Part shown: piece after piece, positions 1 to 64,000 of the stretch | Numbering within the stretch: position 1 is the first letter of the stretch | How the letters are laid out: each line of letters starts with the position of its first letter | Origin: an uncultured Gemmataceae bacterium | GTDB taxonomy: Bacteria > Planctomycetota > Planctomycetia > Gemmatales > Gemmataceae | DNA length: 64,000 nucleotides | NCBI GenBank assembly: GCA_963804745.1 | Contig: CAWDRY010000012.1 | Location: 30,562 to 94,561, forward strand | Reading direction: 5' to 3' | Made by a program: the position numbers and the translations under genes | The notes under the pieces: model-generated | The model's input: only the letters and a program-made list of their open reading frames with translations | Databases searched by the model: none | What the model was told of the DNA's origin: nothing

Positions 1-1062
1 GAACTAGATTTTACGGATACTCTTGGGCGCGTACGTGATGTGTCGTTACTGGTCGGACCAAACACCTGCGGAAAGACAACTATCCTGGATGCTCTAGCCG
101 CCGCGATTGGTCCGACTACTGAGATCTACTCTCCCCGGCCGGGGTTTCTGCTAAGTCCCAGGGGCATCGTGCGAAAGGGGGCCTTGCACGCTAGAGTGAC
201 CTGCGATGTTTGGTTCACCGAAGAGGAGATCCATGCCACACGCGAAATTCTACGCCTCGCCGAAAAGAAGTGGTCCGTTCCAGATACACGCGAGATAAAG
301 GTCACCTGGCAGTACCCCGATCCCAGGAATGTAATTTCGAAATACCCGACCGGCTACACACAATTTGATCCCAAGTTCGCCTGGACACTGTTCAAAGGAA
401 GAATTGAGGCCGCGAGATTACTGTCAACAGCTCGAGTGAGCGGGGAATGGTTTAAGCGCGTTGGCGCGGTGTTCACATTTGACCAGCAGCGTACCGGCAT
501 GGGTAAGACGATCCCTCGGGATGTTTGGAATATCATCCACGGTGTTCCCAACGGTGAAGAACCGGATGGTAACGAGAGGCGTACATCAGACCCACGGACC
601 ATCTTGTTGTTTTTGGCCGTGCAATCGCTGCTTCCTCCTGCGGGCATGGGTCGGGCAGACGATTTCAAACTTATCCAAGAAAAATATGCGGAGATCTGTA
701 GCCCCCACCAGATCACCGGAGCTGCTCGAGATGACCTTGGCAACCTGGACATCCTCTTTAGCGATGGCCGTTACGAGTATGGCTATGACGGCCTGAGCAG
801 CGGTGAGCAAATGATCCTGTTGTTCCTGATCCGCATGGTAACCGAGCACATCCACCAGTCCATTGTGTTGATCGATGAAGTGGAGTTGCACGAGCATGCG
901 GTCTGGCAGCGGAAGCTCCTCCACCTGTTACCTAGAATGGGTGAAGGCAACCAGGTAATTGCGACCACGCACTCCGCTTATCTACGCGAGGTGGCCCTCC
1001 GTGGCGCCGTCAGAGACCTTGGTGATGTGAGCGAGGTTGCCGCCCCGGAAGGAGCCCAGTAG
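1..1062 (+). CDS. AAA_21 / ABC-type ATPase, AriA- or AbiLi-like; 5' end lies outside window
   Basis: Walker A GPNTCGKTT near N-terminus, ABC signature LSSGEQ, Walker B VLIDEVELHEH, H-loop ATTHS; frame open back to nt 1; stop TAG overlaps GTG start of next ORF (TAGTG). Confidence 0.6.
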   Translation, partial: ELDFTDTLGRVRDVSLLVGPNTCGKTTILDALAAAIGPTTEIYSPRPGFLLSPRGIVRKGALHARVTCDVWFTEEEIHATREILRLAEKKWSVPDTREIKVTWQYPDPRNVISKYPTGYTQFDPKFAWTLFKGRIEAARLLSTARVSGEWFKRVGAVFTFDQQRTGMGKTIPRDVWNIIHGVPNGEEPDGNERRTSDPRTILLFLAVQSLLPPAGMGRADDFKLIQEKYAEICSPHQITGAARDDLGNLDILFSDGRYEYGYDGLSSGEQMILLFLIRMVTEHIHQSIVLIDEVELHEHAVWQRKLLHLLPRMGEGNQVIATTHSAYLREVALRGAVRDLGDVSEVAAPEGAQ

Positions 1063-1969
1063 TGGCCGCCGTATACCTGTTTTGCGAAGGGGGCCCTGAC
1101 GGTTTGGACCTTCGCGCCCTCGACATCCTCGTTGCACAGCCTCCTCCAGTTTTCGTACAGATCGTGTCCGTGGGGGGCGAGAGGAACCTCAGGAGTGTTG
1201 CGTCCTGGCATGAGGAATGCTTGGGAGATGTGGCCCTAACCATAGAGGATCGGAACTATCGTACCCGCGTCGAGGCGGAGGCCACCTGGAAGACCACAGA
1301 CAACAGGCGGTTGATGTGGCTCAGGCATGAGGTTGAGAATTATCTGTTAGAACCGCGCATCGTCTGCTCGGCGTTCGAAATCCTTCCGGCGAACCGTTAC
1401 GGCCTCATGGGTACAACGGTTGCCTCGATCTCCCCAGGATGTCTTGGCATTACTGCAAGATCAGGCCCGACCCATGCTGGAGGATCACGCTGCTCGTGTC
1501 CTCCAGTGGGAGTTGCGCGAAATCAAGCGAGCGGCTGCCCAGACGGATCTTCGCCTACCAAAGCCGGATGCTCCCCAAGGCTCCTCCTACCCGCTCAGAA
1601 AACAATGGCTGGGCGCTCACCGAGGAAGTTGAGCGTCTGAAGCGGGATTGTCAAAAAGTCATCGACCTCCAGGCTCTTCATCCTGTTGCCGTTTTGGAAC
1701 GTTACGATGCCATCCTGGCACAGGTTCTCGATCCTGATTTCATCGCTTCGGGTGCGTTCTTGCGCAACATGGGCGGCCATCAACTTCTGACCGCCCTTCT
1801 TGTGCATCTCAGAAACCTGGGCCCCAGCCAGCTCGCGCTCGAGGAGATCGAAAATGAATTGCTTGGCGCGCTCCAACGGGAATATCAACCCGATCTGCTC
1901 TTTGATCCCGACGAGTTCCACATGCTGCGAGAGAGGGTGATGCGGTTTCATGGACGGCTGGGGCCGTAG
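1062..1969 (+). CDS. DUF4435 / OLD-type TOPRIM nuclease-like partner (AriB/AbiLii-like), reading frame broken twice (around 1410 and 1600)
   Basis: N-terminal VYLFCEGGPDGLDLRALD resembles the hydrophobic-x-x-EG-x-x-D TOPRIM start of DUF4435; three consecutive protein-like ORFs in frames 0,1,2 (1062..1640, 1420..1632, 1439..1969); translational coupling to upstream ATPase. Confidence 0.45.
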
Positions 1970-2753
1970 TGAACGGCTACAAGTGATTGAGGCGAACGTG
2001 AGGCAATTGAACGTCGTAACAACGCAATTGATCTCTATCATCGGGCCGGTCTATCAGGAAGCCGATAACATTAAGCCGTTTTTGCGCGAGGTGCAAACCC
2101 ACGTTAGGGAACCACACGAGATTCTTATCGTTTACGACTTCCCCGAGGACAACACCCTGCCGGCTATTGCGGCCATGCAACCGCCTTGTCCGAACGTCCA
2201 CCTCGTTCACAACACGTTAGGGAGGGGTGTGCTCAACGCCGTCAAGGCGGGGTTCCAGGCCAGCACGGGCGACGTTGTGATCGTAATGATGGCCGACCGT
2301 TCCGACGACCCGCGCGACGTGCCGGCTCTGGCCCGCCTGATTCGGGAGGGAGCAGACGTGGCCGCAGGTTCACGCTATGCCCGCGGCGGTTCCCAGGTAG
2401 GCGGGCCGTTCATCAAGCGCACGCTGTCACGTCTGGCCGGCGTTTCGTTGCACTACCTGGCCGGGCTGCCGATCCGTGATGCCACGAACAATTTTCGGGC
2501 CTACAGCCGGCGTGTCATCGAGCAGATACCCATTGAGAGCGAGGCCGGTTTTGCCCTGGCGCTGGAGTTGACCCTGAAAGCACACTGGCGAGGCTGGCGA
2601 GTTGCCGAAACGCCGACGACCTGGCGGGACCGCACGGCGGGACAATCGCGTTTTCGGCTGTTCGCCTGGTTGCCACATTATATGCACTGGTACTGGCTGG
2701 CCTTGAAACGGGCGTGGCTGGGAGGCAGTCCGCTTCAGAACCCGAGCGCCTAG
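1950..2753 (+). CDS. family 2 glycosyltransferase (DPM1-like dolichol-phosphate mannosyltransferase family); true start probably near 1986-2020
   Basis: IIGPVYQEADNI (GT2 N-terminal beta-strand + Y-N/Q-E), DxD-like ADRSDD, C-terminal two TM-like helices. Confidence 0.75.
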   Translation: MDGWGRSERLQVIEANVRQLNVVTTQLISIIGPVYQEADNIKPFLREVQTHVREPHEILIVYDFPEDNTLPAIAAMQPPCPNVHLVHNTLGRGVLNAVKAGFQASTGDVVIVMMADRSDDPRDVPALARLIREGADVAAGSRYARGGSQVGGPFIKRTLSRLAGVSLHYLAGLPIRDATNNFRAYSRRVIEQIPIESEAGFALALELTLKAHWRGWRVAETPTTWRDRTAGQSRFRLFAWLPHYMHWYWLALKRAWLGGSPLQNPSA

Positions 2754-2822
2754 CGAGGCTTCTTTCCAGCAGGAAGCCGCCAACTCGGTACTGCGGGTTC
2801 GGCATTCACGACCTTGTAAATG

Positions 2823-2915
2823 GGGACACTTTGCTGGCCGAGGGTGGCGGCACGTTTGAAACGTGCCCTACAATCGGATAAAGCCTCAAGCCAGGAAGCA
2901 AAGTGTCCCATTGTC
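2823..2915. promoter_or_regulatory. nested inverted repeats upstream of S53 peptidase gene (outer GGGACACTTTGCT arms; inner perfect 9-bp palindrome GGCACGTTT-G-AAACGTGCC)
   Basis: read directly: gggacactttgctggc ... gccaggaagcaaagtgtccc; ggcacgtttgaaacgtgcc at ~2850. Confidence 0.3.
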
Positions 2916-3025
2916 CCAATTTTTTAACTCACTTCACGCTTGACAAATAGAAAACCGTCGATTACGCTCACAATGTTAGTTTTTTCCTGTCCGAAACAGA
3001 ATTTTCCAGCATCGGGGAGGGTAAC

Positions 3026-5041
3026 ATGCGTAAACTGTTGAAGTCTCGTGGCAAGCGCTCTGGGCGATTCTCCTTACCGGCACGGTTGCGGGCTTTTCTC
3101 CGCGTGGAGGAGCTGGAATCACGGACGCTTCCTTCAACTACGCAAATCTTTCCCATGGTGGCTGACCATGTTACTCCACTAGCCCGCACTGTCAACTTGG
3201 GGCCTTATAAGCCCGCGCAGATCACGAGTGCCTATGGCTTCAACCAGCAAACCAACACCGGTGCCGGTCAGACCATCGCCATCGTCGATGCCTTCGACGA
3301 TCCCACCATTGCTTCCGACCTGCAGACCTTCAACAATTACTTCACCCCGCCCCTGCCCACCTCGACATTCATCAAGGTGAATCAGAACGGCAACACCAGT
3401 TCCTTACCGCCGCCAGCGCCGGCCAATGACGACTGGACGCTTGAAGTTTCCCTCGACGTGGAATGGGCGCACGTTGTTGCTCCCGGTGCGAACATCGTGC
3501 TGGTGGAAGCCACCTCGGACAGCTGGAGCGATATGATGACGGCCGTTAACACCGCCGCCAATCCTGCCACTTACGCCACTCTTGGGCCGCAGAATAGTAG
3601 TATACCGGCTGCTTCGGTCGTGTCGATGAGCTGGGGCGGCAGTGAGTTTACCACCACAACCACCAGAACGAGAACTGGCACGATCACGTATCCGGGCGAG
3701 ACTACCTACGATAGTATCTTTGCGGCCTATCCCAATGTCACCTTCGTGGCCTCCTCCGGCGATGACGGCGCGCCGCCCATATGGCCCGCTGTCTCGCCCT
3801 ACGTCGTTGGCGTTGGCGGCACTAGGCTCACAGTGACGAACAATACCTACGGTGGTGAAACAGGCTGGAGCGACAGCGGCGGCGGCGTCAGCAAGTACGA
3901 ACCCATGCCGTCGTATCAGAGCGTGGTTGCGCCACAGTTTCAGACCGGCACCAAAACGGCCAACCTGAAGCGAACCAGCCCCGACGTGGCCTACAATGCC
4001 GACCCGAACTCAGGCGTATACGTTCTCGACAACTATGACGGCGGCTGGTGGGAGGTCGGCGGAACCAGCGCCGGCGCACCGCAGTGGGCCGGCTTGTTCG
4101 CTGATGTTAACCAACTGCGTGCATCGCCCATCGGCAGCGCCGCTCTCCCTGCTCTCTACAGCCTGACAGGCGTCACCAAAACAACCACCAACACCACCGA
4201 TTTCCACGACATCACGTCCGGCAACAATGGCTACGCGGCTAAGACGGGCTACGATCTTGTCACCGGCTTGGGCAGCCCGATTGCCAACGGCCCGACTGTA
4301 AACGGGATTGCCACCCCCGGGATTATCTCGGCCCTGGCGGCTTCCAACGCCTCACATCTCGCACTCGCCACAAGCACCCAGGCGCCGGCAACCACCACCA
4401 CGTCGTCACGGGACGGTGACCGGTGGTCGCACTCTGTGGACATCCGCACGCTCGTAAATGATCCCAGCTTGATGAACGCCCTTCTTTCCGGCACGAACAG
4501 CACAGGCCCGTGGCACATCGTTCCGGTCTACTTCGTGGCCCAGCCGGCCCCTGTTACCAACCTCAGCAACGGCCCGGCTGTCACCACTATTCAAAGTCCT
4601 CTCCCAACCAGCAGAACAGCCGTCCCGGTTCCTCTCAGCCTGTTGTCCAGCAGTATTGAGAGCAAAACGGACCTTCCCGACGACGCGGATGCCATCGACC
4701 CGATGCAAGATCAGAGCATGTTGCTCGTGCCGGACGCTGTGGCTCCTGCGCCGCTGCCAGCGAGCCTCCGGGTTGAACCCGGAGGAGGCTCGCCGGCCCC
4801 TGTTTTGTCGCAAGACCAGGCCGTGGATGCGTGTTTCGCACATTCACTCTGGTCGGACGGACAGATTCCTTCCAGCCTGTCTCGGTCCACGGACGCAGCA
4901 CCGGCATCGACCGTTGAGCAAACCAGCACCCCGGCCAGTCGCTCAGCGGCTTCGGCGGCGTTGTTCGTCATGCTCGGTGCCGTGTGGACTTCGTCGGCCA
5001 GGGATAACAAATCTCGCGTCCGCCGCTGGAACTGGCGGTGA
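3026..5041 (+). CDS. secreted S53 (sedolisin/kumamolisin-like) serine-carboxyl peptidase with long Pro/Ser/Thr/Ala-rich C-terminal region and hydrophobic+basic C-terminal tail
   Basis: AIVDAFDDPT, SSGDDGA, GGTSAGAPQWAG (S53 catalytic Ser motif); N-terminus RLRAFLRVEELESRTLPS Planctomycete-type leader; C-term LFVMLGAVWTSSARDNKSRVRRWNWR. Confidence 0.8.
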   Translation: MRKLLKSRGKRSGRFSLPARLRAFLRVEELESRTLPSTTQIFPMVADHVTPLARTVNLGPYKPAQITSAYGFNQQTNTGAGQTIAIVDAFDDPTIASDLQTFNNYFTPPLPTSTFIKVNQNGNTSSLPPPAPANDDWTLEVSLDVEWAHVVAPGANIVLVEATSDSWSDMMTAVNTAANPATYATLGPQNSSIPAASVVSMSWGGSEFTTTTTRTRTGTITYPGETTYDSIFAAYPNVTFVASSGDDGAPPIWPAVSPYVVGVGGTRLTVTNNTYGGETGWSDSGGGVSKYEPMPSYQSVVAPQFQTGTKTANLKRTSPDVAYNADPNSGVYVLDNYDGGWWEVGGTSAGAPQWAGLFADVNQLRASPIGSAALPALYSLTGVTKTTTNTTDFHDITSGNNGYAAKTGYDLVTGLGSPIANGPTVNGIATPGIISALAASNASHLALATSTQAPATTTTSSRDGDRWSHSVDIRTLVNDPSLMNALLSGTNSTGPWHIVPVYFVAQPAPVTNLSNGPAVTTIQSPLPTSRTAVPVPLSLLSSSIESKTDLPDDADAIDPMQDQSMLLVPDAVAPAPLPASLRVEPGGGSPAPVLSQDQAVDACFAHSLWSDGQIPSSLSRSTDAAPASTVEQTSTPASRSAASAALFVMLGAVWTSSARDNKSRVRRWNWR

Positions 5042-5071
5042 TGGTGAGCGGCCGCGCGCGCTGAATCTTAA

Positions 5072-5177
5072 GGCGAGTGGCAAGTGATACCTCCCTCGCT
5101 GACGCTTCGGGCCAATGTCACACTGGCCCGAAGCGTCAGCGAGGAATGGTAAATTGTTATCCGCCGCTCGTCTAATG
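5072..5177. repeat. ~105-bp palindromic MITE/REP-like element, copy A (ends X-left, Y-right; more diverged)
   Basis: ggcgagtggcaagtgatacctccctcgctgacgcttcgggcca...tggcccgaagcgtcagcgaggaatggtaaattgttatccgccgctcg. Confidence 0.8.
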
Positions 5178-5323
5178 TTAACTTCTCGCCCTTCTTCCCT
5201 CTCCATCTTTCCCGCTCTTTCCCCATCCTCCCGAAGTGTCCAGGCGAACCAAAACTGATACCTCTCTCAAACACCCTGATTTCTTTGCCGAAAGAACTTC
5301 CACTTTTCTTGCATCTGTGTTAT

Positions 5324-5425
5324 GGCGTGCGGCAAGTGATACCATCCCTCGCTCACGCTTCGGGCTAGTCTCACACTGGCCCGAAGCGTGAGCGAGGGAT
5401 GGTAAATCATCTTCTACCGCTCGCC
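5324..5425. repeat. palindromic MITE/REP-like element, copy B (X-left, Y-right)
   Basis: near-perfect long hairpin ggcgtgcggcaagtgataccatccctcgctcacgcttcgggc...gcccgaagcgtgagcgagggatggtaaatcatcttctaccgctcgcc. Confidence 0.85.
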
Positions 5426-5474
5426 TATCCGTGTAATCTGTGGTCAAAGGTCCAGGTTAAAGTTTTGTTTTCTC

Positions 5475-6569
5475 ATGAAATCTCACGATCACCCGCCGAG
5501 TGTTGTCTTGCGGTCCAGGCTATGCGTATTGTTGCTCGCCATCGCCCTCGTCGGGCTGACGGGTTGTCAGACGCTGCCTTCCGTTCGCCTTTGGAACCCC
5601 GTGGAAGTGCCTGCCGTTCGCGCTTGCGAGGTGCAACAGTTGCGCGACATCGTCTATTGCGACGGAGCGAAGGCAGATTCCTCTCGCCACCGTCTCGATC
5701 TGTATCTGCCCAGGGGAAGCAGGATTTCCCGGTCGTCGTGCTCGTTCACGGCGGCGCCTGGGTGATGGGCGACAATCGCTGTTGCGGGCTTTACACCAGC
5801 GTCGGGGAATATCTGGCCGGCCGGGGCATTGGCGTTGTCGTGCCCAACTACCGGTTGTCGCCGGGAGTGAAGCATCCCGAACATGTCAAGGACGTGGCCC
5901 GCGCGCTGGCCTGGACCCGGACTTTCATCGGCACCTTCGGCGGCTCGCCGGACAAGATCTTCCTCGCCGGCCATTCCGCCGGCGGGCATCTCGTCTCCCT
6001 GCTGGCGACGGATGATACCTACCTGAAGGCCGTGGGGCTGCGGACCCGCGACATCAAAGGCGTGATCTCAATCTGCGGCGTCTACCGCATTCCGGCGGGG
6101 AAGATGGAAGTCACCCTGGGCGGCGACAGCGAACGGGCCTTCCGGCTGAGCGAGATTTGTCCCATTCGCGGCACAGGCGATGCAGGCGGACCCAGGCCGG
6201 CCGTCTTGCCGGGCATTCCCGTGAGCCTCAACGTATTCGGCCCGGTTTTTGGCGAGGACCCGAAGGCGCGAGAGGCTGCCTCGCCCTTGAATTACGTTCG
6301 GCCCGGCCTGCCGCCGTTCCTTATTGTTTCGGCGGAGAATGACCTGCCCACTGTTGCAGGGATGGCGGAGGAGTTCCAGAAGGCCCTCGCGAAACAAGGG
6401 TGCGGGGCTTCAGCTCATCCGGATCGCGAATCGGAACCACAACAGCGTGATGTTCCGGGCGATTCAGGATGATGATCCGCTGGCCAGGGCGATGGTGGAG
6501 TTTGTCAGGCGGCGGAGCGGGGAAGAGCCGGGCGGAAGGAAACCGGGAGATGCGCGGGGCGGGCAGTGA
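5475..6569 (+). CDS. alpha/beta-hydrolase fold esterase/lipase (Abhydrolase_3-like) lipoprotein; two apparent frameshifts (~5715 in GGGG run, ~6405)
   Basis: signal peptide + lipobox LTGC; DLYLP...VVVLVHGGAWVMGD (HGG oxyanion motif), GHSAGGHL (GxSxG nucleophile elbow); C-terminus continues in ORF 6324..6569. Confidence 0.7.
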
Positions 6570-6593
6570 CGTCGCCACAGGACGATACAGTAA

Positions 6594-6700
6594 GGCGAGC
6601 GGCAGAAGATAATTTAGCATCCCTCGCTCACGCTTCTGGCCAGTGTGACACTGGCCCGAAGCGTGAGCGAGGGATGGTATCACTTGCCGCTCGCCTAATG
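6594..6700. repeat. palindromic MITE/REP-like element, copy C (Y-left, X-right; inverted relative to A/B), immediately 3' of the giant gene
   Basis: ggcgagcggcagaagataatttagcatccctcgctcacgcttctggccagtgtgacactggcccgaagcgtgagcgagggatggtatcacttgccgctcgcctaatg. Confidence 0.85.
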
Positions 6701-6705
6701 CCGCC

Positions 6706-9700
6706 TCATCTGTCCAGCCAAACATCATCGCTCGGCTGCCAGGCGCCGGCGCCAACCCTGAACAACTCCGATGAAACTTCAAGCCCGCTTGTGAGGATAG
6801 ACAGGGAGCCGGCATCGGCATCATCACCCATCTGCAACCACACCGAATCGCCCCGTTGATCCGCGCTCGGCGACTGCTCATCGCCGGGAACAGGCACCCC
6901 AACTCCCGCCGCTGGCCCGAAGAAGATCGAGGATAGAGGATGGAGAATGGAAGATAGAGGACGGCAAAGCGCTGGTTCCATCCTCAATCCTCCATTCTCC
7001 ATCCTCTCGCGCTGTGCAGGCTTGGCTGTCTCATCTCCCACGACCGCCACCGCAAGACCTGCGTTTGCCTGCACACCGGCTGCGACGGGAGACAGCACGT
7101 TAATGCACCCATCCAGCGCATCCCCCGCCGCATTGCTCGGCCGCGGTTCCAGATCGAACAGGAAATCATTCCCCTGCGCATCCGTCCCCCCCAACGCCGT
7201 CCATGCGCTCCCGGCATTCTGCATCAAGTTGATGATCGCCGCCCCCGCCGGCGCATCCGGCTTGACATGGAACGTAATCAGCGCCAGGCTGCCACCGGAC
7301 AACTCACCACTCACCACTCCACCACTCACCACTCCACCACTCACCACTCCACCACTCACCAGTCCGCGATACCCACTGATGTAAATAATCCCCGCCGCCC
7401 GGTCGACGTTGACCGTGAAGTTATCGAATGTCTGCGTCAGACTCCCCCGCACCACATCCCCCACCGAAACCACATCCACCCGGCTCGTGTCATAAGCAAT
7501 GACCAGATTCACCGAATCCAACCCAGCGAGCGGCGGGGTTGATCCCCGCCGTCCAGCCCCCGGGTCAAGATTCACCGGCACCACTACCTCCGCTTGCGGT
7601 TTCGCGCTGACCTCTGACCTCTGACCTCTGACCTCTGACCTCTGACCTCTGACCTCTGCCTGTCCGATACTCACCACCGGGTCCGGCCCCGTAACCCCCG
7701 GCGTCACCGCCGGCAGCACGGGAACGTTCGCCTGCGTAATCCCCACCGCTTCCCGTGCAATCTGCAAAGCATCCAACCCCGTCAGCACATTATCCCCGCT
7801 CACATCCCCGACGATGAGCGGATCAGCCAGCACCCACTGCCGAAACCCCGGATCAAGCCCGACCACCACACGCGAAATGCGCTGAGCATCAAGGCCGGTG
7901 TAAATTCCATCGCCGGTAACGTCGCCGAGGAAGCCCGAAACGTGAACGGCGGCGTCGTCCAGGGCGGTGATGCTGCCGCCGTTGATCTGAATGTTTTGCA
8001 AATCGAGGATTTCCTTCGCCCCATAACCCGCCGTGCTCGGCACCAACGCCGTCAATGTGGCAAAGATTGCCGATTCATTGTGACCAAGCACGATACCCGT
8101 TGGCGAGGAGTAAGTCACCACCGCCAGTCCCGGCGTAGCTACTCCACTCACTGTCAGCAGATTGGGATCATAAGCCAGGTTCAACGTTACCGAAGTAACG
8201 GTCACCGTCGCACTGCCCTCGTTCAATAACCTTACCGGAATTCCATCCGTCCCCTCCGTCCCATTCACCGCCTGCCCCGGCCCGCGCAAAGTCCGGCAAA
8301 CTAACAACCACCGCGTTGGGCGGGTTAATAACCACGAACGTGGTGACAAAATTATCCCCCGGCGTGCCGTCGCCGTTGCCGTCGAGCAAGTTGCCGTCAA
8401 CATCCTGGAACCCGTTGCTGGCACTGCGGAGTGTGACGGTATAGGTGCCGTCGGGCAGCACGCCAAACAGAGTTCCGGCAGCAGCACTACCGAGGACACC
8501 GCTCTGTCCGGTCTGGATGAAGGTGATGCGCTGCTGCCCTGCAACTGTATCGACGACCAGCGAGCCGCGAATTGGGCCGGCGCCGGTGCCGATGAGAGTG
8601 ACGTCTTCTGACCCCAGAGTGCCGGTCGAGTTGTCGTACAGGTTGAGCGAACTGGTGTCGAGTAGCCGGTCGAACACGGCCTCGAAGCCGGTGGCCGTGG
8701 GCGCAAAGGCAGTCACCCGTAACGTGGCTGCTTGGATTGACTGGATTAGCGGCGCGGACGTACTGCCCGGGAAGCCCGTGTCCCCGCCGTAGACCGCCGT
8801 GATCGAATGCCCGCCCACCGCCAGCCCGTTCGTGGTCCACGAAGCGTTGCCGCTACTGTCGAGCAGCCCTGTCCCCAGGCTCGTACTTCCGTCCATGAAC
8901 GTGACCGTGCCCGTAGGTGTACCGTCGCTGCTGCTGACCGTAGCCGTGAAGCCCACCGTTTGGCCCACCATCGCCGGATTGAGTGAAGACACCACGGTGG
9001 TCAAGGTTGATGGCAGGACCGTTATAAGCCCGTCGAGAGCATCACCGGCTGCATCGCTGGGCGCCGGTTGCAAGGTAAAATTGCCCAGGGCGGCGCCTGT
9101 CGCATCGCTGCCGTGCAGCACCGTCGTGGTCGTCTGCACGTGTTGCTGCAAGTTGATAATGGCTGCTCCCGGCAGCGCAGCCGCCTTGATGTGGAAATGA
9201 ATGATTGCCACACTGCCGCTGCCGAAACCGAAAATCGCGCCGGCCGACCGATAGGTACTCAGCCGAACCGTGCCCGCCGTATTGTCGTAATTGGCCACAA
9301 AGCCGTCAAACGTGCTGGTCAAGGTGCCCGGCTGAATGTCCCCCGCCGACAGGATTTCAAGCCGGCTGGTGTCGTAGGAGATGGCCAGATCGGCCTGCTC
9401 CAGGCTATCGGATCGATCCAGGTTTACCGGCACTGCGATGCTGCTACCGATTCCGCCGCTGAAGGTCGTGGGGATACTGATGGTAGCCACGGGCAATACG
9501 GTTTGCGTCAGGGCAACCGAGGTGCTGCCGGCGAAGTTCGTGTCGCCGCCGTAGACCGCGCTGATCGTATGCCGGCCGGGGGTCAGTGTCGTCGTGCTGA
9601 ACGTAGCCATGCTTCCCCTCTCCCCCTGGGAGAGGGGTAGGGGTGAGGGCGGCCGTGCCCAGCGGAATGCCGCCATCCTGGAACGTCAGCACCCCGCTCG

Positions 9701-12700
9701 GCCACTGACCACTGACCACCGACCACTGACTACCGACCACGGCAGTGAAAGTGATTGCCTGGCCCGCCGCCGCTGGATTGAGCGACGAAGTCGCGACAGT
9801 GCTCGTGCTCGCCTGATCGACGGTCTCGTACACGGCAGCCGAAGTGCTCCCCAAGGAATTGACATCGCCGCCATAAACACTCCTCAACACGTGCTGGCCG
9901 ACACTAAGACTGCTGACCGCAAAGATGGCTGTCCCGCTAGTGTCCAGCGTCCCATAACACAATACCGTGCTGCCATCCAGGAACGTCACGCTGCCTGTTG
10001 GAATGATGCCTACACTCCCGTTCACGGTCGTTGTGAAACTCGCGCTTTGGCCGAAGATAGAAGTGTTGACAGATGGGAAGGCCGTGGTGATGGTCGTTTG
10101 CTGGATCGCTTGAATCAAGGCCGCCGAGGTGTTGCCGAGGAAGTTGCCGTCCCCGCCGTACACCACCGTGATGCTGTAACTATCAACAGCCAGGACAGTA
10201 CTCAGATGGAAGGTGGCGATGCCAGCGTTCAGCGTCACCGTGCTCCTGCCTGGCAGCGGGTCCCCATCCCCCAGGAAGGTGACCGTGCCTGTCGGCGTGC
10301 CAGCACCCGGAGAGGCGGCACTTATGGTGGCGGTAAACGTGATGGATCGACCAAAGCCGGATGGGTTGACCGGCGATGTCAGAGTCACGGTAGTGCTGGC
10401 TGGGTTGACTGTTTGAGGTAGTGGATTCGACGTGCTCCAGCCCAGGTTCGTATCGCCGCCGTAGATCGCCGTTAGGGTGTGGGCCCCTGCCGACAGTGTT
10501 GCGGTGCTGAAGCTGGCCGTGTCGCCGCCAACGGCAACGGTGCCGATGGAAGTGCTGCCGTCCATGAACGTCATTGTCCCCGTTGGCGTGCCCGCCCCGG
10601 GTGTACTGGCAGCAATCGTGGCCGTGAATGTCACGCTCTGACCGTAAAGGGATGGATTTACCGGCGAAGTCACGGCTGTGGTCGTGGTGGCCTTGGCTTG
10701 AATGACCGTTTGCACCGTGCTGCCGCTGCTGCTGTTGAAGTTTGCATCCCCGCCGTAAGTCGCTGTGATGCTGTGTACACCCACGGCCAATGAGGACGTC
10801 GCATAGGTCGCCATCCCACCACTCAGGGTAACTACACCGCCGGATAGCACAGCCCGTTCTCCATGAATGTCACTGTGCCGGTCGGCGTGCCGGTGCCCGG
10901 ACTGACGGCGCTCACCGTTGCCGTAAAGGTCACGCTCTGGCCGAGGACCGACTGATTGGCCGGCGCACTGACCGTGGTGCTCGTGCCGGCCTGGTTGACC
11001 GTCTGCAAGAAGTCGCCCAACGTGCTGTCGTTGAAGTATCTGTCGCCGCCGTAGATAGCAGTGATGGTGTGCGTCGCCACCGTCAGGCTGCTGGATGTGA
11101 ACGTCGCCGTGCCGCCTTGCCCCTCTCCCCCTGGGAGAGGGGTTGGGGTGAGGGTACCCGTACCGATGGAGCTGCCGCCCTCCTCGAACGTGACCGTACC
11201 TGTCGGTGCCCCCCCGCCGGGACTGACGGGACTGACCGTGGCCGTGAACGTCACCGGCTGGCCGAATACCGATGGGTTGACTGACGAGGTCACTGTCGTG
11301 GTTGTGGCTGTCTGTGCGGGCACTTGTGTCTGGTAGGCGCCGATGTCGGGGTTGCGGATTGGCCGGGGCTGGCCGCGCTGGTCGGTCGTGAGGCCGTTTT
11401 GCGCCGGCACCGATGGCGGGACTGCCCGGCAGCAAGGCCATCGTCGCTGTCGGCCCTCCATTGTTTGCCAGAGGACCAAGCAAGGGATCAATCGCGTTCG
11501 GGTCGGAGCCGGTCACCCCAACTTGATTGTGGTTGCCATCACCGTTCCTGATGCCAGTCAGGCCGGTGCCGTCGCCGATCAGGTTATAGGCGCGTAGCGC
11601 TGGTGACGCTGCCGGCAATGTCCGGATCACTGATGGTCACTGTGTTGCCGGCCACAATGGTGCTGAGCAGCGTTACCGTATCCGAATTGCCGATGCCGCC
11701 GCCATACGCAGCAGAGTTGCCGGCCAGGGTAGAGTTGCTCACCGTCACCGTGCCAGCGGCATTGAAAATGCCGCCGCCGTCCCATACGGCGGAGTTGTCG
11801 GCGAGGGTACAGTTGCTCACCGCCCCCGTGCCATTGTTGTAGATGCCGCCGCCGTAGCCGTGGGCGGCGTTACCGTAGAGGGTGCTGTTGCTCACCATCA
11901 CCGTGCCACCGAGATCGTTGCAGATGCCGCCGCCGCTCCCTTGGGCGGAGTTGCCGGACAGAGTGCAGGTGCTCACCGTCACCGGGCCATTCCTGTTGTA
12001 AATGCCGCCGCCGCTCCCTTGGGCGGAGTTGCCGGACAGAGTGCAGGTGCTCACCGTCAGCGTGCTCCAATTCCAGTAGTTGCCTACATCGATGCCGCCG
12101 CCGCTACTTTGGGCGGAGTTGCCGGAGAGAATACAGTTGCTCACCGTCACCGGGCCACCGTAGCTGAAGATGCCGCCGCCGCCGCCGCCGCCGCCCCAAT
12201 AATTAGGATAAGCGCTGTTGCCGGAGAGGGTGCAGTTGCTCACCGTCAGCGGGCCATAATTGCAGATGCCGCCGCCATTGCCGCCGTTGGATGCGGAGTT
12301 GCCGGAGAGGATGCAGTTGCTCACCGTCAGCGTGTTCCAGTTGGCCATGTCGATGCCGCCGCCATCGCCGTTGAATGCGGAGTTGCCGGACAGGGTGCAG
12401 GTGCTCACCGTCACCGGGCCACTGTTGTTGTAGATGCCGCCGCCGCTGTATGCGGAGTTGCCGGACAGGGTGCAGGTGCTCACCGTCAGCGGGCTATTGT
12501 TGTAGATGCCGCCGCCGTTGCCGTTGGAGGCGGAGTTGCCGGAGAACATGCAGTTGCTCACCGTCACCGGGCCACCGTTGTTGTAGATGCCGCCGCCGTT
12601 GTAGTATGCGGAGTTGCTGGACAGGGTGGTGTTGCTCACCGTCACCGTGCCATAATTGCAGATGCCGCCGCCGTAGGATGCAGAGTTGCCCGACAGGGTG

Positions 12701-15700
12701 GTGTTGCTCACCCACAGCATGCCACTATTGTAGATGCCGCCGCCGTAGGATGCGGAGTTGCCCGACAGGGTGGTGTTGCTCACCCACAGCATACCACTAT
12801 TGTAGATGCCGCCGCCGTAGGATGCGGAGTTGTCGGACAGGCTGCAATTGCTCACCGTCAGCGTGCCATTGTTGAGGATGCCGCCGCCTGCACCGGGGGT
12901 GGATCCATTGCTGATGGTCAGGTTTTCCAGGGTGGCGGTGGTGTTCGCTGCCACCGTGAAGAGCAAGGAGTTCCACCCGCGGCCGCCGCCCTGGATGGTC
13001 AAAGCGGCTGTCGGGCCAGCAATGATGATCGACGCGCCGAGGGTGGCGTTGTCGAGGTTCAGTGCGCCTGCGGGCGCGATCGTCTGCGGCGTGGCGAAAA
13101 CCACGGGGTCGAAGGAAATGGTGAAGAGGCCGCCGTTGCCGTCGTTGTCCGCCTGGGCCACCGCATAGGACAGGCTGCCTGGTCCCGAGCTATTGATGTT
13201 CGTAACGATGTAGTAACCGGGGACCGCCGGGGCGATAGTGAACGACTGATCGACGGGGGCGGCGGCGCTGTAGTCGATGCTGCCCGCCTGCACCGCCACG
13301 ACGGTGACCACCGTCCCTGCCGGCGTGGCGCCGAGGATGGTGATTGTGTTGCCGGAGATGCTGGCATACTGCCCGCCCGCCACAATGCGGAAGCTGACCG
13401 CCAGGCCCGAGCTGGCGCTGGCGCTCACCGTAAACGGTGCGTTGCCATAGATCTGGTTGGCCAGCGGCCCGAAGCTGATCGTCTGCCTGACCGCGGTCTG
13501 ATAGGCGCCGATGTCCGGGCTGCCGGCCGGCCGGGGCTGGCCGCGCTGGTCGGTGGTGATGCCGTTAACGATCTCGCCGGCGCCGATTGCAGGGCTGCCC
13601 GGCAGCAAGGCCATCGTAGCCGTCGGCCCGCTGTTATTTTGCAAAGGGCCAAGCAGGGGATCGATCGGGTTGGGGTCTGAGCCGGTCACCCCGACTTGAT
13701 TGTGGTTGCCATCGCCGTTGCTGATGCCGGACAGGCCGGTGCCGTCGCCGATAAGGTTATAGGCACTGCTTCCCGTGATGATGCCGTAAATGTCCGGCTC
13801 ACTGACGGTGTTGCCCGCCACGATGGTACTGAACAATGTCACCGTCCCGGCGGCAGTGCCGATGCCGCCGCCGTTACCTTGGGCGGTGTTGCCGGACAGC
13901 GTGGAGCTGCTTACCGTCACCGTGCCGTCTTGGTTCCAAATGCCGCCGCCGTTACCCTGGACGGAGTTGCCGGCGACGGTGCAGTTGCTCACCGCCAGCG
14001 TGCCGTCGTTCCAAAGGCCGCCGCCGTTACCCTGGGCCGAGTTGCCGGCGACGGTGCAATTGCTCACCGCCAGCGTGCCGTCGTTCCAGATGCCGCCGCC
14101 GCTGCTGCTCGTGTACCCATTACTGATGGTCAGGTTTTCCAGGGTCGCGGTTGTGTTCGCGGCCACCGTGAAGACCGAGAAGTTCGACCCGCTGCCGCCG
14201 CCCAGGATGGTCAGAGCAGACTGCCGGGCCGGCAATGAGCACCGAAACGCCGGGCGTGCTGTTGTCGAGGTTCAGCGTGCCTGCCAACGTTATCGTCTGC
14301 GCCGTGGCGAAAACCGTTGCATCGAAGTTGATGGTGAAGAGTTCCCCCCTGGTGTCGTTGTCCGCCTGTTCGACCGCGTAAGGCAGGCTGCCGAGCACCG
14401 TGCTGTCGTTGCTGGTATTGGTGACGGTGTAGGCCGGTGTCTGATAGGCGCCGATGTCGGGATGGCTGCTTGACCGAGCATGGCCGCACTGGTCGGTCGT
14501 GAGGCCGTTTTGCGCCGGCGCCGATGGCGGGACTGCCCGGCAGCAAGGCCATCGTCGCCGTCGGCCCACCATTGTTTGCCAGAGGACCAAGCAGGGGATC
14601 TATCGGGTTCGGGTCTGAGCCGGTCACCCCAACTTGATTGTGGTTGCCATCGCCGTTGCTGATGCCGGTCAGGCCGGTGCCGTCGCCGATCAGGTTATAG
14701 GCGCGAGCGCTGGTGACGCTGCCGGCAATGTCCGGATCACTGATGGTCACTGTGTTGCCGGCCACAATGGTGCTGAGCAGCGTTACCGTATCCGAATTGC
14801 CGATGCCGCCGCCATACGCAGCAGAGTTGCCGGCCAGGGTAGAGTTGCTCACCGTCACCGTGCCAGCGGCATTGAAAATGCCGCCGCCGTCCCATACGGC
14901 GGAGTTGTCGGCAAGGGTACAGTTGCTCACCGCCCCCGTGCCATTGTTGTAGATGCCGCCGCCGTAGCCGTGGGCGGCGTTACCGTAGAGGGTGCTGTTG
15001 CTCACCATCACCGTGCCACCGAGATCGTTGCAGATGCCGCCGCCGCTCCCTTGGGCGGAGTTGCCGGACAGAGTGCAGGTGCTCACCGTCACCGGGCCAT
15101 TCCTGTTGTAAATGCCGCCGCCGCTCCCTTGGGCGGAGTTGCCGGACAGAGTGCAGGTGCTCACCGTCAGCGTGCTCCAATTCCAGTAGTTGCCTACATC
15201 AATGCCGCCGCCGCTACTTTGGGCGGAGTTGCCGGAGAGAATACAGTTGCTCACCGTCACCGGGCCACCGTAGCTGAAGATGCCGCCGCCGCCGCCGCCG
15301 CCGCCCCAATAATTAGGATAGGCGCTGTTGCCGGAGAGGGTGCAGTTGCTCACCGTCAGCGGGCCATAATTGCAGATGCCGCCGCCATTGCCGCCGTTGG
15401 ATGCGGAGTTGCCGGAGAGGATGCAGTTGCTCACCGTCAGCGTGTTCCAGTTGGCCATGTCGATGCCGCCGCCATCGCCGTTGAATGCGGAGTTGCCGGA
15501 CAGGGTGCAGGTGCTCACCGTCAGCGGGCCACTGTTGTTGTAGATGCCGCCGCCGCTGTATGCGGAGTTGCCGGACAGGGTGCAGGTGCTCACCGTCAGC
15601 GGGCTATTGTTGTAGATGCCGCCGCCGTTGCCGTTGGAGGCGGAGTTGCCGGAGAACATGCAGTTGCTCACCGTCACCGGGCCACCGTTGTTGTAGATGC

Positions 15701-18700
15701 CGCCGCCGTTGTAGTATGCGGAGTTGCTGGACAGGGTGGTGTTGCTCACCGTCACCGTGCCATAATTGCAGATGCCGCCGCCGTAGGATGCAGAGTTGCC
15801 CGACAGGGTGGTGTTGCTCACCCACAGCATGCCACTATTGTAGATGCCGCCGCCGTAGGATGCGGAGTTGCCCGACAGGGTGGTGTTGCTCACCCACAGC
15901 ATACCACTATTGTAGATGCCGCCGCCGTAGGATGCGGAGTTGTCGGACAGGCTGCAATTGCTCACCGTCAGCGTGCCATTGTTGAGGATGCCGCCGCCTG
16001 CACCGGGGGTGGATCCATTGCTGATGGTCAGGTTTTCCAGGGTGGCGGTGGTGTTCGCTGCCACCATGAAGACCGAGGAGTTCCACCCGTGGCCGCCGCC
16101 CTGGATGGTCAAAGCGGCTGTCGGGCCAGCAATGATGATCGACGCGCCGAGGGTGGAGTTGTTGAGGTTCAGTACGCCTGCGGGCGCGATTGTCTGCGGC
16201 GTGGCGAAAATCACGGGGTCGAAGGAAATGGTGAAGAGGCCGCCGTTGCCGTCGTTGTCCGCCTGGGCCACCGCATAGGACAGGCTGCCTGGTCCCGAGC
16301 TATTGATGTTCGTAACGATGTAGTAACCGGGGACCGCCGGGGCGATAGTGAACGACTGATCGACGGGGGCGGCGGCGCTGTAGTCGATGCTGCCCGCCTG
16401 CACCGCCACGACGGTGACCACCGTCCCTGCCGGCGTGGCGCCGAGGATGGTGATTGTGTTGCCGGAGATGCTGGCATACTGCCCGCCCACCACAATGCTG
16501 AAGCTGACCGGCAGGCCCGAGCTGGCGCTGGCGCTCACCGTAAACGGTGCATTGCCGTAGGTCTGGTTGGCCAGCGGCCCGAAGCTGATCGTCTGGTTGG
16601 TCTCGCTCTGGTAGGCGCCGATGTCGGGGTTGCCGGCCGGCCGGGGCTGGCCGCGCTGGTCGGTGGTGTTGCCGGCAACGACCTTGCCGGCACCGATCGC
16701 AGGGCTGCCCGGCAGCAAGGCCATCGTAGCCGTCGGCCCGCTGTTATTTTGCAAAGGGCCAAGCAGGGGATCGATCGGGTTGGGGTCTGAGCCGGTCACC
16801 CCGACTTGATTGTGGTTGCCATCGCCGTTGCTGATGCCGGACAGGCCGGTGCCGTCGCCGATAAGGTTATAGGCACTGCTGCCCGTGATGATGCCGTAAA
16901 TGTCCGGCTCACTGACGGTGTTGCCCGCCACGATGGTACTGAACAATGTCACCGTCCCGGCGGCAGTGCCGATGCCGCCGCCGTTACCTTGGGCGGTGTT
17001 GCCGGACAGCGTGGAGCTGCTTACCGTCACCGTGCCGTCTTGGTTCCAAATGCCGCCGCCGTTACCCTGGACGGAGTTGCCGGCGACGGTGCAGTTGCTC
17101 ACCGCCAGCGTGCCGTCGTTCCAAAGGCCGCCGCCGTTACCCTGGGCCGAGTTGCCGGCGACGGTGCAATTGCTCACCGCCAGCGTGCCGTCGTTCCAGA
17201 TGCCGCCGCCGTTGCTGCTCGTATGCCCGTTGCTGATGGTCAGGTTTTCCAGGGTGGCGGTTGTGTTCATGGCCACCGTGAAGACCGAGAAGTTCGACCC
17301 GCTACCGCCGCCCAGGATGGTCAGAGCAACTGCCGGGCCGGCAATGAGGACCGAAGCGCCGGGCGTGCTGTTGTCGAGGTTTAGCGTGCCTGCCAGCGCG
17401 ATCGTCTGCGCTGTGGCGAAAACCGTTGCATCGAAGTTGATGGTGAAGAGTTCCCCCCTGGTGTCGTTGTCCGCCTGTTCGACCGCGTAAGGCAGGCTGC
17501 CGAGCACCGTGCTGTCGTTGCTGGTATTGGTGACGGTGTAGGCCGGTGTCTGATAGGCGCCGATGTCGGGATGGCTGCTTGACCGAGCATGGCCGCACTG
17601 GTCGGTCGTGAGGCCGTTTTGCGCCGGCGCCGATGGCGGGACTGCCCGGCAGCAAGGCCATCGTCGCCGTCGGCCCACCATTGTTTGCCAGAGGACCAAG
17701 CAGGGGATCGATCGGGTTCGGGTCTGAGCCGGTCACCCCAACTTGATTGTGGTTGCCATCGCCGTTGCTGATGCCGGCCAGGCCGGTGCTGTCGCCGATC
17801 AGGTTATAGGCGCTATTGCTGGTGACGCTGCCGGCAATGTCCGGATCACTGATGGTCACTGTGTTGCCGGCCACAATGGTGCTGAGCAGCGTTACCGTAT
17901 CCGAATTGCCGATGCCGCCGCCATACGCAGCAGAGTTGCCGGCCAGGGTAGAGTTGCTCACCGTCACCGTGCCAGCGGCATTGAAAATGCCGCCGCCGTC
18001 CCATACGGCGGAGTTGTCGGCGAGGGTACAGTTGCTCACCGCCCCCGTGCCATTGTTGTAGATGCCGCCGCCGTAGCCGTGGGCGGCGTTACCGTAGAGG
18101 GTGCTGTTGCTCACCATCACCGTGCCACCGAGATCGTTGCAGATGCCGCCGCCGCTCCCTTGGGCGGAGTTGCCGGACAGAGTGCAGGTGCTCACCGTCA
18201 CCGGGCCATTCCTGTTGTAAATGCCGCCGCCGCTCCCTTGGGCGGAGTTGCCGGACAGAGTGCAGGTGCTCACCGTCAGCGTGCTCCAATTCCAGTAGTT
18301 GCCTACATCGATGCCGCCGCCGCTACTTTGGGCGGAGTTGCCGGAGAGAATACAGTTGCTCACCGTCACCGGGCCACCGTAGCTGAAGATGCCGCCGCCG
18401 CCGCCGCCGCCCCAATAATTAGGATAAGCGCTGTTGCCGGAGAGGGTGCAGTTGCTCACCGTCAGCGGGCCATAATTGCAGATGCCGCCGCCATTGCCGC
18501 CGTTGGATGCGGAGTTGCCGGAGAGGATGCAGTTGCTCACCGTCAGCGTGTTCCAGTTGGCCATGTCGATGCCGCCGCCATCGCCGTTGAATGCGGAGTT
18601 GCCGGACAGGGTGCAGGTGCTCACCGTCACCGGGCCACTGTTGTTGTAGATGCCGCCGCCGCTGTATGCGGAGTTGCCGGACAGGGTGCAGGTGCTCACC

Positions 18701-21630
18701 GTCAGCGGGCTATTGTTGTAGATGCCGCCGCCGTTGCCGTTGGAGGCGGAGTTGCCGGAGAACATGCAGTTGCTCACCGTCACCGGGCCACCGTTGTTGT
18801 AGATGCCGCCGCCGTTGTAGTATGCGGAGTTGCTGGACAGGGTGGTGTTGCTCACCGTCACCGTGCCATAATTGCAGATGCCGCCGCCGTAGGATGCAGA
18901 GTTGCCCGACAGGGTGGTGTTGCTCACCCACAGCATGCCACTATTGTAGATGCCGCCGCCGTAGGATGCGGAGTTGCCCGACAGGGTGGTGTTGCTCACC
19001 CACAGCATACCACTATTGTAGATGCCGCCGCCGTAGGATGCGGAGTTGTCGGACAGGCTGCAATTGCTCACCGTCAGCGTGCCATTGTTGAGGATGCCGC
19101 CGCCTGCACCGGGGGTGGATCCATTGCTGATGGTCAGGTTTTCCAGGGTGGCGGTGGTGTTCGCTGCCACCATGAAGACCGAGGAGTTCCACCCGTGGCC
19201 GCCGCCCTGGATGGTCAAAGCGGCTGTCGGGCCAGCAATGATGATCGACGCGCCGAGGGTGGAGTTGTTGAGGTTCAGTACGCCTGCGGGCGCGATTGTC
19301 TGCGGCGTGGCGAAAATCACGGGGTCGAAGAAAATGGTGAACGGGCCGCTGCTGGTGTTGTTGTCTGCCTGGGCCAGCGCATAGGGCAGGCTGCCGATCA
19401 CCGTGTTGTCGTTGCTGGTATTGGTGACAGTGTAGAACTGGGCCTGGCTGACCATTTGCACAAAGCTGCCGCTGCTGCTTACACAATTGCCGTCGCCGCC
19501 GTAGACTGCCGTTATCGTGTGGTAGCCGGCCGTCAAGCTGCTGGTCATGAATGTGGCCGTGCCGTTGCTGTCCAGAGTGACCATGCCGTTGCTCAGTGGG
19601 AAGCCCCCGTCCTCGAACATGACCGTGCCCGTCGGCGTGCCGGCGCCCGGCGAGGTGACACTGACCGTGGCGGTAAAGCTCACACTCTGCCCGAACACCG
19701 AGGGACTGGCAGATGAAGTCACCGTTGTCGTCGTGCTCGCCGGGTTCACGGTCTGGGTGAGAGTGTCTGAGGTGCTGGCCGTGAAGTTGCCGTCGCCGCC
19801 GTAAGTCGCCGTGATCGTATGAACGCCAACGGTAAACATAGACGTGGCGAAGGTGGCCGCTACCCCGCCGCTGACTGCTCCCGTGCCCACGGAGGTGCCG
19901 CCGTCCTGGAACGTCACTATCCCCGTCGGCCACTGGCCACTGACCACTGACCACTGACCACTGCATGTGGCCGTGAAAGTCACGCCCTGGCCGAACACCA
20001 ACGGGTTGGTCGAAGAATTCACCGTGGTGGTGGTGCTCGCCTGGTTGACGGTCTGGACGGTGCTGCCGCTGCTGACGCAGTAGGTGCTGTCGCCGCCGTA
20101 GCTGGCCGTGACGGTGTGGGTGCCGGCACTCAGAGTCGAGATGGGGAAGGAAGCAGTGGCAATGGCGCCGCTGCCGCTCAATGTGCTTTGCCCAAGCGAC
20201 GTGCTGCCGTCGCTGAAGGTCACCGTGCCGCTAGGCGTCTCGGACTGGTTCCCGGTGACGGTGGCGCTGAATGTGACAACATCGCCTAAGATTGACGTAC
20301 TGGAAGACGATGTCACCGTGGTGGTAGCGGTGCCGCCCGTGACGGTCTGTAGGAAGGTGCCCGAGGCGGGGCTGGCGCTGAAGTTGGTGTCGCCGCCGTA
20401 GCTGGCCGTGATGGTATGCGTGCCAATCGACAGCGCCGTGGTCGAGAACGTCGCCGTGGTGCCGCTGATCGAACTCGTGCCGATGGAGCTGCCGCCGTCG
20501 CTGAAGGTCACCGTGCCGGTTGCGCCGGTGGGCGAACTGTGGACCGTGGCCATGAACGTCACCGTCGAGCCGTAGACTGGGGAACTGGGCGTCGCCGCCG
20601 TCACCGTGGTCGTGGTGCTCGCCTGGTTGACGGTCTGGAGGAAGGTGCCGGTGGTGCTGCTGGCGGCGTAGTTGGTCCCGCCGCCGTAGGTCGCGGTGAG
20701 CGAGTGGGTGCCGGCGGCCAGGCTGCTGGTCGTAAATGTGGCGATGCCGCGGCCGGTGCCGCTGCCGTCGTCGGTCACATTGGCGAATCCCAGGGTGGTG
20801 GCGCCGTCCATAAACATCACGCCGCCGTCGATCGTGTTGCTGGCGCCGCCTTGCACGGTTGCGGTGATGGTCACAGGCTCGCCGAAGGCCGTCGGTCCCG
20901 ACGAAGTCACGGTGGTGGTCGATGCGATCGTTCCGGGAGTCAGCACGATCAGGGTGCCGTCCACCACGTCACCGGCGGTATCGTTGGGAGGGGGATCCAG
21001 CGTGTACACATCCCCTGAGCTAATGCCATATGCCTTCGTGGGAAGGCTTTGGTTGAGGGACAGCGGGACGCTCGCTCGCAAGTTGATGATACTGTGCCCT
21101 GCAGACTGCAGGTTGGTAAAGGCAATGTCCAGCAGATCGATGGTTTGATCCGAATTGTCCAAACCGGTGAAAGAAAATGCGTCGACGGCGATTGTGCCTA
21201 CTAGACCCGGCAACAGAGTATTGTTGGGGACGATGTTCCCGGCGTAAGTGAACCCGGGGGACAGCGGTTCCTTGAAAGCTACTGCCTGTTCGTTCGAGAC
21301 AGTTGTCGCCACAAACAGCTGCGTGGGATCGTAACTCATGGCGATGTCAAACTCGCCCAGGGTAGCCGCGCCGATGGCGGCCAAGCCCACGCTGACAGGC
21401 ACTGTTTGGAACTGAAAAGCATGGAACGGTCGGACGGCGACAAACATTTCTCCCGTTGACGACGGCGTGAGGCGCTCCTCGAACGGCTCGACGGACAGCC
21501 AGCAGCGCCGGCGCTCGGTCTTGCGGCGGCCGCGATGCTTGCGCCAGCGCCTCCAGGACCAAGTGTTCAATTCGACCATTTGCACCAGGTTTTGCCACCA
21601 ACGAAAAAATGTCATAATGCGGCTCCTCAA
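6706..21630 (-). CDS. giant (~4,900 aa if contiguous) secreted adhesin-like protein fragmented into 6 overlapping ORFs by frameshifts: N-terminal Planctomycete leader, 3 cohesin-like modules, dockerin-like repeats, many Big_3-like Ig domains, PbH1 parallel beta-helix repeat arrays, choice-of-anchor-Q-like domains
   Basis: ORFs 17302..21630, 14211..17699, 11584..14235, 9444..11630, 8168..9676, 6706..8706 all minus strand, overlapping, with domain continuity; N-term ...RRRCWLSVEPFEERLTPS; SGNSAxxGGGIYN repeats; YNLIGDGTGLxGISNGDGNHNQVGVTGSDPNPIDPLLGPLxNNxGPTATMALLPGSPAIGAG; GDVSGDNVLTGLDALQIAREAVG dockerin-like; AISYDTSRLEILSAGDIQPG cohesin-like. Confidence 0.6.
7302..7370. repeat. in-frame SSR (CACCACTCACCACTC)x4 within giant gene, encodes (GVVSG)n
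   Basis: read directly; same GGTGAGT/ACTCACC heptamer family as intergenic palindromes. Confidence 0.8.
7606..7652. repeat. in-frame SSR (GACCTCT)x6.5 within giant gene
   Basis: read directly: ctgacctctgacctctgacctctgacctctgacctctgcc. Confidence 0.8.
11335..19440. repeat. near-identical tandem duplication, unit ~3106-3110 bp, ~2.6 copies (boundaries ~11335/14445/17554/19440) inside the giant gene
   Basis: spurious +strand ORFs recur at 11603/14713/17822, 12375/15485/18591 etc. with identical translations; offsets 3110, 3109, 3106. Confidence 0.85.
12171..12194. repeat. (GCC)8 trinucleotide SSR encoding poly-Gly in beta-helix module; copies at 15282-15305 (x8) and 18391-18411 (x7)
   Basis: read directly; copy 3 is one unit shorter. 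Confidence 0.8.
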
Positions 21631-21840
21631 TACTCAGGGGGAAAGTCGATAGTACGGAATAGGAAAGAAAGAACTGGCATCCTGCTCGTCCGCAGTCATT
21701 AGAAACCCGGTTTCTGTTAGTCCACTGCGGAGCCAACGCGCCAAAACCCGGCGTTCCGGCAACTGATCCTTCAATTCTCCGCTCGGGTAAACGAGAGAGG
21801 CGCGGCCCTCTGCGGAATCGGTTCGCCCCAAGCGTGTAAC

Positions 21841-22100
21841 AGGAAAGAAACGGCCGGTTTTAGCAAGGGACTCCCCCGCCGCCGCACGCCGCCGAACCCG
21901 GTGACCGAACCAGCACTGGTAAAGCTGACGAAACCAGGTGGGAATCATCGCTGCCTGCCTTTGCGAAGCAGAATGCGCGAACCAGATACCCGTTGGCGGG
22001 GCTGGACAGTGTGCATCCAGAAGGGGGGAATCGCCGTTCCCCGGAATGGGTTATCGGCCGCCATCCCTGGCTGGCCGCCGACTTGGGGTTAATGGTAAGC
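21841..22100. repeat. ~255-bp direct repeat, copy 1 (left flank of Rpn-like gene)
   Basis: ~90% identical to 23510..23775. Confidence 0.8.
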
Positions 22101-22171
22101 GAAACAGAGGGAAAGTCAATGAGAGATGTGCTAGAATAGGCTCAGATCAAGAAACGTTCGCGGAGGTGCCG

Positions 22172-23128
22172 ATGGCGGATTTCGACAGCCCTTGGAAGGA
22201 AGCTCTCGATGTTTATTTCCGGGCCTTTCTGGCCTTCTTCTTTCCCTTGATCCATGATGATATTGACTGGTCGCGGGGTTTCGAAATGCTCGACAAGGAA
22301 CTCCAGCAGATCACGCCGAAAGGTTCGCAGGGCCGCCGTCACGTGGACAAGCTGGTGAAGGTCTGGCGCAAGAACGGCTGCGAAGTTTGGGTGTTGATCC
22401 ACATCGAGGTGCAGACGCGGCGGGAACGCGGCTTTGCCCTGCGGATGTACGAGTACAATTACCGTATTTTCGACCGCTATCATCGAACAGTGGTTAGCCT
22501 GGCGGTGCTTGCGGATGACAATCCGGACTGGCGGCCGAACAGCTACGAGAATGAGCTATGGGGTTGGTCGATCCGTATGACTTTTCCGCCCGTGAAGTTG
22601 CTTGATTACGCCAACCGCGAGGCCGAGTTGGAAGCGGACAGCAACCCGTTCGCCAAGGTCGTGCTGGCGCACCTGAAAGCACTGATGACACGGCGTGATC
22701 CCGATGAACGGCGGGCATGGAAGTTCCGCCTCGTGCGCGGCCTCTACGAGCGCGGCTTCAAGGCCGACGATGTGCGGCAGCTGTTCCGCCTGATCGACTG
22801 GCTGATGGAGTTGCCGCCGCCGTTGGAAGATCGACTCTGGAAAGATATCATAAAGTACCAGGAGGAACGACGCATGCCATTCGTGACAACACCGGAGAGA
22901 TATGGAATCAGGATGGGGATGCTGCAGATGATCGAGGATACCCTGCGCATCAAGTTCGGCGAAGAAGGGGTCGGGTTAATAGCTGAGATCGAGGCCCTCC
23001 ACGACGCGGAGAAGATGCGAGCCATCCACCGCGTTCTCGTCACGGCAGATAACCTCGACGAGGTACGTGGTGCGTGTGCCGAGGCCGCCGCACCTGCCAA
23101 GCGCCGTTCTCGTTGGCGCTCAACGTAA
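22172..23128 (+). CDS. Rpn-family recombination-promoting nuclease / putative transposase (PD-(D/E)XK, YhgA/transposase_31-like)
   Basis: MADFDSPWKEALDVYFRAFLAFFFP...VWVLIHIEVQTRRERGFALRMYEYNYRI (D...E-V-Q core), C-terminal DUF4351-like helical region. Confidence 0.7.
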   Translation: MADFDSPWKEALDVYFRAFLAFFFPLIHDDIDWSRGFEMLDKELQQITPKGSQGRRHVDKLVKVWRKNGCEVWVLIHIEVQTRRERGFALRMYEYNYRIFDRYHRTVVSLAVLADDNPDWRPNSYENELWGWSIRMTFPPVKLLDYANREAELEADSNPFAKVVLAHLKALMTRRDPDERRAWKFRLVRGLYERGFKADDVRQLFRLIDWLMELPPPLEDRLWKDIIKYQEERRMPFVTTPERYGIRMGMLQMIEDTLRIKFGEEGVGLIAEIEALHDAEKMRAIHRVLVTADNLDEVRGACAEAAAPAKRRSRWRST

Positions 23129-23509
23129 ACCAGTCGAACGCCAATGCCCAGACTACAGACTGTCTGCGTACCGGGGATGAGAATCTAACGCTGTCCAGAA
23201 GAGCACCAGCGGTACACTTTCGGTAGCTACTGAAGGTTGAGAATCCGTCCTGTGATCAACGGTCACGGTACGAGCCGCAACTTCCCTCCGCCCCGGCTAT
23301 CTGCATGGTCCCTCCATCGCCTCAACCATTCCAACCAACTTGGGGAGAACATGGTGTGAACCCTCAACATTGCGTCACAGAAGCATCACAGGAACAGGAG
23401 CGAACCACTGGCGACGACAGCTTGCCGGCGCCGCGCGCAGCAAGGCGAGAAGCCGATTCCGGCCATTCTCACAGGCGCAGGAACATCAATTCGTAAACCA
23501 ACCCGGCCA

Positions 23510-23775
23510 GGAAAGAAAGGGCGGTTGTGACAATGGACTCCCCCGCCGCCGCGCGCCGCCGAACCCGGTGACCGAACCAGCGCTGGTGAAGATGACGAAA
23601 CCAGGTGGGAATCATCGCTGCCTGCCTTTGCGAAGCAGAATGCGCGAACCAGATACCCGTTGGCGGGGCTGGACAGTGTGCATCCAGAAGGGGGGATCGC
23701 CGTTCCCCGGAATGGCTTATCGGCCGCCATCCCTGGCCGGCCACAGACTTGGGGTTAATGGTAAGCGAAACAGAG
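23510..23775. repeat. ~255-bp direct repeat, copy 2 (right flank of Rpn-like gene)
   Basis: ccgccgccgcgcgccgccgaacccggtgaccgaacc...ggttaatggtaagcgaaacagaggga shared with copy 1. Confidence 0.8.
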
Positions 23776-24049
23776 GGATAGTCAAGGGTCCGGGGCCGTT
23801 CTCCCTTTTTCTCCCCCCAAACCACCCCAAAACCGGTCAGAATCCCCTCAAAAGCCCGAAGAAAAGCCGTCGAATTGGCAACAACCGGCAACGTTGTGGC
23901 AACGGGACCACTCATCACCGGCCTGTACAGATTACTCAGTAGCCTCTTTCCTCTCATCCTCCGTGATACGTTTCACCCTCCGTGAATACATCTCAGGGGG
24001 TATGTCACAAGAAGTGAGAACAAACGCCCGCATCCAGCCTCTTAACGAT

Positions 24050-26045
24050 GTCCCCGGCCGTAAATAACCGTCCAACAGGGATCGATGGCAGGTGGAAATA
24101 GGGGTAGGGAGCCTGCCTCCGGCAGGCTCCCGAGTCGATCAGGATGGGGTCGTGGGGCACAACCCGGCGTCGACGGGTTTCGGGGCGACCGAACTGCGCA
24201 GGCGTTCGCGTTCCTGAGGTGTCATGTTCCAGGGCAGGTAGCATTGCGGCTCGGGCGGCGGCCGGCCCCCAGCTTTCGCACAGTCCGACAGGTAGGCCGT
24301 GAGCCATTTGGCAACGTCCATGTCCCAAAGCTGAACCGTTTGAAACAGCGAGAACAGCATGGCTGCCAAGCGTCCGCTCCACAACGATCCCGAGCCGTAG
24401 AAGTTCTTGCGGGCAATCACCGGGCCGCGCTGCCGGCGCTCGGCTTCGTTATTGTCCATCGGCACTTCGGGATGATCCACAAACACTGTCAGGCCGGTCC
24501 AGTGTTCTTTCAGGCTGTTGAGCGCTTTGCGTTGCGGGGGCCGCAACTTCGGTTGCGTCAATTCCTCGTCACAACGCTGCCGCATGTGTTCCACTTGTTG
24601 ACGCACGAATTGGTCAGCCTCGGCATAGGCGGTGGCGTTGGCGGTGACGGCCAGGCGCTGGTCATTGAGCTGGTACAAAGTGCCGATGGCTTCAACCCAT
24701 GACCAGGCCCAGTCGGTCAGCTCCGACCAACCGGTCAGCACCTCGAGGAAGTCGCGGCGCACATGGGCCCAGCAAAACGACAGGATGATTTTCCCCGCCT
24801 TGACCTGGGCCATGGCCTTGTAGGCGCTGTAGCGATCGACGTTCATGATGCCTTTGGCACCGTCGCCCAAGTGTCCTTCGGGAACCTCGTGGGAACGCGT
24901 TGGATCGAGCACGAACACGACCGACTCTGGGGCGGCGAAGACCCAGAGCTGCCACACGAAATTGGCTTTGTTCGGCTGCTTGACGAAGATGGGCCAGCGG
25001 GTTTCGTCGCCATGCCAATGGTTTTCGCCGCGATTGTGTTCGGCGAGGAGTACGTAGAGCGGCTCAAAGAGCGGCACGAGTTTATGCAGGCCGTCGGTGA
25101 TGGTGCCGGCGGCCAAATCAAGCCCATAGCTGCGTAATTCGGCGAGGACACGGTACAGCGGCTGGAAGAATTCGAACTTGTGCTGCAGGATCAGCACCCA
25201 GATGGAAATGCCGATGGCGCTTTTGCGAATGAGTTTGTCGGGTGGCGGAGCCGTGACCACAAGCGGTTGCTTGGGGCAGTTGCAGCGCCGGCGATAACGG
25301 CGGCGCTGATAGCGGCGGCGATGGGCACGCACTTCAATTTCGAGGATGTTGCCGTCGGTGGTGCCGGCAATCTCCTCAAACGGTTGGCCGCAAGCGGGAC
25401 AACATTTTTGCTCGTCGGGCAATGAGCAGTCTTCATGGCTGGTGGGCAGATGATCGTGCTGGCGTCGGCCGTGGCCTTGGCTGCCGCGCTGTTGGCCGCG
25501 TGGCCGCCGCTGCTGGTTGGTAGGCGCGGTCTTACCCTGCGCCGGCTTCGTCGCAGATGAGGTTTCGGATTTGCGGCCGAAGAGCCGACGTTTCAACTCG
25601 CGGATTTCGCCTTGCAGCAGTTGGTTCTGTTCCGCCAACGCCACTTCGCGCTGCCGGGCGCGTTGATGTTGGGCCTGCCAATAGTTGGCCTGCCAACGCA
25701 GATCGACGAGTTGCCGCCGCAAACGGTAGACGGTCACCAGAGCGAGCAAAAAGAGCCAAGCGAGCATACAAAAACGCTGCCACAACCAGGCCGCCGGGTC
25801 AGGTTGCGAATCTTCCTGGAAGTCGGCGTCGAGGACGATGGCCGGGGAGGCCGGAACCAGCACTCCTTGCTGAGCCGGAAGAGGAACCAGAGGATAGAAA
25901 GCGTTGGCATCCATGCTCCTCAATCGTAGGCAGCCAACCAGCCGCGGATTCAGCGAATGTCAAAAAAACCGCGGATCAAGGCAATAAACCAGGCAAACTT
26001 TACGCCCAGCGGACCCCGTTGGTCGAATGTTTACCCCCGGCCCGA
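24050..26045 (-). mobile_element. IS66-family insertion sequence (single-ORF ISBst12-like organisation, no tnpA/tnpB)
   Basis: imperfect terminal IRs ccggccgtaaataaccgtccaacagggatcg (24054-24084) vs rc of cggaccccgttggtcgaatgtttacccccgg (26010-26040); internal TnpC. Confidence 0.7.
24139..25923 (-). CDS. tnpC: IS66 family transposase TnpC
   Basis: N-terminal leucine zipper/coiled coil, CPACG zinc finger, DDE core (HGDETRWP...), C-terminal NNEAERRQRGPVIARKNFYGSGS. Confidence 0.85.
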   Translation of the reverse strand: MRSMDANAFYPLVPLPAQQGVLVPASPAIVLDADFQEDSQPDPAAWLWQRFCMLAWLFLLALVTVYRLRRQLVDLRWQANYWQAQHQRARQREVALAEQNQLLQGEIRELKRRLFGRKSETSSATKPAQGKTAPTNQQRRPRGQQRGSQGHGRRQHDHLPTSHEDCSLPDEQKCCPACGQPFEEIAGTTDGNILEIEVRAHRRRYQRRRYRRRCNCPKQPLVVTAPPPDKLIRKSAIGISIWVLILQHKFEFFQPLYRVLAELRSYGLDLAAGTITDGLHKLVPLFEPLYVLLAEHNRGENHWHGDETRWPIFVKQPNKANFVWQLWVFAAPESVVFVLDPTRSHEVPEGHLGDGAKGIMNVDRYSAYKAMAQVKAGKIILSFCWAHVRRDFLEVLTGWSELTDWAWSWVEAIGTLYQLNDQRLAVTANATAYAEADQFVRQQVEHMRQRCDEELTQPKLRPPQRKALNSLKEHWTGLTVFVDHPEVPMDNNEAERRQRGPVIARKNFYGSGSLWSGRLAAMLFSLFQTVQLWDMDVAKWLTAYLSDCAKAGGRPPPEPQCYLPWNMTPQERERLRSSVAPKPVDAGLCPTTPS

Positions 26046-26280
26046 TGCAAGTACCCAACTTCGCTGACCTTACGGCCACTGCACATCATCCAGCCACGCC
26101 GGAACTTTCATCTCACCCTCAAAGCCTGGGGACATGCAATGAGAAATACATTGTGCCGCACTCTCCTGCCTAACATCCTCCTCACAACCAAGTTGGACAA
26201 ATAGATTCTTCACCTTTATCCTTCAGGTTGGGCGAGCCGAGCAGCGTAAGCTGCCGGGTGATGAACCCCATCATCTACTC

Positions 26281-27539
26281 ATGAAAGGCATTCCCATGGA
26301 CCCCATCACCATCCGTTACACCTTCCGTCCACGCCAGCGCAGCCTGGCAACCGGCCGGGTTGCCGACCTGTTCGGCGTCGATTTCGACGAGCCGCCGCAT
26401 CTTGTTGCCGACAACGTGCTACTCGACATCCGGCCCGGCGATCTCGTGCTGTTCACCGGCCCGTCCGGCAGCGGCAAATCATCGCTGCTCCGCGCCGCCG
26501 GCAAGCAACTCGGCGCCTTCGACGCCGCCTCTCTCTCCTTGCCGGACCTGCCGCTCGTCGATTGCCTGTCCGGCTCGCTGGAAGAACGGCTCGCCAAACT
26601 CTCGGCATGCGGTCTTTCCGAAGCCCGCCTGCTCCTGCGCAGCCCCGACGAACTCTCCGACGGCCAACGCTACCGTTTCCGCCTCGCCTACGCCCTGGAC
26701 CAACTGCCCACTGCCCACTGCCAACTCCCCACTGACCACTCCCCACTCACCACTCCTCACTTCCTGATGGCCGACGAGTTTGCCGCCTTTCTGGACCGCA
26801 CTCTGGCAAAGGTCCTGGCCTTCAATGTCCGCAAGTTGTGCTCGCGCAGCGGTGTCAGTTTCCTGCTGGCGACCACGCACGACGATCTGCTCGACGACCT
26901 CAATCCCGACGTGTGCGTGTACTGCCACGGCGACGGGCAGGTGGCATGTCAGCGGCGCGACGTAAAAAAAAAGACATCTCGTTTGTGCATGACCTTTGGC
27001 TGTCGGAAGGCGCCCGCGCCGATTGGCCGTACTTCGCTCGGTGGCATTACCGCAGCCATCAGCTCGCCTACGTCCGCCGGATCGTCCTGCTCTGGCACGG
27101 CGACGAGCCGATCGGCATCTGCGTCTTTAGCGCCGGCGGCGGCGCTGAAACTGCGGACTCGCTATTTTGGTCTTCACAATCCCCATTCGAGCCTGCACCT
27201 CTCGGCCCTCAATCGGCAACTCTGGCTGCTGTTGCGCGTCGTCCTGCATCCCACCTATCGCGGTGCGGGGATTGCGACGGCCTTTGTGCGGCGGGCGTGT
27301 GCGACGTGTCCGGTGGACTGGATCGAGACGCTGTCGGCGATGGGGCAGGTCAATCCTTTCTTCGAGCGCACGGCTTTACGCGCGTCGGCGTCATTCGCAG
27401 AGAGCGAAAGAATAACCGGGGCCGGTCGTATGGCGCGATCTACGGCGGGCACGATGTGCGTGTCAGCGCCGAGACGGTCCGGAAGAGCCGGTACAGCGAG
27501 CCGGTGTATTATGTGATGGATAATCGGCAGAAAGGATGA
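26281..27539 (+). CDS. soluble ABC-type ATPase domain fused to C-terminal GNAT-like acetyltransferase domain; frame broken at least three times (A9 run at 26964-26972, ~27150, ~27370)
   Basis: Walker A GPSGSGKSS, signature LSDGQRYRFRLAYAL, Walker B LMADEFAAFLD, H-loop LATTHD; GNAT motif A RVVLHPTYRGAGIATAFVRRA and motif B NPFFERAGFTRVG in alternating frames; embedded heptamer SSR 26700-26760. Confidence 0.55.
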
Positions 27540-27712
27540 AGGATGAAGGATGAAGGATGAATCGGAAAGGATGAGCGGTCACTGGCCCGAAGCGTTACCG
27601 AGGCAGGATTTACCCTCGCTAACGCTTCGGGCCAGTGTTCAAACTCGTTCCCACGGTCCGCCGTGGGAACGAGAGGAAGTCTTCATCTCATCCTTCATCC
27701 TTCATCCTTTCT
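27520..27712. repeat. composite palindrome between convergent genes: outer (GGATGAA)n/(TTCATCC)n arms, inner rearranged MITE core hairpin (cactggcccgaagcg...cgcttcgggccagtg) plus 13-bp-stem hairpin ctcgttcccacgg/ccgtgggaacgag
   Basis: read directly at 27530-27715. Confidence 0.75.
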
Positions 27713-28121
27713 TAAGAAGCTCTAACACTGGAACAACGTTGACAGTACCGAACTGGCGGAAGTGATCGTCGAAAGCAAACGCACATTGGATGCCAAGGCG
27801 ATCCATGACTACCCGGCTGACACAGTCGGTGAAACTCCACTTCTTATCGTGAAACCGGCGGAACACCTGCCAGGCAGCTCGGACGTCCGCCGTCGAGATC
27901 CATTCGAGACGAGAGATCGATTCGTCCAGAAGATTTTCGCCGATATGGAAAGCGCGGGAGAACTCACGCCGCATCTTGAGAAGCGTCAGCAACTCGTCCA
28001 GGACGTAATCGGTCGTCAATAGCTGTTCTGAATTTTGGGTCAACCAGGTGTGGGCTGCAAGATGATTGGGATCGTTGGGCACAAAGGCTGCAAACCACGC
28101 ACTTGTATCAACAAAGATCAC
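27702..28121 (-). CDS. vapC: type II toxin VapC (PIN domain)
   Basis: IFVDTSAWFA..., TDYVLDEL, SFTDCVS, AFDDHF PIN acidic residues. Confidence 0.85.
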   Translation of the reverse strand: MIFVDTSAWFAAFVPNDPNHLAAHTWLTQNSEQLLTTDYVLDELLTLLKMRREFSRAFHIGENLLDESISRLEWISTADVRAAWQVFRRFHDKKWSFTDCVSRVVMDRLGIQCAFAFDDHFRQFGTVNVVPVLELLKKG

Positions 28122-28399
28122 GACGCCTCTCCGTAGAGTAGTTCGTCAATATCGCTACTGGAGAATCCGTCTGCGGGGTTCTGAACCGGCAACGCTGCCA
28201 AGGTGCGTTGCAGGTCGCGGAGCGCACGTTGTTGCTCCGAAGTGGAAACAGGCTCGGGCCGGGATCGTAGCGATCTGGCCAAACTTTCGATCAATTCCAG
28301 TTTCTGCACATCGTTCAAGTGCTGAAGCGATCGTTCGAACATTTCCCTTTCGGATGCGCTCATGATCTCCCCCACGCAGAGTGATGAGTCTATTGCCAA
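28118..28399 (-). CDS. VapB-like antitoxin (start possibly at 28363, MSASERE)
   Basis: small ORF overlapping vapC start by 4 nt (ATGA), helical/acidic C-terminus. Confidence 0.6.
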   Translation of the reverse strand: MAIDSSLCVGEIMSASEREMFERSLQHLNDVQKLELIESLARSLRSRPEPVSTSEQQRALRDLQRTLAALPVQNPADGFSSSDIDELLYGEAS

Positions 28400-28562
28400 C
28401 AGATATTATAAGAGATTTACCTGGAGCGATCAAAGAGTCTTCAAGGGCTATTTCATTTCCGCCGCGAATTGTATATTATTGAAGTACAGCGGCGGTCAGG
28501 TTTCCGGAGTGTCGCCCGGAGGGGCCGCCGCGTAACGCCTCCTTACCTGGAGCCGCACCCTG

Positions 28563-28955
28563 ATGGACTCCGCTTCTCCCGAACGTCCGCAACCGACTGT
28601 GCTGGTTGTGGAAGACGACGAATTGATTCGCGACGGACTGGCAGCAGTTCTCGTTCACGCCGGATACCTCGTATTGACAGCCGGTACGGGCCACGATGCT
28701 ATCGGTCTGCTGCGCACGCCGCTATCTCCCGTCGACATCCTTTTGCTGGATGTTCAGTTGCCCGACGTCAACGGCGTCGATCTGTGTACACGGATGCGGG
28801 AGATTTTCCCCAAGCTCCCCGTCGTCGTTTGCAGCGGCGATACCAGTTCCGGGGAAAGGGCGGCGCTGCGGAAACTCGGTATTCAGGGGTTCCTTCAGAA
28901 GCCGGTGGACATGGAACAAGTAATCGCCGCGTTGGCGAAAGCTTTGTCACACTAA
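28563..28955 (+). CDS. single-domain response regulator (CheY-like receiver)
   Basis: VLVVEDDELIRD, phospho-acceptor D in ILLLDVQLPDVNG, conserved T and K (GFLQKP). Confidence 0.85.
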   Translation: MDSASPERPQPTVLVVEDDELIRDGLAAVLVHAGYLVLTAGTGHDAIGLLRTPLSPVDILLLDVQLPDVNGVDLCTRMREIFPKLPVVVCSGDTSSGERAALRKLGIQGFLQKPVDMEQVIAALAKALSH

Positions 28956-28968
28956 CCCGACTTGAAAG

Positions 28969-29081
28969 TGGTGAGTGGTGAGTGGTGAGTGGTGAGTGGT
29001 GAGTGGTGAGTGGTCCAAATGGTTACCACTCACCACTCACCTACTCACCACTCACTCCTCTTCTCCACTCACCACTAACTC
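28969..29081. repeat. heptamer-repeat palindrome HPR-1: (GGTGAGT)6-ggtccaaatggttacc-(ACTCACC-like)6, 14 nt after response-regulator stop
   Basis: read directly. Confidence 0.85.
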
Positions 29082-29109
29082 CGTACTGATTTGCTGAAAG
29101 AGCCTGACG

Positions 29110-29763
29110 ATGAATCCCATTCGCATCCTGCTTGTCGAGGATCATCACCTGGTCAGGGCGGGGATTCGCTCCTTGCTCCTGGGGGTGGCCGGCGTCCAGG
29201 TTGTCGGCGAGACGGGGGACGGGAGGGAGGCGCTGCGCTTGATTGCCGAGGTGCGCCCCAATGTGGTGTTGATGGACATTGCCTTGCCCGGACTCAACGG
29301 TCTGGAAGCGACCGCGCGGGCCGTCAAGGATTTTCCGAATGTCCGCGTGATCATGCTGTCGATGAACCGCGCTGAAGAGTACGTCCTGCGGGCGCTGCGC
29401 TGCGGCGCTGCCGGCTACCTGCTCAAGGACAACACTCCCGTCGAGCTGGAGCAGGCCATCAGAGTGGTTGCGCGCGGCGAAACCTATCTCAGTCCCGATG
29501 TCTCGAAGCACGTGATCGCGGCGTATGTCCAACGCCGTGACAGCAAGCCGACTTCTCTGGAGCGGCTAACACCCCGCCAGCGCGAAGTTCTGCAGCTCAT
29601 CGCGGAAGGACGTTCTACCAAGGAAATTGCCAAGACCCTCGCCATCAGCATCAAAACGGTGGAAATGCACCGCCAGCAATTGCGCGAGGCCCTCGACATC
29701 CACGACACCGCCAGCCTGGTGCGCGATGCGCTGCGCATGGGGGTGGTGTCCGCGGACAAGTGA
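29110..29763 (+). CDS. NarL/FixJ-family response regulator (REC + LuxR-type HTH)
   Basis: ILLVEDHHLVRAG, VVLMDIALPGLNG, C-terminal LTPRQREVLQLIAEGRSTKEIAKTLAISIKTVEMHRQQL. Confidence 0.9.
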   Translation: MNPIRILLVEDHHLVRAGIRSLLLGVAGVQVVGETGDGREALRLIAEVRPNVVLMDIALPGLNGLEATARAVKDFPNVRVIMLSMNRAEEYVLRALRCGAAGYLLKDNTPVELEQAIRVVARGETYLSPDVSKHVIAAYVQRRDSKPTSLERLTPRQREVLQLIAEGRSTKEIAKTLAISIKTVEMHRQQLREALDIHDTASLVRDALRMGVVSADK

Positions 29764-30453
29764 CGGGGTTTGGTGATTGAACCCACATGATTTGACAGGC
29801 GAACCAGGCAGCGTGAACTGCCGGGTGATGGAATTGGCGACTCCCCTTCTTGCGCCGGTCGTTGAATTCCCCGGCCTTGTGCCGGGGATGGTATTGTGCG
29901 GCTGACACGGGCATGGATCGAGGGTGTCGTGAGGCGCAGACCATTCGCCACGCCGGATGCCAGAATGGCGTGACTGATCGTCGTTGGCACGGTGCCGATC
30001 CTGATTGCCGGGGTCGCTCTCAAGGATTACGTCGAGGGACCGTTGCGCTCCCTCTATGTGATCGCGGCGGCCGCCATCGTGCTCGCGCTGGTTATCATGG
30101 TGGCGGAAGGATTGGTGCGCTGGCGGCAGCGAACACGGCGACTGCCACGCGACATGGACCATCTGATCCACGTCCGAGCCTGAAGCGTCAGCGAAGAGTG
30201 CTGAGCGCTATACATCCGAACACAAAGCCTCAAACCCCGTTCGTGGTCTGGCGCAAAGAAATCGCACCGACCCACGAATTACATTGCGCGGACTACCCGG
30301 TCGCAAACACGGTTCGTTCCATATAATTGACAAAGGCAACACGGGCTGTGCATCTTTCGTCGTTACCGTCACCGATTCTTTCGGAAATAGATTGACGACC
30401 GCCCTTTGCGAAAGGATCATGGGGAAACCGCATCCCTGGAAGGGCAATCGGTC

Positions 30454-31056
30454 ATGGACACCATCTTCTGGATTTGTGCCGTTGTCGGCGGGACGCTGCT
30501 GGTTTGCCAGTTTCTCCTGAGTTTCCTGGGGATTGGCGAACACCAGGACGTCGACGGTCATGACGTCCATGCCGGCGTTGGGCATGATGTGTCTCATCAC
30601 GATGCCGAGCACGAGCAAAGCGAATCCTGGTTCTTCAGCGTCTTGACCTTCCGTACCGTCGTGGCCGCCGTCACCGTTTTTGGACTGGCTGGCCTGGCCG
30701 CGTCTGCGGGGCAAGTCGAACAGCCGATCAGGCTCGTGATTGCACTGGCCGGCGGGGGTGGAGCCATGTTCATGGTGGCCGGCCTCATGCGGCTGATGAT
30801 GAGACTCAAATCCGATGGAACGGTCCGCGTGGAACGCGCGGTTGGCAAGACCGGCACCGTCTACCTCACGATCCCCGGACAGAAGGCCGGCGCAGGCAAA
30901 GTTACCTTGAACTTGCAAAACCGTACCGTGGAATACCAGGCCGTCACTTCCGATCAGGAGCTGCCCACCGGAGCCAAAGTCGTCATTGTCGCGGTGGTCT
31001 GCTCGGATACCGTCGAAGTCGCCCCGGCACAAGTTTCAGTAATGAGTAATGAGTGA
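30454..31056 (+). CDS. NfeD/YqiJ-family membrane protein (flotillin-associated)
   Basis: N-terminal TM helices MDTIFWICAVVGGTLLVCQFLLSFLG, C-terminal OB-fold GKTGTVYLTIPGQKAGAGKVTLNLQNRTVEYQAV; immediately upstream of flotillin. Confidence 0.7.
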   Translation: MDTIFWICAVVGGTLLVCQFLLSFLGIGEHQDVDGHDVHAGVGHDVSHHDAEHEQSESWFFSVLTFRTVVAAVTVFGLAGLAASAGQVEQPIRLVIALAGGGGAMFMVAGLMRLMMRLKSDGTVRVERAVGKTGTVYLTIPGQKAGAGKVTLNLQNRTVEYQAVTSDQELPTGAKVVIVAVVCSDTVEVAPAQVSVMSNE

Positions 31057-31152
31057 TGAGTGGAGAAGAAGAGTGAGTGGTGAGTAGGTGAGTGGTGAGT
31101 GGGTACCATTTGGACCACTAACCACTAACCACTAACCACTCACCACTTTGGA
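31038..31152. repeat. heptamer-repeat palindrome HPR-2 (same family as HPR-1 in opposite orientation), begins within last codons of nfeD-like gene
   Basis: agtaatgagtaatgagtgatgagtgg...gagtgggtaccatttggaccac(taaccac)n. Confidence 0.85.
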
Positions 31153-31163
31153 AAGGGCTAACA

Positions 31164-32837
31164 ATGTTTAACGCTTCTCTCCTGGCACAGGCGCCTAACG
31201 CGGGACCATTCCCCGACATCTATTTCTGGACGGCAGGCATCGTCGCGATCACCGCCATCGTCTTCCTCAGCTCGATTATGTTCCTGGTCAAACGCTACAG
31301 GCGTTGCCCCAGCAACCGCGTGCTTGTCATCTTCGGCAAGGTACGCGGCGGCGACGCGGCCAAATGTATTCACGGCGGCGCCGCCTTCGTTCTGCCGCTC
31401 ATCCAGGACCATGCCTATCTCAACCTGGAGCCGATCCAGATCGAGATTCCGCTCAAGGGCGCCCTGTCCATCGAGAACATCCGCGTCAACGTGCCCAGCG
31501 TCTTCACCGTGGCCATAGGAACTGAAATGGAAGTCATGCAGAATGCTGCGATTCGCCTCCTGGGCCTGAACAGCGAGGAGATTCAGGAGCAGGTCGAGCA
31601 CATCATCTTCGGCCAGCTCCGCCAGGTCATCGCCTCGATGCGCATCGAAGACATCAACCGGCACCGCGAGCAATTCCTGCACAAAATACAGGAATCGCTG
31701 GAGCCGGAGTTGCGCAAGATCGGCATGGTGCTCATCAACGTCAACATCACCGACGTGACCGACGAGTCCGGGTATATTGAAGCCATTGGCCGCAAGGCCG
31801 CTTCCCAAGCCGTGCAGCAGGCCAAGGTCGATGTGGCCCAGCAGGAAAAGATGGGGCAGATCGGCATTGCCGAGGCTGAACGCGAAAAGGCCATCCAGGT
31901 CGCCAACGCCGGCAAGCTCCGCGAGATCGGCACCCGCGAGGCCATGCGCGAGCAAGCCGTCCGCATCGCGCAACTGGAAAAGGAACAGAAGATCGGCGAG
32001 CAGACCGCTGGCTTCGAGCGTGAGGCTCAGGTCAAAGATGCTGAACGGCAGATGCGTATTGCCACCGCCGGTTTCAACGCCAAGGCCGTGGCCGGCGAAG
32101 CCGAATCTCAGGCCGAAATCGCTCTTGCCCAGGCCAATTTGCAAGTGAAACAGGCTGAAGCATTCCGGCTCGGTGAGACCCGCAAGCGCGAGGCCGAAGC
32201 CGCTGTGCAGGAAGCACAGAACCGGGCCATGGCCAAGGCCGCCCTGGCCCAGGCGGAACGTGTCGAGGCCGAGAAGCGGGCCGCCGTGGAAGCTCCTGCA
32301 AAGGCCGAAAAGGCCCGCGTCATCGTTGAGGCCGAGGCCGAGGCCGAGAAGCGCCGCATTGAGGCGGAAGGCCAGGCGAAAGCCATCTTCGCCAAGCTCG
32401 AAGCCGAGGCCAACGGCCAGTACGAGATTCTGGCCAAGAAGGGCGAAGGTCTCAAGAGAATCATCGACGCCTGCGGCGGCGCGCCGCAAGCGTTCCAACT
32501 GCTCATGTTGGAACACCTCGATACGCTGGCCCAGACGGCGTCGCAAGCCATCGCCAACATCAAGTTCGACAAGGTCGTCGTCTGGGAAGGCGGCAGCAAC
32601 GCCAACGGCACCACCAACACGGCACACTTCCTGCAAAACATGGCCCGGTTCATGCCGCCCATGATGCAGGTCATGAAGGACATCGGCGGCGTCGAGATGC
32701 CGGAATACCTGGCCAGGCTGTCGCCGGAAAGCAAAACGGACGGCGCCCCTGCGCCGGTTTCTCCCGTGGCCTCCGTCCGGCCTGAACCCATGCAGGAGAA
32801 GCCCGCCCCGGCGAAGGCGCCGGCGCCAAAAGTATGA
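31164..32837 (+). CDS. floT: flotillin (SPFH/band-7 domain protein with Glu/Ala-rich coiled-coil repeats)
   Basis: N-terminal TM, SPFH core, AEAEAEKRRIEAEGQAKA repeats, Ala/Pro-rich tail. Confidence 0.85.
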   Translation: MFNASLLAQAPNAGPFPDIYFWTAGIVAITAIVFLSSIMFLVKRYRRCPSNRVLVIFGKVRGGDAAKCIHGGAAFVLPLIQDHAYLNLEPIQIEIPLKGALSIENIRVNVPSVFTVAIGTEMEVMQNAAIRLLGLNSEEIQEQVEHIIFGQLRQVIASMRIEDINRHREQFLHKIQESLEPELRKIGMVLINVNITDVTDESGYIEAIGRKAASQAVQQAKVDVAQQEKMGQIGIAEAEREKAIQVANAGKLREIGTREAMREQAVRIAQLEKEQKIGEQTAGFEREAQVKDAERQMRIATAGFNAKAVAGEAESQAEIALAQANLQVKQAEAFRLGETRKREAEAAVQEAQNRAMAKAALAQAERVEAEKRAAVEAPAKAEKARVIVEAEAEAEKRRIEAEGQAKAIFAKLEAEANGQYEILAKKGEGLKRIIDACGGAPQAFQLLMLEHLDTLAQTASQAIANIKFDKVVVWEGGSNANGTTNTAHFLQNMARFMPPMMQVMKDIGGVEMPEYLARLSPESKTDGAPAPVSPVASVRPEPMQEKPAPAKAPAPKV

Positions 32838-32893
32838 TCCAATCACCGTGCCGAAAAGGTGTCAGCTAGCATGATGGCGCTCACGGTGGCGAC

Positions 32894-33193
32894 TCATTTG
32901 GTTTTCCCAGGATTTGTCGGAGAAGCCTGCGAAATGAACGCTCGGATGAGCAGCGGGGCTGAGGCACCGACGTTAACGGCGAGAATTGGTTTAAGGGGAA
33001 TATCTGATTCGAGGTAGACGATGACAAGTACCCCGCCCGCGCAGATCATGAGAATCGTGAGAAACCAATAAAACCATGACTTGAACCAATCTGGCAGATC
33101 ATCGGGTGACTGCCGTCGGAGTTCAAAGAGGCCCACCAATTCCGCCAACAATCCGCCAAGAACACCAAAGAGGAACCCTGCGGGCAAGCTCAT
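32894..33193 (-). CDS. small hypothetical membrane protein (2-3 TM)
   Basis: hydrophobic segments; operonic with 33212..33508. Confidence 0.4.
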   Translation of the reverse strand: MSLPAGFLFGVLGGLLAELVGLFELRRQSPDDLPDWFKSWFYWFLTILMICAGGVLVIVYLESDIPLKPILAVNVGASAPLLIRAFISQASPTNPGKTK

Positions 33194-33211
33194 GTCCCCT
33201 CCTTTCAGAGA

Positions 33212-33508
33212 TTACCGGAAGGACTTGGCCAGCACCGCACGCATGAAAGCAAGCGCTTCCTGAACTGTTGTCGGTCGATCCTTCAGAGTGAACAACTTAC
33301 GGCCTTGCACATCTGGTACCAGGGCTTTGCGAACAAGATCAGAGTGTTTGTCCAGAACGTTCGCAACCTCGGATTCAGAGAGACGCGTATCTTCTGCAAT
33401 TCCGGAAATGGTTCGGAAGTCCCATTCAGGATTAGCAAGCGCCGCGAACACCTCTCGTTCCTTCGGATCAGTGATCCGATCTTCCCATGTCATTGTTGCA
33501 GTTGCCAT
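33212..33508 (-). CDS. hypothetical small cytoplasmic protein downstream of rpoN
   Basis: 98-aa ORF, no recognised motif. Confidence 0.4.
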   Translation of the reverse strand: MATATMTWEDRITDPKEREVFAALANPEWDFRTISGIAEDTRLSESEVANVLDKHSDLVRKALVPDVQGRKLFTLKDRPTTVQEALAFMRAVLAKSFR

Positions 33509-33535
33509 CGCTGTCCTCCCTGTGATGTCGTTGTT

Positions 33536-35037
33536 CTACTCCGTCCAGTCCTTCCGCTGCCTTGACGAAGGGATGTTCAGCATCTTGCGATATTTGGTCA
33601 CGGTTCGCCGCGCCAACGGATAGCCCGTGTCGTGCAGCTTGTTGACCAGGTCCTCGTCGGAGAGCGGGGCGGCCTTGTCTTCTTTCTCGATGATTTCCAA
33701 CAACTTCTGCTTGATCGTCTCCCAGGCGACTTCCTCTCCCGTCGCGGTATGCGTGCCGCCGCCGAAGAAACGCTTGAGGGGGAAGATGCCGCGCGGCGTC
33801 TGCACCCATTTGTCGTCCACCGCCCGGCTGACCGTGGTGACGTGGACGCCGACCTGGTCGGCAATCTGCTGCATCTTGAGCGGCTCGATGAACTCCGGCC
33901 CCTTGTCGAGAAAGCACCGCTGGTGCTGGATGATCGCCCGCGTAACCTTCTCCAGGGTGCCGCGCCGCTGCTCGATGGACTCCAGGAGCCACTGGGCCGC
34001 CTGAATCTTGCGTTTGAAGTATTCCTTGTCCTTGGGGCTGGTGTTCTTGTCGCGGTACAGCTCCAGATAGCGCCGGCTGATGTAGATGTTGGGCACCCAG
34101 TCGTCGACCAGACGGACCGTGTACTCACCGGTTTCGGCTCTGTCGACGATGATGTCCGGGACCACGTAGGGAATGTTTTCGGCGCTGAAGCGGGCGCCCG
34201 GCTTCGGGTTGAGATGCCGCAGCGCTTCAATGGCCGTCTTGATGACCGTCAGATCGAAGCCGGTCCGCCGCTGGATCACGGGCAGGCGGTTGTGCTGAAT
34301 GTCTTCGAGATGGTTGAGAATGAGCACGCGCAGCACGTCGCGGTGCAGCGTTTCCGGGGTCAACTGCAAAAGCAGACACTCGCTCAAATCGCGGCGCCGA
34401 CTCCTGGAGGATCGAGCTTTTGGACGATCCGCAGAGATTCCTCAATCTGCTCGCTGGTGACCGGCTGCTCGAAGCTCCTGGCCAGATCCTCGCTCCTGGC
34501 CAGTTCCTCCAGAGAAGTTCGCAGGTAGCCGTTATCGTCAATGGAAGCGATCAGGTAGCGTAACAGCTTGAGCTGATCCGGCTTGAAATCGAGAAATGTA
34601 AGCTGGTCGTTCAGGTAATCCTGTAACGACTGAGGCCGTGAAGCCATGTTCTGCATGGCGTCGTGCTTCTTGTCGCCCTCTTCGTCCATGCCGTTGCGCG
34701 ACGGGCGGTGCTCTTCGTTGAAGTGATCTTCCCAATCCTTGCTCATGGCCTCCAGCCGGTCGAAGTCCAGCTCGTTGGCGCCGGTCTCCTCGATGATCAG
34801 CTCCGTGTTGTCGGGGTCGCTGGTTTCTTCGACCTCCGCGGCCGGGGCCTCCCCCTCTTCCTCCGACGTCTCGGAGCTTTCCTTCAATTCCAGCACAGGG
34901 TTCTCTTGCAGCTCCTGCTCAATGCGCTCTTGCAACGCCATGATGGGCAGTTGCAGGATTTCCATCGATTGAATCATCCGCGGAGCCAGAATCATCCTCT
35001 GGTCCATCCGCTGTGTCATCGTCGTGTCAAGTCGCAT
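33536..35037 (-). CDS. rpoN: RNA polymerase sigma-54 factor; one frameshift at ~34385 (missing C in CC/CCC run)
   Basis: region I LAPRMIQSMEILQLPIMALQERIEQELQENP, acidic region II, HTH and RpoN box ARRTVTKYR in downstream ORF. Confidence 0.9.
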
Positions 35038-35071
35038 GGCCTACATACCCTGTGACTGAATTCCTTGATAC

Positions 35072-35680
35072 TCAGAATGCCCGCCGCCCTTCGAGAGCGT
35101 CGGCCAACATTTGGCTGTTGGCAAATTCTAGCACCGAACCTGACGGCACACCACGCGCCAGCCGCGTGATCCGCACTCCCGTGGGCGCCAGCAGATTGGA
35201 AAGGTACAGCGCCGTGCCGTCGCCTTCCAACGTCGGATTGGTCGCCATGATCACTTCCTGCACGCCGCCCTGCCGGACACGCTGCAAGAGCGCCTCGATT
35301 GTCAACTGCTCCGGACCGACATTGTCCAGCGGAGCCAGACGCCCGTGCAGCACGTGGTACAGACCGCGGTAATTCCCGGCCCGCTCCAGTGCGGTCAGGT
35401 CGCGGGGCTGCTCGACCACACAGACCAGCGACGGATCGCGCCGGGCGTCCCCGCACAGATTGCACAGATCGTTTTCTGTAAGGTTGAAGCACTGCCGGCA
35501 CTGCCGTACTTCGTCCTTGACCGCTCGCAAGGCCTCCGCCAGCGCCAGGACCACCTCACGATCCGCCGCCAGCAGGTAGTGCGTCAAGCGTTCCGCCGTC
35601 TTGGGTCCGATACCCGGCAGCTTGCTCAACTCCAGAACAAGACGGGCAATGGCTCCTGCCGGCTCTATGTCCACGTTCAT
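35072..35680 (-). CDS. recR: recombination protein RecR
   Basis: HhH LSKLPGIGPKTAERL, C4 zinc finger CRQC...CNLC, Toprim VVEQPRD. Confidence 0.9.
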   Translation of the reverse strand: MNVDIEPAGAIARLVLELSKLPGIGPKTAERLTHYLLAADREVVLALAEALRAVKDEVRQCRQCFNLTENDLCNLCGDARRDPSLVCVVEQPRDLTALERAGNYRGLYHVLHGRLAPLDNVGPEQLTIEALLQRVRQGGVQEVIMATNPTLEGDGTALYLSNLLAPTGVRITRLARGVPSGSVLEFANSQMLADALEGRRAF

Positions 35681-35825
35681 CTGCTCCGTAGGTTAGGCTT
35701 TCCAGCCTGACCCAGCGTAACTGTACCCTCGCTTGCGCGTTCGGGCTAGTGTCCTATCGTTAGCCCGACTGCGCAAGCGAGGGTAAACTAACTGCTGCCG
35801 CTCGCCTTAGCGCTGTCGTCTTAGC

Positions 35826-36179
35826 TCACTCGCCGGGTTCTCCATCTCCCGGCGAACTTAGCCCCGGCATGAGATTGAACCCCGATGTGACCTTGCTCGT
35901 CTCCTCGGCCATCAACTGCCGGGCACGCTCCAGCGCCTGATTGACGGCGGAACGGATCAGGTCTTCGAGCATTTCCAGGTCGTTCATCCGGAAAGCTTCT
36001 TCACTGATTCGGCACGAGACAACCTCGAGCCGGCCGTTGACCCGGGCGCGGACCATGCCGCCGCCCGCGTCGCCTTCAGCGTAAATCTGACCCAAACGCT
36101 GCTGGAGACGCTCCATTTCCTCGCGGATTTTCGGCAACTGCCGCATCAGGCCGGCGATCTGTCCCAACTCTTTAAGCAT
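35826..36179 (-). CDS. ybaB: YbaB/EbfC nucleoid-associated protein
   Basis: ~115 aa, GGGMVRARVNGRLEVVSCRISEE typical of DUF149. Confidence 0.85.
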   Translation of the reverse strand: MLKELGQIAGLMRQLPKIREEMERLQQRLGQIYAEGDAGGGMVRARVNGRLEVVSCRISEEAFRMNDLEMLEDLIRSAVNQALERARQLMAEETSKVTSGFNLMPGLSSPGDGEPGE

Positions 36180-36182
36180 AGG

Positions 36183-38005
36183 TCACGCTTCCTCGGCATT
36201 TACCGTCGCGGCTCGGTCCTCGGATTGTCCGGAAACGGCTGCAAAACCTTCATCCACCCGGTCGCGGATAAAGCGCGCTCCCAGCACTTCCATGGCCCTT
36301 TGAATCAACGGTTCCTTTTCCGCCTCGCTCAGGGGCTGTCGTTGCCTTGCCGGGGCCGCCGCCGGATGCTCAACGGCCGGGGCCGGCGAGTCTTGGCCCA
36401 GGATCCTATTCGCTTCAATCCGGAGCTGACACGCAGGGCCGGCCACTCGACGCAGAGTTTCCATCATTCGTGCTAGACGTTCCGGCTCCTCGCAGTACTT
36501 ACGTTCCGAATTATACTGAGGTGGGAAACGCAATACTAGTGTGTTTGGCGCAGTAATTGCAGGGAGACCAGCTCTACCGAGATGGCTAGCAATGATTGTG
36601 CCGACTTGAGCGAGAACTTGCTGCCAAATCGCGGACAAAGTCTCCGGGGATAGGCTCACCGGCGCCGGGGGGGAACTGGGGCTAGCGGCCTCTCGTTCCT
36701 TTTTTTTTATGTGCTCGGCCAGAGTTGCCGGACGGGGTGATGGGGTGCCAGGAACAGAACGACTGTCCGCTGAAGCCGTTCCGCCGGCATTTCCTGCTTT
36801 ACCCTTAGGATCGGCAGACCCGGCACTTCCTGACCTGTCAAGCCATTCGGCCAGTTGCGCCAGCGGAACCAGATCGTCGAGACGAGCCAGTCGAACGAGG
36901 GCCATTTCCACCAGGACGCGGCCATGCGCGCTGCCGCGCATCCGCGCCTTGGCGCTGGCCAGGATGTCGAGGCCAGCCAGGACCGTGTCCGGCTTCAGGG
37001 AAGCGGCCTGCTTGACGAGCGCATCTCGATACCGGGAGGTTACGCTCAATTCTTGGTTCTCTGCGCCGCACAATTCACCACCATCAAATCTCGCCAGTAC
37101 TCGATCAGTTGATCGAGCAATTCACCAAGCTGCAACCCCTGGTGCGCCGCCTCTCCCAACAGTTCCAGCGCTTTCCGCGCATCGTGCTCCAGCACTGCGG
37201 TTGCCAGACTGGTGACGCGCTCGTCGTTGGCCGTGCCCAGCAACTGATGGACCTGATCGACCGTTAACTTCTCGTTGCCGAAAGCCAGCAACTGGTCGAG
37301 GAGCGACTGCGAGTCGCGCATCGATCCGCCGGCGCGCCTGGCCACCAGAGCAAGGGCCTCGTCGTCGGCCTCCATCCCCTCGTTCGCTACGATCTCGCGC
37401 AACCGTTCCACAATGGCCTGCGTGCCGATGCCGGCAAAATCGAAGCGCTGACAACGCGACAGGATCGTCACCGGGATCTTCTGTGCCTCGGTGGTGGCAA
37501 AGATGAACTTGACATGGGATGGCGGCTCCTCAAGCGTCTTGAGCAAGGCGTTGAAGGCCGGGGGCGTGAGCATGTGGACTTCGTCGATAATGTATATCTT
37601 GTAACGTCCGCGGCTGGGCCGGTACTGAACATTGCTGCGAATCTCACGAACCTCGTCGATGCCCCGATTGCTGGCGCCGTCGATCTCGAGCACGTCCACA
37701 TCCTCGCCGGTGGCAATGCTGCGACAGGCGTCGCAGACGCCACAGGGAGTCGCCGTGGGTCCCTTGACGCAGTTGAGCGCCTTGGCCAGGATGCGTGCCG
37801 TTGAGGTCTTACCGACGCCGCGAGCACCGGTGAACAGGTAGGCATGGGCGACACGATTGCTCTTCAGAGCGTTGATCAGGGCACGGGCGACCGGTTCCTG
37901 GCCAACGAGATCGCTAAACTGCTGCGGCCGATAACGCCGCGCCAGCACGGTGTATTCTTCCGGCGGTTTGGGATTGTCACTCTTGGATTTTCGACTGGTT
38001 GCCAT
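36183..38005 (-). CDS. dnaX: DNA polymerase III subunit gamma/tau; frameshift at ~37050-37070
   Basis: GARGVGKTS Walker A, CGVCDACR zinc module, IIDEVHML Walker B, SRCQRF sensor; domains IV-V continue in ORF 36183..37073. Confidence 0.9.
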
Positions 38006-38037
38006 ATCCCTGTTGTCCTTGCCTTGATGCGAATCAG

Positions 38038-38128
38038 CAATCGAAAATCGTCAGAAGCTCAGAGGTCAGAAATCACAGGTCGCCCTGCAGGTTGCCTTCT
38101 GCCTTCTGACCTCTGCCTTCTGATCTCT
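38038..38128. promoter_or_regulatory. imperfect palindrome built on GACCTCT/AGAGGTCAG heptamers upstream of dnaX
   Basis: tcagaagctcagaggtcagaa ... ttctgacctctgccttctga. Confidence 0.5.
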
Positions 38129-38278
38129 GCGAAAAAAACGCCCGCGGCAAGTCGCTGAGAGAGGCTGATCCACGCCACTCGGTCCGTTGTTTATGGCTGC
38201 ACCTTCCGGCCTGACCAGGTTCACAACTTTCCTCTGGGTGGGTCCCCTCCCCGTTTCTCACCGCGGGCAATATTCATC

Positions 38279-38363
38279 TGGTGAGTGGTGAGTGGTGAGT
38301 GGTGAGTGGTCCACAAGTTCCTCACCTACTCACCACTCACCTACTCACCACTCACTTACTCAC
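38279..38363. repeat. heptamer-repeat palindrome HPR-3, overlapping last 3 codons/stop of the cyclophilin gene
   Basis: ggtgagtggtgagtggtgagtggtgagtggtccacaagttcctcacctactcaccactcacctactcaccactcacttactcac. Confidence 0.85.
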
Positions 38364-39319
38364 AATCGTCACCTTGCGAATAACAGCCGGTTTGAGCGGG
38401 CGGCCATCCTGGTCCGGATCGTTGTCGTCGCGGCGCACAGGCTGCCGAAATATCTTATGGGCAACGTCCATCCCCTGCGTGACCTTGCCGAACACCGTGT
38501 AGGCTCCGTTGAAGAACGACATCTTGCACAGAGTAATATAGAACCTACAGGCCGCGCTGTCATCCTCCCTCCAGCGGCAGGCGCCGATTACGCCCTCCTC
38601 GTGGTCCACACTCACATTGAATTCCGACTTCATCCAGTAGCCGATGGAGCCGTGTCCGGCCTCGCCCGTGCCGAGCGGGCAACCTCCTTCAAGCTTTTCA
38701 ATGGCCAGCTTGTTGCCCTCCTCGTCTTCCAGCACGTCATGCACGGCGCGTTCAAAGACCAGACCGTCGTAGTAACCGGCCTTGGCCAGTGCCACGAAGT
38801 TGCGCACTTGATTCGGCGCCCAGTCCGGCGCAAGGCGATCTCAATGTTCCCCTGATCGGTTTCCAGCGTTGCCGTGTAGGTCAGCGGCTTGCCGTCATCG
38901 TTAACGAAACGGATCGTGTCCCACATCTGTTCCACATCAGTGTAGAGCTTGCCGACCGATTTGCCCGTCAGCGTGGTGTCCGGCGGACGCTGGAAGTCGG
39001 GAGAATCGGACGGAGGCTCCTGAATAGTAGCTTCCTTGAACGGCTGGTGCATGCGTGGATCGCCCAGCCTGGCAGAATCGCCAGGTTTTCCCTGGTTCGC
39101 AGGATTGGGCGTCTTGTCAGCCGCCTCAGGTTCCTGCTTGTGCCGGACGCAGCCAGCCGAAAAGGAGACAAGGAAAAGGAGCGACAAGGACACAAGGAGA
39201 CAGAAAAGCGCAATTACTTTCCGTGTCTCCGTGTCTCCTTGTCTCCTTGTCTCCTTCTGAAACCTTGCCCAACCCCACGTTTTCCCGCAAGCTTCCATGC
39301 CTCTTATCCTCCCGAGCAA
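38352..39319 (-). CDS. ppiB: cyclophilin-type peptidyl-prolyl cis-trans isomerase, lipoprotein; frameshift ~38815 (missing C); start uncertain
   Basis: signal/lipobox LFLVSFSAGC, KPLTYTATLETDQGNIEIAL then (frame change) PDWAPNQVRNFVALAKAGYYDG...AACRFYITL...YTVFGKVTQGMDVAHKI. Confidence 0.75.
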
Positions 39320-39510
39320 TCGTTCCCACGGCCGACCGTGAAAACGAGAGAAATATAGGCCGCTGATCCTAGTCTAGCGCACCGGAAGCGTCAATTGAGA
39401 TTCCCCGGAACCAGCAGTGCGACCAGTTCAGTTCCTTGAATCTCATTATTCCCCGCCCACCCCAACGTCACCAACGCCGTACAAACCGCCGGATCAACCG
39501 CCATAATCAC

Positions 39511-39614
39511 CTGCTCATACGTTGGCGAGCGGCGGGGTTCACCCCCGCCGTGCGTTGCCGGCGAGCGGCGGGCTTCACCCCCGCCGTGCGTTGCCGGCGA
39601 GCGGCGGGCTTCAC
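39511..39614. repeat. 36-bp tandem repeat x3, each unit a 7-bp-stem hairpin (cggcggg-cttcacc-cccgccg), followed by short CATCAGTCC-like repeats; in a >700-bp apparently noncoding region
   Basis: gttgccggcgagcggcgggcttcacccccgccgtgc repeated. Confidence 0.8.
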
Positions 39615-40094
39615 CCCCGCCGTGTTTCCCATCAGTCCCATCGCTCCCATCAGTCCCATCTCCCTCCACCCAATACCGCACCCACTCCCCCCGAATCGGC
39701 ACATCCTCCTCCGGAATACACACCAGCCGATACGCCCGCGCAGTTGGTGTCCATTGTGGGCCAGCCAGAAAGGCGTGACAAGAAACGCGGCCCCAGCGTA
39801 ACCCCGGACGCCGGGCCAGCTCGCGGAGAAACAGTTCCGCGGCCAGCGACCGTAACATATACAGGCGTATAGTCAAGGTCGGTAGAATAAGAGACAAAAG
39901 CACTCGTGTCAGGGTTTGAAGCTCCCGGCCACGGTCTGATTTGCATAACTGGTTGCTGAGATAAGCATTACGGAAAATGAGGGTGCTGTAAAATGGCCGT
40001 TTTGCTGGCCAAATGTGGCCGCGCCAAACGGCCATTCTTGGCCCCTGCTCTCGGTCTTCTTCTTTGTGCTCTTTGTGTCTTTGTGTTGAAAAAT

Positions 40095-41204
40095 TCAGAC
40101 TAAACCGCCGCCAGCGGATTGGCGATCCCCTTTTTCGGACTTACCTCCGCGAAGGAGCCGGAGCGCCGCGTAGAGCACCGCCGCCGATCCGAGAACGAGT
40201 ACGAGGATCATGGCGGAAGAGTAGAGTGCTTGAGGTACGTCGAAAAACGTCGGCAATGCCCCCAACACGAACGCCAAGGAGGCGCAGCCAAAGGCAAAGG
40301 CCGGCTTGGTTGGCAGCAGGACGGCCAAGGCGGCTAGAGTGACCGCCATCGTCATTTGAAAAAAAAGCATCCCCACAACCACCGCTACTGTATATCCCCC
40401 GGCAAAGGCAAGAAACGGCGCCGACATCACGAGCGCAGTCACGCTCACGGCAATCCATCCGAAACGGTCCGCGAGCATACCTCCAAGTGCCTTGCCGGCA
40501 AAAGCAGCTCCGGCGATAGCAAAGGCGACCTCGGGTAGCTTGGAGCAGCCCTGAACGCCGGCAACCCCGACATAAGAGCGCACCCCAATGGAGAGCAGAA
40601 GCAGCAGCGCGATGATGAGAGAGATGTGCGGTTTCCTCGTTCCCAGGCTCCCGCCTGGGAACCAGGACTTGCCTTGCTCGCCATAAGGGGTCTGAGGCGG
40701 CTTCCAGACAAGGGACATCGCGAAAGCAGCGATCAGCGCGGCGATGAAGGGAAGACTCGACACCACCTGCCCGCCCTTGCCGAGATAAGTGCCAAGTGCT
40801 AGCCCCAGCGCTCCGGGCGCAACGAAAAGACCCGGCTGCGTCGCCCGGCCAGGAGCAGCGCAAAGAGACAAGCCGCCGGCGCCCACGTGAAAGAGCGCGT
40901 TTCCACAACCGGCCAGAATGAGTGTTGTGACCGGCTCATGGGGCAGGGCAATGACGCACAGTGCCGTGAGGGCGATGCCGGCAAGTAGCGCCAGCCGAGG
41001 CCGCCTCAGAATATCCACGATCCCACCGAACAGTATCTGCCCGCCGAACGCCAACACGCCGTAGGCGATGACATAGTAGAACGCTTCCAGGTCATTCAGC
41101 TCGTGAAGTCGAATTGCGCTGAAGGTCACCCACACGGTCGTAGCGTCGATGATCGCGTGGATGATGCCCTGGACAATTGGGAAATGGCGTGCATTCCCGA
41201 TCAT
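40095..41204 (-). CDS. MFS-type transporter (~11-12 TM)
   Basis: hydropathy pattern, Gly/Ala-rich TM helices, DRFGW-like loop motif. Confidence 0.7.
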   Translation of the reverse strand: MIGNARHFPIVQGIIHAIIDATTVWVTFSAIRLHELNDLEAFYYVIAYGVLAFGGQILFGGIVDILRRPRLALLAGIALTALCVIALPHEPVTTLILAGCGNALFHVGAGGLSLCAAPGRATQPGLFVAPGALGLALGTYLGKGGQVVSSLPFIAALIAAFAMSLVWKPPQTPYGEQGKSWFPGGSLGTRKPHISLIIALLLLLSIGVRSYVGVAGVQGCSKLPEVAFAIAGAAFAGKALGGMLADRFGWIAVSVTALVMSAPFLAFAGGYTVAVVVGMLFFQMTMAVTLAALAVLLPTKPAFAFGCASLAFVLGALPTFFDVPQALYSSAMILVLVLGSAAVLYAALRLLRGGKSEKGDRQSAGGGLV

Positions 41205-41293
41205 GGCGGGTTGCCCCTCCGAAATATCTTGTCAATCCTTGACGTGACGGTCATTGGTATGATACAAAAATCAGCGAATCTCAATCCTACGTG

Positions 41294-41412
41294 AGGGCAA
41301 TTTCCATGAAGACCGCGATGATATGATGGTGACCCCCGTCCGTGTCCGAGCCTGAAGCGTAAGCGAAGAGGGCAATTTCCATAAAGACCGCGATGATATG
41401 ATGGTGACCACT
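41294..41412. repeat. two 41-bp direct repeats (agggcaatttccatRaagaccgcgatgatatgatggtgacc) separated by 34-bp spacer resembling a MITE-core fragment; upstream of MFS gene
   Basis: read directly. Confidence 0.7.
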
Positions 41413-41819
41413 GAACTCTGGAGATTCTTGCTTGCCTACGCACTCACGGTGTTGATCGAAACGCCGATTCTGCTGATCGGTCTATCGGCCCGACACTCGC
41501 TCGCGCGGCGCTGTTCGCCGGCGTTTGGCTGAATGCCTGTTCTTATCCAATTGTCTGGCTGGTGCTGCCAACCCTGATAGACGCCAATGACTCGAGGGCC
41601 GTCTACCTGGCAGTTGCGGAAACCTTCGCGCCGGTGTCGGAATGCGCCCTGTTTTGGCTTGCCTTCGGTCAGCGCGATCAGTGGGGCCGCTGGTCGATGT
41701 GGCGCAACCTGTGTACAATCGTGCTGGCCAACCTGGCATCGTTCGGAGCAGGAGTAGTCCTGTACAGGTTTGAGTGGTTAAAATGAGCCTGGCGGCAATA
41801 GTGTTCGGCACAGTGCATG

Positions 41820-42050
41820 CTGGAATGCCACGGCCTTGAGCCGTGGAGGTTCACGTTGGTTTCTACATCGACAAGGCCCGTTTGCTGGGATGCCACGGCC
41901 TTGAGCCGTGGAGGTTCACGTTGGTTTCTATCTGTAGACGACCAACCTAACCATCCACGGGGCAAGCCCGTGGGATTCGATTCCTGGGGCGGGGAGGGTT
42001 GTAGAAACCAACCTAACCAACCACGGGGCAAGCCCGTGGGATTGAAGCAT
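41820..42050. promoter_or_regulatory. array of four hairpins (2x ccacggccttgagccgtgg units, 2x ccacggggcaagcccgtgg units) plus gttggtttctac/gtagaaaccaac inverted repeat in 5' region of oxidoreductase gene
   Basis: read directly. Confidence 0.6.
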
Positions 42051-42117
42051 TCTTCGTGCCGAACGCTATTGCACAAACTCTCGGTTTTTCCGTTCACAAT
42101 GCACAAAGGAGACATTC

Positions 42118-43523
42118 ATGGCGTTCAAGCAGTGGACTCGGCGTGATTTCCTCAAGGCAGGCACGGCTGCCCTTGCCGCCCCGGCCATCGTGCCGGCGCG
42201 CGTGCTGGGGCTGGACGGGGCTGCTCCGCCGAGCGAGACGGTACGCATCGGCGTCATCGGCTGCGGCGGCCGGGCCAGCTTCATCAAAGAGGGACGCGAT
42301 GTCAAAGCGTTCCGCGTCGTCGCGGCCTGTGACATTCAAATTGACAAGGCGGAGAAGTTCGCCAGGACCCATGCCGGCGGCGCGAAATGGGGCGTCTATG
42401 ACGATTTCCGCCAGATGATCGAGAAGGAAAAACTCGACGGGGTCATGGTCGAGACCCCCACGCATCCCCGAGCCTGGATCAGCATCCTGGCGATGCAGGC
42501 CGGCGCCGACGTGTACATTGAGAAACCCATGTGCTTGACCGTTGCGGAAGGTCGCGCAATCGTCAAGGCGGCCCGGAAACTCAAGCGCGTGACCCAGATT
42601 GGTACCCAGCAACGTTCCATGCCGATCAACAACTGGGCCAGCGACCTGATCAAGAACGGCGCCCTCGGCAAGATCAAGACAGTGCTGGCCCCGAACTTCG
42701 TCGGGCCGTTCCGCTGGACCAGGACCTCGGCAAAGGATGTCCAGACGCCGGTGGACCGCTGGTGGGACATCTGGCTCAACCAGACCGAGTTGCGTCCTTA
42801 CGATACGGCCCTGCACCGCGACTGGATGCGCTGGTGGGATTACGACGGCGGCGGGCTTACCTTCGGCGTGACCGGCTGGGGGGCCCATTCTTACGATCAG
42901 GTCAACCGGGCCTTGGGGACCGACAATACGGGTCCGGTGGCAGTGATCCTTGAAGAAAAAGTGGCGGAGCTCCCATCCGGCAAGTTCGATCGGATAATCA
43001 AGAAAGACGAACCGGTGATCGGCTTGACAGGAGACATCGATACCGGCATCAAGTACTTCGGCATGGCCAAACAGACGGGTCCGCGCGCCGCGTGACCATG
43101 AAGTTCGCCGGCGGGACGGAACTGAAGCTGCACCTGGACGCCGACAAGGGACCGGGCCTGGGCGCCGTCTTCATCGGCGCGAAGGGCACGATCGATATGA
43201 ACCGCGACTTGCTTGCGAGCGATCCCAAGGATATTGTACGTGTCAAGGACAACCCTGGTCCCAACACTCGGCCGGAATCCGCCTATCACCTGGAGAATTG
43301 GGTCCAGTGCATCAAGAGCCGCAAGACCTGCGCTGCGGATGTCGAGATCGGCCAGCGCGCCAATACTCTTTGTTGCCTGGTGAACATCGCCCGCGACCTC
43401 GGCCGCGTTGGCGAGGCCCTCCATTGGGACCCGGTAGCCGAGCGCTTCACCAACTGTGACGAGGGCAACAAGATGCTCACCCGCGACCGTCGCAAGGGCT
43501 ACGAACTGCCCGATGTCGGCTAA
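42118..43523 (+). CDS. Gfo/Idh/MocA-family NAD(P)-dependent oxidoreductase with twin-arginine signal; frameshift ~43085
   Basis: TAT motif TRRDFLKAG; Rossmann IGVIGCGGRA; EKP motif YIEKPM; C-terminal dimerisation domain continues in ORF 43092..43523. Confidence 0.8.
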
Positions 43524-43611
43524 AAACTGTGGAAAGAGTGAGTGGTGAGTGGTGAGTGGTGTGAGGGAAGGAAGGTTTGTGTGGGGCAGCAGAAGCGATG
43601 AGTGATGAGTA

Positions 43612-43712
43612 ACGGCACTGCTGGTTCTGGCGGCTGTGGCGGCGGTTGCCGCGATTGATAACATGGTAGCAATAGCCGCCAACGGCGGCTCTGGCGGTGC
43701 GTGGCATGAAGT
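43612..43712. repeat. ~100-bp direct repeat copy 1 containing 5' end of an IS200-like Y1 transposase gene (minus strand: MPRTARAAVGGYCYHVINRGNRR)
   Basis: shares ggcactgctggttctggcggctgtggcggcggttgccgcgattgata... with 44770..44872. Confidence 0.7.
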
Positions 43713-43833
43713 ATGCCTCAGGTCTGGGCTATTGGCATCGCCCGTGCAAACCTGAGCAGCTATACTGACTGAAGGCGAAGCACTCCACCCCCCAAGTATC
43801 GGTACACTCTAATTCTGCCAGGAGAGACACGCC

Positions 43834-44124
43834 ATGGCACCATTGCTTGAATTGACGCCTGGCCACGTGGATGAGCCGCAAGCAGCCCAGGAGTTCGCTG
43901 CTGTCCTCAGCCGCGTCGCCGCGGATCGAAAGCCAATCATTGTCCGCCGCGCGGGTGCCGACTTGGCAGCCGTCGTCCCGCTTGAATATTTGGAGTGGGT
44001 GCAGGACATGCTAGCACGCCAAGAAGCCGAACGGCTTGCTTCCCAACTCGATTGGGACCGGCTAGTGAAAGCCTCACCTCCGCCGCAAAGTTGGTTTGAC
44101 CGAGACGAGCCGAAACCGTTTTAG
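43834..44124 (+). CDS. Phd/YefM-family antitoxin
   Basis: KPIIVRRAGADLAAVVPLEYLEWVQDMLA. Confidence 0.7.
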   Translation: MAPLLELTPGHVDEPQAAQEFAAVLSRVAADRKPIIVRRAGADLAAVVPLEYLEWVQDMLARQEAERLASQLDWDRLVKASPPPQSWFDRDEPKPF

Positions 44125-44142
44125 CGGCCAGGGAAGACGGAC

Positions 44143-44545
44143 ATGAAGCCGGTGCAATTCGGCCAGATAATCTGGGCGGAAGTTGCCGAACGCCAACGGC
44201 GTTCGCAAGTTGCGGCCAGCCGTTATTGTCACGGCCAATGATCGAATCACCGCATCGGGGCAATTGGAAGTAGTTGCCGTCACCAGCCAGGTTCCTCAGC
44301 CGCTGCCAGCGGACCATGTATTGCTCCCCTGGGATCCGCGCGGCCATCCACGTACCGGCCTCAACCGGAAGTGTGCGGCCGTATGCAGTTGGCTAGCTCG
44401 AATCGTTCCCAGTGACATCCAGAGCGTGGCAGGGTGGGTACCTGGAACGATCTTGCTGGACATTATGTCCAGAGTCGTTCCGGCGCCAGCTACGCCAAGC
44501 CCATCCTCTCCACCGGATTCCGGGGCCGGGTCATCGGGAAGTTAG
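44143..44545 (+). CDS. MazF/PemK-family toxin (frameshift ~44185)
   Basis: MKPVQFGQIIWAEV then KLRPAVIVTANDRITASGQLEVVAVTSQ. Confidence 0.6.
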
Positions 44546-44769
44546 AGATGCGCCAAGCCCCTCCAGCAACGAGCGGAAAATTGATGTGACACCGATTCAT
44601 CCTTGCGCTGGCGGAGCAGTTCTGACGTGAAACTGAAGCGCTTCGACATCGGCGTTTACGTCCACGAGGCGAAGAAGGACAACACGGTGTGGTACGACGA
44701 CGTGATGCTCTCGACCTGCTACATTGGCCCGGATAAGGCAAAGTGACAAGGAAACAGGCATGCAAATGG

Positions 44770-44872
44770 CACTGCTGGTTCTGGCGGCTGTGGCCGGCGG
44801 TTGCCGCGATTGATAGTATGGCAGCAATAGCCGCTGACGGCGGCTCTGGCGGTGTGTGGCATGGGTTCATTG
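44770..44872. repeat. ~100-bp direct repeat copy 2 (Y1 transposase 5' remnant MPHTARAAVSGYCCHTINRGNRR on minus strand)
   Basis: as copy 1. Confidence 0.7.
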
Positions 44873-45305
44873 TGAGCGACGGCGCGGGGGAAGGCAAGAA
44901 GAATCAAGTACATTCCTATTGAAGCGGTGAATGGCTGTGGGAATACAGTGGCAAGCCGTCCCGAGCATCGATGGGGGCAGTTTATGTGGCAATGGATAAC
45001 AGTGGCGTGGGAAGGGGTCAAATCGCTTTTGGGAGGAAAGGGAACGCTGCAAGTTGGCTCGCGCAACAAGTCCATCTCCGGTGTTACTATCGGTGACCAT
45101 GCCGGAAATGTCATCCTAGGCGACATTATGATTTCTACGCCGCCGGTCCTGCCGCCTCCCCAGCCACAGCTTTCAGATTACGCAAAACAGATTCTTCTTG
45201 GTGGGGCAGACGATGCCAGAGGCACAATCTATTTTAACCATACACAATTTGGATACGATCTCCATGCAGGAAAGACCCAGATTCGGGATTGCTCAGATAA
45301 TCGCC

Positions 45306-46518
45306 TGGTGTCCTTCTCGTATTGCACGGTAAGGCAGTCGTTTTGTATAAACTGGGTCGCCTTGTAACCAACGCACATGCCACGGAGGGCAAAGCATGGA
45401 CAACCTGTCACGGTTTTGTTGCCTGGATCCGGAGTGTCCAGACTATGGCAAACGTGGAGCCGGCAACCTGAGTGTCTGCAATCGCTACGGGGCCAACAAA
45501 CAACATCGCATGCTTCGCTGTGCTACATGCAAGGCCCGATTTTGCGAGCGGAAAGGCACGCCGCTCTTCCGAGCATGCTTACCCCAAGAGAAGATTCTCT
45601 CGATCTTGGCCCATATTGACGAAGGCTGTGGCGTCCGCAAGACCGGTCGGTTGGTCGGAGTGAACAAGGATACCGTTGTCCGTTACAGCAAACTTGCCGG
45701 CGAGCACGCCAAAAACCTCCACGACGAACTCGTGGCTTTTTCCCCCTCAGACGCGGGAGGTGCAGTTCGACGAAAAATGGGCGTTCGTCGGCAAGAAAGA
45801 GAAGAACTGCGACCCTGCCGATCCCGCTGATGACCGGCAGGGGGATAACTGGGACCATGTGGCTTTCGACCCCGAACACCGCTTGGTCGTGAGTGTTGTG
45901 CCAGGAGAACGCATCTCGGAGAATACCCAGGAAGTGGTGCAAGACTTCAAGAAGCGTACCGAAGGCCGGATTCCGAATCTCATCACCACGGACGAATATG
46001 CTGCTTACAAGACGGCCATCCTGGAGGCGTATGGGGAAGAGGTCATCCCCGAGCGGACTGGAAAACCGGGACGGCCCAAGGCGCCGTACCAGGTGCCGCT
46101 GGCCGACTTGAAGTATGCCACCGTGCATAAGACCCGGAAAAAAGGCCGGGTTGTGAAGATCGACCATCGAGTGGTGTTCGGGACGTTCGTGGCCGTAATG
46201 GCCGCGCTGGCATTGTCGAAGGCAAGCCGAGCGATCAACACAGCGTTCGTGGAACGGCACAACGGGACTGACCGGAACCGCAATGCTCGAAAGGTGCGGA
46301 AGACCTACTGCTTCTCCAAGGATTGGGACGTGCATCAGGCGGTGACCTATTTCACGATGTACAGCTACAACTTCTGCTGGCCGGTGCGAACCCTGCGTCA
46401 GCGTGACAGCGAAGGAGGATGGCAGGAGCGGACGCCAGCAATGGCCGCGGGTCTGGCCGATCATGTCTGGACCCTCACCGAATGGCTGACATTCCCAGCT
46501 TTGCAACGCGAATAGGAC
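45306..46518 (+). mobile_element. IS1-family insertion sequence (~1.2 kb)
   Basis: IRs ggtgtccttctcgtattgca (45306-) vs rc of tgcaacgcgaataggacacc (-46518); stop codon of orfB inside right IR as in IS1. Confidence 0.65.
45396..46515 (+). CDS. IS1-family transposase, InsA-like zinc-finger/HTH part (45396..45830) and InsB-like DDE part (45676..46515) in +1-offset frames
   Basis: CCLDPECPDYGKRG...CATCKARF; FDEKWAFVGKKEKN, ITTDEYAAYKTAI, AFVERHNGTDRNRNARKVRKTYCFSKDWDVH. Confidence 0.7.
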
Positions 46519-46847
46519 ACCAGGGATAATCGCAAAGTTGCTGAAATAAGGGCTGCCCTTCAAGAATTGCAGGACGTGGGGGCGATCGAAGTCTATGGAA
46601 ACGTCGGTTACAAGATCACTGATTCCGGATATAGACTCGCCACTGCCCTAAAGTTGTCAAGCAATTCTCAGCTCTGATCCTCTCGCATCATCGACATTTT
46701 GCGGTATTTTCGGCGGCGGGGTCAGAACTATGAAGAAAGGCGAAAAAAACGCAGGCCGCTGCCCGCGGTGCGATGGCCGAATTAAGTCGCCACTGAGTTC
46801 AGCTAATCTGTCGCGAGAAGCGAACCACGCCCCGTATTTCGGCCTCC

Positions 46848-47339
46848 TTGGTACTGTCACGGAGCATGAACATGTTTAGACCACACATTCCCAACCCTCA
46901 AGTGGTCGGCAACGTCGGCCTGTATTATGTTTGCTTCAAACTGTCGCTCAATGGCTGGAACGTCATGCCAACGTCGCGAAATGCGCCGGGCATTGATATC
47001 CTAATCTACAGCCAAGACGCGTCTCGAAAGCAGACAATCCAAGTTAAGGCGCGGAGGAAGGAGACTGATATCGATTTGGGAGACAATCAGACTTTCTTGT
47101 TTGATTTTCTAGTTGTCTGTCCGAACGTGATGACCGAGGAAGCCCCAAGATGTTTTGTACTGACCGAGGAGGAAGTCCGGCGGCTGTGTCGGCGCAAAAA
47201 GGATGGCAAATTCTGGTTGCGAGCGCGTGACTATAGGACCGATGGGTTTCGCGAGAACTGGGAGTTGATTGGATCGGGCCTCACTCCTCTCGCACCCTCA
47301 TCACGACCGCAGGCCGGGCCGATCACGTTGGGAAGGTGA
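46848..47339 (+). CDS. small Mrr-like restriction-endonuclease-fold protein
   Basis: GNVGLYYVCFKLSLNGWNV...APGIDILIYS...KQTIQVKARR (GxE...G(I/V)DI...QxK Mrr_cat-like). Confidence 0.45.
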   Translation: MVLSRSMNMFRPHIPNPQVVGNVGLYYVCFKLSLNGWNVMPTSRNAPGIDILIYSQDASRKQTIQVKARRKETDIDLGDNQTFLFDFLVVCPNVMTEEAPRCFVLTEEEVRRLCRRKKDGKFWLRARDYRTDGFRENWELIGSGLTPLAPSSRPQAGPITLGR

Positions 47340-47805
47340 CAGGTCGGGCCTCACTCCTCTCGCACCCTTAGTGCCGCTATTTGCCGCCGCGAATTCGGCC
47401 AACTAACTGGCAACCGCAACCATTGCAGCCTCCGAAGGCGGTTCGCCATGGCTTGTCGTGAGTTCGACGAGCAGGTCACCCAGCCGTGTCGGACCCGTTC
47501 CGGCCAGTGCCAACGGTCGAACAGATAGGCTCCAGCGGCAATGGGGACGGACTTGATATTAAAATCTCTGAGAATATGAAGTTCGTTCCCGTCGCCTTCC
47601 ATTGCCGCCAATGACCATACTGTAATAAGATGGACCAGAAGTAGGGAGGATCGTTCATGGTTCGCATTGTTCTTCATTCGCGCGTAGGCTCGTGGGGGGC
47701 CAAAGGGGACATTCCTCAATTCAAAAGTGGCCCAGCGTATCACGAACCGTAATGTATCAGCAACGTCATCTGCTCCGATCCCATTAGCGAAAAGCGAGGC
47801 ACCAC

Positions 47806-48021
47806 ATGAAAGTTGCGACCTTCCAGGGAATCATCGAAAACGGTCAAATCCGCTTGGCAGCTGGCGTGCGCCTGCCAGAGAAGGCAACAGTATACGTGGT
47901 CATCCCTGATGCGGACATTCCCGAGATAGCTCACATGAGCAGCCCAAGGCTCGCGCATCCAGAGCAAGCTGCGGACTTCAAGAAAGAAGTTGTTGAGGAG
48001 AATGCTGATGTCAGCCTATGA
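47806..48021 (+). CDS. DUF104-like small antitoxin-like protein
   Basis: MKVATFQGIIENGQIRLAAGVRLPEKATVYVVI. Confidence 0.4.
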   Translation: MKVATFQGIIENGQIRLAAGVRLPEKATVYVVIPDADIPEIAHMSSPRLAHPEQAADFKKEVVEENADVSL

Positions 48022-48398
48022 CGATGGCCGTTTCAACCCGCCTGCGCCACTGGCTAGAGTGACTCTTCGCCATCCAGAGAAGGGTAACACACTTCCTGAC
48101 GTGCCGCTGTTGATCGACTCGGGCGCCGATGTTACCTTGATTCCGCTCGTTTCTGCTAACCTGCTTGGCGTGACCGTCAATATGGGACAAGGTTATGAGT
48201 TGATGGGGTTTGATGGCAGCAGGAGTGTCGCGCGCCGTGCAACTCGATCTCCTCTTCCTGCGGCGAGCTTTCAAAGGGCGTTTTCTGCTCATCGACCAGG
48301 AATGGGGCGTCATGGGTCGCGATATTCTCAATCATCTGGCAATGTTGCTGCATGGCCCGCAACTGACCTGGAGCGAGCACCTGGATACTGAGAATTAG
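47990..48398 (+). CDS. retropepsin-like (clan AA) aspartic protease; frameshift ~48215
   Basis: PLLIDSGADVTLIP (D-S/T-G-A), downstream GRDILNHL in shifted frame. Confidence 0.5.
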
Positions 48399-48433
48399 TC
48401 AATCAAGGCCTGCAATCTGTCAAGGAGCTTTCC

Positions 48434-49222
48434 ATGCCTTCTCCGTTTCCCGGGATGGATCCTTACATTGAGAGAGCTGAGATCTGGCCCGATTTCCATG
48501 ATCGGCTCATCACGCACCTGTGCGGGGCACTCAACCCGCTCTTGCGACCGCGCTATGTGGCGTTGACCCAGGATCGTTTGTACGTGGTGGAATCGGAACG
48601 GCCCATTTGGCCCGATGTATCTCTCATTCGCACCTCGGTGCCGCAAGCCTCCACCGCCACTGCCTTACTCGAACCTGATGCGCCGGCAGTATTCGAGTTA
48701 TGGCGCGAAGAAATCCGCCAGCCGCTGATCCACATCCTGGAACCAGCCGCGGGCAACCGCATCGTGACGGCCATTGAGGTGCTTAGCCCCGACAACAAGG
48801 CGCCGGGGCCGGGCCGGGTGGCCTACATGAAAAAGCGTGAGGAATTCTGGGGCAGCGGTACGAACCTGATGGAAATCGACTTGCTGCGCGACGGCGAACT
48901 AACCGTGCGCGTTTCCGCTGAGAAGCTGGCGGGGTTGCGTCCCTGGCACTATCTGGTTGCCGTGACACGCCGCTGGCCTTCTCGCCAAGAAGTTTATGCC
49001 GTTCTTCTTCGACGCCGCCTGCCGTGTGTTGCGGTCCCTCTCGCCGAGAATGACCGCGACGTGCCACTCGATCTTCAGGCCGTGTTCACGCGCTGCTGGG
49101 AAGAAGGTCCTTACCCGGAACTGCTCCGCTACGACGGTCCGCCACCCAGTCCCCTGGCTGCTGATGAAGTGAGCTGGTGCGAAGAGCTGTTACATGCCGC
49201 CGGCTTACGGCCGTCAGCATAG
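48434..49222 (+). CDS. DUF4058-family protein (Uma2-like restriction-endonuclease fold)
   Basis: N-terminal PFPGMDPYIE...WPDFH; IVTAIEVLSPDNK...Y..KREEF..G.NLMEIDLL resembles Uma2 E-V-L-S-P-x-N-K core. Confidence 0.6.
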   Translation: MPSPFPGMDPYIERAEIWPDFHDRLITHLCGALNPLLRPRYVALTQDRLYVVESERPIWPDVSLIRTSVPQASTATALLEPDAPAVFELWREEIRQPLIHILEPAAGNRIVTAIEVLSPDNKAPGPGRVAYMKKREEFWGSGTNLMEIDLLRDGELTVRVSAEKLAGLRPWHYLVAVTRRWPSRQEVYAVLLRRRLPCVAVPLAENDRDVPLDLQAVFTRCWEEGPYPELLRYDGPPPSPLAADEVSWCEELLHAAGLRPSA

Positions 49223-49488
49223 CGATGGTTGATACATCGGTTCATGCGGGACCCATGACGAGTGTGTATGTGTGCATTGCGATTGTCAAGAAAAAAATAC
49301 CGAGGTTGCTTGACAGGGCTGGTGGGCAATGCTTGAATGATTGCGAACTGAGTGCCAACATCCGGTGATACGATGCCGGCACCGTGTCACGGTGCCGGCG
49401 CTGGGTGATATGGTCCTGGCAACTTACATATGGTGCCGGCGCCGGTTGGTATACTCACCAGTCAGGCCCTCGACAAGAGGAACAAGTC

Positions 49489-50280
49489 ATGACCCTTCCT
49501 GCCCCTGAACAGTTGCTGGCAAGCGCCGCTCGCTACCTGCTTGACGGTAAGGAGTATGACGCGGCGAGTCTCTTGGTCGCTTGTTCCCTGACGGTCGAAT
49601 CGGTCCTGCAGCACCAGAATGACTACCGCTCGGCTAAAGTGTCAATCCGTTGCCCCCGTACTCTTTGCGATATGGCGTTGGCCGTTGAGGCTTATTGGGA
49701 CAACATGGCGTGCGGCTACGAAGAGGCTGAGAAGGCGGTGATTGATTCCACCACCAAGACTCTTCGGCGCATCGAGACGGCAATCAAAGTTGTGATGCCT
49801 TCGACGATCAACGAGGTGGCGGTCAGCTTTCGCGCACAGTTGGTGGAACTGGATGAAGACTGGCGAAGAGAGCTAGCGGAGATCGCCCGCGGCAAGAGTG
49901 TACATAATCAGGCTACCGAAGCAGAGCGAGTGCTTATCTGGGCTAATCACCGGTTTCGCTCGCAGGCTGAGATCCGAATTGCCCAAGCTCTCGAAAAAGA
50001 AAAAATTCTGTTCTTTCCCAATTGCAAGGCTCGTCTGGGTTTTTCGTTGCGCGAGAACCGCGAGCCCGATTTCCTTGTTTGTTTCAAAGGCAAATGGGGA
50101 ATCCTCGAAGTAGATGGAGAGTTATTTCATCCGCCTTCCCGCACAGTAGAGGATCACGAGCGAGATCGGCTGTTTCAGGCTCATGGCATCAAGCTGGTTC
50201 AGCATTTTGATGCCGGTGAATGCTTCGAGAATGCTGGTGGTATTGTCAAGAAGTTCCTGTTTTTGCTGGAGCGGTCGTAG
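49489..50280 (+). CDS. hypothetical protein with C-terminal DUF559 / Vsr-like endonuclease domain
   Basis: REPDFLVCFKGKWGILEVDGELFHP...EDHERDRLFQAHGIKLVQHFDAGECFENAGGIV matches PDF...IExDG..H....D..RD..L...G..V.RF. Confidence 0.6.
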   Translation: MTLPAPEQLLASAARYLLDGKEYDAASLLVACSLTVESVLQHQNDYRSAKVSIRCPRTLCDMALAVEAYWDNMACGYEEAEKAVIDSTTKTLRRIETAIKVVMPSTINEVAVSFRAQLVELDEDWRRELAEIARGKSVHNQATEAERVLIWANHRFRSQAEIRIAQALEKEKILFFPNCKARLGFSLRENREPDFLVCFKGKWGILEVDGELFHPPSRTVEDHERDRLFQAHGIKLVQHFDAGECFENAGGIVKKFLFLLERS

Positions 50281-50330
50281 GTGCCTAACTAACAATGCCG
50301 TTGCTGTAGGCCCGTCCACGGGGGTGCTTT

Positions 50331-51182
50331 TTGTTCAAGAGGCTATTGACCACTCCGGAGGATGCGACATACGACCGGCTTCGCGAAACGTGCCGGCGCA
50401 ACTCGTCGGAAGTTTTCGCCAAGGTTCGCCTGGCGGATGTGCTGCCAATCGAGAGCAGTGGTATAGCCAACGACTTATTTCGGTTTGCCTTGCAGTCGCA
50501 CTTCGATTTTGTGATTGCGGATTTGTGTCACCTGCCACTCTTCGGGGTAGAATTCGATGGCCCTTCCCACGCTCAGGAGCCGCAAGTATTTCGAGACTCA
50601 AAGAAGAAACTGCTTTGCGAGCGGTTTCAGTTTCCTTTACTTCGAGTCAACGCAGCATACCTCAATCGGAGCTATCGCAATTTAGACTTGCTCACTTGGT
50701 TCGTGGAGACTTGGTTTTGCGCGAAGGGGTTCGAGGAAGCCCAACGAACAGGCCAGATTCCCTTGGACGAACCTTTCGATCCCTGCACGTTTCTATCTAT
50801 TCCGGGCTTACAGGGTCATTTTCCACTGTGGCTATCATCCGAACCCATGATGAAACTTCGCCAACTCGCAGAAGCCGGCAAGTGCGAAGACGCCGTGCCT
50901 GACTTTGTCATCGGTATCGACAACGATGGTATCTATCGAGGCGTCGAACACCTCCGTGTCAACAAAGAAGCTGCCATCATCACCTACACAGCCATGCGTA
51001 GCCAATACTTCCCTGTTTCAGAGGTGGACGCTATTCATGAGATTCTGCCCTTTCAAACCCACCAACTTCTTTTGGATGTACTTAACGGGGACGAACGCCC
51101 TCGGCCGGTTGCTGAGGTTAAGGCAGCGGCACAAGGGTTTTCTAAGTATGTTCGCCCGATACTCTCCGGGTCCAGTGGGTAG
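50331..51182 (+). CDS. hypothetical protein with N-terminal DUF2726 (NERD/REase-like) domain and unknown C-terminal domain
   Basis: SHFDFVIADLCHLPLFGVEFDGPSHAQEPQVFRDSKKKLLCERFQFPLLRV. Confidence 0.6.
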   Translation: MFKRLLTTPEDATYDRLRETCRRNSSEVFAKVRLADVLPIESSGIANDLFRFALQSHFDFVIADLCHLPLFGVEFDGPSHAQEPQVFRDSKKKLLCERFQFPLLRVNAAYLNRSYRNLDLLTWFVETWFCAKGFEEAQRTGQIPLDEPFDPCTFLSIPGLQGHFPLWLSSEPMMKLRQLAEAGKCEDAVPDFVIGIDNDGIYRGVEHLRVNKEAAIITYTAMRSQYFPVSEVDAIHEILPFQTHQLLLDVLNGDERPRPVAEVKAAAQGFSKYVRPILSGSSG

Positions 51183-51239
51183 GCCGGGCCTAACTTGCGT
51201 ATCGAGTAACTCCTGACTCTCAAATCGGAGGAGACCAAA

Positions 51240-51542
51240 ATGGCGACAACAGCGAAACAAAAGATAAGAAAGGGAATCATCGCCACGGCCCAACAAATAC
51301 TGGACTTCGCCCAGAAACGCGCTCCCGAAGTGGCCGACTGGCTGGAGTTACATTTTGCTCTCTTCGGTGCAGGCGGCAAGGCTGATAAGCTGTTTCCGAC
51401 AGAGGCCGAGCGAGCAGCGTTCTTGCGAACCACAGAATACAAGCAGCTTCTGGCGTTGATGGACCGCCTGCCTGCTTCGGGTCTGGTGTTGGGCAAGGTT
51501 GACAACCCCCATCCGATTCTGTCACAATCGCAATGTTCCTGA
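51240..51542 (+). CDS. hypothetical 100-aa protein
   Basis: ORF with plausible RBS (ggaggagaccaaaatg); no motif recognised. Confidence 0.35.
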   Translation: MATTAKQKIRKGIIATAQQILDFAQKRAPEVADWLELHFALFGAGGKADKLFPTEAERAAFLRTTEYKQLLALMDRLPASGLVLGKVDNPHPILSQSQCS

Positions 51543-51601
51543 ATCGCAAGTGAAAGCGCAACGAAGATGGAGAAATGCCCGTCCCAGGCGAGGAATCAGC
51601 C

Positions 51602-52378
51602 ATGTCGAGTCCTTTTCCCGGAATGGACCCCTATCTGGAACTCCCCGCCTATTGGTCTGATTTCCACTCGACGTTTATTAATTACTGGCGCGAGGCGATC
51701 GCGGATGCGTTGCCTCCGGACTACGAAGCTGCGCTCGGCGAGCGCGTCTACCTGGTCGAATACGACCCCGACGCACGCAAGCTAGGTTTTCCCAACGTCG
51801 CGGTCACCGAGATCGACCGCTCCCAACAAACCTCAGCCCAATCAACGGGGATTGCCACTCTGGAGCCAATCACCATCCCGCTCACCATCCTGGAAGGCCC
51901 CCGTGAAACGTACATCGAGATACTGCACCAGCCCGAGCGTCGCCTGGTCACGGCTCTGGAATTGCTTTCGCCGGCCAACAAGGAGCAACCAGGGCGCGCC
52001 GAATACCTGGCGAAGCGGCGGGCGTTACTCCACCAGGACGTGCATCTCATTGAACTCGATTTGCTACTGGGTGGCCAGCGAGTGCCACTTGAGCGACCGC
52101 TGCCCACGGCCGACTATTACTACCTCGTCGCCCGCACTGATCTACGTCCCGATTGTCAGGTGTACCCCTGGTCGCTGTCTGCGCCATTGCCGACTCTACC
52201 GGTTCCCTTGCGCACACCGGATTCGGATATTTTCATCAATCTAGCATCAGTCTTCGCGACAGCCTACGAGCGCGGCAGGTTCCGCCGCCGTCTCCCTTAC
52301 CGGGGACCGGTGCCCGGTTTTGTGCCCAAACAATCCCGCGCCTGGGTTGAATCGGTGTGCGCACAGATCATTCCTTGA
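51602..52378 (+). CDS. DUF4058-family protein, second paralog
   Basis: MSSPFPGMDPYLELPAYWSDFH; LVTALELLSPANKE...AEYLAKRRALLHQDVHLIELDLL. Confidence 0.6.
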   Translation: MSSPFPGMDPYLELPAYWSDFHSTFINYWREAIADALPPDYEAALGERVYLVEYDPDARKLGFPNVAVTEIDRSQQTSAQSTGIATLEPITIPLTILEGPRETYIEILHQPERRLVTALELLSPANKEQPGRAEYLAKRRALLHQDVHLIELDLLLGGQRVPLERPLPTADYYYLVARTDLRPDCQVYPWSLSAPLPTLPVPLRTPDSDIFINLASVFATAYERGRFRRRLPYRGPVPGFVPKQSRAWVESVCAQIIP

Positions 52379-52481
52379 TTATGGTCGGTAACCGATTCTT
52401 TGCGGTCGCTCGCCCTTCCAGTGACATTGCCGCCAATGACCATACTGTAATAAGATGGACCAGAAGTTGGGAGGATCGATC

Positions 52482-52727
52482 ATGGATCGCATTGTTCTTC
52501 ATTCGCGCGTAGGCACGAATGGCATCTTGCAACTTGCCGTGCCCATCGGTCCGGCTGACGCGGACCGGGAGGTGGAAGTTACCATCGCACCTGCTGAACC
52601 GAAACACAGAACAGTCTCGGAGCAGGAAGAATGGCGGCGGTTCGTCCTGGAAACCGCCGGAGCCTGGCAAGGCGACCTGGTGCGCCCCGAGCAGGGTGAC
52701 TACGAGCAGCGAGATGAATTGCCGTGA
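52482..52727 (+). CDS. DUF104-like small protein (second copy, shares 5' leader + first 11 codons with degenerate copy at 47657)
   Basis: MDRIVLHSRVGTNGILQLAVPIGPADADREVEVTI. Confidence 0.4.
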   Translation: MDRIVLHSRVGTNGILQLAVPIGPADADREVEVTIAPAEPKHRTVSEQEEWRRFVLETAGAWQGDLVRPEQGDYEQRDELP

Positions 52728-52842
52728 TTTACTTCCTCGAGCACTGGGGACGGACTTGAAATCTCTGAGGATATCAAGTCCGTCCCATTGCCGTCACAAT
52801 ATCTTGGCTGATTGGCAAGTTCGTCGGTAAGACCCGTCTGCT

Positions 52843-53214
52843 TCACATCCCCAGCAGCGGCTTGAGTTTGGCACGCACCTCGGCGGGCACGATCGCGATG
52901 TGGTCACTGCCCCGTTCTTGCCAATCGGCGCTCTTGACATGATCGGCCAGCACCACGCCTTGCACCGGCAGGCCCTGTGGAAGGGCGACCTCGAAGGCGT
53001 ACCCTTTCGCTTGTTGCGTCACTGGACACACCAGACAAAGCCCGACCTTCGCGTTATACGCGCGCGGCGACAACACCAACCCCGGACGCCGGCCCGCCTG
53101 TTCGCGGCCAGCATGCGGCGTGAAGGACAGCCAGATCAAATCGCCAGCGTCGGGAGAGTTCGCAGGGTCACCACGCCTCGCGCCCAACGGCCGAGCCCCA
53201 GTCCGTTTCGCCAT
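52843..53214 (-). CDS. mazF: MazF/PemK-family toxin
   Basis: GDLIWLSFTPHAGREQAGRRPGLVLSPRAYNAKVGLCLVCPVTQQ. Confidence 0.8.
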   Translation of the reverse strand: MAKRTGARPLGARRGDPANSPDAGDLIWLSFTPHAGREQAGRRPGLVLSPRAYNAKVGLCLVCPVTQQAKGYAFEVALPQGLPVQGVVLADHVKSADWQERGSDHIAIVPAEVRAKLKPLLGM

Positions 53215-53405
53215 GTATGTGCTCCGGTTTGATCTGCTTGAGCAACTCTTCCAGCGTGTACTCGGGCTTTCGCAGGCGGAGCAGCAAGCCGCCGTTCACG
53301 CGTGTCACTTCAAGTTCAGCCCCTTCTTCGAGTTCGAGTTCCCTGGCATAGGTTCCAGGAATACGGACCGCAAGGCTGTTGCCCCACTTGCCAACCTGTG
53401 TGTTC
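53168..53405 (-). CDS. mazE: MazE/AbrB-type antitoxin
   Basis: MNTQVGKWGNSLAVRIP SpoVT/AbrB swapped-hairpin motif; overlaps mazF start. Confidence 0.75.
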
Positions 53406-53479
53406 ATTATGGTTCTCCGTGTTTCTACTAAGTATATCACAGCAGCGGAGTCTGGCAACAGCGCTACTTGCGTTAACCC

Positions 53480-54796
53480 TCACCCCTTCCCCGCCTTCCT
53501 TTTCTCCCTGCCCCGCTCCACCCCTTCCGCTTCTTTCTTCGCCCGCTTGAACAGTTCCCGCTCCGACAATCCCCGATAGTACTCTGGCAACTCCAACGGC
53601 TCCAGCGGCTCCAACGGTTCCAACTCCGGCAGTTCCTCCAGATAGCAGGGATCATCCCGCCATTTCTCCTCCTTCCCCGGCAACCAGTACCGAAACGGAT
53701 CGCTCTTCCGCCCCGTCCCCGAGTGACACAGCAATCCCTGCTGCACCGCCCGCTCCAGCCAGCGCAGGAGACTTCTCTCCGAGGGACGATCCCACAGGCT
53801 CGGCCAGGCCTTGAGGATTTCGGTCCGCGACATCTTGTCCGTTGCATCGTCCAGCACCGTTCGCAGCCGATCCAGGTTCGTCATGTACTCCTCATCCTGA
53901 AAATCGCCATGTGCCAGGTAATCGTTGCCGTCGGCGTTCAGCTCGATCACCAGTTGCCGGGTCGTCTCCTAGTAACGCGACCAGGCTTGCAACCGGCGCC
54001 GCCGATCATCCGGCTCGGACGGATCGGCACAGGTCATCTCAATGATAATATCGACGTACCCGGCCAGAGCGCCGCTCCCTCGTGCCGCCTGGCCTGCTGA
54101 GCTTTCCCCCTTGCGAGGGTGGTGCATTACCAGCACGCTCATCCCGGCGTTGGCAAGGTGCTGCAACGGCCCCAGCGTTTCCAACATGCAGGCGGCATTG
54201 CTCTCGCCACGGCCGGGCAAGAACGATGCCAGCGGGTCGATCACTACCAGGTCGATGCCATGCTCGGCGTGCAGGTCGCTCAGGTGGTCCATGAATGCCA
54301 GCCATTGCTCCGCAGTCGGCTTGCCGCGGAACGGTCGGCAGAAGAAATGAACATGATTGCCGATGCCGAGCTTGCGGCCGCGCCGCGACCAGTGTGCCAG
54401 CCCCTCTTCGGAAACGACGACCGCCTTGCCGCGAGCGAGCGCCAGCCCCGCCAGTGTGCCGCCCTCCTTGAGCCGGGCCAGCAGGACCGATAGGAGCGTC
54501 GTCTTCCCCGTCTTCCATTGGCTTGTGAGCAGAGTGATGTTCCCCGGCGCCAGATAACCATGCCACAACCAGGCCATTTTCTCCTCGGCCGCTGAATGCA
54601 CCTCTTCCATCCATAACCCGAAAGCAGCGGCAGCTGGTGATGCTCCCGGATTCGTGCCACTCGAAGTGGCAATCGGCCTCGAAATCACGTTCTGTTCAAT
54701 GGGCAGACACGATGACGTTGCGGCCTCCGGAACTGTAACCGGAACGGATGTCATGACTTGCGGCTCACTCATCGCTGGCTCCTTTCTGGACAACAT
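53480..54796 (-). CDS. AAA_25 (RepA/RecA-like) P-loop ATPase typical of integrated elements, with C-terminal domain; frameshift ~53960; contains short CCAACGGYT SSR (53590-53640)
   Basis: LLTSQWKTGKTTLL, DLVVIDPLASF, SVLVMHHPRKG. Confidence 0.6.
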
Positions 54797-55030
54797 GGAT
54801 GAAATGCGGGACAGGGGTATCCCGTGACCAGTGTCCCGAATTGTCCTATGGAAGCAGGATAATCACAGGAATGGCGGGAATGCAAACTCGGTTGCGGAAG
54901 ATTATCCAGGCCAGCCGAGACTTTCCCCGGAGGCCGCGATTTGGCATAATCTCTGAGGCGGAGTACCGCGGACCCAGAGTGTCAGAAACCGTTTTGCTCT
55001 GCGAGCACCGAACTCCCGGAGTCTGTTGTC

Positions 55031-57421
55031 TTGCAGAGATGGAGTCAGACCATGAAGACTTTGCGGTGTGTTAGTTACTGCCTGTGCGGATTGGGATTGC
55101 TGCTTACCACTGTTGCTGCCGCGGCGGAGTTGCCCGCGTTACGCCTCGACTGGCACCACAAGGCCCCACCACTGCCGGCGCCTGCCGGCGAGGTGATCCA
55201 CGTCAAGAACGTGGACGAATTGTTTGCCGCTGCCGCGAAAATCAAACCCGGCGGCACCATTACCGTTGCCGAAGGGCGCTACGTGTTGCCGAGGCATCTG
55301 GAACTGAAGACCGACCGTGTCACTCTTCGCGGCGAATCCGGCCGCCGGGATGCTGTCATTTTCGACGGCGGCCCGTCGTCCCTGGGCGAGTTGGTATGGG
55401 TCAGCAAATCCTCGGGAGTGACCGTCGCCGACCTGACGATCGAGAACGCCCGCTGGAACGGTTTTAAGATCAACTCCGACATGGGCGCTACCCAGGTGAC
55501 GATCCACAATTGCGTGATCCACAACATTTGGCAACGAGGTGTCAAGGGGCCGGCCGTGCCGAAAGAGAAACGCGAGCATGATCGGCCAGAGCGTTGCCGG
55601 ATACAATATTGCCTTTTCTTCAACGATCGGGCGAAACAATACAACGACGATTCGGCGGACCGGGCCGACAACTTCGGCGGCAATTACGTCGGCGGCATCG
55701 ACGCGATGTATGCCAAGGGCTGGACAATCAGCGACAATGTGTTCTGCGGCATTCAGGGCCGAACCCGCGAAGGCCGAGGCGCGATTTTCCTCTGGCACGA
55801 TACCCAGGACTGCGTGATCGAGCGCAACGTGATCGTCGATTGCGACTGCGGCATCTGCCTGGGCAATTCCCACCGTCCTGCCAACGTGTCGGTCCACTGC
55901 ACTCGCTGCACGGTGCGCAACAATTTCGTCACGCGCTGCCCCGAGAACGGCATCCTGGCCGACTACACGCGCAACTGCAAAATCATCCACAACACGGTTC
56001 ACGATCCAGGTTCGCGGCTCGGGCGCCTGATCCGCCTGGTACACGACAACGACGGCCTGTTGGTGGCCAACAATCTCCTGAGCGGCCCGGCGATCCGCAT
56101 CGAGACCAAGAGTACGATAAAGATCGAGAACAATCTGACGAAGGAGTCCACAAGCCTGTTCCGTGACGCGGCACGGGGAGACTTGCACCTGAAGGCAGCA
56201 CTGCCGGAAGGCGGTCTGGTGCATCGTCTTGACGACGCGCCAGAGGACTTTGATCGCCGGAAGCGGGGAACCCCGACACCGGTCGGCGCCGATGATCCCC
56301 CAGCAGGTAAAGCGAGCGGCGAGGCAGGTAAAGCGAGCGGCGAGACAGGTAAAGCGAGCGGCGAGGCAGGTAAAGCGAGCGGCGAGGCAGGTAAAGCAAG
56401 CGGCGAGGCAGGTAAAGCAAGCGGCGAGGCAGGTAAAGCGAGTGGCGAGGCAGGTAAAGCGAGCGGCGAGGCAGGTAAAGCGAGCGGCGAGGCAGGTAAA
56501 GCGAGCGGCGAGGCAGGTAAAGCGAGCGGCGAGGCAGGTAAAGCGAGCGGCGAGGCAGGTAAAGCGAGCGGCGAGGCAGGTAAAGCGAGCGGCGAGGCAG
56601 GTAAAGCGAGCGGCGGGCTTGATGCCCGCCGTAACGAGGCCGATGTCGAAGACTGGGTTAAGCCGATGCGAGCAGTCCATGCCCGTTTCCACGGCAAGGC
56701 GGGCACGTTGGCTCAATATGGTGACAGCATCACCACGACCATGGCCTTCCTCGGCCCCCACGCCTGGGGTGAGAAAATTGACCCCAAGAACTGCCCGGCC
56801 GACATGCGCGCCGACCTGGATCTCGTCCAGCGCTACGCCAACCGCAAGTTGTGGACCGAGTGGAAAGGACCGCAATGGGGCAACGAAGGCTCGACGAAAT
56901 CCGACTGGCTGCTGGCACACGTGGACGAGTGGCAGAAGAAGATGCAGCCCGAGGCAGCCGTCATCCTCTTCGGCACGAACGACATCGGCCAAATCCCGCC
57001 CAAGCGCTATGCCGAGAACCTGGAAGCCGCGCTGCGCCGGATGATAGCCGACGGCACGGTCCCCATCCTGACAACGATCCCGCCGAAGTCGGGTGCGGAA
57101 GCGGCGGCACGCGAATATCGGGACACGGCACTCGCAGTGGCCCGCAAACTCCAGATACCGGTCATCGATTACCAGGCCGAGATTTTGCGGCGGCGGCCGA
57201 AGGACTGGGACGGCCGGCTGGAGAAGTTCGGTCCCGTGAAGGACGTGTACGAAGTACCCACTCTCATCTCCGGCGACGGCGTACACCCGTCGAATCCCAA
57301 GCAATACCAGAACGATTTCAGCCAGGAAGCCCTGGATGGCAGCGGCTACAATTTGCGCAACTATATGACGCTTCGCGTCTACGCGCAGGTGATCCGGAAG
57401 GTGTTGGCGAAGGGCGAGTAG
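55031..57421 (+). CDS. secreted multidomain protein: signal peptide, PbH1 right-handed beta-helix domain, (GKASGEA)n linker, C-terminal SGNH/GDSL-like hydrolase domain
   Basis: signal MKTLRCVSYCLCGLGLLLTTVAAAA; NCVIHN/NNFVTRC beta-helix rungs; ILFGTNDIG SGNH block; real start maybe 55052. Confidence 0.7.
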   Translation: MQRWSQTMKTLRCVSYCLCGLGLLLTTVAAAAELPALRLDWHHKAPPLPAPAGEVIHVKNVDELFAAAAKIKPGGTITVAEGRYVLPRHLELKTDRVTLRGESGRRDAVIFDGGPSSLGELVWVSKSSGVTVADLTIENARWNGFKINSDMGATQVTIHNCVIHNIWQRGVKGPAVPKEKREHDRPERCRIQYCLFFNDRAKQYNDDSADRADNFGGNYVGGIDAMYAKGWTISDNVFCGIQGRTREGRGAIFLWHDTQDCVIERNVIVDCDCGICLGNSHRPANVSVHCTRCTVRNNFVTRCPENGILADYTRNCKIIHNTVHDPGSRLGRLIRLVHDNDGLLVANNLLSGPAIRIETKSTIKIENNLTKESTSLFRDAARGDLHLKAALPEGGLVHRLDDAPEDFDRRKRGTPTPVGADDPPAGKASGEAGKASGETGKASGEAGKASGEAGKASGEAGKASGEAGKASGEAGKASGEAGKASGEAGKASGEAGKASGEAGKASGEAGKASGEAGKASGEAGKASGGLDARRNEADVEDWVKPMRAVHARFHGKAGTLAQYGDSITTTMAFLGPHAWGEKIDPKNCPADMRADLDLVQRYANRKLWTEWKGPQWGNEGSTKSDWLLAHVDEWQKKMQPEAAVILFGTNDIGQIPPKRYAENLEAALRRMIADGTVPILTTIPPKSGAEAAAREYRDTALAVARKLQIPVIDYQAEILRRRPKDWDGRLEKFGPVKDVYEVPTLISGDGVHPSNPKQYQNDFSQEALDGSGYNLRNYMTLRVYAQVIRKVLAKGE
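56303..56613. repeat. 21-bp tandem repeat (ggtaaagcgagcggcgaggca) x~15, in-frame
   Basis: read directly. Confidence 0.9.
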
Positions 57422-57551
57422 GGGATGACTGCCCTTACTTTCTCGCGCAGTCCTGATGGAGAGTGCTTGGTATAATGGGTTGTCGTAAGAGGTTCCCATG
57501 ATCTCGGAAAAGGGCTTGCGCCAGTAGACAGCAATCGAACGGAGAACGACC

Positions 57552-57821
57552 ATGACGGTGATGCTTGACCTACGGGCGGAAATCGAACGACTCTTGAAAG
57601 AGAAGGCTGCGACCACAGGCCAAACGCTTGAAGGTTATCTTGAAGGGCTGGCGGAGCGGGAGGCACATGCCAGGAACGGCACTCGAAATGGTCCTGCGCA
57701 ATTGACGGTCGAGCAGTGGTCCGCCGAATGGCGGGCCTGGGCAGATGCAAACAGAAAACTGCCAGCGGGCCTCATGATTGACGACAGCCGAGAGAGCATT
57801 TACGCCGGGCGAGGCGAATGA
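57552..57821 (+). CDS. VapB-family antitoxin
   Basis: small ORF overlapping PIN gene start by 4 nt. Confidence 0.6.
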   Translation: MTVMLDLRAEIERLLKEKAATTGQTLEGYLEGLAEREAHARNGTRNGPAQLTVEQWSAEWRAWADANRKLPAGLMIDDSRESIYAGRGE

Positions 57822-58267
57822 GTACCCTCCTCGATACAAGTATTTTGACTCGCAGCGTGTACAAGTCTGACCCGATGCATCAATTGGCGATCGATGCTAC
57901 AGACAGTTTGCGCCACCAGAACGATCTACTCTGCCTTGTGCCGCAAAGTTTTTATGAGTTCTGGGTCGTGTGTACCCGCCCTCTTGCACAAAACGGGCTC
58001 GGGATGAGTCCAACCGAAGTGGAAACGGAAATCCGTCGATTGGAACGCCTTTTTACGGTGTTCGAAGACGGTCCAAGTCTTTTCCCCGAGTGGAAGCGGA
58101 TTGTCTTGCAGTACCAGGTGATTGGCAAAAGTGCCCACGACGCCCGCCTCGTGGCCGCGATGCATATTCACGGCATCGGTCGAATTCTGACTTTCAACGT
58201 GCAAGACTTCCAGCGGTACCCGAACGTTGTTGTCGTTTCTCCTCAGCAGGTAATGGCCACTCTATGA
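57818..58267 (+). CDS. vapC: type II toxin VapC (PIN domain)
   Basis: LLDTSIL..., conserved acidic positions, TFNVQDFQRY. Confidence 0.8.
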   Translation: MSTLLDTSILTRSVYKSDPMHQLAIDATDSLRHQNDLLCLVPQSFYEFWVVCTRPLAQNGLGMSPTEVETEIRRLERLFTVFEDGPSLFPEWKRIVLQYQVIGKSAHDARLVAAMHIHGIGRILTFNVQDFQRYPNVVVVSPQQVMATL

Positions 58268-58440
58268 TCTTTGTCTCTCATCGCATCGTCATTCAAGACA
58301 TGGCCGGCCTACGTCCGTAATCGGAATAATTCGTTTCAACTTTTTCATCTGGTCGATTGACAAACTCTCCCGCCATGAGATAATGCACGCCGAACAAACC
58401 GGATCGTCGTGGTCCAACAAACTCTGTTGGAGGACAGGCC

Positions 58441-59330
58441 ATGTCACATAACATTCGCAGTCCCTTGTCCTTTTGTAGCTTTCTTGGCGTCGGTGTGCTG
58501 GTCATGTTGCTCGGCCTCACGCGGCTGTCGGCCATGCCGGCTCCGGATCGCGAAATCACCAACTCCATCGGCATGAAGCTGGCCCTGATCCCGGCTGGCA
58601 AGTTCCTGATGGGCTCGCCGAAGGACGAGAAGCAGCGCAACCTGGACGAAGAACAGCACGAAGTGTCGATCACCAAGCCGTTTTACCTGGGCGTATATGT
58701 GGTGACCCAGGCCGAGTACGAACAAAGTCATGGGGAACAATCCCAGTTACTTCTCCCCCAAGGGCGACGGCAAGGCCAGCGTCAAGGACATGGACACTGG
58801 GCAGTTTCCGGTGGAAATGGTCTCCTGGGATGATGCCGTGGCATTCTGCAAGAAGCTGTCGGAGTTGCCGGAAGAGAAGAAGGCGGGGTGGGTTTATCGT
58901 CTGCCGACAGAGGCCGAGTGGGAGTATGCCTGCCGCGCCGGCACCAAGACGGTCTTCCACTACGGCAACTCGCTGTCGTCCAAGCAGGCCAACTTTCCTG
59001 GCAACTTCGCATATGGAGGAGCCGACAAGGGGCCGAATCTAGGGGAGAACGGCGAAGGTCGGCTCGTATGCGCCCAATGCATTCGGCCTGTACGACATGC
59101 ACGGCAACATCTTTGAGTGGTGCCAGGACTGGTATGATGAGGACTACTACAAGAACAATCCCAGAGAAGATCCACCGGGGCCTGCGAAGGTCTCGGACCG
59201 GGTTGTTCGCGGCGGGTGCTGGGGCAGCGACGGCAGGCGCTGCCGGTCCGCGAACCGCTTCTGGTTCGAGCCCGGCAACCGGCGCAACAACCTCGGCTTC
59301 CGCGTGGCCGCAGTTCAGTCCGGGAGTTGA
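58441..59330 (+). CDS. formylglycine-generating enzyme (SUMF1/FGE) family protein with signal peptide; two frameshifts (~58735, ~59100)
   Basis: NSIGMKLALIPAGKFLMGSP, RLPTEAEWEYACRAG, GNIFEWCQDWY, RVVRGGCW, LGFRVA. Confidence 0.8.
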
Positions 59331-59800
59331 GCCGGGTTGAGCAAGAGCGGAGCCTGTCGCGTGGGCCGGTAGCGGCGGAGGGCGGTAGCCCCGCCGCGAA
59401 GAGCCGGAGTGCAGGCGAAGCGGGTGGTGTTCGTCATGCCAGGGTTGACCAGTCAATCGAAACCGCCATAATATGCACGAGGATTTCACATCCAAGATGT
59501 GAGCCAGTTGTCATGATCGCTAGGAAGGAGAATTGTCCATGGCCGGTTTAGTCTGTGAACAGGTAGGTCCTGGTATGCGCGACGAGGAGCGTACCGTGGC
59601 TGTCAAAGATGTGCAAGGCCGCCGCGAATTTCTAAGAGTTCCTCATGGCTTCTTGACAGCGGTGGGCGAGCAGTACTATCTGCCGGTTGGAATCGTCCAG
59701 GAAGACAGAACCAGTCAACTTGTCCTGGTTGAGCTGCCACAAGAGGGAGAATGCGGAAGCTGGCGTCTGTGGGTGCGCTTAACCGATTTGATCCGGGCTA

Positions 59801-60408
59801 ATGGAATGCACGTGCATGATCCTTTGCGACCGCGAAATCCGAGCCGCCTTGGCCCGCAGCGCGATCCGTATTACTCCCGACCCCTTGACCAATGGCTCTG
59901 TCTGGTCCTCCACGGCATTGGACCTTCAACTCGGGGCGCAGCTTGCCTGCTGGGATTTCTCCGTACAGCCGGCGATCCAGGAGTTCCGACCGGGTGATCC
60001 GGATTACGATCTCATTCGCTTGACCGCGCAATTCACCCGGCGCATTGCCATTCCGGCTATCGGATACCCGATCGAACCAAGCAAACTGTATCTGGGCTGG
60101 ACTCAGGAGCAGATACAACTCCCGCACCGCTCGCGCATCGCGGCTCGTGTTGAAGGCAAGAGCAGTCTGGCGGCATCGGTCTGGGGGTTCACGTGACGGC
60201 ACCGACCATTCACGCCGGGTTTGGTTTCAACGAACTGGATCCGGCGTGGGTCGGCAACCCGATCCAACTGGAGATCTGGAACGTGGGCCCGTTGCCCGTC
60301 GTCCTGAAGCCCGGCATGCGCATTTGCCAACTCATCTTCGAGTACGTGGACGGCACACCAGAGCAGGGCTACGCCGGCCAGTTCGCGGTCCAGGGCCCAG
60401 CCTGCTGA
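59801..60408 (+). CDS. dcd: dCTP deaminase; frameshift ~60190
   Basis: MILCDREI, RVEGKSSLA, TAPTIHAGFGF, ICQLIFE. Confidence 0.8.
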
Positions 60409-60427
60409 TCCGATTTTTGCGCGAGCG

Positions 60428-60763
60428 TCAGGAACAGGTACACCTGTAGGCAGGAAGTTCCCCACGAAGCTCACGAATGGCCGGAACGCCGATGTTGAGG
60501 ACTCCATGCCGCTTGCGGATTTCTTCCCCGAGGCGGTCCATGTCCTCTGCTGCCTGCCGCATAACTTCGGGGTCGTGGATGCCGGACATGGCCCGCCGGA
60601 TCGCCTCGTCAAGTTGGGCATCAAGTTGTGTGGAGGTTAGGTTCTTCTCGGCTGTTTTCACGAATGCATTTTCACAAGGTTCTGGATCGACGTCAACGGC
60701 AAGACGCCTCAGTCGGTTTTCTCGGGCCGTCCACCCCACCGCCGCTCCGTTAATCGGACCCAC
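60428..60763 (-). CDS. hypothetical small protein (possibly RHH antitoxin-like)
   Basis: ORF only. Confidence 0.3.
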   Translation of the reverse strand: MGPINGAAVGWTARENRLRRLAVDVDPEPCENAFVKTAEKNLTSTQLDAQLDEAIRRAMSGIHDPEVMRQAAEDMDRLGEEIRKRHGVLNIGVPAIRELRGELPAYRCTCS

Positions 60764-60768
60764 TACTC

Positions 60769-62095
60769 TTACCCTGCCTTGGGAACGTATTCATAAGCTC
60801 CCAGGTCCGGTTTGTCGCGCACGGCCCGTTCCTTGTAGCCGGGCGGGGAGACGAATTCGTAGAGGTTGCCGTCGAGCGGTTTGAGCAAGTAGAAAGCGGC
60901 GGGACTTCTATCGCCATTTACTGGACACGGCGGTCCCCCTTGCGCCAGGTGGTAGTCGCCCTTAGCGGGATTGACGAACAGCGGTGGATCTCCAGGCTTG
61001 CCCACGATGGTCGCAGTCCACTCCAAGGCGGCGGCGTTGGCTCCGAATCCCGGCGCCACCAGGTTCTCCCTGCCCGTGGCCGCGTCCTTTCCGGCCTTGC
61101 CGGTGTCCACGAGCTTCTGGCCCTGTTGCCGGCTGCCGCCGTCCCAAATAATGTTGTTCAGAAAGTGTACACGCGCCTTCGGCGCATCGAGCGCGACTAC
61201 CGGCGAGATATATGGCGTGACGATGGTGTTGTTCAGGAGCGTGAGCGTGCCGTCGTGCTCGTTGCCGCCGTCCTGCCCGAAGTGAATGACCCCCCGATTG
61301 CCCTCGCACTGGGCGGCCTTGATGATGATGTTGCCCGCCAGCAGTGCGTTGCTCTGGGGGACCGTGGTGTCGCCCTTGGCGTCCACCAGGTCGAATTCGC
61401 GATTGGCGGAATCGTGGACGTAACAGCCGGCAACCACGGTCAGGTGTGCCCGGCTCTTGACATTGTGGCCTGTCAAGCTGGAGTGGACTTCGCAGCCCTT
61501 GAGCGTGACGCTGGTTCCGCCCAGGTAGAGGTTGTGGTTGTAACCGGGGTTGGCCTTGTCGCCGTTCGAGTAAATGAGACACGATTCGATGAGCTGGCCG
61601 GTAGCGGTCTTCGGTGTGCCGTCGCCGTTCGACATGATGCCCATGTCGTTGCCGTGGATGCGGCAATTGCGGATGGTCACGTCGTTGGCCTGATTGATGC
61701 GGACGCCGGCGCCGTTGTGGCTGTCGTTGTGTGTACCGGACAGGTCAAAACCGTCGAGCACGCAGCCGTTGGCGCCAGGGCTGAACTGAAAGATCGCGCA
61801 GGGGGATGCTGCCGCGCCCGCTGTAGTCGAAGTCCTTGCCGCTCAAGGCCACGCGCTCGCCGGCCGCCTTGAAGGTGATGTGGCTCTTGGCGACGTAGAC
61901 CGCCACTTTTTCATAGGCTGCGCCATCGGCACCTGGCAGAACCAGTATCGTGTCACCGTTCTGGGCCTTGGCCAGGGCATCTTCGATCCGCTGGAACGGT
62001 TTGCCCGGCCCCACCGTGAGTTCAGCGGCCGAGAGAATACCGGTCGCCGCAAGAACAAAAGTCGTTGACAAGACACAAGACCAAAATCGGCTCAT
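60769..62095 (-). CDS. secreted right-handed parallel beta-helix (pectate-lyase-like) protein; frameshift ~61750
   Basis: signal peptide MSRFWSCVLSTTFVLAATGILSAAE; repeated NxxIxxN/HGN rungs (IRNCRIHGNDMGI). Confidence 0.7.
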
Positions 62096-62213
62096 AGCTG
62101 TACTCCAATAAAAGACCGAACACTACCCAGAATCTTACAACTTGGCCGCCGGCTGGCCAGAAAATTCCCGCCGGGTGCCATGCCTCCCTGTCCGTCGCGG
62201 CTGCGCACGGTAA

Positions 62214-62320
62214 GGCGACTGGCAGAAGATAATTTACCATCCCTCGCTCACGCTTCGGGCCAGTGTCACACTGGCCCGAAGCGTGAGCGAGGGATGGTAT
62301 CACTTGCCGCTCGCCTAATG
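62214..62320. repeat. palindromic MITE/REP-like element, copy E (Y-left, X-right) in divergent promoter region
   Basis: ggcgactggcagaagataatttaccatccctcgctcacgcttcgggccagtgtcacactggcccgaagcgtgagcgagggatggtatcacttgccgctcgcctaatg. Confidence 0.85.
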
Positions 62321-62439
62321 AGGGAGCTTCTTCCGAATGGACACACTTGCTGGCACAAGTTGCCTATCCTCGCAACTGTGACTACAACAGACCTGCCCAC
62401 AGCCCTTGTTTACGAATGAGTCATAGCCTGTGAGCGCCG

Positions 62440-63753
62440 GTGATGTCATCATCCAAGATGAGCAACTGCCGCTGGATCATTTGTGGTCTGCTCTTTTATG
62501 CCACCACCATCAACTACATCGACCGTAGCGTCCTCAACGCATTGGCCTCGACTCTCCAGAAGCCTGAAGCCATCGGCTGGACGGACACGGAATACGGCTA
62601 CATTGGCGCCGCCTTCACTGTCGCTTATGCCATCGGCTTCCTGTTAATGGGCCGTCTCATTGATGCAGTCGGTACGCGCTGGGGCTACGCCATCGCCTTG
62701 ACACTCTGGACCGTTGCCGGGGCGTGTACTGCACTCACACGTAATGCGTTCCAGTTCGGCGTGGCGCGTTTCTTCTTGGGTCTGGGCGAAGCCGGCAACT
62801 TCCCCGCCGCCATCAAGACCACAGCTGAATGGTTCCCCCAACGGCAGCGGGCCACGGCCACTGGAATCTTCAACGCCGGGTCAAACGTCGGGGCAATTCT
62901 CGCCCCGTTGCTCGTACCAATCGTCGTGCTTACTTGGGGCTGGGGCTGGCAAGCCGGGTTTCTCATCACCCCCTTGCTCGCGGCCGTCTGGATTGTTCTT
63001 TGGCTTTGGCTTTTTCGCAACCCGGCCGTCCATCCCCTGGTCAATCAGGCCGAACGCGATTTTATCAACTCTGATGGCCCGCCCGTCGCTCCTGCTGCCC
63101 CGGTCCGCTGGCGGCAGATCATCCCTCATCGTCAGGCCTGGGCGATTATGGTGGGCAAGTTCCTCACGGACCCCATCTGGTGGTTCTATCTCTTCTGGTC
63201 CGGCAAGTTCCTATTCGACAAGTTCAAAGTTGATCTCAAGGAAGTCGGCCTCCCGCTGGTCGTCATTTATCTCCTGGCGGATGTCGGTTCCATTGCCGGC
63301 GGCTGGTTGTCCTCCACCTTGATCAGACGTGGCTGGAGCGCCAACGCCGCACGCAAGACCGCGATGTTTGGCTGTTCATTGGCAGTCCTACCTGTCTCCC
63401 TCGCGCCGGTGGTTCCGGTGACCGTCCTTGGTCTGTGGACCGCCGTCATCCTCATCGGCGTCGCTGCGGCCGCTCACCAGGGCTTTTCCGCCAACATCTT
63501 CACGCTTACGTCCGACATGTTTCCCAAACGCGCTGTCGGCTCCGTGGTCGGCCTTGCCGGACTTTGCGGTGCTGTGGGCGGCGCACTCATGCAATTCGGC
63601 TCCGGCCACATTAAGGAAAGCACTGGCAGTTACCTGATCATGTTCATCATCGCCAGTACCGTCTACCTCCTCGCCGTGACATTCGTCCACCTCTTGGCCC
63701 CGCGTCTCGCGCCGGTTGATCTCACGGAGCCGCCGAGTGACCCCATCAAGTGA
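62440..63753 (+). CDS. exuT: MFS transporter, ACS family (hexuronate transporter ExuT-like)
   Basis: TINYIDRSVLNALAS, GYIGAAFTVAYAIG, GLGEAGNFPAAIKTTAEWFPQRQRATATGIFNAGSNVGA. Confidence 0.8.
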   Translation: MMSSSKMSNCRWIICGLLFYATTINYIDRSVLNALASTLQKPEAIGWTDTEYGYIGAAFTVAYAIGFLLMGRLIDAVGTRWGYAIALTLWTVAGACTALTRNAFQFGVARFFLGLGEAGNFPAAIKTTAEWFPQRQRATATGIFNAGSNVGAILAPLLVPIVVLTWGWGWQAGFLITPLLAAVWIVLWLWLFRNPAVHPLVNQAERDFINSDGPPVAPAAPVRWRQIIPHRQAWAIMVGKFLTDPIWWFYLFWSGKFLFDKFKVDLKEVGLPLVVIYLLADVGSIAGGWLSSTLIRRGWSANAARKTAMFGCSLAVLPVSLAPVVPVTVLGLWTAVILIGVAAAAHQGFSANIFTLTSDMFPKRAVGSVVGLAGLCGAVGGALMQFGSGHIKESTGSYLIMFIIASTVYLLAVTFVHLLAPRLAPVDLTEPPSDPIK

Positions 63754-63769
63754 GAAACCGTCTTGGAAA

Positions 63770-64000
63770 TCAAGGTCTTGCCGTCAGCGGCGGCCTCCAG
63801 CTTGCCAGCCCGACTACGACATGGGTAGTTCCCGCCATTTTCTGCACGAGTTTGTCATCGGCGCTGATGTGGGGAATGCCGTGCCGTTGGGCCAGGGCCA
63901 GGTAACAAGCATCGTAGGCGGTGATCCCATGTGTCACGGCAATGGTCAAGGCGTCGGCGGCTAGATCATAGGTTGGAGTTCGCTGCAAGGGCAGAGCAGA
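63770..64000 (-). CDS. PIN-domain (VapC-like) toxin, C-terminal part; start beyond window end
   Basis: YDACYLALAQRHGIPHISADDKL typical PIN C-terminal helix/acidic residue. Confidence 0.5.
   Translation of the reverse strand, partial: SALPLQRTPTYDLAADALTIAVTHGITAYDACYLALAQRHGIPHISADDKLVQKMAGTTHVVVGLASWRPPLTARP

Follow-up and report, generated by a model that had tools for sequence, protein, structure and literature searches.

A direct repeat around a divergent Rpn-like gene in a Gemmataceae bacterium as a possible scar of local duplication

The stretch of DNA analysed here, the window, comprises 64,000 nucleotides of one contig from an uncultured Gemmataceae bacterium. It carries a gene for an Rpn-like protein that lies between two copies of a direct repeat (R), with giant adhesin-like genes on its left and an IS66-family element on its right. 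The features of this locus are the following.

17302 to 21615, minus strand: first in a series of giant adhesin-like genes, with Big_3_5 and PMP repeats; start codon ATG at 21615, with GAGGAG ahead of it
21635 to 21671, no strand: J0, a match resembling the end of R (14 of 16 positions) and a match resembling its start (11 of 12), separated by 9 nt; R1 follows after 168 nt
21840 to 22119, no strand: R1, a non-coding copy of the direct repeat (280 nt), between the divergently oriented adhesin-like and rpn-like genes
21926 to 22028 in R1, equal to 23593 to 23695 in R2, no strand: identical core of R, 103 nt (alignment columns 87-189)
22092 to 22119, and 23758 to 23785 in R2, minus strand: sigma-70-like site, TTGACT-16-TACCAT, at the right-hand edge of R and directed towards the adhesin-like gene; a consensus match only (9 of 12)
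22129 to 22137, plus strand: extended -10-like TGCTAGAAT, read from the sequence just right of R1 and outside the repeat; possibly the promoter of the rpn-like gene
22172 to 23128, plus strand: gene for an Rpn/YhgA-like PD-(D/E)XK protein of 318 aa whose C-terminal helical domain is of the DUF4351 type
22860 to 23128, plus strand: putative internal translation start, with a ribosome-binding site AGGAGG at 22860-22865 and an ATG at 22874 (codon 235), for an 84-aa RpnS-like C-terminal protein
23508 to 23785, no strand: R2, the second copy of the direct repeat (278 nt), 1667-1668 nt downstream of R1
24060 to 26034, minus strand: IS66-family insertion sequence with a single transposase open reading frame at 24139-25923 (Pfam DDE_Tnp_IS66, E 3.6e-54)

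By sequence comparison, the product of 22172-23128 is a divergent Rpn/YhgA-like PD-(D/E)XK protein, in agreement with the first-pass annotation, which had recognised such a gene between the repeats. The catalytic residues D59, E79, Q81 and R91 do not vary among 44 diverse members of the family and align with D63, E82, Q84 and R94 of RpnA (hhalign; E 0.0033 against the single RpnA sequence), four positions for which mutant phenotypes are reported in PMC5350276. Against the Pfam model Transposase_31 (PF04754), the window protein scores 12.2 bits (E 0.14), under the cut-off of 21. Of 24 family members, 8 give a match to this model with an E-value of 1 or less (the lowest 6e-4); of 44 in a broader sample, 15 do so with an E-value of 0.01 or less (the lowest 1.4e-5), and 7 match DUF4351. 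The window protein is best described as a distant relative of PF04754 and not as a member under Pfam's rule. The gene is present once in the window, and its locus matched none of the PADLOC models.

Several properties are shared with the Rpn proteins of E. coli (PF04754 Transposase_31, COG5464; RpnL/RpnS gene-within-gene toxin-antitoxin, antiphage). These are a D, an E-x-Q and an R at equivalent positions, a single gene in scattered and unrelated contexts, and a separate C-terminal helical domain at whose beginning an internal start codon and ribosome-binding site are found, here as sequence signals. Direct duplications nearby, with inverted repeats and target duplications absent, are a further likeness. 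The window protein differs in lying under the Pfam threshold, in its DUF4351-type C-terminal domain, in a nuclease or toxicity role that is predicted, and in belonging to a very large family (more than 6200 homologues; 9049 representative clusters) whose named sources are Gemmataceae. The number of four-residue repeats in Rpn C-terminal domains has been described as variable.

Codon 235 is ATG or GTG in all six genes examined, with a purine-rich hexamer resembling a ribosome-binding site about 8 nt upstream. Free-standing duplicated open reading frames at two homologue loci, L013 and L009, begin at the methionine equivalent to this codon. A conserved internal start and free-standing C-terminal duplicates fit the RpnL/RpnS toxin-antitoxin design, and the gene is predicted to be a single-gene, horizontally moving Rpn-like nuclease and probably a toxin, with an antitoxin that would be made from the internal start.

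Five homologue loci for which DNA was available (L001, L002, L008, L009 and L013) were compared with the window. At each of them the gene stands alone amid housekeeping genes, and neither R nor any other repeat bracketing the gene was found at any of the five; the family as a whole occurs in many unrelated genomic contexts. In the two closest homologues with gene maps, the upstream gaps are 109 and 148 nt, leaving no room for R. Direct duplications of another kind were seen: in L013, a 301-nt segment at the 3' end of the gene is repeated directly downstream with 89% identity, and L009 has repeats of 487 and 288 nt with 82% and 77% identity, indicating that old direct repeats persist in such genomes. 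The protein collections contain no relatives closer than about 75-78% identity, and no allele with an empty site or a full tandem was retrieved. The best homologue of the neighbouring ABC ATPase, followed up for an empty site, is 78% identical and too distant for a comparison of intergenic regions.

BLASTN aligns R1 (21840-22119) with R2 (23508-23785) over 280 columns, of which 264 are identical (94.3%; E 7e-122). The 16 differing columns consist of 14 substitutions and two 1-nt gaps, both within short homopolymer runs. The copies share one orientation, are spaced by 1667-1668 nt and have sharp boundaries; R1 lies 225-504 nt upstream of the adhesin-like gene, and BLASTN together with a repeat search found two copies only in the 64 kb. 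The direct repeats reported by the first-pass annotation are real, and their extents and identity (21841-22100 and 23510-23775, about 90%) are corrected by this alignment. Likewise, GGTTAATGGTAAGCGAAACAGAGGGA, which had been taken for their common end, occurs in R1 (22087-22112) and R2 (23753-23778), and similarity continues for 7 nt beyond it, to ...AGTCAA.

The differences are unevenly spread along R, as an identical run of 103 nt has a probability of 0.008 under permutation of the 16 differing columns. This core may reflect gene conversion between the copies, or constraint through selection acting on both of them. A 12-mer is found three times inside R, with spacings of 24 and 48 nt, and could form a set of protein-binding sites.

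R lacks terminal inverted repeats, since its left end (CAGGAAAGAAA...) does not return in inverted form at its right end (...GGGAAAGTCAA). No target duplication was found outside R1 and R2, whose flanks GCGTGTAA and GGGTCCGG have nothing in common. The neighbouring IS66 element conforms to the single-ORF members of its family in its DDE_Tnp_IS66 transposase, in its inverted ends starting GTAA and in its 8-bp target duplication; it differs in standing apart from the repeat structure. Its imperfect inverted ends start with GTAAA and match at 22 of 36 positions, and CCCCGGCC is duplicated at 24052-24059 and 26035-26042 (read from the sequence and checked by script). Its start at 24060 lies exactly 275 nt past R2, the distance at which the element had been placed before. 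As this target duplication is intact, the repeat boundary at 23785 was not made by the IS66 element, which is a later, unrelated simple insertion. A GTAAGCG within R was considered as an IS66 end and rejected, the true ends being 24060 and 26034 with their own 8-bp duplication. The variable region in which R lies also contains an insertion sequence and a PIN-domain gene.

A proposal that the repeat is a duplicated structured RNA was not supported. Rfam 15 at the gathering threshold gave no match anywhere in the 64-kb window, and at E up to 10 the interval 21500-24100 returned two chance snoRNA matches only; ARAGORN found no tRNA or tmRNA. An integration-target RNA (tRNA, tmRNA or other) was accordingly rejected as the identity of R. 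On both strands, R folds no better than shuffled sequences (z-scores from +1.7 to -0.65), the 103-nt core shows no excess of folding stability, and no compensatory paired changes between R1 and R2 and no terminator at the left end of R were detected. The internal hairpin GGGGAATCGCCGTTCCCC cited in favour of an RNA does exist at 22025-22042 in R1; in R2 (23692-23708) it has lost 1 nt.

R was also rejected as coding sequence. A minus-strand frame is open across R1, but it is shifted in R2 by a 1-nt gap, and nearly all substitutions, judged by eye, alter the amino acid; in six frames, no protein homologue of R was found among 5.8 billion proteins. A diversity-generating retroelement was discarded as well: the 14 substitutions are mixed in type (7 transitions) and not adenine-specific, and no reverse-transcriptase gene was seen among the open reading frames and domains examined near the repeats.

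Searches for R beyond the window gave no extended match. Two 20-mers of the core yielded three matches of 20-22 nt in a 596 Gb genome collection, none of which extends, two matches without extension in a metagenome collection and none in a viral collection. As these scans demanded exact matches and the collections apparently hold no close relative of this organism, these negatives are weak. Plasmid BLAST gave no match to R, and about 45 kb of other contigs from metagenome sample ERZ26871208, which may be the window's own sample, contained no copies. Cumulatively, these comparisons provide useful negative results: 1) R is no conserved partner of the rpn-like gene; 2) it is no recognisable RNA; and 3) it is no transposon end. 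The earlier suggestion that repeats and gene could form a mobile or recombinogenic unit is not supported, given no R at the five loci, upstream gaps of 109-148 nt, and the lack of inverted ends and target duplication.

How did R come to stand on both sides of the gene? The explanation we prefer, to which we would give about an even chance, is that R1 and R2 are the leftover of a truncated tandem-type direct duplication of the upstream region and the rpn-like gene. A segment of about 1.67 kb, comprising part of the divergent upstream region (R), the rpn-like gene and its 3' flank, would have been duplicated, and a later deletion would have shortened the second unit to its first 278 nt (R2). The copies would then have diverged by about 5%, while the central 103 nt may have been kept or made identical via gene conversion. 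We infer that duplication came first, truncation second and conversion last. The edges of R would then correspond to a duplication joint (23507/23508) and a deletion joint (23785/23786), and R would be neither a working part of the gene nor a transposon end.

As in a tandem duplication, R2 begins at the end of the unit, the spacing of 1667-1668 nt equals the unit length and mobile-element signatures are absent. The identical core (P = 0.008) is an expected outcome of gene conversion between direct repeats. Published observations on rpn loci point the same way: rpn genes have no inverted repeats or target duplications, the ends of rpn regions vary between genomes, and genomic regions duplicated directly in tandem give rise to rpn arrays (Zhong et al. 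2023, PMC10400941). The window resembles those tandem duplications in a direct repeat that includes rpn-associated sequence and has arbitrary end points. It differs from them in keeping the first 278 nt only of the second unit and in a duplicated part that is non-coding and upstream, whereas L009 and L013 duplicate the 3' end of the gene. Neither BLASTN nor tblastn found a remnant of a second gene copy or 3' flank to the right of 23785, so that the later deletion is assumed rather than seen. J0 (21635-21671) is not predicted by a duplication and counts against it; its local alignment score alone is not significant, and scores of the left flank against the repeat and cassette ends fall in the range of shuffles.

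On its right, R stops immediately ahead of the likely rpn-like promoter, TGCTAGAAT, which is absent from a consensus promoter scan because it has no -35. An insertion would also explain this edge. Here an rpn-like cassette (22120-23507) would have been inserted beside a single ancestral R and duplicated it, either through Campbell-type homologous recombination of a circular fragment of R plus the gene from a related strain, or by being joined to two nicks separated by 280 nt, with the gaps filled in afterwards. The cassette appears self-contained, the space between the repeats holding the reading frame and a 3' flank together with a ribosome-binding site and a likely extended -10; rpn genes enter and leave genomes singly (PMC10400941), in keeping with the many unrelated contexts of the family, and a divergence of about 5% is compatible with an incoming allele from a relative. 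In addition, RpnA cleavage products can prime template switching, according to PMC5350276. We nevertheless regard an insertion as unlikely: rpn genes were without flanking target duplications in the study of Zhong et al. (PMC10400941), a bracketing repeat is present in none of the five homologue loci, and a circular donor of R plus the gene is an extra assumption.

It is quite unlikely that R is a functional non-coding element in two copies, such as a minus-strand promoter or 5' leader of the adhesin-like operon, or a small RNA. On this reading R2 would drive transcription antisense to the rpn-like gene. Both copies end on the right with a minus-strand TTGACT-16-TACCAT, the sole sigma-70-like site in the scanned region from the rpn-like gene to the adhesin-like start codon, and the core of 103 nt is the same in both. 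However, this promoter match is to the consensus only, at 9 of 12 positions. The Rfam result, the folding z-scores (+1.7 to -0.65), the missing left-end terminator and compensatory changes, and the failure of two core 20-mers to find a true match in the 596 Gb of genomes or the metagenome collection argue against such an element.

Membership of R in a dispersed repeat family specific to this genome, for instance a non-autonomous mobile element of which two members flank the gene by chance, seems improbable to us. Genomes of the Gemmataceae type are large and rich in insertion sequences, an IS66 element lies 275 nt away, and the threefold 12-mer would suit a repeat of this kind; but two copies only are found in 64 kb and none in about 45 kb of the ERZ26871208 contigs, inverted ends and target duplications are lacking, and two copies in the same orientation around one gene would have to be a coincidence. 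Very improbable, in our judgement, is a more specific form of insertion, in which the 280-bp duplication would be the footprint of the entry of an Rpn-like cassette, through joining at widely spaced nicks or nick-primed template switching that copied the target on both sides. If true, the gene family would for the first time show a visible scar of its insertion, and the motif at 21635-21671 would be left over from a previous event of this kind. Finally, an artefact of long-read metagenome assembly is scarcely credible: related contigs bear names usual for polished nanopore assemblies and the 1-nt gaps lie in homopolymers, but the copies differ by 14 substitutions and have an intact gene between them, whereas artefactual duplications are normally near-identical.

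Most likely R is the scar of a rearrangement within a variable region, and has little importance of its own. The rpn-like gene belongs to a very large branch of Rpn-like proteins in which the catalytic residues are kept, yet the window protein falls under the Pfam threshold. As a side observation of modest value, this branch bears signs, read from its sequences, of a gene-within-gene antitoxin, and in some genomes the putative antitoxin part appears to have been duplicated into genes of its own.

By BLASTN and a repeat search, we confirmed that the rpn-like gene is flanked by a direct repeat (R), as the first-pass annotation had claimed, in a slightly longer and more similar form than first reported. 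The left copy (R1) and the right copy (R2) start 1667-1668 nt apart and are identical at 264/280 aligned columns (94.3%), with two gaps of 1 nt each, and the similarity extends 7 nt beyond the GGTTAATGGTAAGCGAAACAGAGGGA originally quoted. The 16 differences between the copies are clustered and leave columns 87-189 invariant, an identical run with P = 0.008 by permutation. The segment between the copies is not odd in composition relative to the window (60% G+C). A 12-mer occurs three times in the interior of R at 21902-21985 (TGACCGAACCAG, TGACGAAACCAG and TGCGCGAACCAG), the second and third copies each matching the first at 10/12 positions, with start-to-start spacings of 24 and 48 nt; this may have arisen by chance, or the copies may be protein-binding sites. 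The locus is laid out as follows.

21615, minus strand: ATG of the 1437-aa adhesin-like gene left of R1, preceded by GAGGAG
21840-22119: R1
22129-22137: candidate, likely extended -10 (TGCTAGAAT), right of R1
22162-22166: ribosome-binding site ahead of the rpn-like ORF
22172-23128, plus strand: rpn-like ORF, 318 aa
22860-22865 and 22874: AGGAGG and ATG of a putative internal start, the C-terminal part running to 23128
between the rpn-like ORF and R2: 379 nt of non-coding sequence
23508-23785: R2
24060-26034: IS66-family element, beginning 275 nt past R2
beyond the IS66-family element: ABC-type ATPase gene
27702-28121, minus strand: PIN-domain (VapC-like) gene, also beyond the IS66-family element

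The adhesin-like gene carries Big_3_5 and PMP repeats and heads a row of similar genes. This minus-strand row (6706-21615) consists of very large head-to-tail ORFs, two of which were scanned against Pfam and contain beta-helix, PMP and Ig-like (Big_3_5) repeats; the strand opposite the row has long spurious ORFs. On the other side, the IS66 call was right: the element has a single DDE_Tnp_IS66 ORF (E 3.6e-54), imperfect inverted ends starting GTAAA and an intact 8-bp duplication, CCCCGGCC. Because of these three features, it is a simple insertion separate from the repeat, and it did not make the repeat boundary. The ABC-type ATPase ORF (26281-27539 region) has 411 aa against about 270-290 aa in its homologues, some of which are annotated as 'ABC-type ATPase with predicted acetyltransferase domain', and is overlapped in a different frame by a second ORF (26838-27539), which may reflect a frameshift or two overlapping genes; its PADLOC match to mad3 is weak and covers the P-loop only. 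With the rpn-like gene, the IS66-family element and the PIN-domain gene, the stretch looks like a variable, accessory region.

The rpn-like protein of the window itself has no significant Pfam or NCBIfam match (Transposase_31, E 0.14). Its family is very large (more than 6200 matches in one search; 9049 representative clusters at 50% identity), with named members from Gemmataceae. In a set of 44 diverse members, Transposase_31 matches 15 (best E 1.4e-5) and DUF4351 matches the C-terminus of seven (best E 1.1e-19); D59, E79, Q81 and R91 are invariant. These residues align with D63, E82, Q84 and R94 of E. coli RpnA (hhalign, E 0.0033), where mutation of any one abolishes recombination promotion, and D63A, E82A and Q84K also lose toxicity and the SOS response (PMC5350276). 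We accept the window gene as encoding a distant Rpn-like PD-(D/E)XK protein that falls outside the family by Pfam's threshold. The first-pass call of an Rpn-type gene was right.

Each of the six family genes examined has a start codon (ATG or GTG) at codon 235 and, about 8 nt upstream of it, a purine-rich hexamer resembling a ribosome-binding site; this codon falls in a low-confidence linker that leads into the C-terminal helical domain. Exactly this C-terminal part is duplicated as 87-aa free-standing ORFs downstream in two homologue loci, L013 and L009, with the same starting Met and the upstream ribosome-binding-like sequence kept. The duplicated parts lie at 5016-5279 in L013 and at 5912-6391 and 6500-6763 in L009; two of them begin at that Met. 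The putative internal start would match the gene-within-gene design of the RpnL/RpnS toxin-antitoxin (Zhong et al., PMC10400941), and the duplicates suggest that a presumptive antitoxin part is sometimes amplified into separate genes.

We compared DNA around five homologues with 65-74% identity (L001, L002, L008, L009 and L013). The gene stands alone at these loci, next to neighbours including a sensor kinase, mnmG, ribosomal protein S21, a MacB-type transporter and RNase PH, and neither R nor any repeat bracketing the gene is present at any of the five. In the two closest of the homologues known by gene map only, the gap upstream of the gene measures 148 and 109 nt, which is too short for R. 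R is not a partner of the rpn-like gene, and the proposal that repeat and gene form a cassette unit finds no support, nor does a mobile-cassette reading, since R has neither inverted ends nor an outside target duplication. That a self-contained rpn cassette was inserted and duplicated a single ancestral R in the process, either through a circular fragment that recombined homologously or through joining at distant nicks, is unlikely.

R might instead supply the adhesin operon with its promoter and leader, or be a small RNA. The support for this is limited to the identical core of R1 and R2 and a minus-strand TTGACT-16-TACCAT match (9/12) at the right end of both, and we judge it quite improbable. 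The suggested duplicated structured RNA was likewise unsupported: Rfam gave no match in the whole window at gathering thresholds and two chance snoRNA matches at E up to 10, ARAGORN gave none, minimum free energies of the whole repeat and its core on both strands were no better than dinucleotide shuffles (z +1.74 to -0.65), and no compensated pair was seen between R1 and R2, a comparison of two sequences with little power. Joined as one query, the six frames of R had no homologues.

A dispersed repeat specific to this genome is very unlikely; self-comparison of 21400-26400 with the whole 64-kb window yields only two copies. In the genome and metagenome collections, exact 20-mers of the core matched nothing but unrelated DNA, and none of these matches extended past 20-23 nt; the viral collection gave no match, and neither did a plasmid BLAST. 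These collection negatives are weak, as the collections seem to lack a close relative of the organism; the neighbouring ATPase shares 78% identity with its best homologue. Duplication by assembly artefact is highly improbable.

A site at 21635-21671, which lies 168 nt to the left of R1 and shortly upstream of where the adhesin-like gene starts, matches the last bases of R at 14/16 positions, 9 nt from an 11/12 match to its first bases. Taken alone, the alignment scores do not stand out from those of shuffled sequence, but it is odd that the matches coincide with both boundaries of the repeat. Rearrangements may have made use of microhomologies here, or the site may be a regulatory motif that recurs. 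A degenerate pattern derived afterwards from such sites has four matches in the window, all within 21635-24006; as the pattern was devised after the fact, this count is no test.

Direct duplications are frequent beside genes of this family. In L013, a 301-nt segment spanning the gene's 3' end is repeated directly downstream (89% identity), and L009 has two repeated segments, one of 487 nt (82%) and one of 288 nt (77%). At L009 (4483-6769) the duplicates also enclose a minus-strand PIN / AF2212-like toxin-antitoxin pair (5103-5739), another small cassette between direct duplicates, placed between the gene's 3' end and its 487-nt duplicate, after which comes a third partial copy. These duplications match observations on rpn loci by Zhong et al. 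2023 (PMC10400941), in which neither inverted repeats nor target duplications accompany rpn genes, the rpn-carrying region has variable ends, and rpn arrays form when genomic regions undergo tandem direct duplication. The simplest reading, which we hold with about even confidence, is that a segment of about 1.67 kb comprising R, the gene and its 3' flank would have been duplicated in tandem, the second unit later cut off after its first 278 nt, and the middle of R1 and R2 held identical by gene conversion. The truncation is assumed rather than observed because R2 is followed on its right by no remnant of the gene. The edges of R would then be rearrangement joints, not functional boundaries. 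On this reading, the locus would be an ordinary rearrangement scar around what is new here, a distant member of the already known Rpn gene family.

Follow-up and report, generated by a model that had tools for sequence, protein, structure and literature searches.

Tandem heptamers have been described in several bacterial groups, and hairpins armed with them have received little study. By analogy of architecture, the closest precedent for the elements reported here is the heptamer inverted repeats of Xanthomonas and Nostoc, whose tandem 7-nt units (GGGAATC and GGGGAYT, respectively) are about 90% intergenic and found mostly between co-directional genes (Rehm et al. 2015, PMC4692102). The Xanthomonas GGGAATC repeats lie near the upstream ORF (28 nt on average), with the downstream ORF 160 nt away; repeat length varies among related strains, and each genome has 70–75 'convergent' inverted pairs in which the G-rich strand comes 5' whichever strand is read (PMC4692102). 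Cyanobacterial STRR heptamers (Mazel 1990) and the Beggiatoaceae TAACTGA repeats (MacGregor 2015, PMC4679880) are tandem and mostly intergenic, and their patchy occurrence in cyanobacteria, Bacteroidetes and some proteobacteria suggests horizontal spread. TAACTGA arrays are direct and sit immediately 5' of start codons, one inverted set being reported among 170 (PMC4679880). REPINs are extragenic inverted doublets of about 100 nt, predicted to form hairpins in single-stranded DNA or mRNA; they are multi-copy and non-autonomous, their doublet polarity is fixed, and singlets decay (Bertels and Rainey 2011, PMC3116915). MITEs and IS200/IS605-derived palindromic elements (PATEs) are likewise small, non-coding and dispersed, with a terminal inverted structure, as are the elements described below. 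Classical MITEs make target-site duplications, and elements of the IS200/IS605 type enter and leave their sites seamlessly, with no duplication of the target.

We analysed a 64,000-nt stretch (the window) of the genome of an uncultured Gemmataceae bacterium. Four GGTGAGT elements named in the original prediction were re-read at the predicted positions (Table 1). Three are palindromes of the form (GGTGAGT)n-core-(ACTCACC)n (E1, E2 and E3) and E4 is a half element whose complementary arm is absent. Chance is excluded as a source of these arrays: the (GGTGAGT)3 21-mer, with up to three mismatches, has 17 matches in the window versus 0 in 100 shuffles. Perfect arrays of at least three copies number eight in the window at period 7, compared with 0–2 at any of the other periods between 4 and 12.

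Table 1. Coordinates of heptamer elements, related palindromes, coding repeats and the SRP RNA gene in the window.
Feature	Coordinates	Strand	Description
E1	28967..29079	+	113 nt; (GGTGAGT)6.9 - GGTCCAAATGGTTACC - irregular (ACTCACC) arm
E2	31038..31147	-	reverse-complement homologue of E1; 4-5 units per arm
E3	38276..38363	+	88 nt; (GGTGAGT)4.6 - GGTCCACAAGTTCC - (ACTCACCACTCACCT)2.9; arms 4.6 and 5.6 units
E4	43535..43561 (array from 43538)	+	solitary G-rich (GTGAGTG)3.4
AGAGGAT / ATCCTCT palindrome	6921..7006		heptamer; near 3' end of giant minus-strand gene
AAGGATG / CATCCTT palindrome	27529..27712		heptamer
CAGAGGT / GACCTCT palindrome	38047..38130		heptamer
8-mer palindrome (AAGGAGAC / GTCTCCTT)	39159..39256		analogous to the heptamer palindromes
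(VSGGV)n coding repeat	7302..7365	-	GGTGAGT-derived; 15-nt period
EVRGQRS coding repeat	7607..7658	-	perfect (AGGTCAG)7.4, encodes EVRGQRSEVRGQRSEV
QWSVVSGQWP coding repeat	9702..9740	-	(TCAGTGG)n; Ig-like domain
LPTAHCQLPT... coding repeat	26700..26761	+	C-rich, heptamer-derived, LPTAHCQLPTDHSPLTTPH; ABC-type gene
SRP (4.5S) RNA gene	38155..38250	-	RF00169, 36.2 bits vs gathering score 40; full-length; conserved GGUCAGGCCGGAAGG core

The elements had been placed within 0–14 nt of stop codons, and this holds for all four. E1 lies between two response-regulator genes: it starts 11 nt after the upstream stop (28953-28955) and leaves 30 nt to the ATG that follows. The E4 array begins 14 nt beyond an oxidoreductase stop (43521-43523). 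E2, located between an nfeD-like ORF and a flotillin gene, contains the stop of the former (31054-31056) and ends 16 nt short of the flotillin ATG, and E3 contains the stop (38352-38354) of a minus-strand cyclophilin (ppiase) gene, encoding it together with the last residues, VSK. Three genes (nfeD-like, ppiase and ABC-type) have their stop codon supplied by an element, and TGA is present in all three reading frames of the G-rich arm of the GGTGAGT unit. The predicted identities of the neighbouring genes are supported by Pfam matches for the two Response_reg genes, the Band_7 flotillin, the cyclophilin, dnaX and the ABC-type gene, but the 'nfeD' ORF is without a Pfam match. E3 does lie between ppiase and dnaX as described earlier, but not simply so, since the SRP RNA gene intervenes on the dnaX side, E3 ending about 25 nt upstream of it. 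This gene, which has E3 on one side and the GACCTCT palindrome on the other, is context and stands outside the repeat family.

Palindromes made of other heptamers than GGTGAGT had also been predicted, and the AAGGATG and GACCTCT palindromes bear this out. The ABC-type gene upstream (in the frame of ORF 26838-27539) takes its TGA stop from the first AAGGATG unit, and the 127-nt centre of this palindrome holds two more hairpins (27580-27637 and 27645-27674). The GACCTCT palindrome comes just after the SRP RNA gene with its T-run, and the dnaX ATG is 33 nt further. The AGAGGAT and 8-mer palindromes are additions to those listed earlier. Heptamers of these kinds were found again as in-frame coding repeats, in a loop that belongs to a cohesin-type domain encoded by the giant gene ((VSGGV)n), in the ABC-type gene, where the repeat has a 21-nt period and differs from strain to strain, and at other sites; QWSVVSGQWP has a second copy at 19930-19963.

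The sister strain L236, about 96–97% identical to the window, lacks E1. Its empty site, CTTGAA/TCCGTACTGA, sets the boundaries of E1 exactly, with neither target duplication nor heptamer seed; formally, this difference could reflect loss in L236 instead of gain. An additional heptamer palindrome, lying 1 nt past the recR stop of L236 at TTC TGA G/, makes a second filled/empty pair, and at the boundaries of E3 (GGGCAATATTC/ ... /AATCGTCACC) L236 carries a different 135-nt hairpin element instead. The filled/empty evidence consists of two pairs and one replaced site, so that no target rule can be derived from it. Repeat numbers, whose comparison across strains had been proposed, do differ: E2 is present in L236 with changed unit numbers, one arm of the GACCTCT palindrome has grown to about 11 units with the other arm shorter, and the AAGGATG palindrome is kept with one more unit in its right arm, single-unit differences being somewhat uncertain in these assemblies. 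Frameshifts break up several genes, so the assemblies of the window and of L236 probably come from long reads and contain indel errors. Such splits are typical of long-read consensus errors and would fit an assembly or sequencing artefact, but the chance of this is practically negligible, as the elements recur in numerous assemblies made independently, short-read MAGs and isolate genomes of several phyla among them. More distant relatives, at about 80% protein identity, lack the elements. The nfeD-like gene overlaps the flotillin gene in one relative (L237) and is separated from it by a 43-nt spacer in another (L238), the element being absent from both; the ppiase-dnaX region of a third (L240) is without heptamers, and its ppiase terminates in ...VTIQTP-stop.

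E2 has in common with E1 both its core and its irregular, non-periodic 40-nt tail, ACTCACCACTCACCTACTCACCACTCACTCYTCTTCTCCACTCA; these shared features are confined to this lineage. E2 is partly decayed, with GGTTAGT units present. E1 has an inverted homologue in E2 and is seamlessly missing from L236, which has a recR element of its own; the elements evidently exceed simple-sequence expansion and were copied as wholes to new sites. Insertion leaves the target unduplicated, and from strain to strain the arms differ by added or lost 7-nt units, a pattern expected of replication slippage.

The heptamer phenomenon was proposed to be genome-wide; it exceeds this genome, with (GGTGAGT)3 present in at least 115 genome stretches that span many phyla. 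The original prediction would have been weakened by random placement or by absence from other genomes, and a survey of 102 heptamer palindromes from many phyla showed that adjacency to stop codons holds statistically. The distance from stop to element has a median of 2 nt (IQR -4 to +7, n=71), and in co-directional pairs the elements lie a median 2 nt from the stop versus 27 nt from the next start (Wilcoxon p=0.0007). In polarity, the G-rich arm leads (5') on either strand by 97:4 (5' arm G>C in 97/102 palindromes); among palindromes with unrelated units the same was seen in 16 of the 20 showing skew, one further being neutral. Solitary arrays after a stop have their G-rich strand as sense 80 times versus 13. 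Many unrelated units, including the GG-free GAATTAT and AATTGAC, form one architecture. In soil metagenomes, members of a subfamily that share the conserved core GGTCGCAAGCGATnTCTTACC occupy at least 10 different sites; an identical 21-nt core was found at no fewer than 10 unrelated sites and an irregular 28-mer in at least 120 metagenome contigs. Five points go beyond the original prediction: the homology of E1 and E2 in opposite orientation, the presence/absence polymorphism, the 5' position of the G-rich arm, the stop codons supplied by elements, and the SRP RNA gene beside E3.

With modest confidence, we favour the reading that the elements form a dispersed, non-coding, REPIN- or MITE-like hairpin family with slippage-prone heptamer arms and a short family-specific core. 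Like REPINs they are multi-copy hairpin doublets of about 100 nt and of set polarity, but their arms consist of tandem heptamers and not of a 20–40-nt REP headed by GTAG or CGTC, no accompanying RAYT gene was found, and they are tied to stop codons whereas REPINs are random within extragenic space. Unlike classical MITEs they show no target-site duplication; we found neither a parent IS nor a tetra- or pentanucleotide conserved as target.

It is improbable that each site instead acquired its own array by slippage, followed by template switching into a palindrome, with no movement between sites. Bacteria generally have an excess of heptamer repeats, which slippage has been proposed to explain (Mrazek 2007, as summarised in PMC4679880 and PMC4692102); variable unit numbers between strains and the building of one architecture from many different units would also fit. 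As a sole explanation, however, local expansion is contradicted by the non-repetitive core and irregular 40-nt tail that E1 and E2 share and by the seedless empty E1 site, and the recurrent 21-nt core and 28-mer argue against it as well. Quite improbable, too, is the addition of G-rich heptamers by a polymerase or reverse transcriptase to both 3' ends of a break, which are then joined. This would place G-rich arms 5' on both strands around a unique core with no target duplication; it predicts the seamless flanks and varied cores, and is the only model considered here in which the 97:4 polarity is obligatory. Yet the cores of E1/E2 and of the GGTCGCAAGCGAT subfamily are common to several sites, which points to copying of whole elements, and a candidate enzyme was not found. 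To our knowledge, no activity that extends double-strand-break ends with repeats exists in bacteria.

The elements share with the Xanthomonas and Nostoc repeats the heptamer tandems, the convergent polarity and the closeness to the upstream ORF. They differ in that GGTGAGT carries a stop in all three frames and often supplies that of the gene, in their family-specific cores, site-to-site copying and presence/absence polymorphism, and in their host, a planctomycete, although GGTGAGT also occurs in many soil phyla. GGTGAGT is furthermore without a G3-4 tract, so a G-quadruplex is not an obvious property. G-quadruplex formation has been demonstrated for GGGAATC and GGGGAYT repeats (PMC4692102), and the G-rich arm here has a GG run every 7 nt. 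We nevertheless consider a role as a G-quadruplex or other non-B DNA motif highly unlikely: two-G runs would yield weak two-tetrad structures, the complementary arm competes with a duplex of 30–45 bp, and GG-free units make similar palindromes. With STRR and TAACTGA repeats the elements have in common tandem heptamers, a mostly intergenic location and a patchy occurrence among phyla, but they are inverted pairs immediately downstream of stop codons, in contrast to TAACTGA.

Long RNA stems lacking a U-tract had been predicted, and fold energies agree: -88.1 kcal/mol for E1 (z -11.9), -45 for E2 (z -3.5), -56 for E3 (z -9.3), -56.8 for the AGAGGAT palindrome (z -8.1) and -59.1 for the 8-mer palindrome (z -7.8). 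No U-tract was found after any of the elements. The suggested terminator role fares less well: classical termination is unlikely because E1 and E2 lie inside operons so close to the next ATG, where efficient termination would silence the downstream genes. Selection could maintain the elements site by site as functional 3'-end or intercistronic mRNA hairpins, which might act as U-tract-independent terminators or attenuators, as processing or stability determinants, as regulators of termination-reinitiation, or by stalling terminating ribosomes; E. coli REPs no more than about 15 nt from a stop codon reportedly do the latter, in work attributed to Liang and Deutscher. Very stable folds, precise stop-codon placement across phyla and strict polarity agree with such selection. 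Canonical intrinsic terminators are not enriched in the region (21 found versus 16.8 expected), so that another 3'-end structure could be useful. The elements are, however, short-lived, being polymorphic at 96–97% identity and gone at about 80% protein identity, and the arms of E2 have diverged without compensation, three ACTAACC units facing GGTGAGT and the fold weakening from -88 to -45 kcal/mol. We therefore regard site-by-site selection as a possible but rather unlikely explanation.

If the elements are copied hairpins, as we favour, they would be transcribed within operon mRNAs, since E1 and E2 leave no room for a promoter, and would form very stable intercistronic hairpins there. New copies may persist only in that part of a short spacer which adjoins the stop, because there the upstream protein and the downstream ribosome-binding site or promoter are undamaged; with TGA in every frame of the G-rich arm, insertion onto a stop would cost few residues. 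In reverse polarity, an open C-rich, G-free tract would lie right where the ribosome leaves, like a Rho loading site, so this orientation would be counter-selected. Purifying selection explains the tight stop adjacency only partly. Copying may rely on an HUH/Y1 single-strand transposase of the RAYT or IS200-IS605 type; alternatively, excised hairpin DNA may be captured when breaks are repaired. Families recurring near the arrays are large housekeeping families only, with no mobilising enzyme among them, and the many unrelated units sharing one architecture are awkward for a sequence-specific transposase and hint at a generic mechanism.

REPs stabilise upstream mRNA segments. The effect of the heptamer elements on the host would most likely be a similar barrier to 3'-5' exonucleases, giving segmental mRNA stabilisation, or else neutral. 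Presence/absence polymorphism and copying between sites are documented here for heptamer-armed, apparently mobile hairpins of a soil planctomycete.

The GGTGAGT/ACTCACC palindromes of the window form a dispersed family of hairpin elements. Our analyses show that whole units, arms and core together, have been copied into new positions and leave no target duplication there, that their arms resize by steps of 7 nt, and that their polarity and their position relative to stop codons are fixed. Each complete element (E1 to E3) consists of a G-rich arm, (GGTGAGT)n, a non-repetitive core and a C-rich arm, (ACTCACC)n. On inspection of the window sequence, these elements and the half element E4 lie exactly where the original prediction had placed them, and the palindromes that it had announced for the heptamers GGATGAA and GACCTCT are also present, the former with AAGGATG as unit. 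Perfect arrays of at least three copies number eight at period 7 and 0-2 at any other period between 4 and 12 (TRF and exact-period count, window), and the 21-mer (GGTGAGT)3 with up to three mismatches has 17 matches in the window versus none in 100 shuffles. RNA folds of six of the seven palindromes, the AAGGATG palindrome being left out, range from -41 to -88 kcal/mol, with z-scores of -2.8 to -11.9.

Repeat elements, genes and other features of the window, with composition and basis of assignment
Feature	Position	Strand	Description	Basis
E1	28967-29079		AGT(GGTGAGT)6, GGTCCAAATGGTTACC, ACTCACC ACTCACC T ACTCACC ACTCAC TCCTCTTCTCC ACTCACC ACTAAC
E2	31038-31147		(GGTGAGT)n-core-(ACTCACC)n
E3	38276-38363		(GGTGAGT)4.6, GGTCCACAAGTTCC, 15-nt super-repeat (ACTCACCACTCACCT)2.9
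E4	43535-43561		G-rich array alone
Palindrome, AGAGGAT arms	6921-7006
Palindrome, AAGGATG arms	27529-27712		184 nt
Palindrome, GACCTCT arms	~38047-38130
Palindrome, octamer arms	39159-39256		AAGGAGAC
Second palindromic family	5063-5160, 5330-5430, 6600-6700, 62215-62320; variant at 35717-35792		~100 nt, 32-nt arms TACCATCCCTCGCTCACGCTTCGGGCCAGTGT / ACACTGGCCCGAAGCGTGAGCGAGGGATGGTA
Giant cohesin/Ig gene	6706-21630	minus	frameshift-split, six overlapping ORFs
Tandem copies in giant gene	11714-19104		three near-identical copies of ~3.1 kb (starts ~11714, 14824, 17933), each of 72-78-nt beta-helix-type repeats
Small inverted repeat	9620-9650	minus	CCCCTCTCCC AG GGGGAGAGGGG, beside GGGTGAG x3.3 array, Ig-domain loop
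IS66-family transposase gene	24139-25923	minus	only IS in window
ABC-type gene	26281-27539		frameshift-split	Pfam
PIN-domain gene	27702-28121	minus	abuts AAGGATG palindrome
Response regulator 1	28563-28955			Pfam
Response regulator 2	29110-29763			Pfam
Segment before nfeD-like gene	29760-30296		537 nt
Membrane-protein-like ORF fragment	29850-30326		in 537-nt segment	no Pfam match
Flotillin	31164-32837			Pfam
dnaX	37046-38005	minus	frameshift-split from 36183-37073 (whole span 36183-38005)	Pfam
Probable SRP (4.5S) RNA gene	38155-38250	minus	full-length, conserved GGUCAGGCCGGAAGG core	Rfam permissive scan, 36.2 bits (gathering score 40)
Cyclophilin	38352-38807	minus	frameshift-split, whole span 38352-39319	Pfam
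36-nt repeat, x2.8	39524-39624		98% matches, in or beside ORF 39391-40035
Inverted repeat	41795-42072		73-nt arms, 78% complementary, 132 nt apart, directly upstream of oxidoreductase gene; internal direct duplication of TGAGCCGTGGAGGTTCACGTTGGTTTCTA
GFO/IDH/MocA oxidoreductase	42118-43523		frameshift-split	Pfam
21-nt repeat, x14.9	56303-56615		GCAGGTAAAGCGAGCGGCGAG, 97% matches, within ORF 55031-57421

Elements and genes are tightly interlocked in this locus. E1 begins 11 nt past the TAA of the first response regulator and ends 30 nt before the ATG of the second, the stop codon of the nfeD-like ORF lies inside E2, whose end leaves 16 nt to the flotillin ATG, and the cyclophilin stop lies inside E3. 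The TGA of the ABC-type gene, whose product ends in ...NRQKG, is likewise provided by the AAGGATG palindrome. On the minus strand the order is cyclophilin, E3, SRP RNA, a T-run, the GACCTCT palindrome and dnaX. The probable SRP RNA gene is situated upstream of dnaX-ybaB-recR. As E3 ends about 25 nt from the 5' end of the SRP RNA, any ffs promoter would have its -35 region within E3; in the sister strain described below, this region would fall within a different element.

The consensus scan for intrinsic (Rho-independent) terminators found none at the elements and the flanks agree, which bears out the earlier remark that the RNA stems would lack a U-tract. Between E1 or E2 and the ATG that follows, no space for a promoter appears to be left, so that they would be transcribed through rather than act as efficient terminators, U-tracts also being lacking. 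The window has no Rfam match at the gathering score. In the permissive scan, E1 and E3 drew sub-threshold miRNA-precursor matches, which reflect generic long hairpins only, and no other Rfam family was found in the window besides SRP RNA. The elements fit neither intrinsic terminators nor Rfam families. The units GGTGAGT, AAGGATG and CAGAGGT contain GG at most, short of the tracts of at least three G per unit that give G-quadruplexes in repeats of the Xanthomonas/Nostoc type. The G-rich units (GGTGA, AAGGA, GAGGT, AAGGAG) resemble Shine-Dalgarno sequences and the C-rich units the 3' tail of 16S rRNA, a likeness that may be simple purine/pyrimidine composition.

Direct evidence of turnover comes from a sister strain. 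Named homologues of the flotillin belong to Gemmataceae or Gemmatales and are 70-74% identical, and a 99%-identical flotillin is encoded on an ENA metagenome contig (L236) that shares the gene order of the window and is about 96-97% identical to it in nucleotide sequence. E1 is missing from L236, where its flanks meet as CTTGAA followed directly by TCCGTACTGA; in the alignment with the window this empty site has no duplicated base, no heptamer and no base of ambiguity. Conversely, a GGTCAGA/TCTGACC palindrome is present only in L236, inserted after TTC TGA G, 1 nt past the recR stop, and the site is empty in the window; its insertion involves only a 5-nt TCTGA microhomology that also occurs within the repeat unit. 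Neither the E1 nor the recR site has the target-site duplication expected of a MITE. At E3, the exact boundaries of the element (GGGCAATATTC on one side, AATCGTCACC on the other) enclose in L236 a different element of 135 nt, centred on the palindrome CACTGGCCCGAAGCGTTAGCGAGG / CCTCGCTAACGCTTCGGGCCAGTG. The last residues of the cyclophilin are ...RKVTI-VSK in the window versus ...RKVTI-RSVEVGKE in L236, so that tail and stop are element-derived in both strains. L240, a more distant syntenic relative, has no element at this site and its cyclophilin ends in ...KTVTIQTP.

E2 is present in both strains with unit numbers differing at three places. In L236 the first TGAGTAA unit provides the TGA with which the nfeD-like gene ends (GCT TGA GTA ATG); this stop is mutated in the window, where the ORF continues for five more codons until the array supplies its next TGA in frame. 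The GACCTCT palindrome of L236 has one arm grown to about 11 units. In relatives with about 80% flotillin identity, the nfeD-like and flotillin genes overlap (L237) or are separated by a 43-nt spacer (L238), leaving no E2 there. Elements have therefore been gained or seamlessly lost, replaced and resized over very short evolutionary time. Whether E1 was gained in one strain or lost in the other is judged by parsimony and by its near-perfect, hence young, arms. Single-unit differences are uncertain since both the window and L236 have frameshift-split genes, pointing to long-read consensus errors; the differences of 113, about 80 and 135 nt are independent of this caveat. That L236 splits the same genes at different places suggests that the splits are long-read indel errors rather than biology, although programmed frameshifting may occur in dnaX. 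The 537-nt segment between the second regulator and the nfeD-like gene is also replaced, by 30 nt, in L236.

Whole-unit copying is visible within the window itself. When reverse-complemented, E2 aligns with E1 across the core GGTCCAAATGGT and a non-periodic tail, ACTCACCACTCACCTACTCACCACTCACTC[C/T]TCTTCTCCACTCA, and an irregular ACTCACCACTCACCTACTCACCACTCAC stretch is common to E3 as well; independent slippage cannot be the source of such common irregularities. Among all sequences fetched, the E1/E2 core and tail occur in this lineage alone. TACTGA, considered as a common end of E1 and E2, was rejected as flanking DNA that is present at the empty site. The second dispersed palindromic family of the window has arms whose sequence, with the order swapped, forms the centre of the AAGGATG palindrome (27580-27637); the arm sequence in this swapped order is also at the centre of the L236 element that occupies the place of E3, and of a hairpin found only in L236 past the flotillin stop (L236 ~6780-6840).

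Polarity was analyzed in 102 palindromes, defined as paired period-7 arrays with reverse-complement units, from the window and the loci collected for this purpose. G exceeds C in the 5' arm of 97 of them, every window palindrome included, whereas C exceeds G in four and one is balanced; for the 21 palindromes with units unrelated to GGTGAGT the figures are 16, four and one. Because a palindrome reads identically on both strands, this polarity is a true choice between two architectures. Placement relative to genes was assessed at loci picked for GGTGAGT-type arrays, blind to genes and polarity, by a rough amino-acid-composition gene caller that finds the Pfam-verified genes near the elements and misses some others. 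The stop-codon placement originally noted in the window also holds across these loci: elements lie at a median of 2 nt from the 3' end of a gene (IQR -4 to +7, n=71), with widely scattered distances to gene starts. In co-directional pairs with a clean start call, the median distance is 2 nt on the stop side versus 27 nt on the start side, a difference in the direction shown by 15 of 19 pairs (Wilcoxon p=0.0007). Negative distances are partly definitional, as an ORF entering a G-rich arm must end there, but the stop-side bias persists for arrays beginning at or past the stop. Solitary arrays beside a stop have the G-rich strand as sense strand in 80 cases versus 13. In 73 junctions, no common spacer or target motif was found between stop and array start; all three stop codons occur, most commonly the TGA of the first GG TGA GT unit serving as the stop of the gene.

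Every 21 nt of (GGTGAGT)n contain TGA in all three frames, so that insertion onto a stop alters few C-terminal residues. (ACTCACC)n has no G and is open in all frames, and ORF callers consequently over-extend starts into the C-rich arm. For the same reasons, only the C-rich strand or frame-keeping 15- or 21-nt composites occur within genes: intragenic arrays show the C-rich strand versus the G-rich in 28 versus five cases, and coding arrays hold the reading frame by 15- or 21-nt periods or by total length. In the giant gene, the frame break that separates ORFs 9444-11630 and 8168-9676 falls exactly at the small C-rich/G-rich inverted repeat at 9620-9650. This repeat may be an inserted element by which the gene is inactivated or made phase-variable, or else a sequencing error.

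Stop codons alone cannot explain polarity, since the GGGAATC arrays of Xanthomonas, stopless on both strands, are also convergent. Polarity would be obligatory if heptamers were added at the two 3' ends of a break, but this model conflicts with the cores common to several sites. We prefer an explanation based on transcription: a C-rich, G-free tract emerging first, just behind the departed ribosome, would load Rho, and in the observed polarity the C-rich tract would be paired as soon as it is made. Stop adjacency may come in part from the fact that spacers of 30-40 nt would offer no other safe place; the empty-site spacers are 41 nt (E1) and 34 nt (recR-rpoN). In mRNA, the elements would form intercistronic hairpins of 30-45 bp that, by analogy with REPs, could block 3'-5' exonucleases. 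Selection on individual hairpins nevertheless looks weak, because E2 has decayed without compensatory changes and entire elements are present in one strain and absent from another. We accordingly rate selfish or neutral elements with incidental REP-like effects above a selected RNA element.

Species-representative genomes contain at least 115 stretches with (GGTGAGT)3, and an irregular 28-mer is present in at least 120 metagenome contigs; taxon counts for both are samples and lower bounds, not totals. Hosts of (GGTGAGT)3 among the matches listed include Gemmataceae, Pirellulaceae, Thermoguttaceae, Chitinophagales, Flammeovirgaceae, Acidobacteriota, cyanobacteria, Gemmatimonadales, Chloroflexota and one Xanthomonas. 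It is also found in 45 viral or proviral contigs (IMG/VR, L241-L285), one of which (IMGVR_UViG_3300037883_000109) has four separate arrays. Many matches elsewhere are palindromes of G-rich arm, core and C-rich arm, and a subfamily with the conserved core GGTCGCAAGCGATnTCTTACC is present in at least 10 different flanking contexts. In nested palindromes (L205 ~705-905, L118 4-146), GGTGAGT/ACTCACC lies at the centre of a GATGGTT/AACCATC or CAGAGAT/GACCTCT palindrome, which suggests either that hairpin loops received insertions or that the unit changed symmetrically as the palindrome grew. In unrelated soil contigs (L117, L119, L122, L134, L142, L201, L226, L230), the conserved motif GCGGGCGCGAAACGTAAAC is repeatedly located no more than about 30-60 nt from ACTCACC arrays; it is not in the window and matched no Rfam family.

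HUH/Y1 single-strand transposases (RAYT, IS200/IS605) insert and excise seamlessly. Such an enzyme is a candidate copier that would fit the seamless insertion, and possibly excision, of the elements. However, the protein families recurrent near arrays at 235 loci (histidine kinases, ABC transporters, proteases and similar) include no transposase, RAYT among them, and the variety of unrelated units argues for a more generic mechanism.

The literature has described an excess of heptamer repeats in bacteria since 2007, as summarised in PMC4679880 and PMC4692102, and the inverted, ORF-proximal form since 2015 (Rehm 2015, PMC4692102). Of the repeats described so far, the G-rich heptamers of Xanthomonas and Nostoc come nearest; they are intergenic, strain-variable, at a mean of 28 nt from the upstream ORF, with 70-75 convergent inverted pairs per genome and no known function (PMC4692102). 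The window family is like them in its tandem 7-nt arrays, convergent pairs and location nearer the end of the upstream ORF. Unlike them, it has no G3 tract, carries and donates stop codons, has family-specific cores and offers direct evidence of copying and of presence/absence polymorphism. The elements also work like REPINs (PMC3116915), being inverted doublets with a spacer hairpin, multi-copy and extragenic, with several copies in the 64-kb window. They nevertheless fall outside the REP sequence definition (20-40-nt imperfect palindrome, GTAG/CGTC head), as the arms of E1-E3 are tandem heptamers that are not palindromic in themselves and lack the GTAG/CGTC head. The TAACTGA repeats of PMC4679880 form direct arrays upstream of starts, unlike the inverted, stop-side elements of the window. 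No dimer of either arm heptamer was found in the literature searched.

It is conceivable, though we consider it unlikely, that a class of mobile DNA so far overlooked is widespread across phyla, in the form of hairpins with simple-sequence arms, seamlessly inserted a few nucleotides from stops and with an obligatory G-rich 5' arm; its range may include Planctomycetota, Bacteroidota, Acidobacteriota, Cyanobacteria and Xanthomonas, together with their viruses. If so, this class would imply an undescribed mechanism of mobilisation or repair: either insertion targeted to single-stranded DNA or to R-loops at the point of transcript release by the ribosome, or templated heptamer addition at breaks. 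Polarity could reflect avoidance of Rho loading.

Together with L236, this locus provides direct evidence of whole-unit copying and of turnover between near-identical strains. Arm polarity and stop adjacency are two sharp, quantifiable rules that any mechanism must meet, and natural filled and empty alleles are available for testing effects on transcripts. The elements rewrite C-termini and stops, mislead ORF-start calls and are also found in loops encoded within giant surface-protein genes; all these effects matter when planctomycete and soil MAGs are annotated.

Follow-up and report, generated by a model that had tools for sequence, protein, structure and literature searches.

The question raised by this locus is whether a dense run of nuclease-fold genes lying next to mobile DNA constitutes a cooperating anti-phage system. 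The window, i.e. the whole stretch of 64,000 nucleotides analysed from an uncultured Gemmataceae bacterium, holds eight consecutive plus-strand genes, here called g1 to g8, which an earlier note had interpreted as a candidate novel defence island. The reading favoured here, at a probability of roughly 0.7, is that the region is a variable, mobile-DNA-rich stretch, where unrelated stand-alone genes have piled up without cooperating and where several of them are decaying.

Organization and composition of the region

All eight plus-strand open reading frames were borne out, coordinates included. As for the nuclease and antitoxin domains ascribed to them, DUF4058 (g4 and g8) and DUF2726 (g6) stood, DUF104 (g2) did not, and g1 and g3 gave sub-threshold matches only. 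The data support a stretch rich in mobile DNA, compositionally foreign and dense in PD-(D/E)XK-fold genes, an assignment supported by Pfam for g4, g6 and g8, by fold for g5 and by motif only for g1. Five such genes in 5.5 kb, as counted inside the window only, is a striking density, a point against the favoured reading.

Regarding base composition, the GC dip reported around 46.5-47.3 kb is real and modest (0.52-0.53 at 46.5-47.2 kb vs. a window mean of 0.60), and GC3 is more telling: whereas core genes have 0.73-0.80, g4 and g8 stand at 0.67, and g1, g2, g3, g5, g6 and g7 at 0.49-0.62. Since GC3 is unequal gene by gene and lies under the core values, and since BLASTP aligns g4 with g8 at just 36% identity, a mosaic origin is indicated. 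The genes g5, g6 and g7 have a similarly low GC3 (0.58-0.60), are co-oriented and are separated by short gaps.

The mobile setting of g1-g8 comprises an IS1 with inverted repeats, MazEF, an AAA_25 protein, repeated transposase fragments and a 93-nt repeat. On the left, the IS1-family insertion sequence (45304-46524, plus strand; Pfam DDE_Tnp_IS1, 33 bits, with a weak HTH_Tnp_IS1 match) encodes an InsA-like protein (45396-45830) and InsB (45676-46515) and has inverted repeats of 23 nt at its two ends (45304-45326 and 46502-46524). On the right, the minus-strand mazEF pair (52843-53458) consists of MazF (52843-53214; PemK_toxin, E 5.9e-19) and MazE (53168-53458; MazE_antitoxin, E 1.6e-10). Among the surroundings invoked for a defence island, Pfam thus recognises IS1, MazF, MazE and AAA_25, a Phd/PemK-like pair (43834-44545) stays below threshold, and the supposed Y1-transposase remnants are N-terminal fragments of about 23 codons recognised by motif only. 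Besides, two palindromic hairpins related to each other, neither assigned to a strand, are found at 47538-47599 (a strong one, GGGGACGGACTTGA...; fold energy -30.6 kcal/mol, z -4.55) and, between the convergent g9 and mazF, at 52741-52795 (-32.6 kcal/mol, z -6.0).

Damaged and unassigned genes

The first gene, g1 (46848-47339, plus strand; 155-163 aa), belongs to a conserved family of about 150 aa with 307 homologues and without a Pfam model. It carries a PD-(D/E)XK-like motif, GIDIL...IQVK, with the D...Q-V-K pattern, and its description as Mrr_cat-like is suggestive without being confirmed: Mrr_cat_2 scores 15.6 bits vs. a cut-off of 22 (E 0.015), the same weak match occurs in 7 of 32 family members (best E 0.012), and no PDB profile matches. 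At columns conserved in at least 90% of the family, the window copy (GC3 0.62) deviates at 15 of 65, the other members doing so at no more than 7 (median 2), so that it looks degenerate, with many conserved residues apparently lost. Next to it, g2 (47806-48021, plus strand) is a 71-aa ORF that runs 32 nt into g3; DUF104, to which it had been likened, does not match at E<=0.1, nor does any family of Pfam, NCBIfam, PADLOC or PHROGs at that threshold. Its antitoxin-like pattern was seen by visual inspection only.

The retropepsin-like g3 (ORF 47990-48391, plus strand; 47990-48398 once its C-terminus, which carries on in ORF 48210-48398, is included) is broken by a frameshift near 48230. From about there on, the annotated frame has a GC3 of 0.33, as against 0.60 before, and the other frame one of 0.66. 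The protease assignment holds as to the DSGA motif (LIDSGAD) and fails as to the profile, gag-asp_proteas (PF13975) reaching 14.9 bits vs. a cut-off of 28.2 (E 0.042), and the reconstructed protein has no match at E<=0.01.

Further downstream, g7 (51240-51542, plus strand) had been taken for an unknown protein of 100 aa. It proves to be the 3'-truncated remnant of a family of about 135 aa with 137 representative clusters, of which it retains the N-terminal 78-86 residues, homology ending at 51473-51488. Full-length relatives end, in the alignment, in a ribbon-helix-helix tail '...VRLPKSVHAALLAEAEAEGVSLNQL...', which we take to be of HicB type; with full-length members as queries, tblastn recovered residues 1-78 to 1-86 only and no tail in any frame of the window. 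For want of that tail, the window copy was not counted among the HicB-type ribbon-helix-helix antitoxins.

Three of the eight genes, namely g1, g3 and g7, are thus damaged. Given the residue loss of g1, the frameshift of g3, the tail loss of g7 and the lack of a family for the 71-aa ORF of g2, these four genes lend no support to a system.

Intact genes

The four intact genes are g4, g5, g6 and g8. Both g4 (48434-49222, plus strand; core IEVLSPDNK) and g8 (51575-52378, plus strand) are full-length DUF4058 (PF13267) proteins, as had been proposed, with 214.4 bits (E 2.3e-63) and 221.5 bits (E 1.5e-65), respectively, vs. a cut-off of 25, each over profile positions 1-253 of 254. They are anciently diverged from each other, and their PD...E-V/L-L-S-P-x-N-K core looks, on inspection and as the earlier note had it, Uma2-like, which would make it of PD-(D/E)XK type. 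Uma2 (DUF820) and DUF4058 are predicted endonucleases that occur in multiple copies in bacteria, cyanobacteria among them; in the literature searched, DUF4058 is not mentioned.

The 264-aa protein encoded by g5 (49486-50280, plus strand, from an internal start in an ORF opening at 49384) has two domains. The C-terminal one adopts the Vsr/DUF559 fold with the motif E193-x-D195-FL...E208-V-D210-G...H215, that is a Vsr-type PD-(D/E)XK fold whose core keeps the acidic and histidine residues. The DUF559/Vsr-like call of the earlier note consequently holds by fold and not by sequence profile: nothing in Pfam or NCBIfam matches g5 at E<=0.1, DUF559 and Vsr-like models (PF04480, PF03852) included, nor does any PDB entry by sequence or profile. 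Some relatives are named 'very-short-patch-repair endonuclease' in JGI records. The N-terminal domain, which spans about 135 aa, showed no detectable relationship to any protein whose fold is known. The family counts 589 sequence clusters across phyla, including methanogenic archaea.

The two-domain, 283-aa protein of g6 (50331-51182, plus strand) does start with the DUF2726 domain (PF10881) attributed to it (residues 4-109; 49.5 bits vs. a cut-off of 24.7), a Vsr/TnsA/RAP-like PD-(D/E)XK domain present in 120 of 120 homologues among the matches listed. The remainder, some 170 aa, is a C-terminal extension that is likewise conserved and wherein an alpha-beta-beta-beta-alpha unit resembles dsRNA-binding domains. 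The dsRBD-like scores are modest given so small and common a fold. The family has 308 sequence clusters and is likewise cross-phylum, and the association of a DUF2726 nuclease with a dsRBD-like domain is not described in the literature or libraries searched.

Gene order in other genomes

Related loci were fetched with two peptide patterns per family, which gave a sample made up of 50 genome loci for g5 and the best 80 of 351 for g6, many of the g6 metagenome contigs being short. DUF4058, g7 and g1 were sought therein by single-sequence HMMs, from which distant relatives may escape. Relatives of g6, g7 or DUF4058 occurred within about 8 kb at 0 of the 50 g5 loci; g5 or g7 occurred at 0 of the 80 g6 metagenome loci (best 80 of 351) and DUF4058 at a single one of this best 80 of 351 (L061). 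The earlier note had named co-occurrence of the gene order elsewhere as the test of a DUF4058-g5-g6-DUF4058 module, and its absence as the refuting outcome, which is the one obtained. The order is present here and kept in none of the sampled loci from other organisms: g6 lies downstream of g5 in 0 of the 47 (out of 50) g5 loci that extend 900 nt or more on the downstream side, the place expected of g6, and g5 lies upstream of g6 in 0 of the 52 g6 loci, among the best 80 of 351, with at least 900 nt upstream.

The closest relatives (68% identity for g6; 69% and 58% for g5) adjoin HEAT/SLFN_AlbA_2 genes, a DDE_3 transposase with hipBA, and an HTH_3 gene, and the g5-g6 pairing is absent from them; more distant ones, in one Pirellulaceae and one Chloroflexi genome, stand alone among metabolic genes. 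All-against-all clustering of the flanking ORFs returned no partner family in more than three independent loci. The nearest neighbours, mostly housekeeping, amount to 210 Pfam families among 149 neighbours for g5 and 98 among 134 for g6, none of these families being found on more than three neighbours. The only other contig with this gene order is a 99.6%-identical one (L001), where g5-g6-g7 recur as a block. These three genes may therefore share a single arrival and a common transcript, a further point against the favoured reading.

Origin and function of the gene string

How the block came to its present place can be approached from a 93-nt direct repeat, D1, whose plus-strand copies at 47600-47692 and 52425-52517 are 96% identical and provide the flanking direct repeats expected of an integrated element with att-like ends. 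The right copy leads into the full ORF of g9 (52455-52727, plus strand; 90 aa, of no family and without significant Pfam match). The left copy carries a duplicated ribosome-binding site and the first 12 codons of g9, appears to hold the g9 promoter region too, and opens, from 47656 on, no more than a relic ORF of 31 aa. Since both copies contain the beginning of g9 and enclose g2-g8, these genes may have come to lie here by recombination or insertion at this point. It is conceivable, if rather doubtful, that g2-g8 (47693-52424) are one discrete inserted cassette mobilised in trans, the D1 copies being recombination junctions at the g9 5' end: the repeat flanks the block exactly, the left copy leaves just a g9 relic, GC3 in the block is under that of core genes, and contig L001 stops 30 nt into the right copy, as expected at an assembly repeat. 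Pfam finds no integrase or transposase domain in g2-g8, however, GC3 is mosaic within the block itself (0.49-0.67), and the damage to g7 and g3 inside it implies several events. Much further from plausible is that g4 and g8 act as ends of a composite transposon with g5-g7 as cargo, by analogy with TnsA, a PD-(D/E)XK transposase subunit. Two same-family genes in direct orientation do flank the cargo, and the truncation of g7 and the break in g3 lie shortly ahead of g8 and g4, respectively, but the g4 and g8 proteins share only 36% of their residues, terminal inverted repeats and DNA similarity are undetectable, just one of the 130 sampled loci has DUF4058 beside a relative of g5 or g6, and the literature searched holds no report of transposition by DUF4058. 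A composite transposon, which calls for near-identical flanking elements and terminal inverted repeats, was rejected, no DNA repeat joining g4 to g8.

As for function, the notion of a single new multi-gene anti-phage system with jointly acting nucleases, made up of g1-g8 or else of the smaller set DUF4058-g5-g6-g7-DUF4058, draws on the tight, co-oriented spacing on the plus strand, the nuclease folds of g4, g5, g6 and g8, the neighbouring IS1, MazEF and AAA_25, and the identical order in the 99.6%-identical contig. It is nonetheless very improbable and largely refuted by the neighbourhood data. The order recurs in 0 of 130 sampled loci from other organisms and is absent from the closest relatives, no partner family recurs, g5 and g6 relatives sit mainly among housekeeping genes, three genes are damaged and the DUF4058 copies are far apart in sequence. 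The PADLOC-DB 2.0 models match none of g1-g9, their sole hit being a 12-bit mad8 match on the neighbouring AAA_25 protein. A defence system or module is therefore unsupported, although a lineage-specific functional interaction may be compatible with the lack of conservation. More conceivable, and still unlikely, is a reading of g5, of g6 or of both as defence nucleases that work as single genes and are neighbours here by chance. Such a nuclease could, for instance, be type IV-like, its accessory domain reading a modified DNA or a duplex that contains RNA and its Vsr-like domain making the cut. Against this reading, the relatives' neighbours are mostly housekeeping without enrichment in defence genes, PADLOC gives no match, the g5 N-domain has no structural relative, the dsRBD-like scores of g6 are modest, and the reader role of the accessory domains is purely conjectural.

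Under the favoured reading of independent genes piled up, the intact g4, g5, g6 and g8 most likely each act alone. The g5 and g6 families are widespread, patchy across phyla and solitary in unrelated genomic contexts elsewhere, a distribution suggesting horizontal spread. Their accessory domains would pick a specific nucleic-acid substrate, marked out by its structure, by a modification or by the type of duplex, which the Vsr-like domain would then nick or cut; such a choice of substrate would explain why g5 and g6 need no immunity or methylase partner. A bolder and somewhat less probable proposal than single-gene defence makes g5 and g6 two undescribed stand-alone nuclease families with their own targeting domain, g5 uniting a new fold of roughly 135 aa with a Vsr/DUF559 nuclease and g6 a DUF2726 nuclease with a dsRBD-like domain. 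They would serve as one-gene immunity or genome-surveillance devices for special nucleic-acid forms (modified DNA, RNA-DNA hybrid or dsRNA) and, in this organism, would have been captured together in the 93-nt-repeat cassette.

In practice, the candidate multi-gene defence system is to be dropped, which spares cloning the whole block. More generally, where nuclease-fold genes crowd together next to insertion sequences and toxin-antitoxin loci, they can amount to a graveyard of unconnected selfish or solitary genes rather than to a system. The lasting value of the locus lies in g5 and g6, both intact, which represent two large, uncharacterised families of solitary Vsr-like nucleases that extend across phyla, the former with an N-terminal domain without recognisable fold relative and the latter with an architecture new to the literature and libraries searched.

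Comparison with known systems

The Vsr, DUF559 and DUF2726 families were grouped in one PD-(D/E)XK clade by Steczkiewicz et al. 2012 (PMC3424549). Relative to this clade, of which E. coli Vsr (1cw0), Neisseria NGO0050 (3hrl) and the homing endonuclease I-Bth0305I (3r3p) are members, g5 falls below every Pfam and NCBIfam model and adds its N-domain, whereas g6 adds its conserved extension with the dsRBD-like unit. Unlike true Vsr, neither gene has a cytosine methyltransferase partner and, unlike I-Bth0305I, neither has an intron or intein context. As for other families, Uma2 accounts for 3 of the 149 neighbours recorded for g5 relatives, and the HicB-type antitoxins and regulators probably share their tail form with the full-length relatives of g7, the window copy being without it. 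Compared with the type IV enzymes PvuRts1I and AbaSI, which combine a Vsr-like nuclease with a reader domain, g5 and g6 have accessory domains that are not SRA-like and are alike in architecture only (a nuclease plus a second domain and no partner gene), which indicates a possible mode of action and not membership. Finally, the region differs from defence islands in having no recognised defence system or defence-gene model and in its three decayed genes, and g5 and g6 relatives are not usually found in such islands, but it resembles these islands and other accretion zones in its IS1, MazEF, AAA_25 ATPase and transposase fragments, its lower GC3 and its several solitary nuclease genes.

Conservation of gene order

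The eight plus-strand ORFs between IS1 and mazEF, namely g1 (46848-47339), g2 (47806-48021), g3 (47990-48391), g4 (48434-49222), g5 (49486-50280), g6 (50331-51182), g7 (51240-51542) and g8 (51575-52378), were found where an earlier note had placed them, and a small ninth ORF, g9 (52455-52727), follows g8 before the convergent mazF. In that note, the DUF4058 genes g4 and g8 were considered to bracket g5 and g6 as a module, a reading to be refuted by a gene order not conserved elsewhere, and this was tested from both the g5 and g6 sides. Related loci were retrieved by two peptide patterns per family and constitute samples, in which DUF4058, g7 and g1 were sought using single-sequence HMMs; the closest relatives were not among these samples and were looked up separately. 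On the g5 side, a scan with one genome per species gave 50 loci encoding a g5 relative, distributed among Planctomycetota, Chloroflexota, Acidobacteriota, Desulfobacterota, Ignavibacteriales, Calditrichaceae, cyanobacteria and Methanothrix/Methanosarcinales archaea. Relatives of g6, g7, g1 or DUF4058 occurred at none of the 50 in flanks of up to 8 kb, at least 900 nt being available downstream, at the expected position of g6, in 47 of them. On the g6 side, a metagenome scan yielded 351 loci, and no g5 or g7 relative was present among the best 80 of these, where many contigs were short and at least 900 nt upstream were available in 52. The sole other sampled case of a DUF4058 gene neighbouring a g6 relative (1 of the best 80 of 351) is locus L061 (3409-4227 and 4538-5371), where it lies directly upstream of a relative with 49% identity, which is compatible with chance.

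Regarding the closest relatives, that of g6 at 68% identity is flanked by a HEAT-repeat gene and a SLFN_AlbA_2 gene, that of g5 at 69% identity is cut short by a DDE_3 transposase and adjoins hipBA, and another of g5 at 58% identity adjoins an HTH_3 gene. Two more distant relatives, one from Pirellulaceae and one from Chloroflexi, each stand alone amid metabolic genes. All-against-all clustering of the flanking ORFs revealed no family common to more than three independent loci. Similarly, a Pfam scan of the two nearest genes on each side returned 210 different families around g5 relatives and 98 around g6 relatives, mostly housekeeping, none of them on more than three neighbours of g5 or g6 relatives; a few further lone nucleases (Uma2, HNH, Mrr_cat) and PIN/Phd genes were encountered near g5 relatives. 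The order g5-g6-g7-g8 recurs only in L001, a 3-kb Logan contig, which at 99.6% identity to the window is effectively the same strain. With the order absent among the sampled loci and closest relatives, and no recurring partner among the sampled loci, the module is not conserved, and g5 and g6 belong to solitary-gene families.

Full-length g5-family genes are also present in Methanothrix/Methanosarcinales MAGs (L018, L019, L026 and L035; 42-48% identity), so the family has crossed the boundary between bacteria and archaea. In a further set of loci, mostly cyanobacterial contigs (L039-L053), the only part of g5 represented in the encoded proteins (260-400 aa) is its C-terminal nuclease domain (about 125 aa, 40-56% identity), fused to differing N-terminal regions, which indicates that this domain is a shuffled module. 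On viral contigs, g5 relatives were found at two loci and g6 relatives at one, all reduced to the nuclease domain, and a phage homing-endonuclease origin of the full-length families is thus not supported.

Domain assignments

Pfam matches extend over the full length of both DUF4058 genes (E 2e-63 and 1.5e-65 for g4 and g8, respectively), and the DUF2726 domain of g6 scores 49.5 bits against a cut-off of 24.7, in agreement with the earlier note. Residues D195 and E208 of g5 have D59 and E74 as their counterparts in g6. The Mrr_cat-like character ascribed to g1 corresponds to an Mrr_cat_2 match that stays below threshold (15.6 bits vs. a cut-off of 22) and the retropepsin-like character of g3 to a likewise sub-threshold gag-asp_proteas match (14.9 bits vs. 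28.2). Neither Pfam nor NCBIfam searches gave any match for g2, g5 or g7, and no PADLOC defence model was matched by any of the eight genes. The roughly 135 residues that make up the N-terminal domain in g5 have no convincing structural relative, Foldseek of g5 against the PDB returning no significant match, and PDB sequence and profile searches with g5, g6, g4 and g1 gave no meaningful match, the beta-2-microglobulin matches of g4 being noise. In PHROGs, two weak matches were obtained, to g1 only, the function of both being unknown. A close paralogy of g5 and g6 was discarded, as family-against-family hhalign pairs their catalytic cores only, with a probability of 6%. In the literature searched, no mention of DUF4058 was found, and papers on DUF2726, DUF559 and Uma2 report no tested function for the subfamilies seen here.

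Condition and composition of the genes

Both g5 and g6 retain all invariant columns of their families and deviate at 3/76 and 0/56, respectively, of the columns conserved at 90% or more, as is typical for family members; judged from these alignments, both look functional. The g1 copy deviates at 15/65 such columns, other members at a median of 2 and at most 7, which points to relaxed constraint. Across the g1 stop codon lies a perfect 25-nt direct repeat (TCGGGCCTCACTCCTCTCGCACCCT; 47274-47298 and 47344-47368, 70 nt spacing). The frame of g3 shifts near 48230, the retropepsin-like C-terminus ('...GVMGRDILNHLAMLLHG...') being encoded in an overlapping ORF (48210-48398), and the annotated frame has a GC3 of 0.60 before and 0.33 after this point, where the other frame has 0.66. 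The g7 family (137 representative clusters) comprises proteins of roughly 135 aa, which when full-length terminate in a ribbon-helix-helix tail; the window copy aligns only over residues 1-78 to 1-86, with no tail in any frame. GC3 forms a mosaic across the region, with 0.49-0.62 for g1, g2, g3, g5, g6 and g7, 0.67 for g4 and g8, 0.65 for g9 and 0.73-0.80 for nearby core genes.

Repeats, hairpins and surrounding genes

A 93-nt direct repeat unreported in the earlier note, D1, is present at 47600-47692 and 52425-52517 (96% identical). Included in it are the initial 12 codons of g9 with their ribosome-binding site and, seemingly, the g9 promoter region. The left copy leads merely into a 31-aa relic ORF (from 47656), followed by g2, so that the two copies, 4825 nt apart start to start, enclose g2-g8; this arrangement may be a scar left where recombination or insertion took place at the 5' end of g9. 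Two very stable palindromic hairpins, one directly left of the left D1 copy (47538-47599; z -4.6) and one between the convergent g9 and mazF (52741-52795; z -6.0), are related (GGGGACGGACTTGA...TCAAGTCCGTCCC) and resemble REP elements. That a degenerate third copy of g9 precedes the left hairpin was rejected, the local alignment score coming almost wholly from the hairpin. A promoter/terminator scan gave no result above shuffled sequence, and Rfam no matches over 43-55.5 kb.

Among the neighbours, IS1, MazF, MazE and AAA_25 were all borne out by Pfam. As for the toxin-antitoxin systems claimed, mazEF holds and the Phd/PemK-like pair at 43.8-44.5 kb has only a weak match. The Y1-transposase remnants do show the resemblance proposed, but as fragments without Pfam match: repeats of about 100 nt (43611-43708 and 44765-44863; 91-97% identical) each encode, on the minus strand, the first ~23 codons (MPR/HTARAAV.GYC.H.INRGNRR) of what looks like a Y1/RAYT-type transposase. 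Beside mazEF, a minus-strand AAA_25 (RepA/DnaB-like) ATPase gene followed by a 156-aa ORF without family (53480-54796) looks like the pairs typically carried by small integrative or plasmid-like elements, and may be another mobile remnant. Further out, a GFO_IDH_MocA-type oxidoreductase is divided over two overlapping ORFs (42118-43095 and 43092-43523), probably through a frameshift or sequencing error as its C-terminal domain model runs across both, and a 796-aa beta-helix and GDSL-lipase protein (55031-57421) displays a long central run of tandem GKASGEA heptads (roughly 56.3-56.7 kb).

Origin of the region

The explanation favoured here, with a probability of about 0.7, is that the region would be one in which mobile and selfish DNA accretes. 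Adjoining IS1, mazEF and the AAA_25 gene, it would have seen independent single-gene units (the two DUF4058 genes, g5 and g6) pile up, together with pieces of other genes, namely g1, g3, g7, the g9 relic and transposase fragments. In g5 and g6, the accessory domain could pick a particular nucleic-acid substrate, which the Vsr-like domain would then cut; such a choice of substrate would account for no immunity partner being needed. That each of the two is a one-gene defence nuclease would be compatible with accretion, and is regarded as a rather unlikely addition, PADLOC models having matched neither.

A single cassette comprising g2-g8 and inserted at D1 is also compatible with the accretion zone and given similarly low credence: the repeat copies enclose just these genes, but no recombinase lies within them. 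Two other readings conflict with accretion. The multi-gene system of the earlier note, to which the shared strand of the eight ORFs lends itself, is very improbable with a gene order that recurs only in what is effectively the same strain. Even less credible is a composite transposon with DUF4058 ends; g4 and g8 do stand on either side of g5-g7, and share 36% identity, which makes them old paralogues or separate arrivals and not a recent duplication.

Comparison with known systems

By their nuclease domains, g5 and g6 are members of the Vsr/DUF559/DUF2726 clade of PD-(D/E)XK enzymes. Steczkiewicz et al. 2012 (PMC3424549), who described this clade, already reported DUF2726 as a domain of unknown function with many transfers and a Planctomycete/Chloroflexi clade. 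Overall, the region exemplifies an ordinary variable island. The g5 and g6 families are uncharacterised fusion variants within a known kind of nuclease, both intact here.
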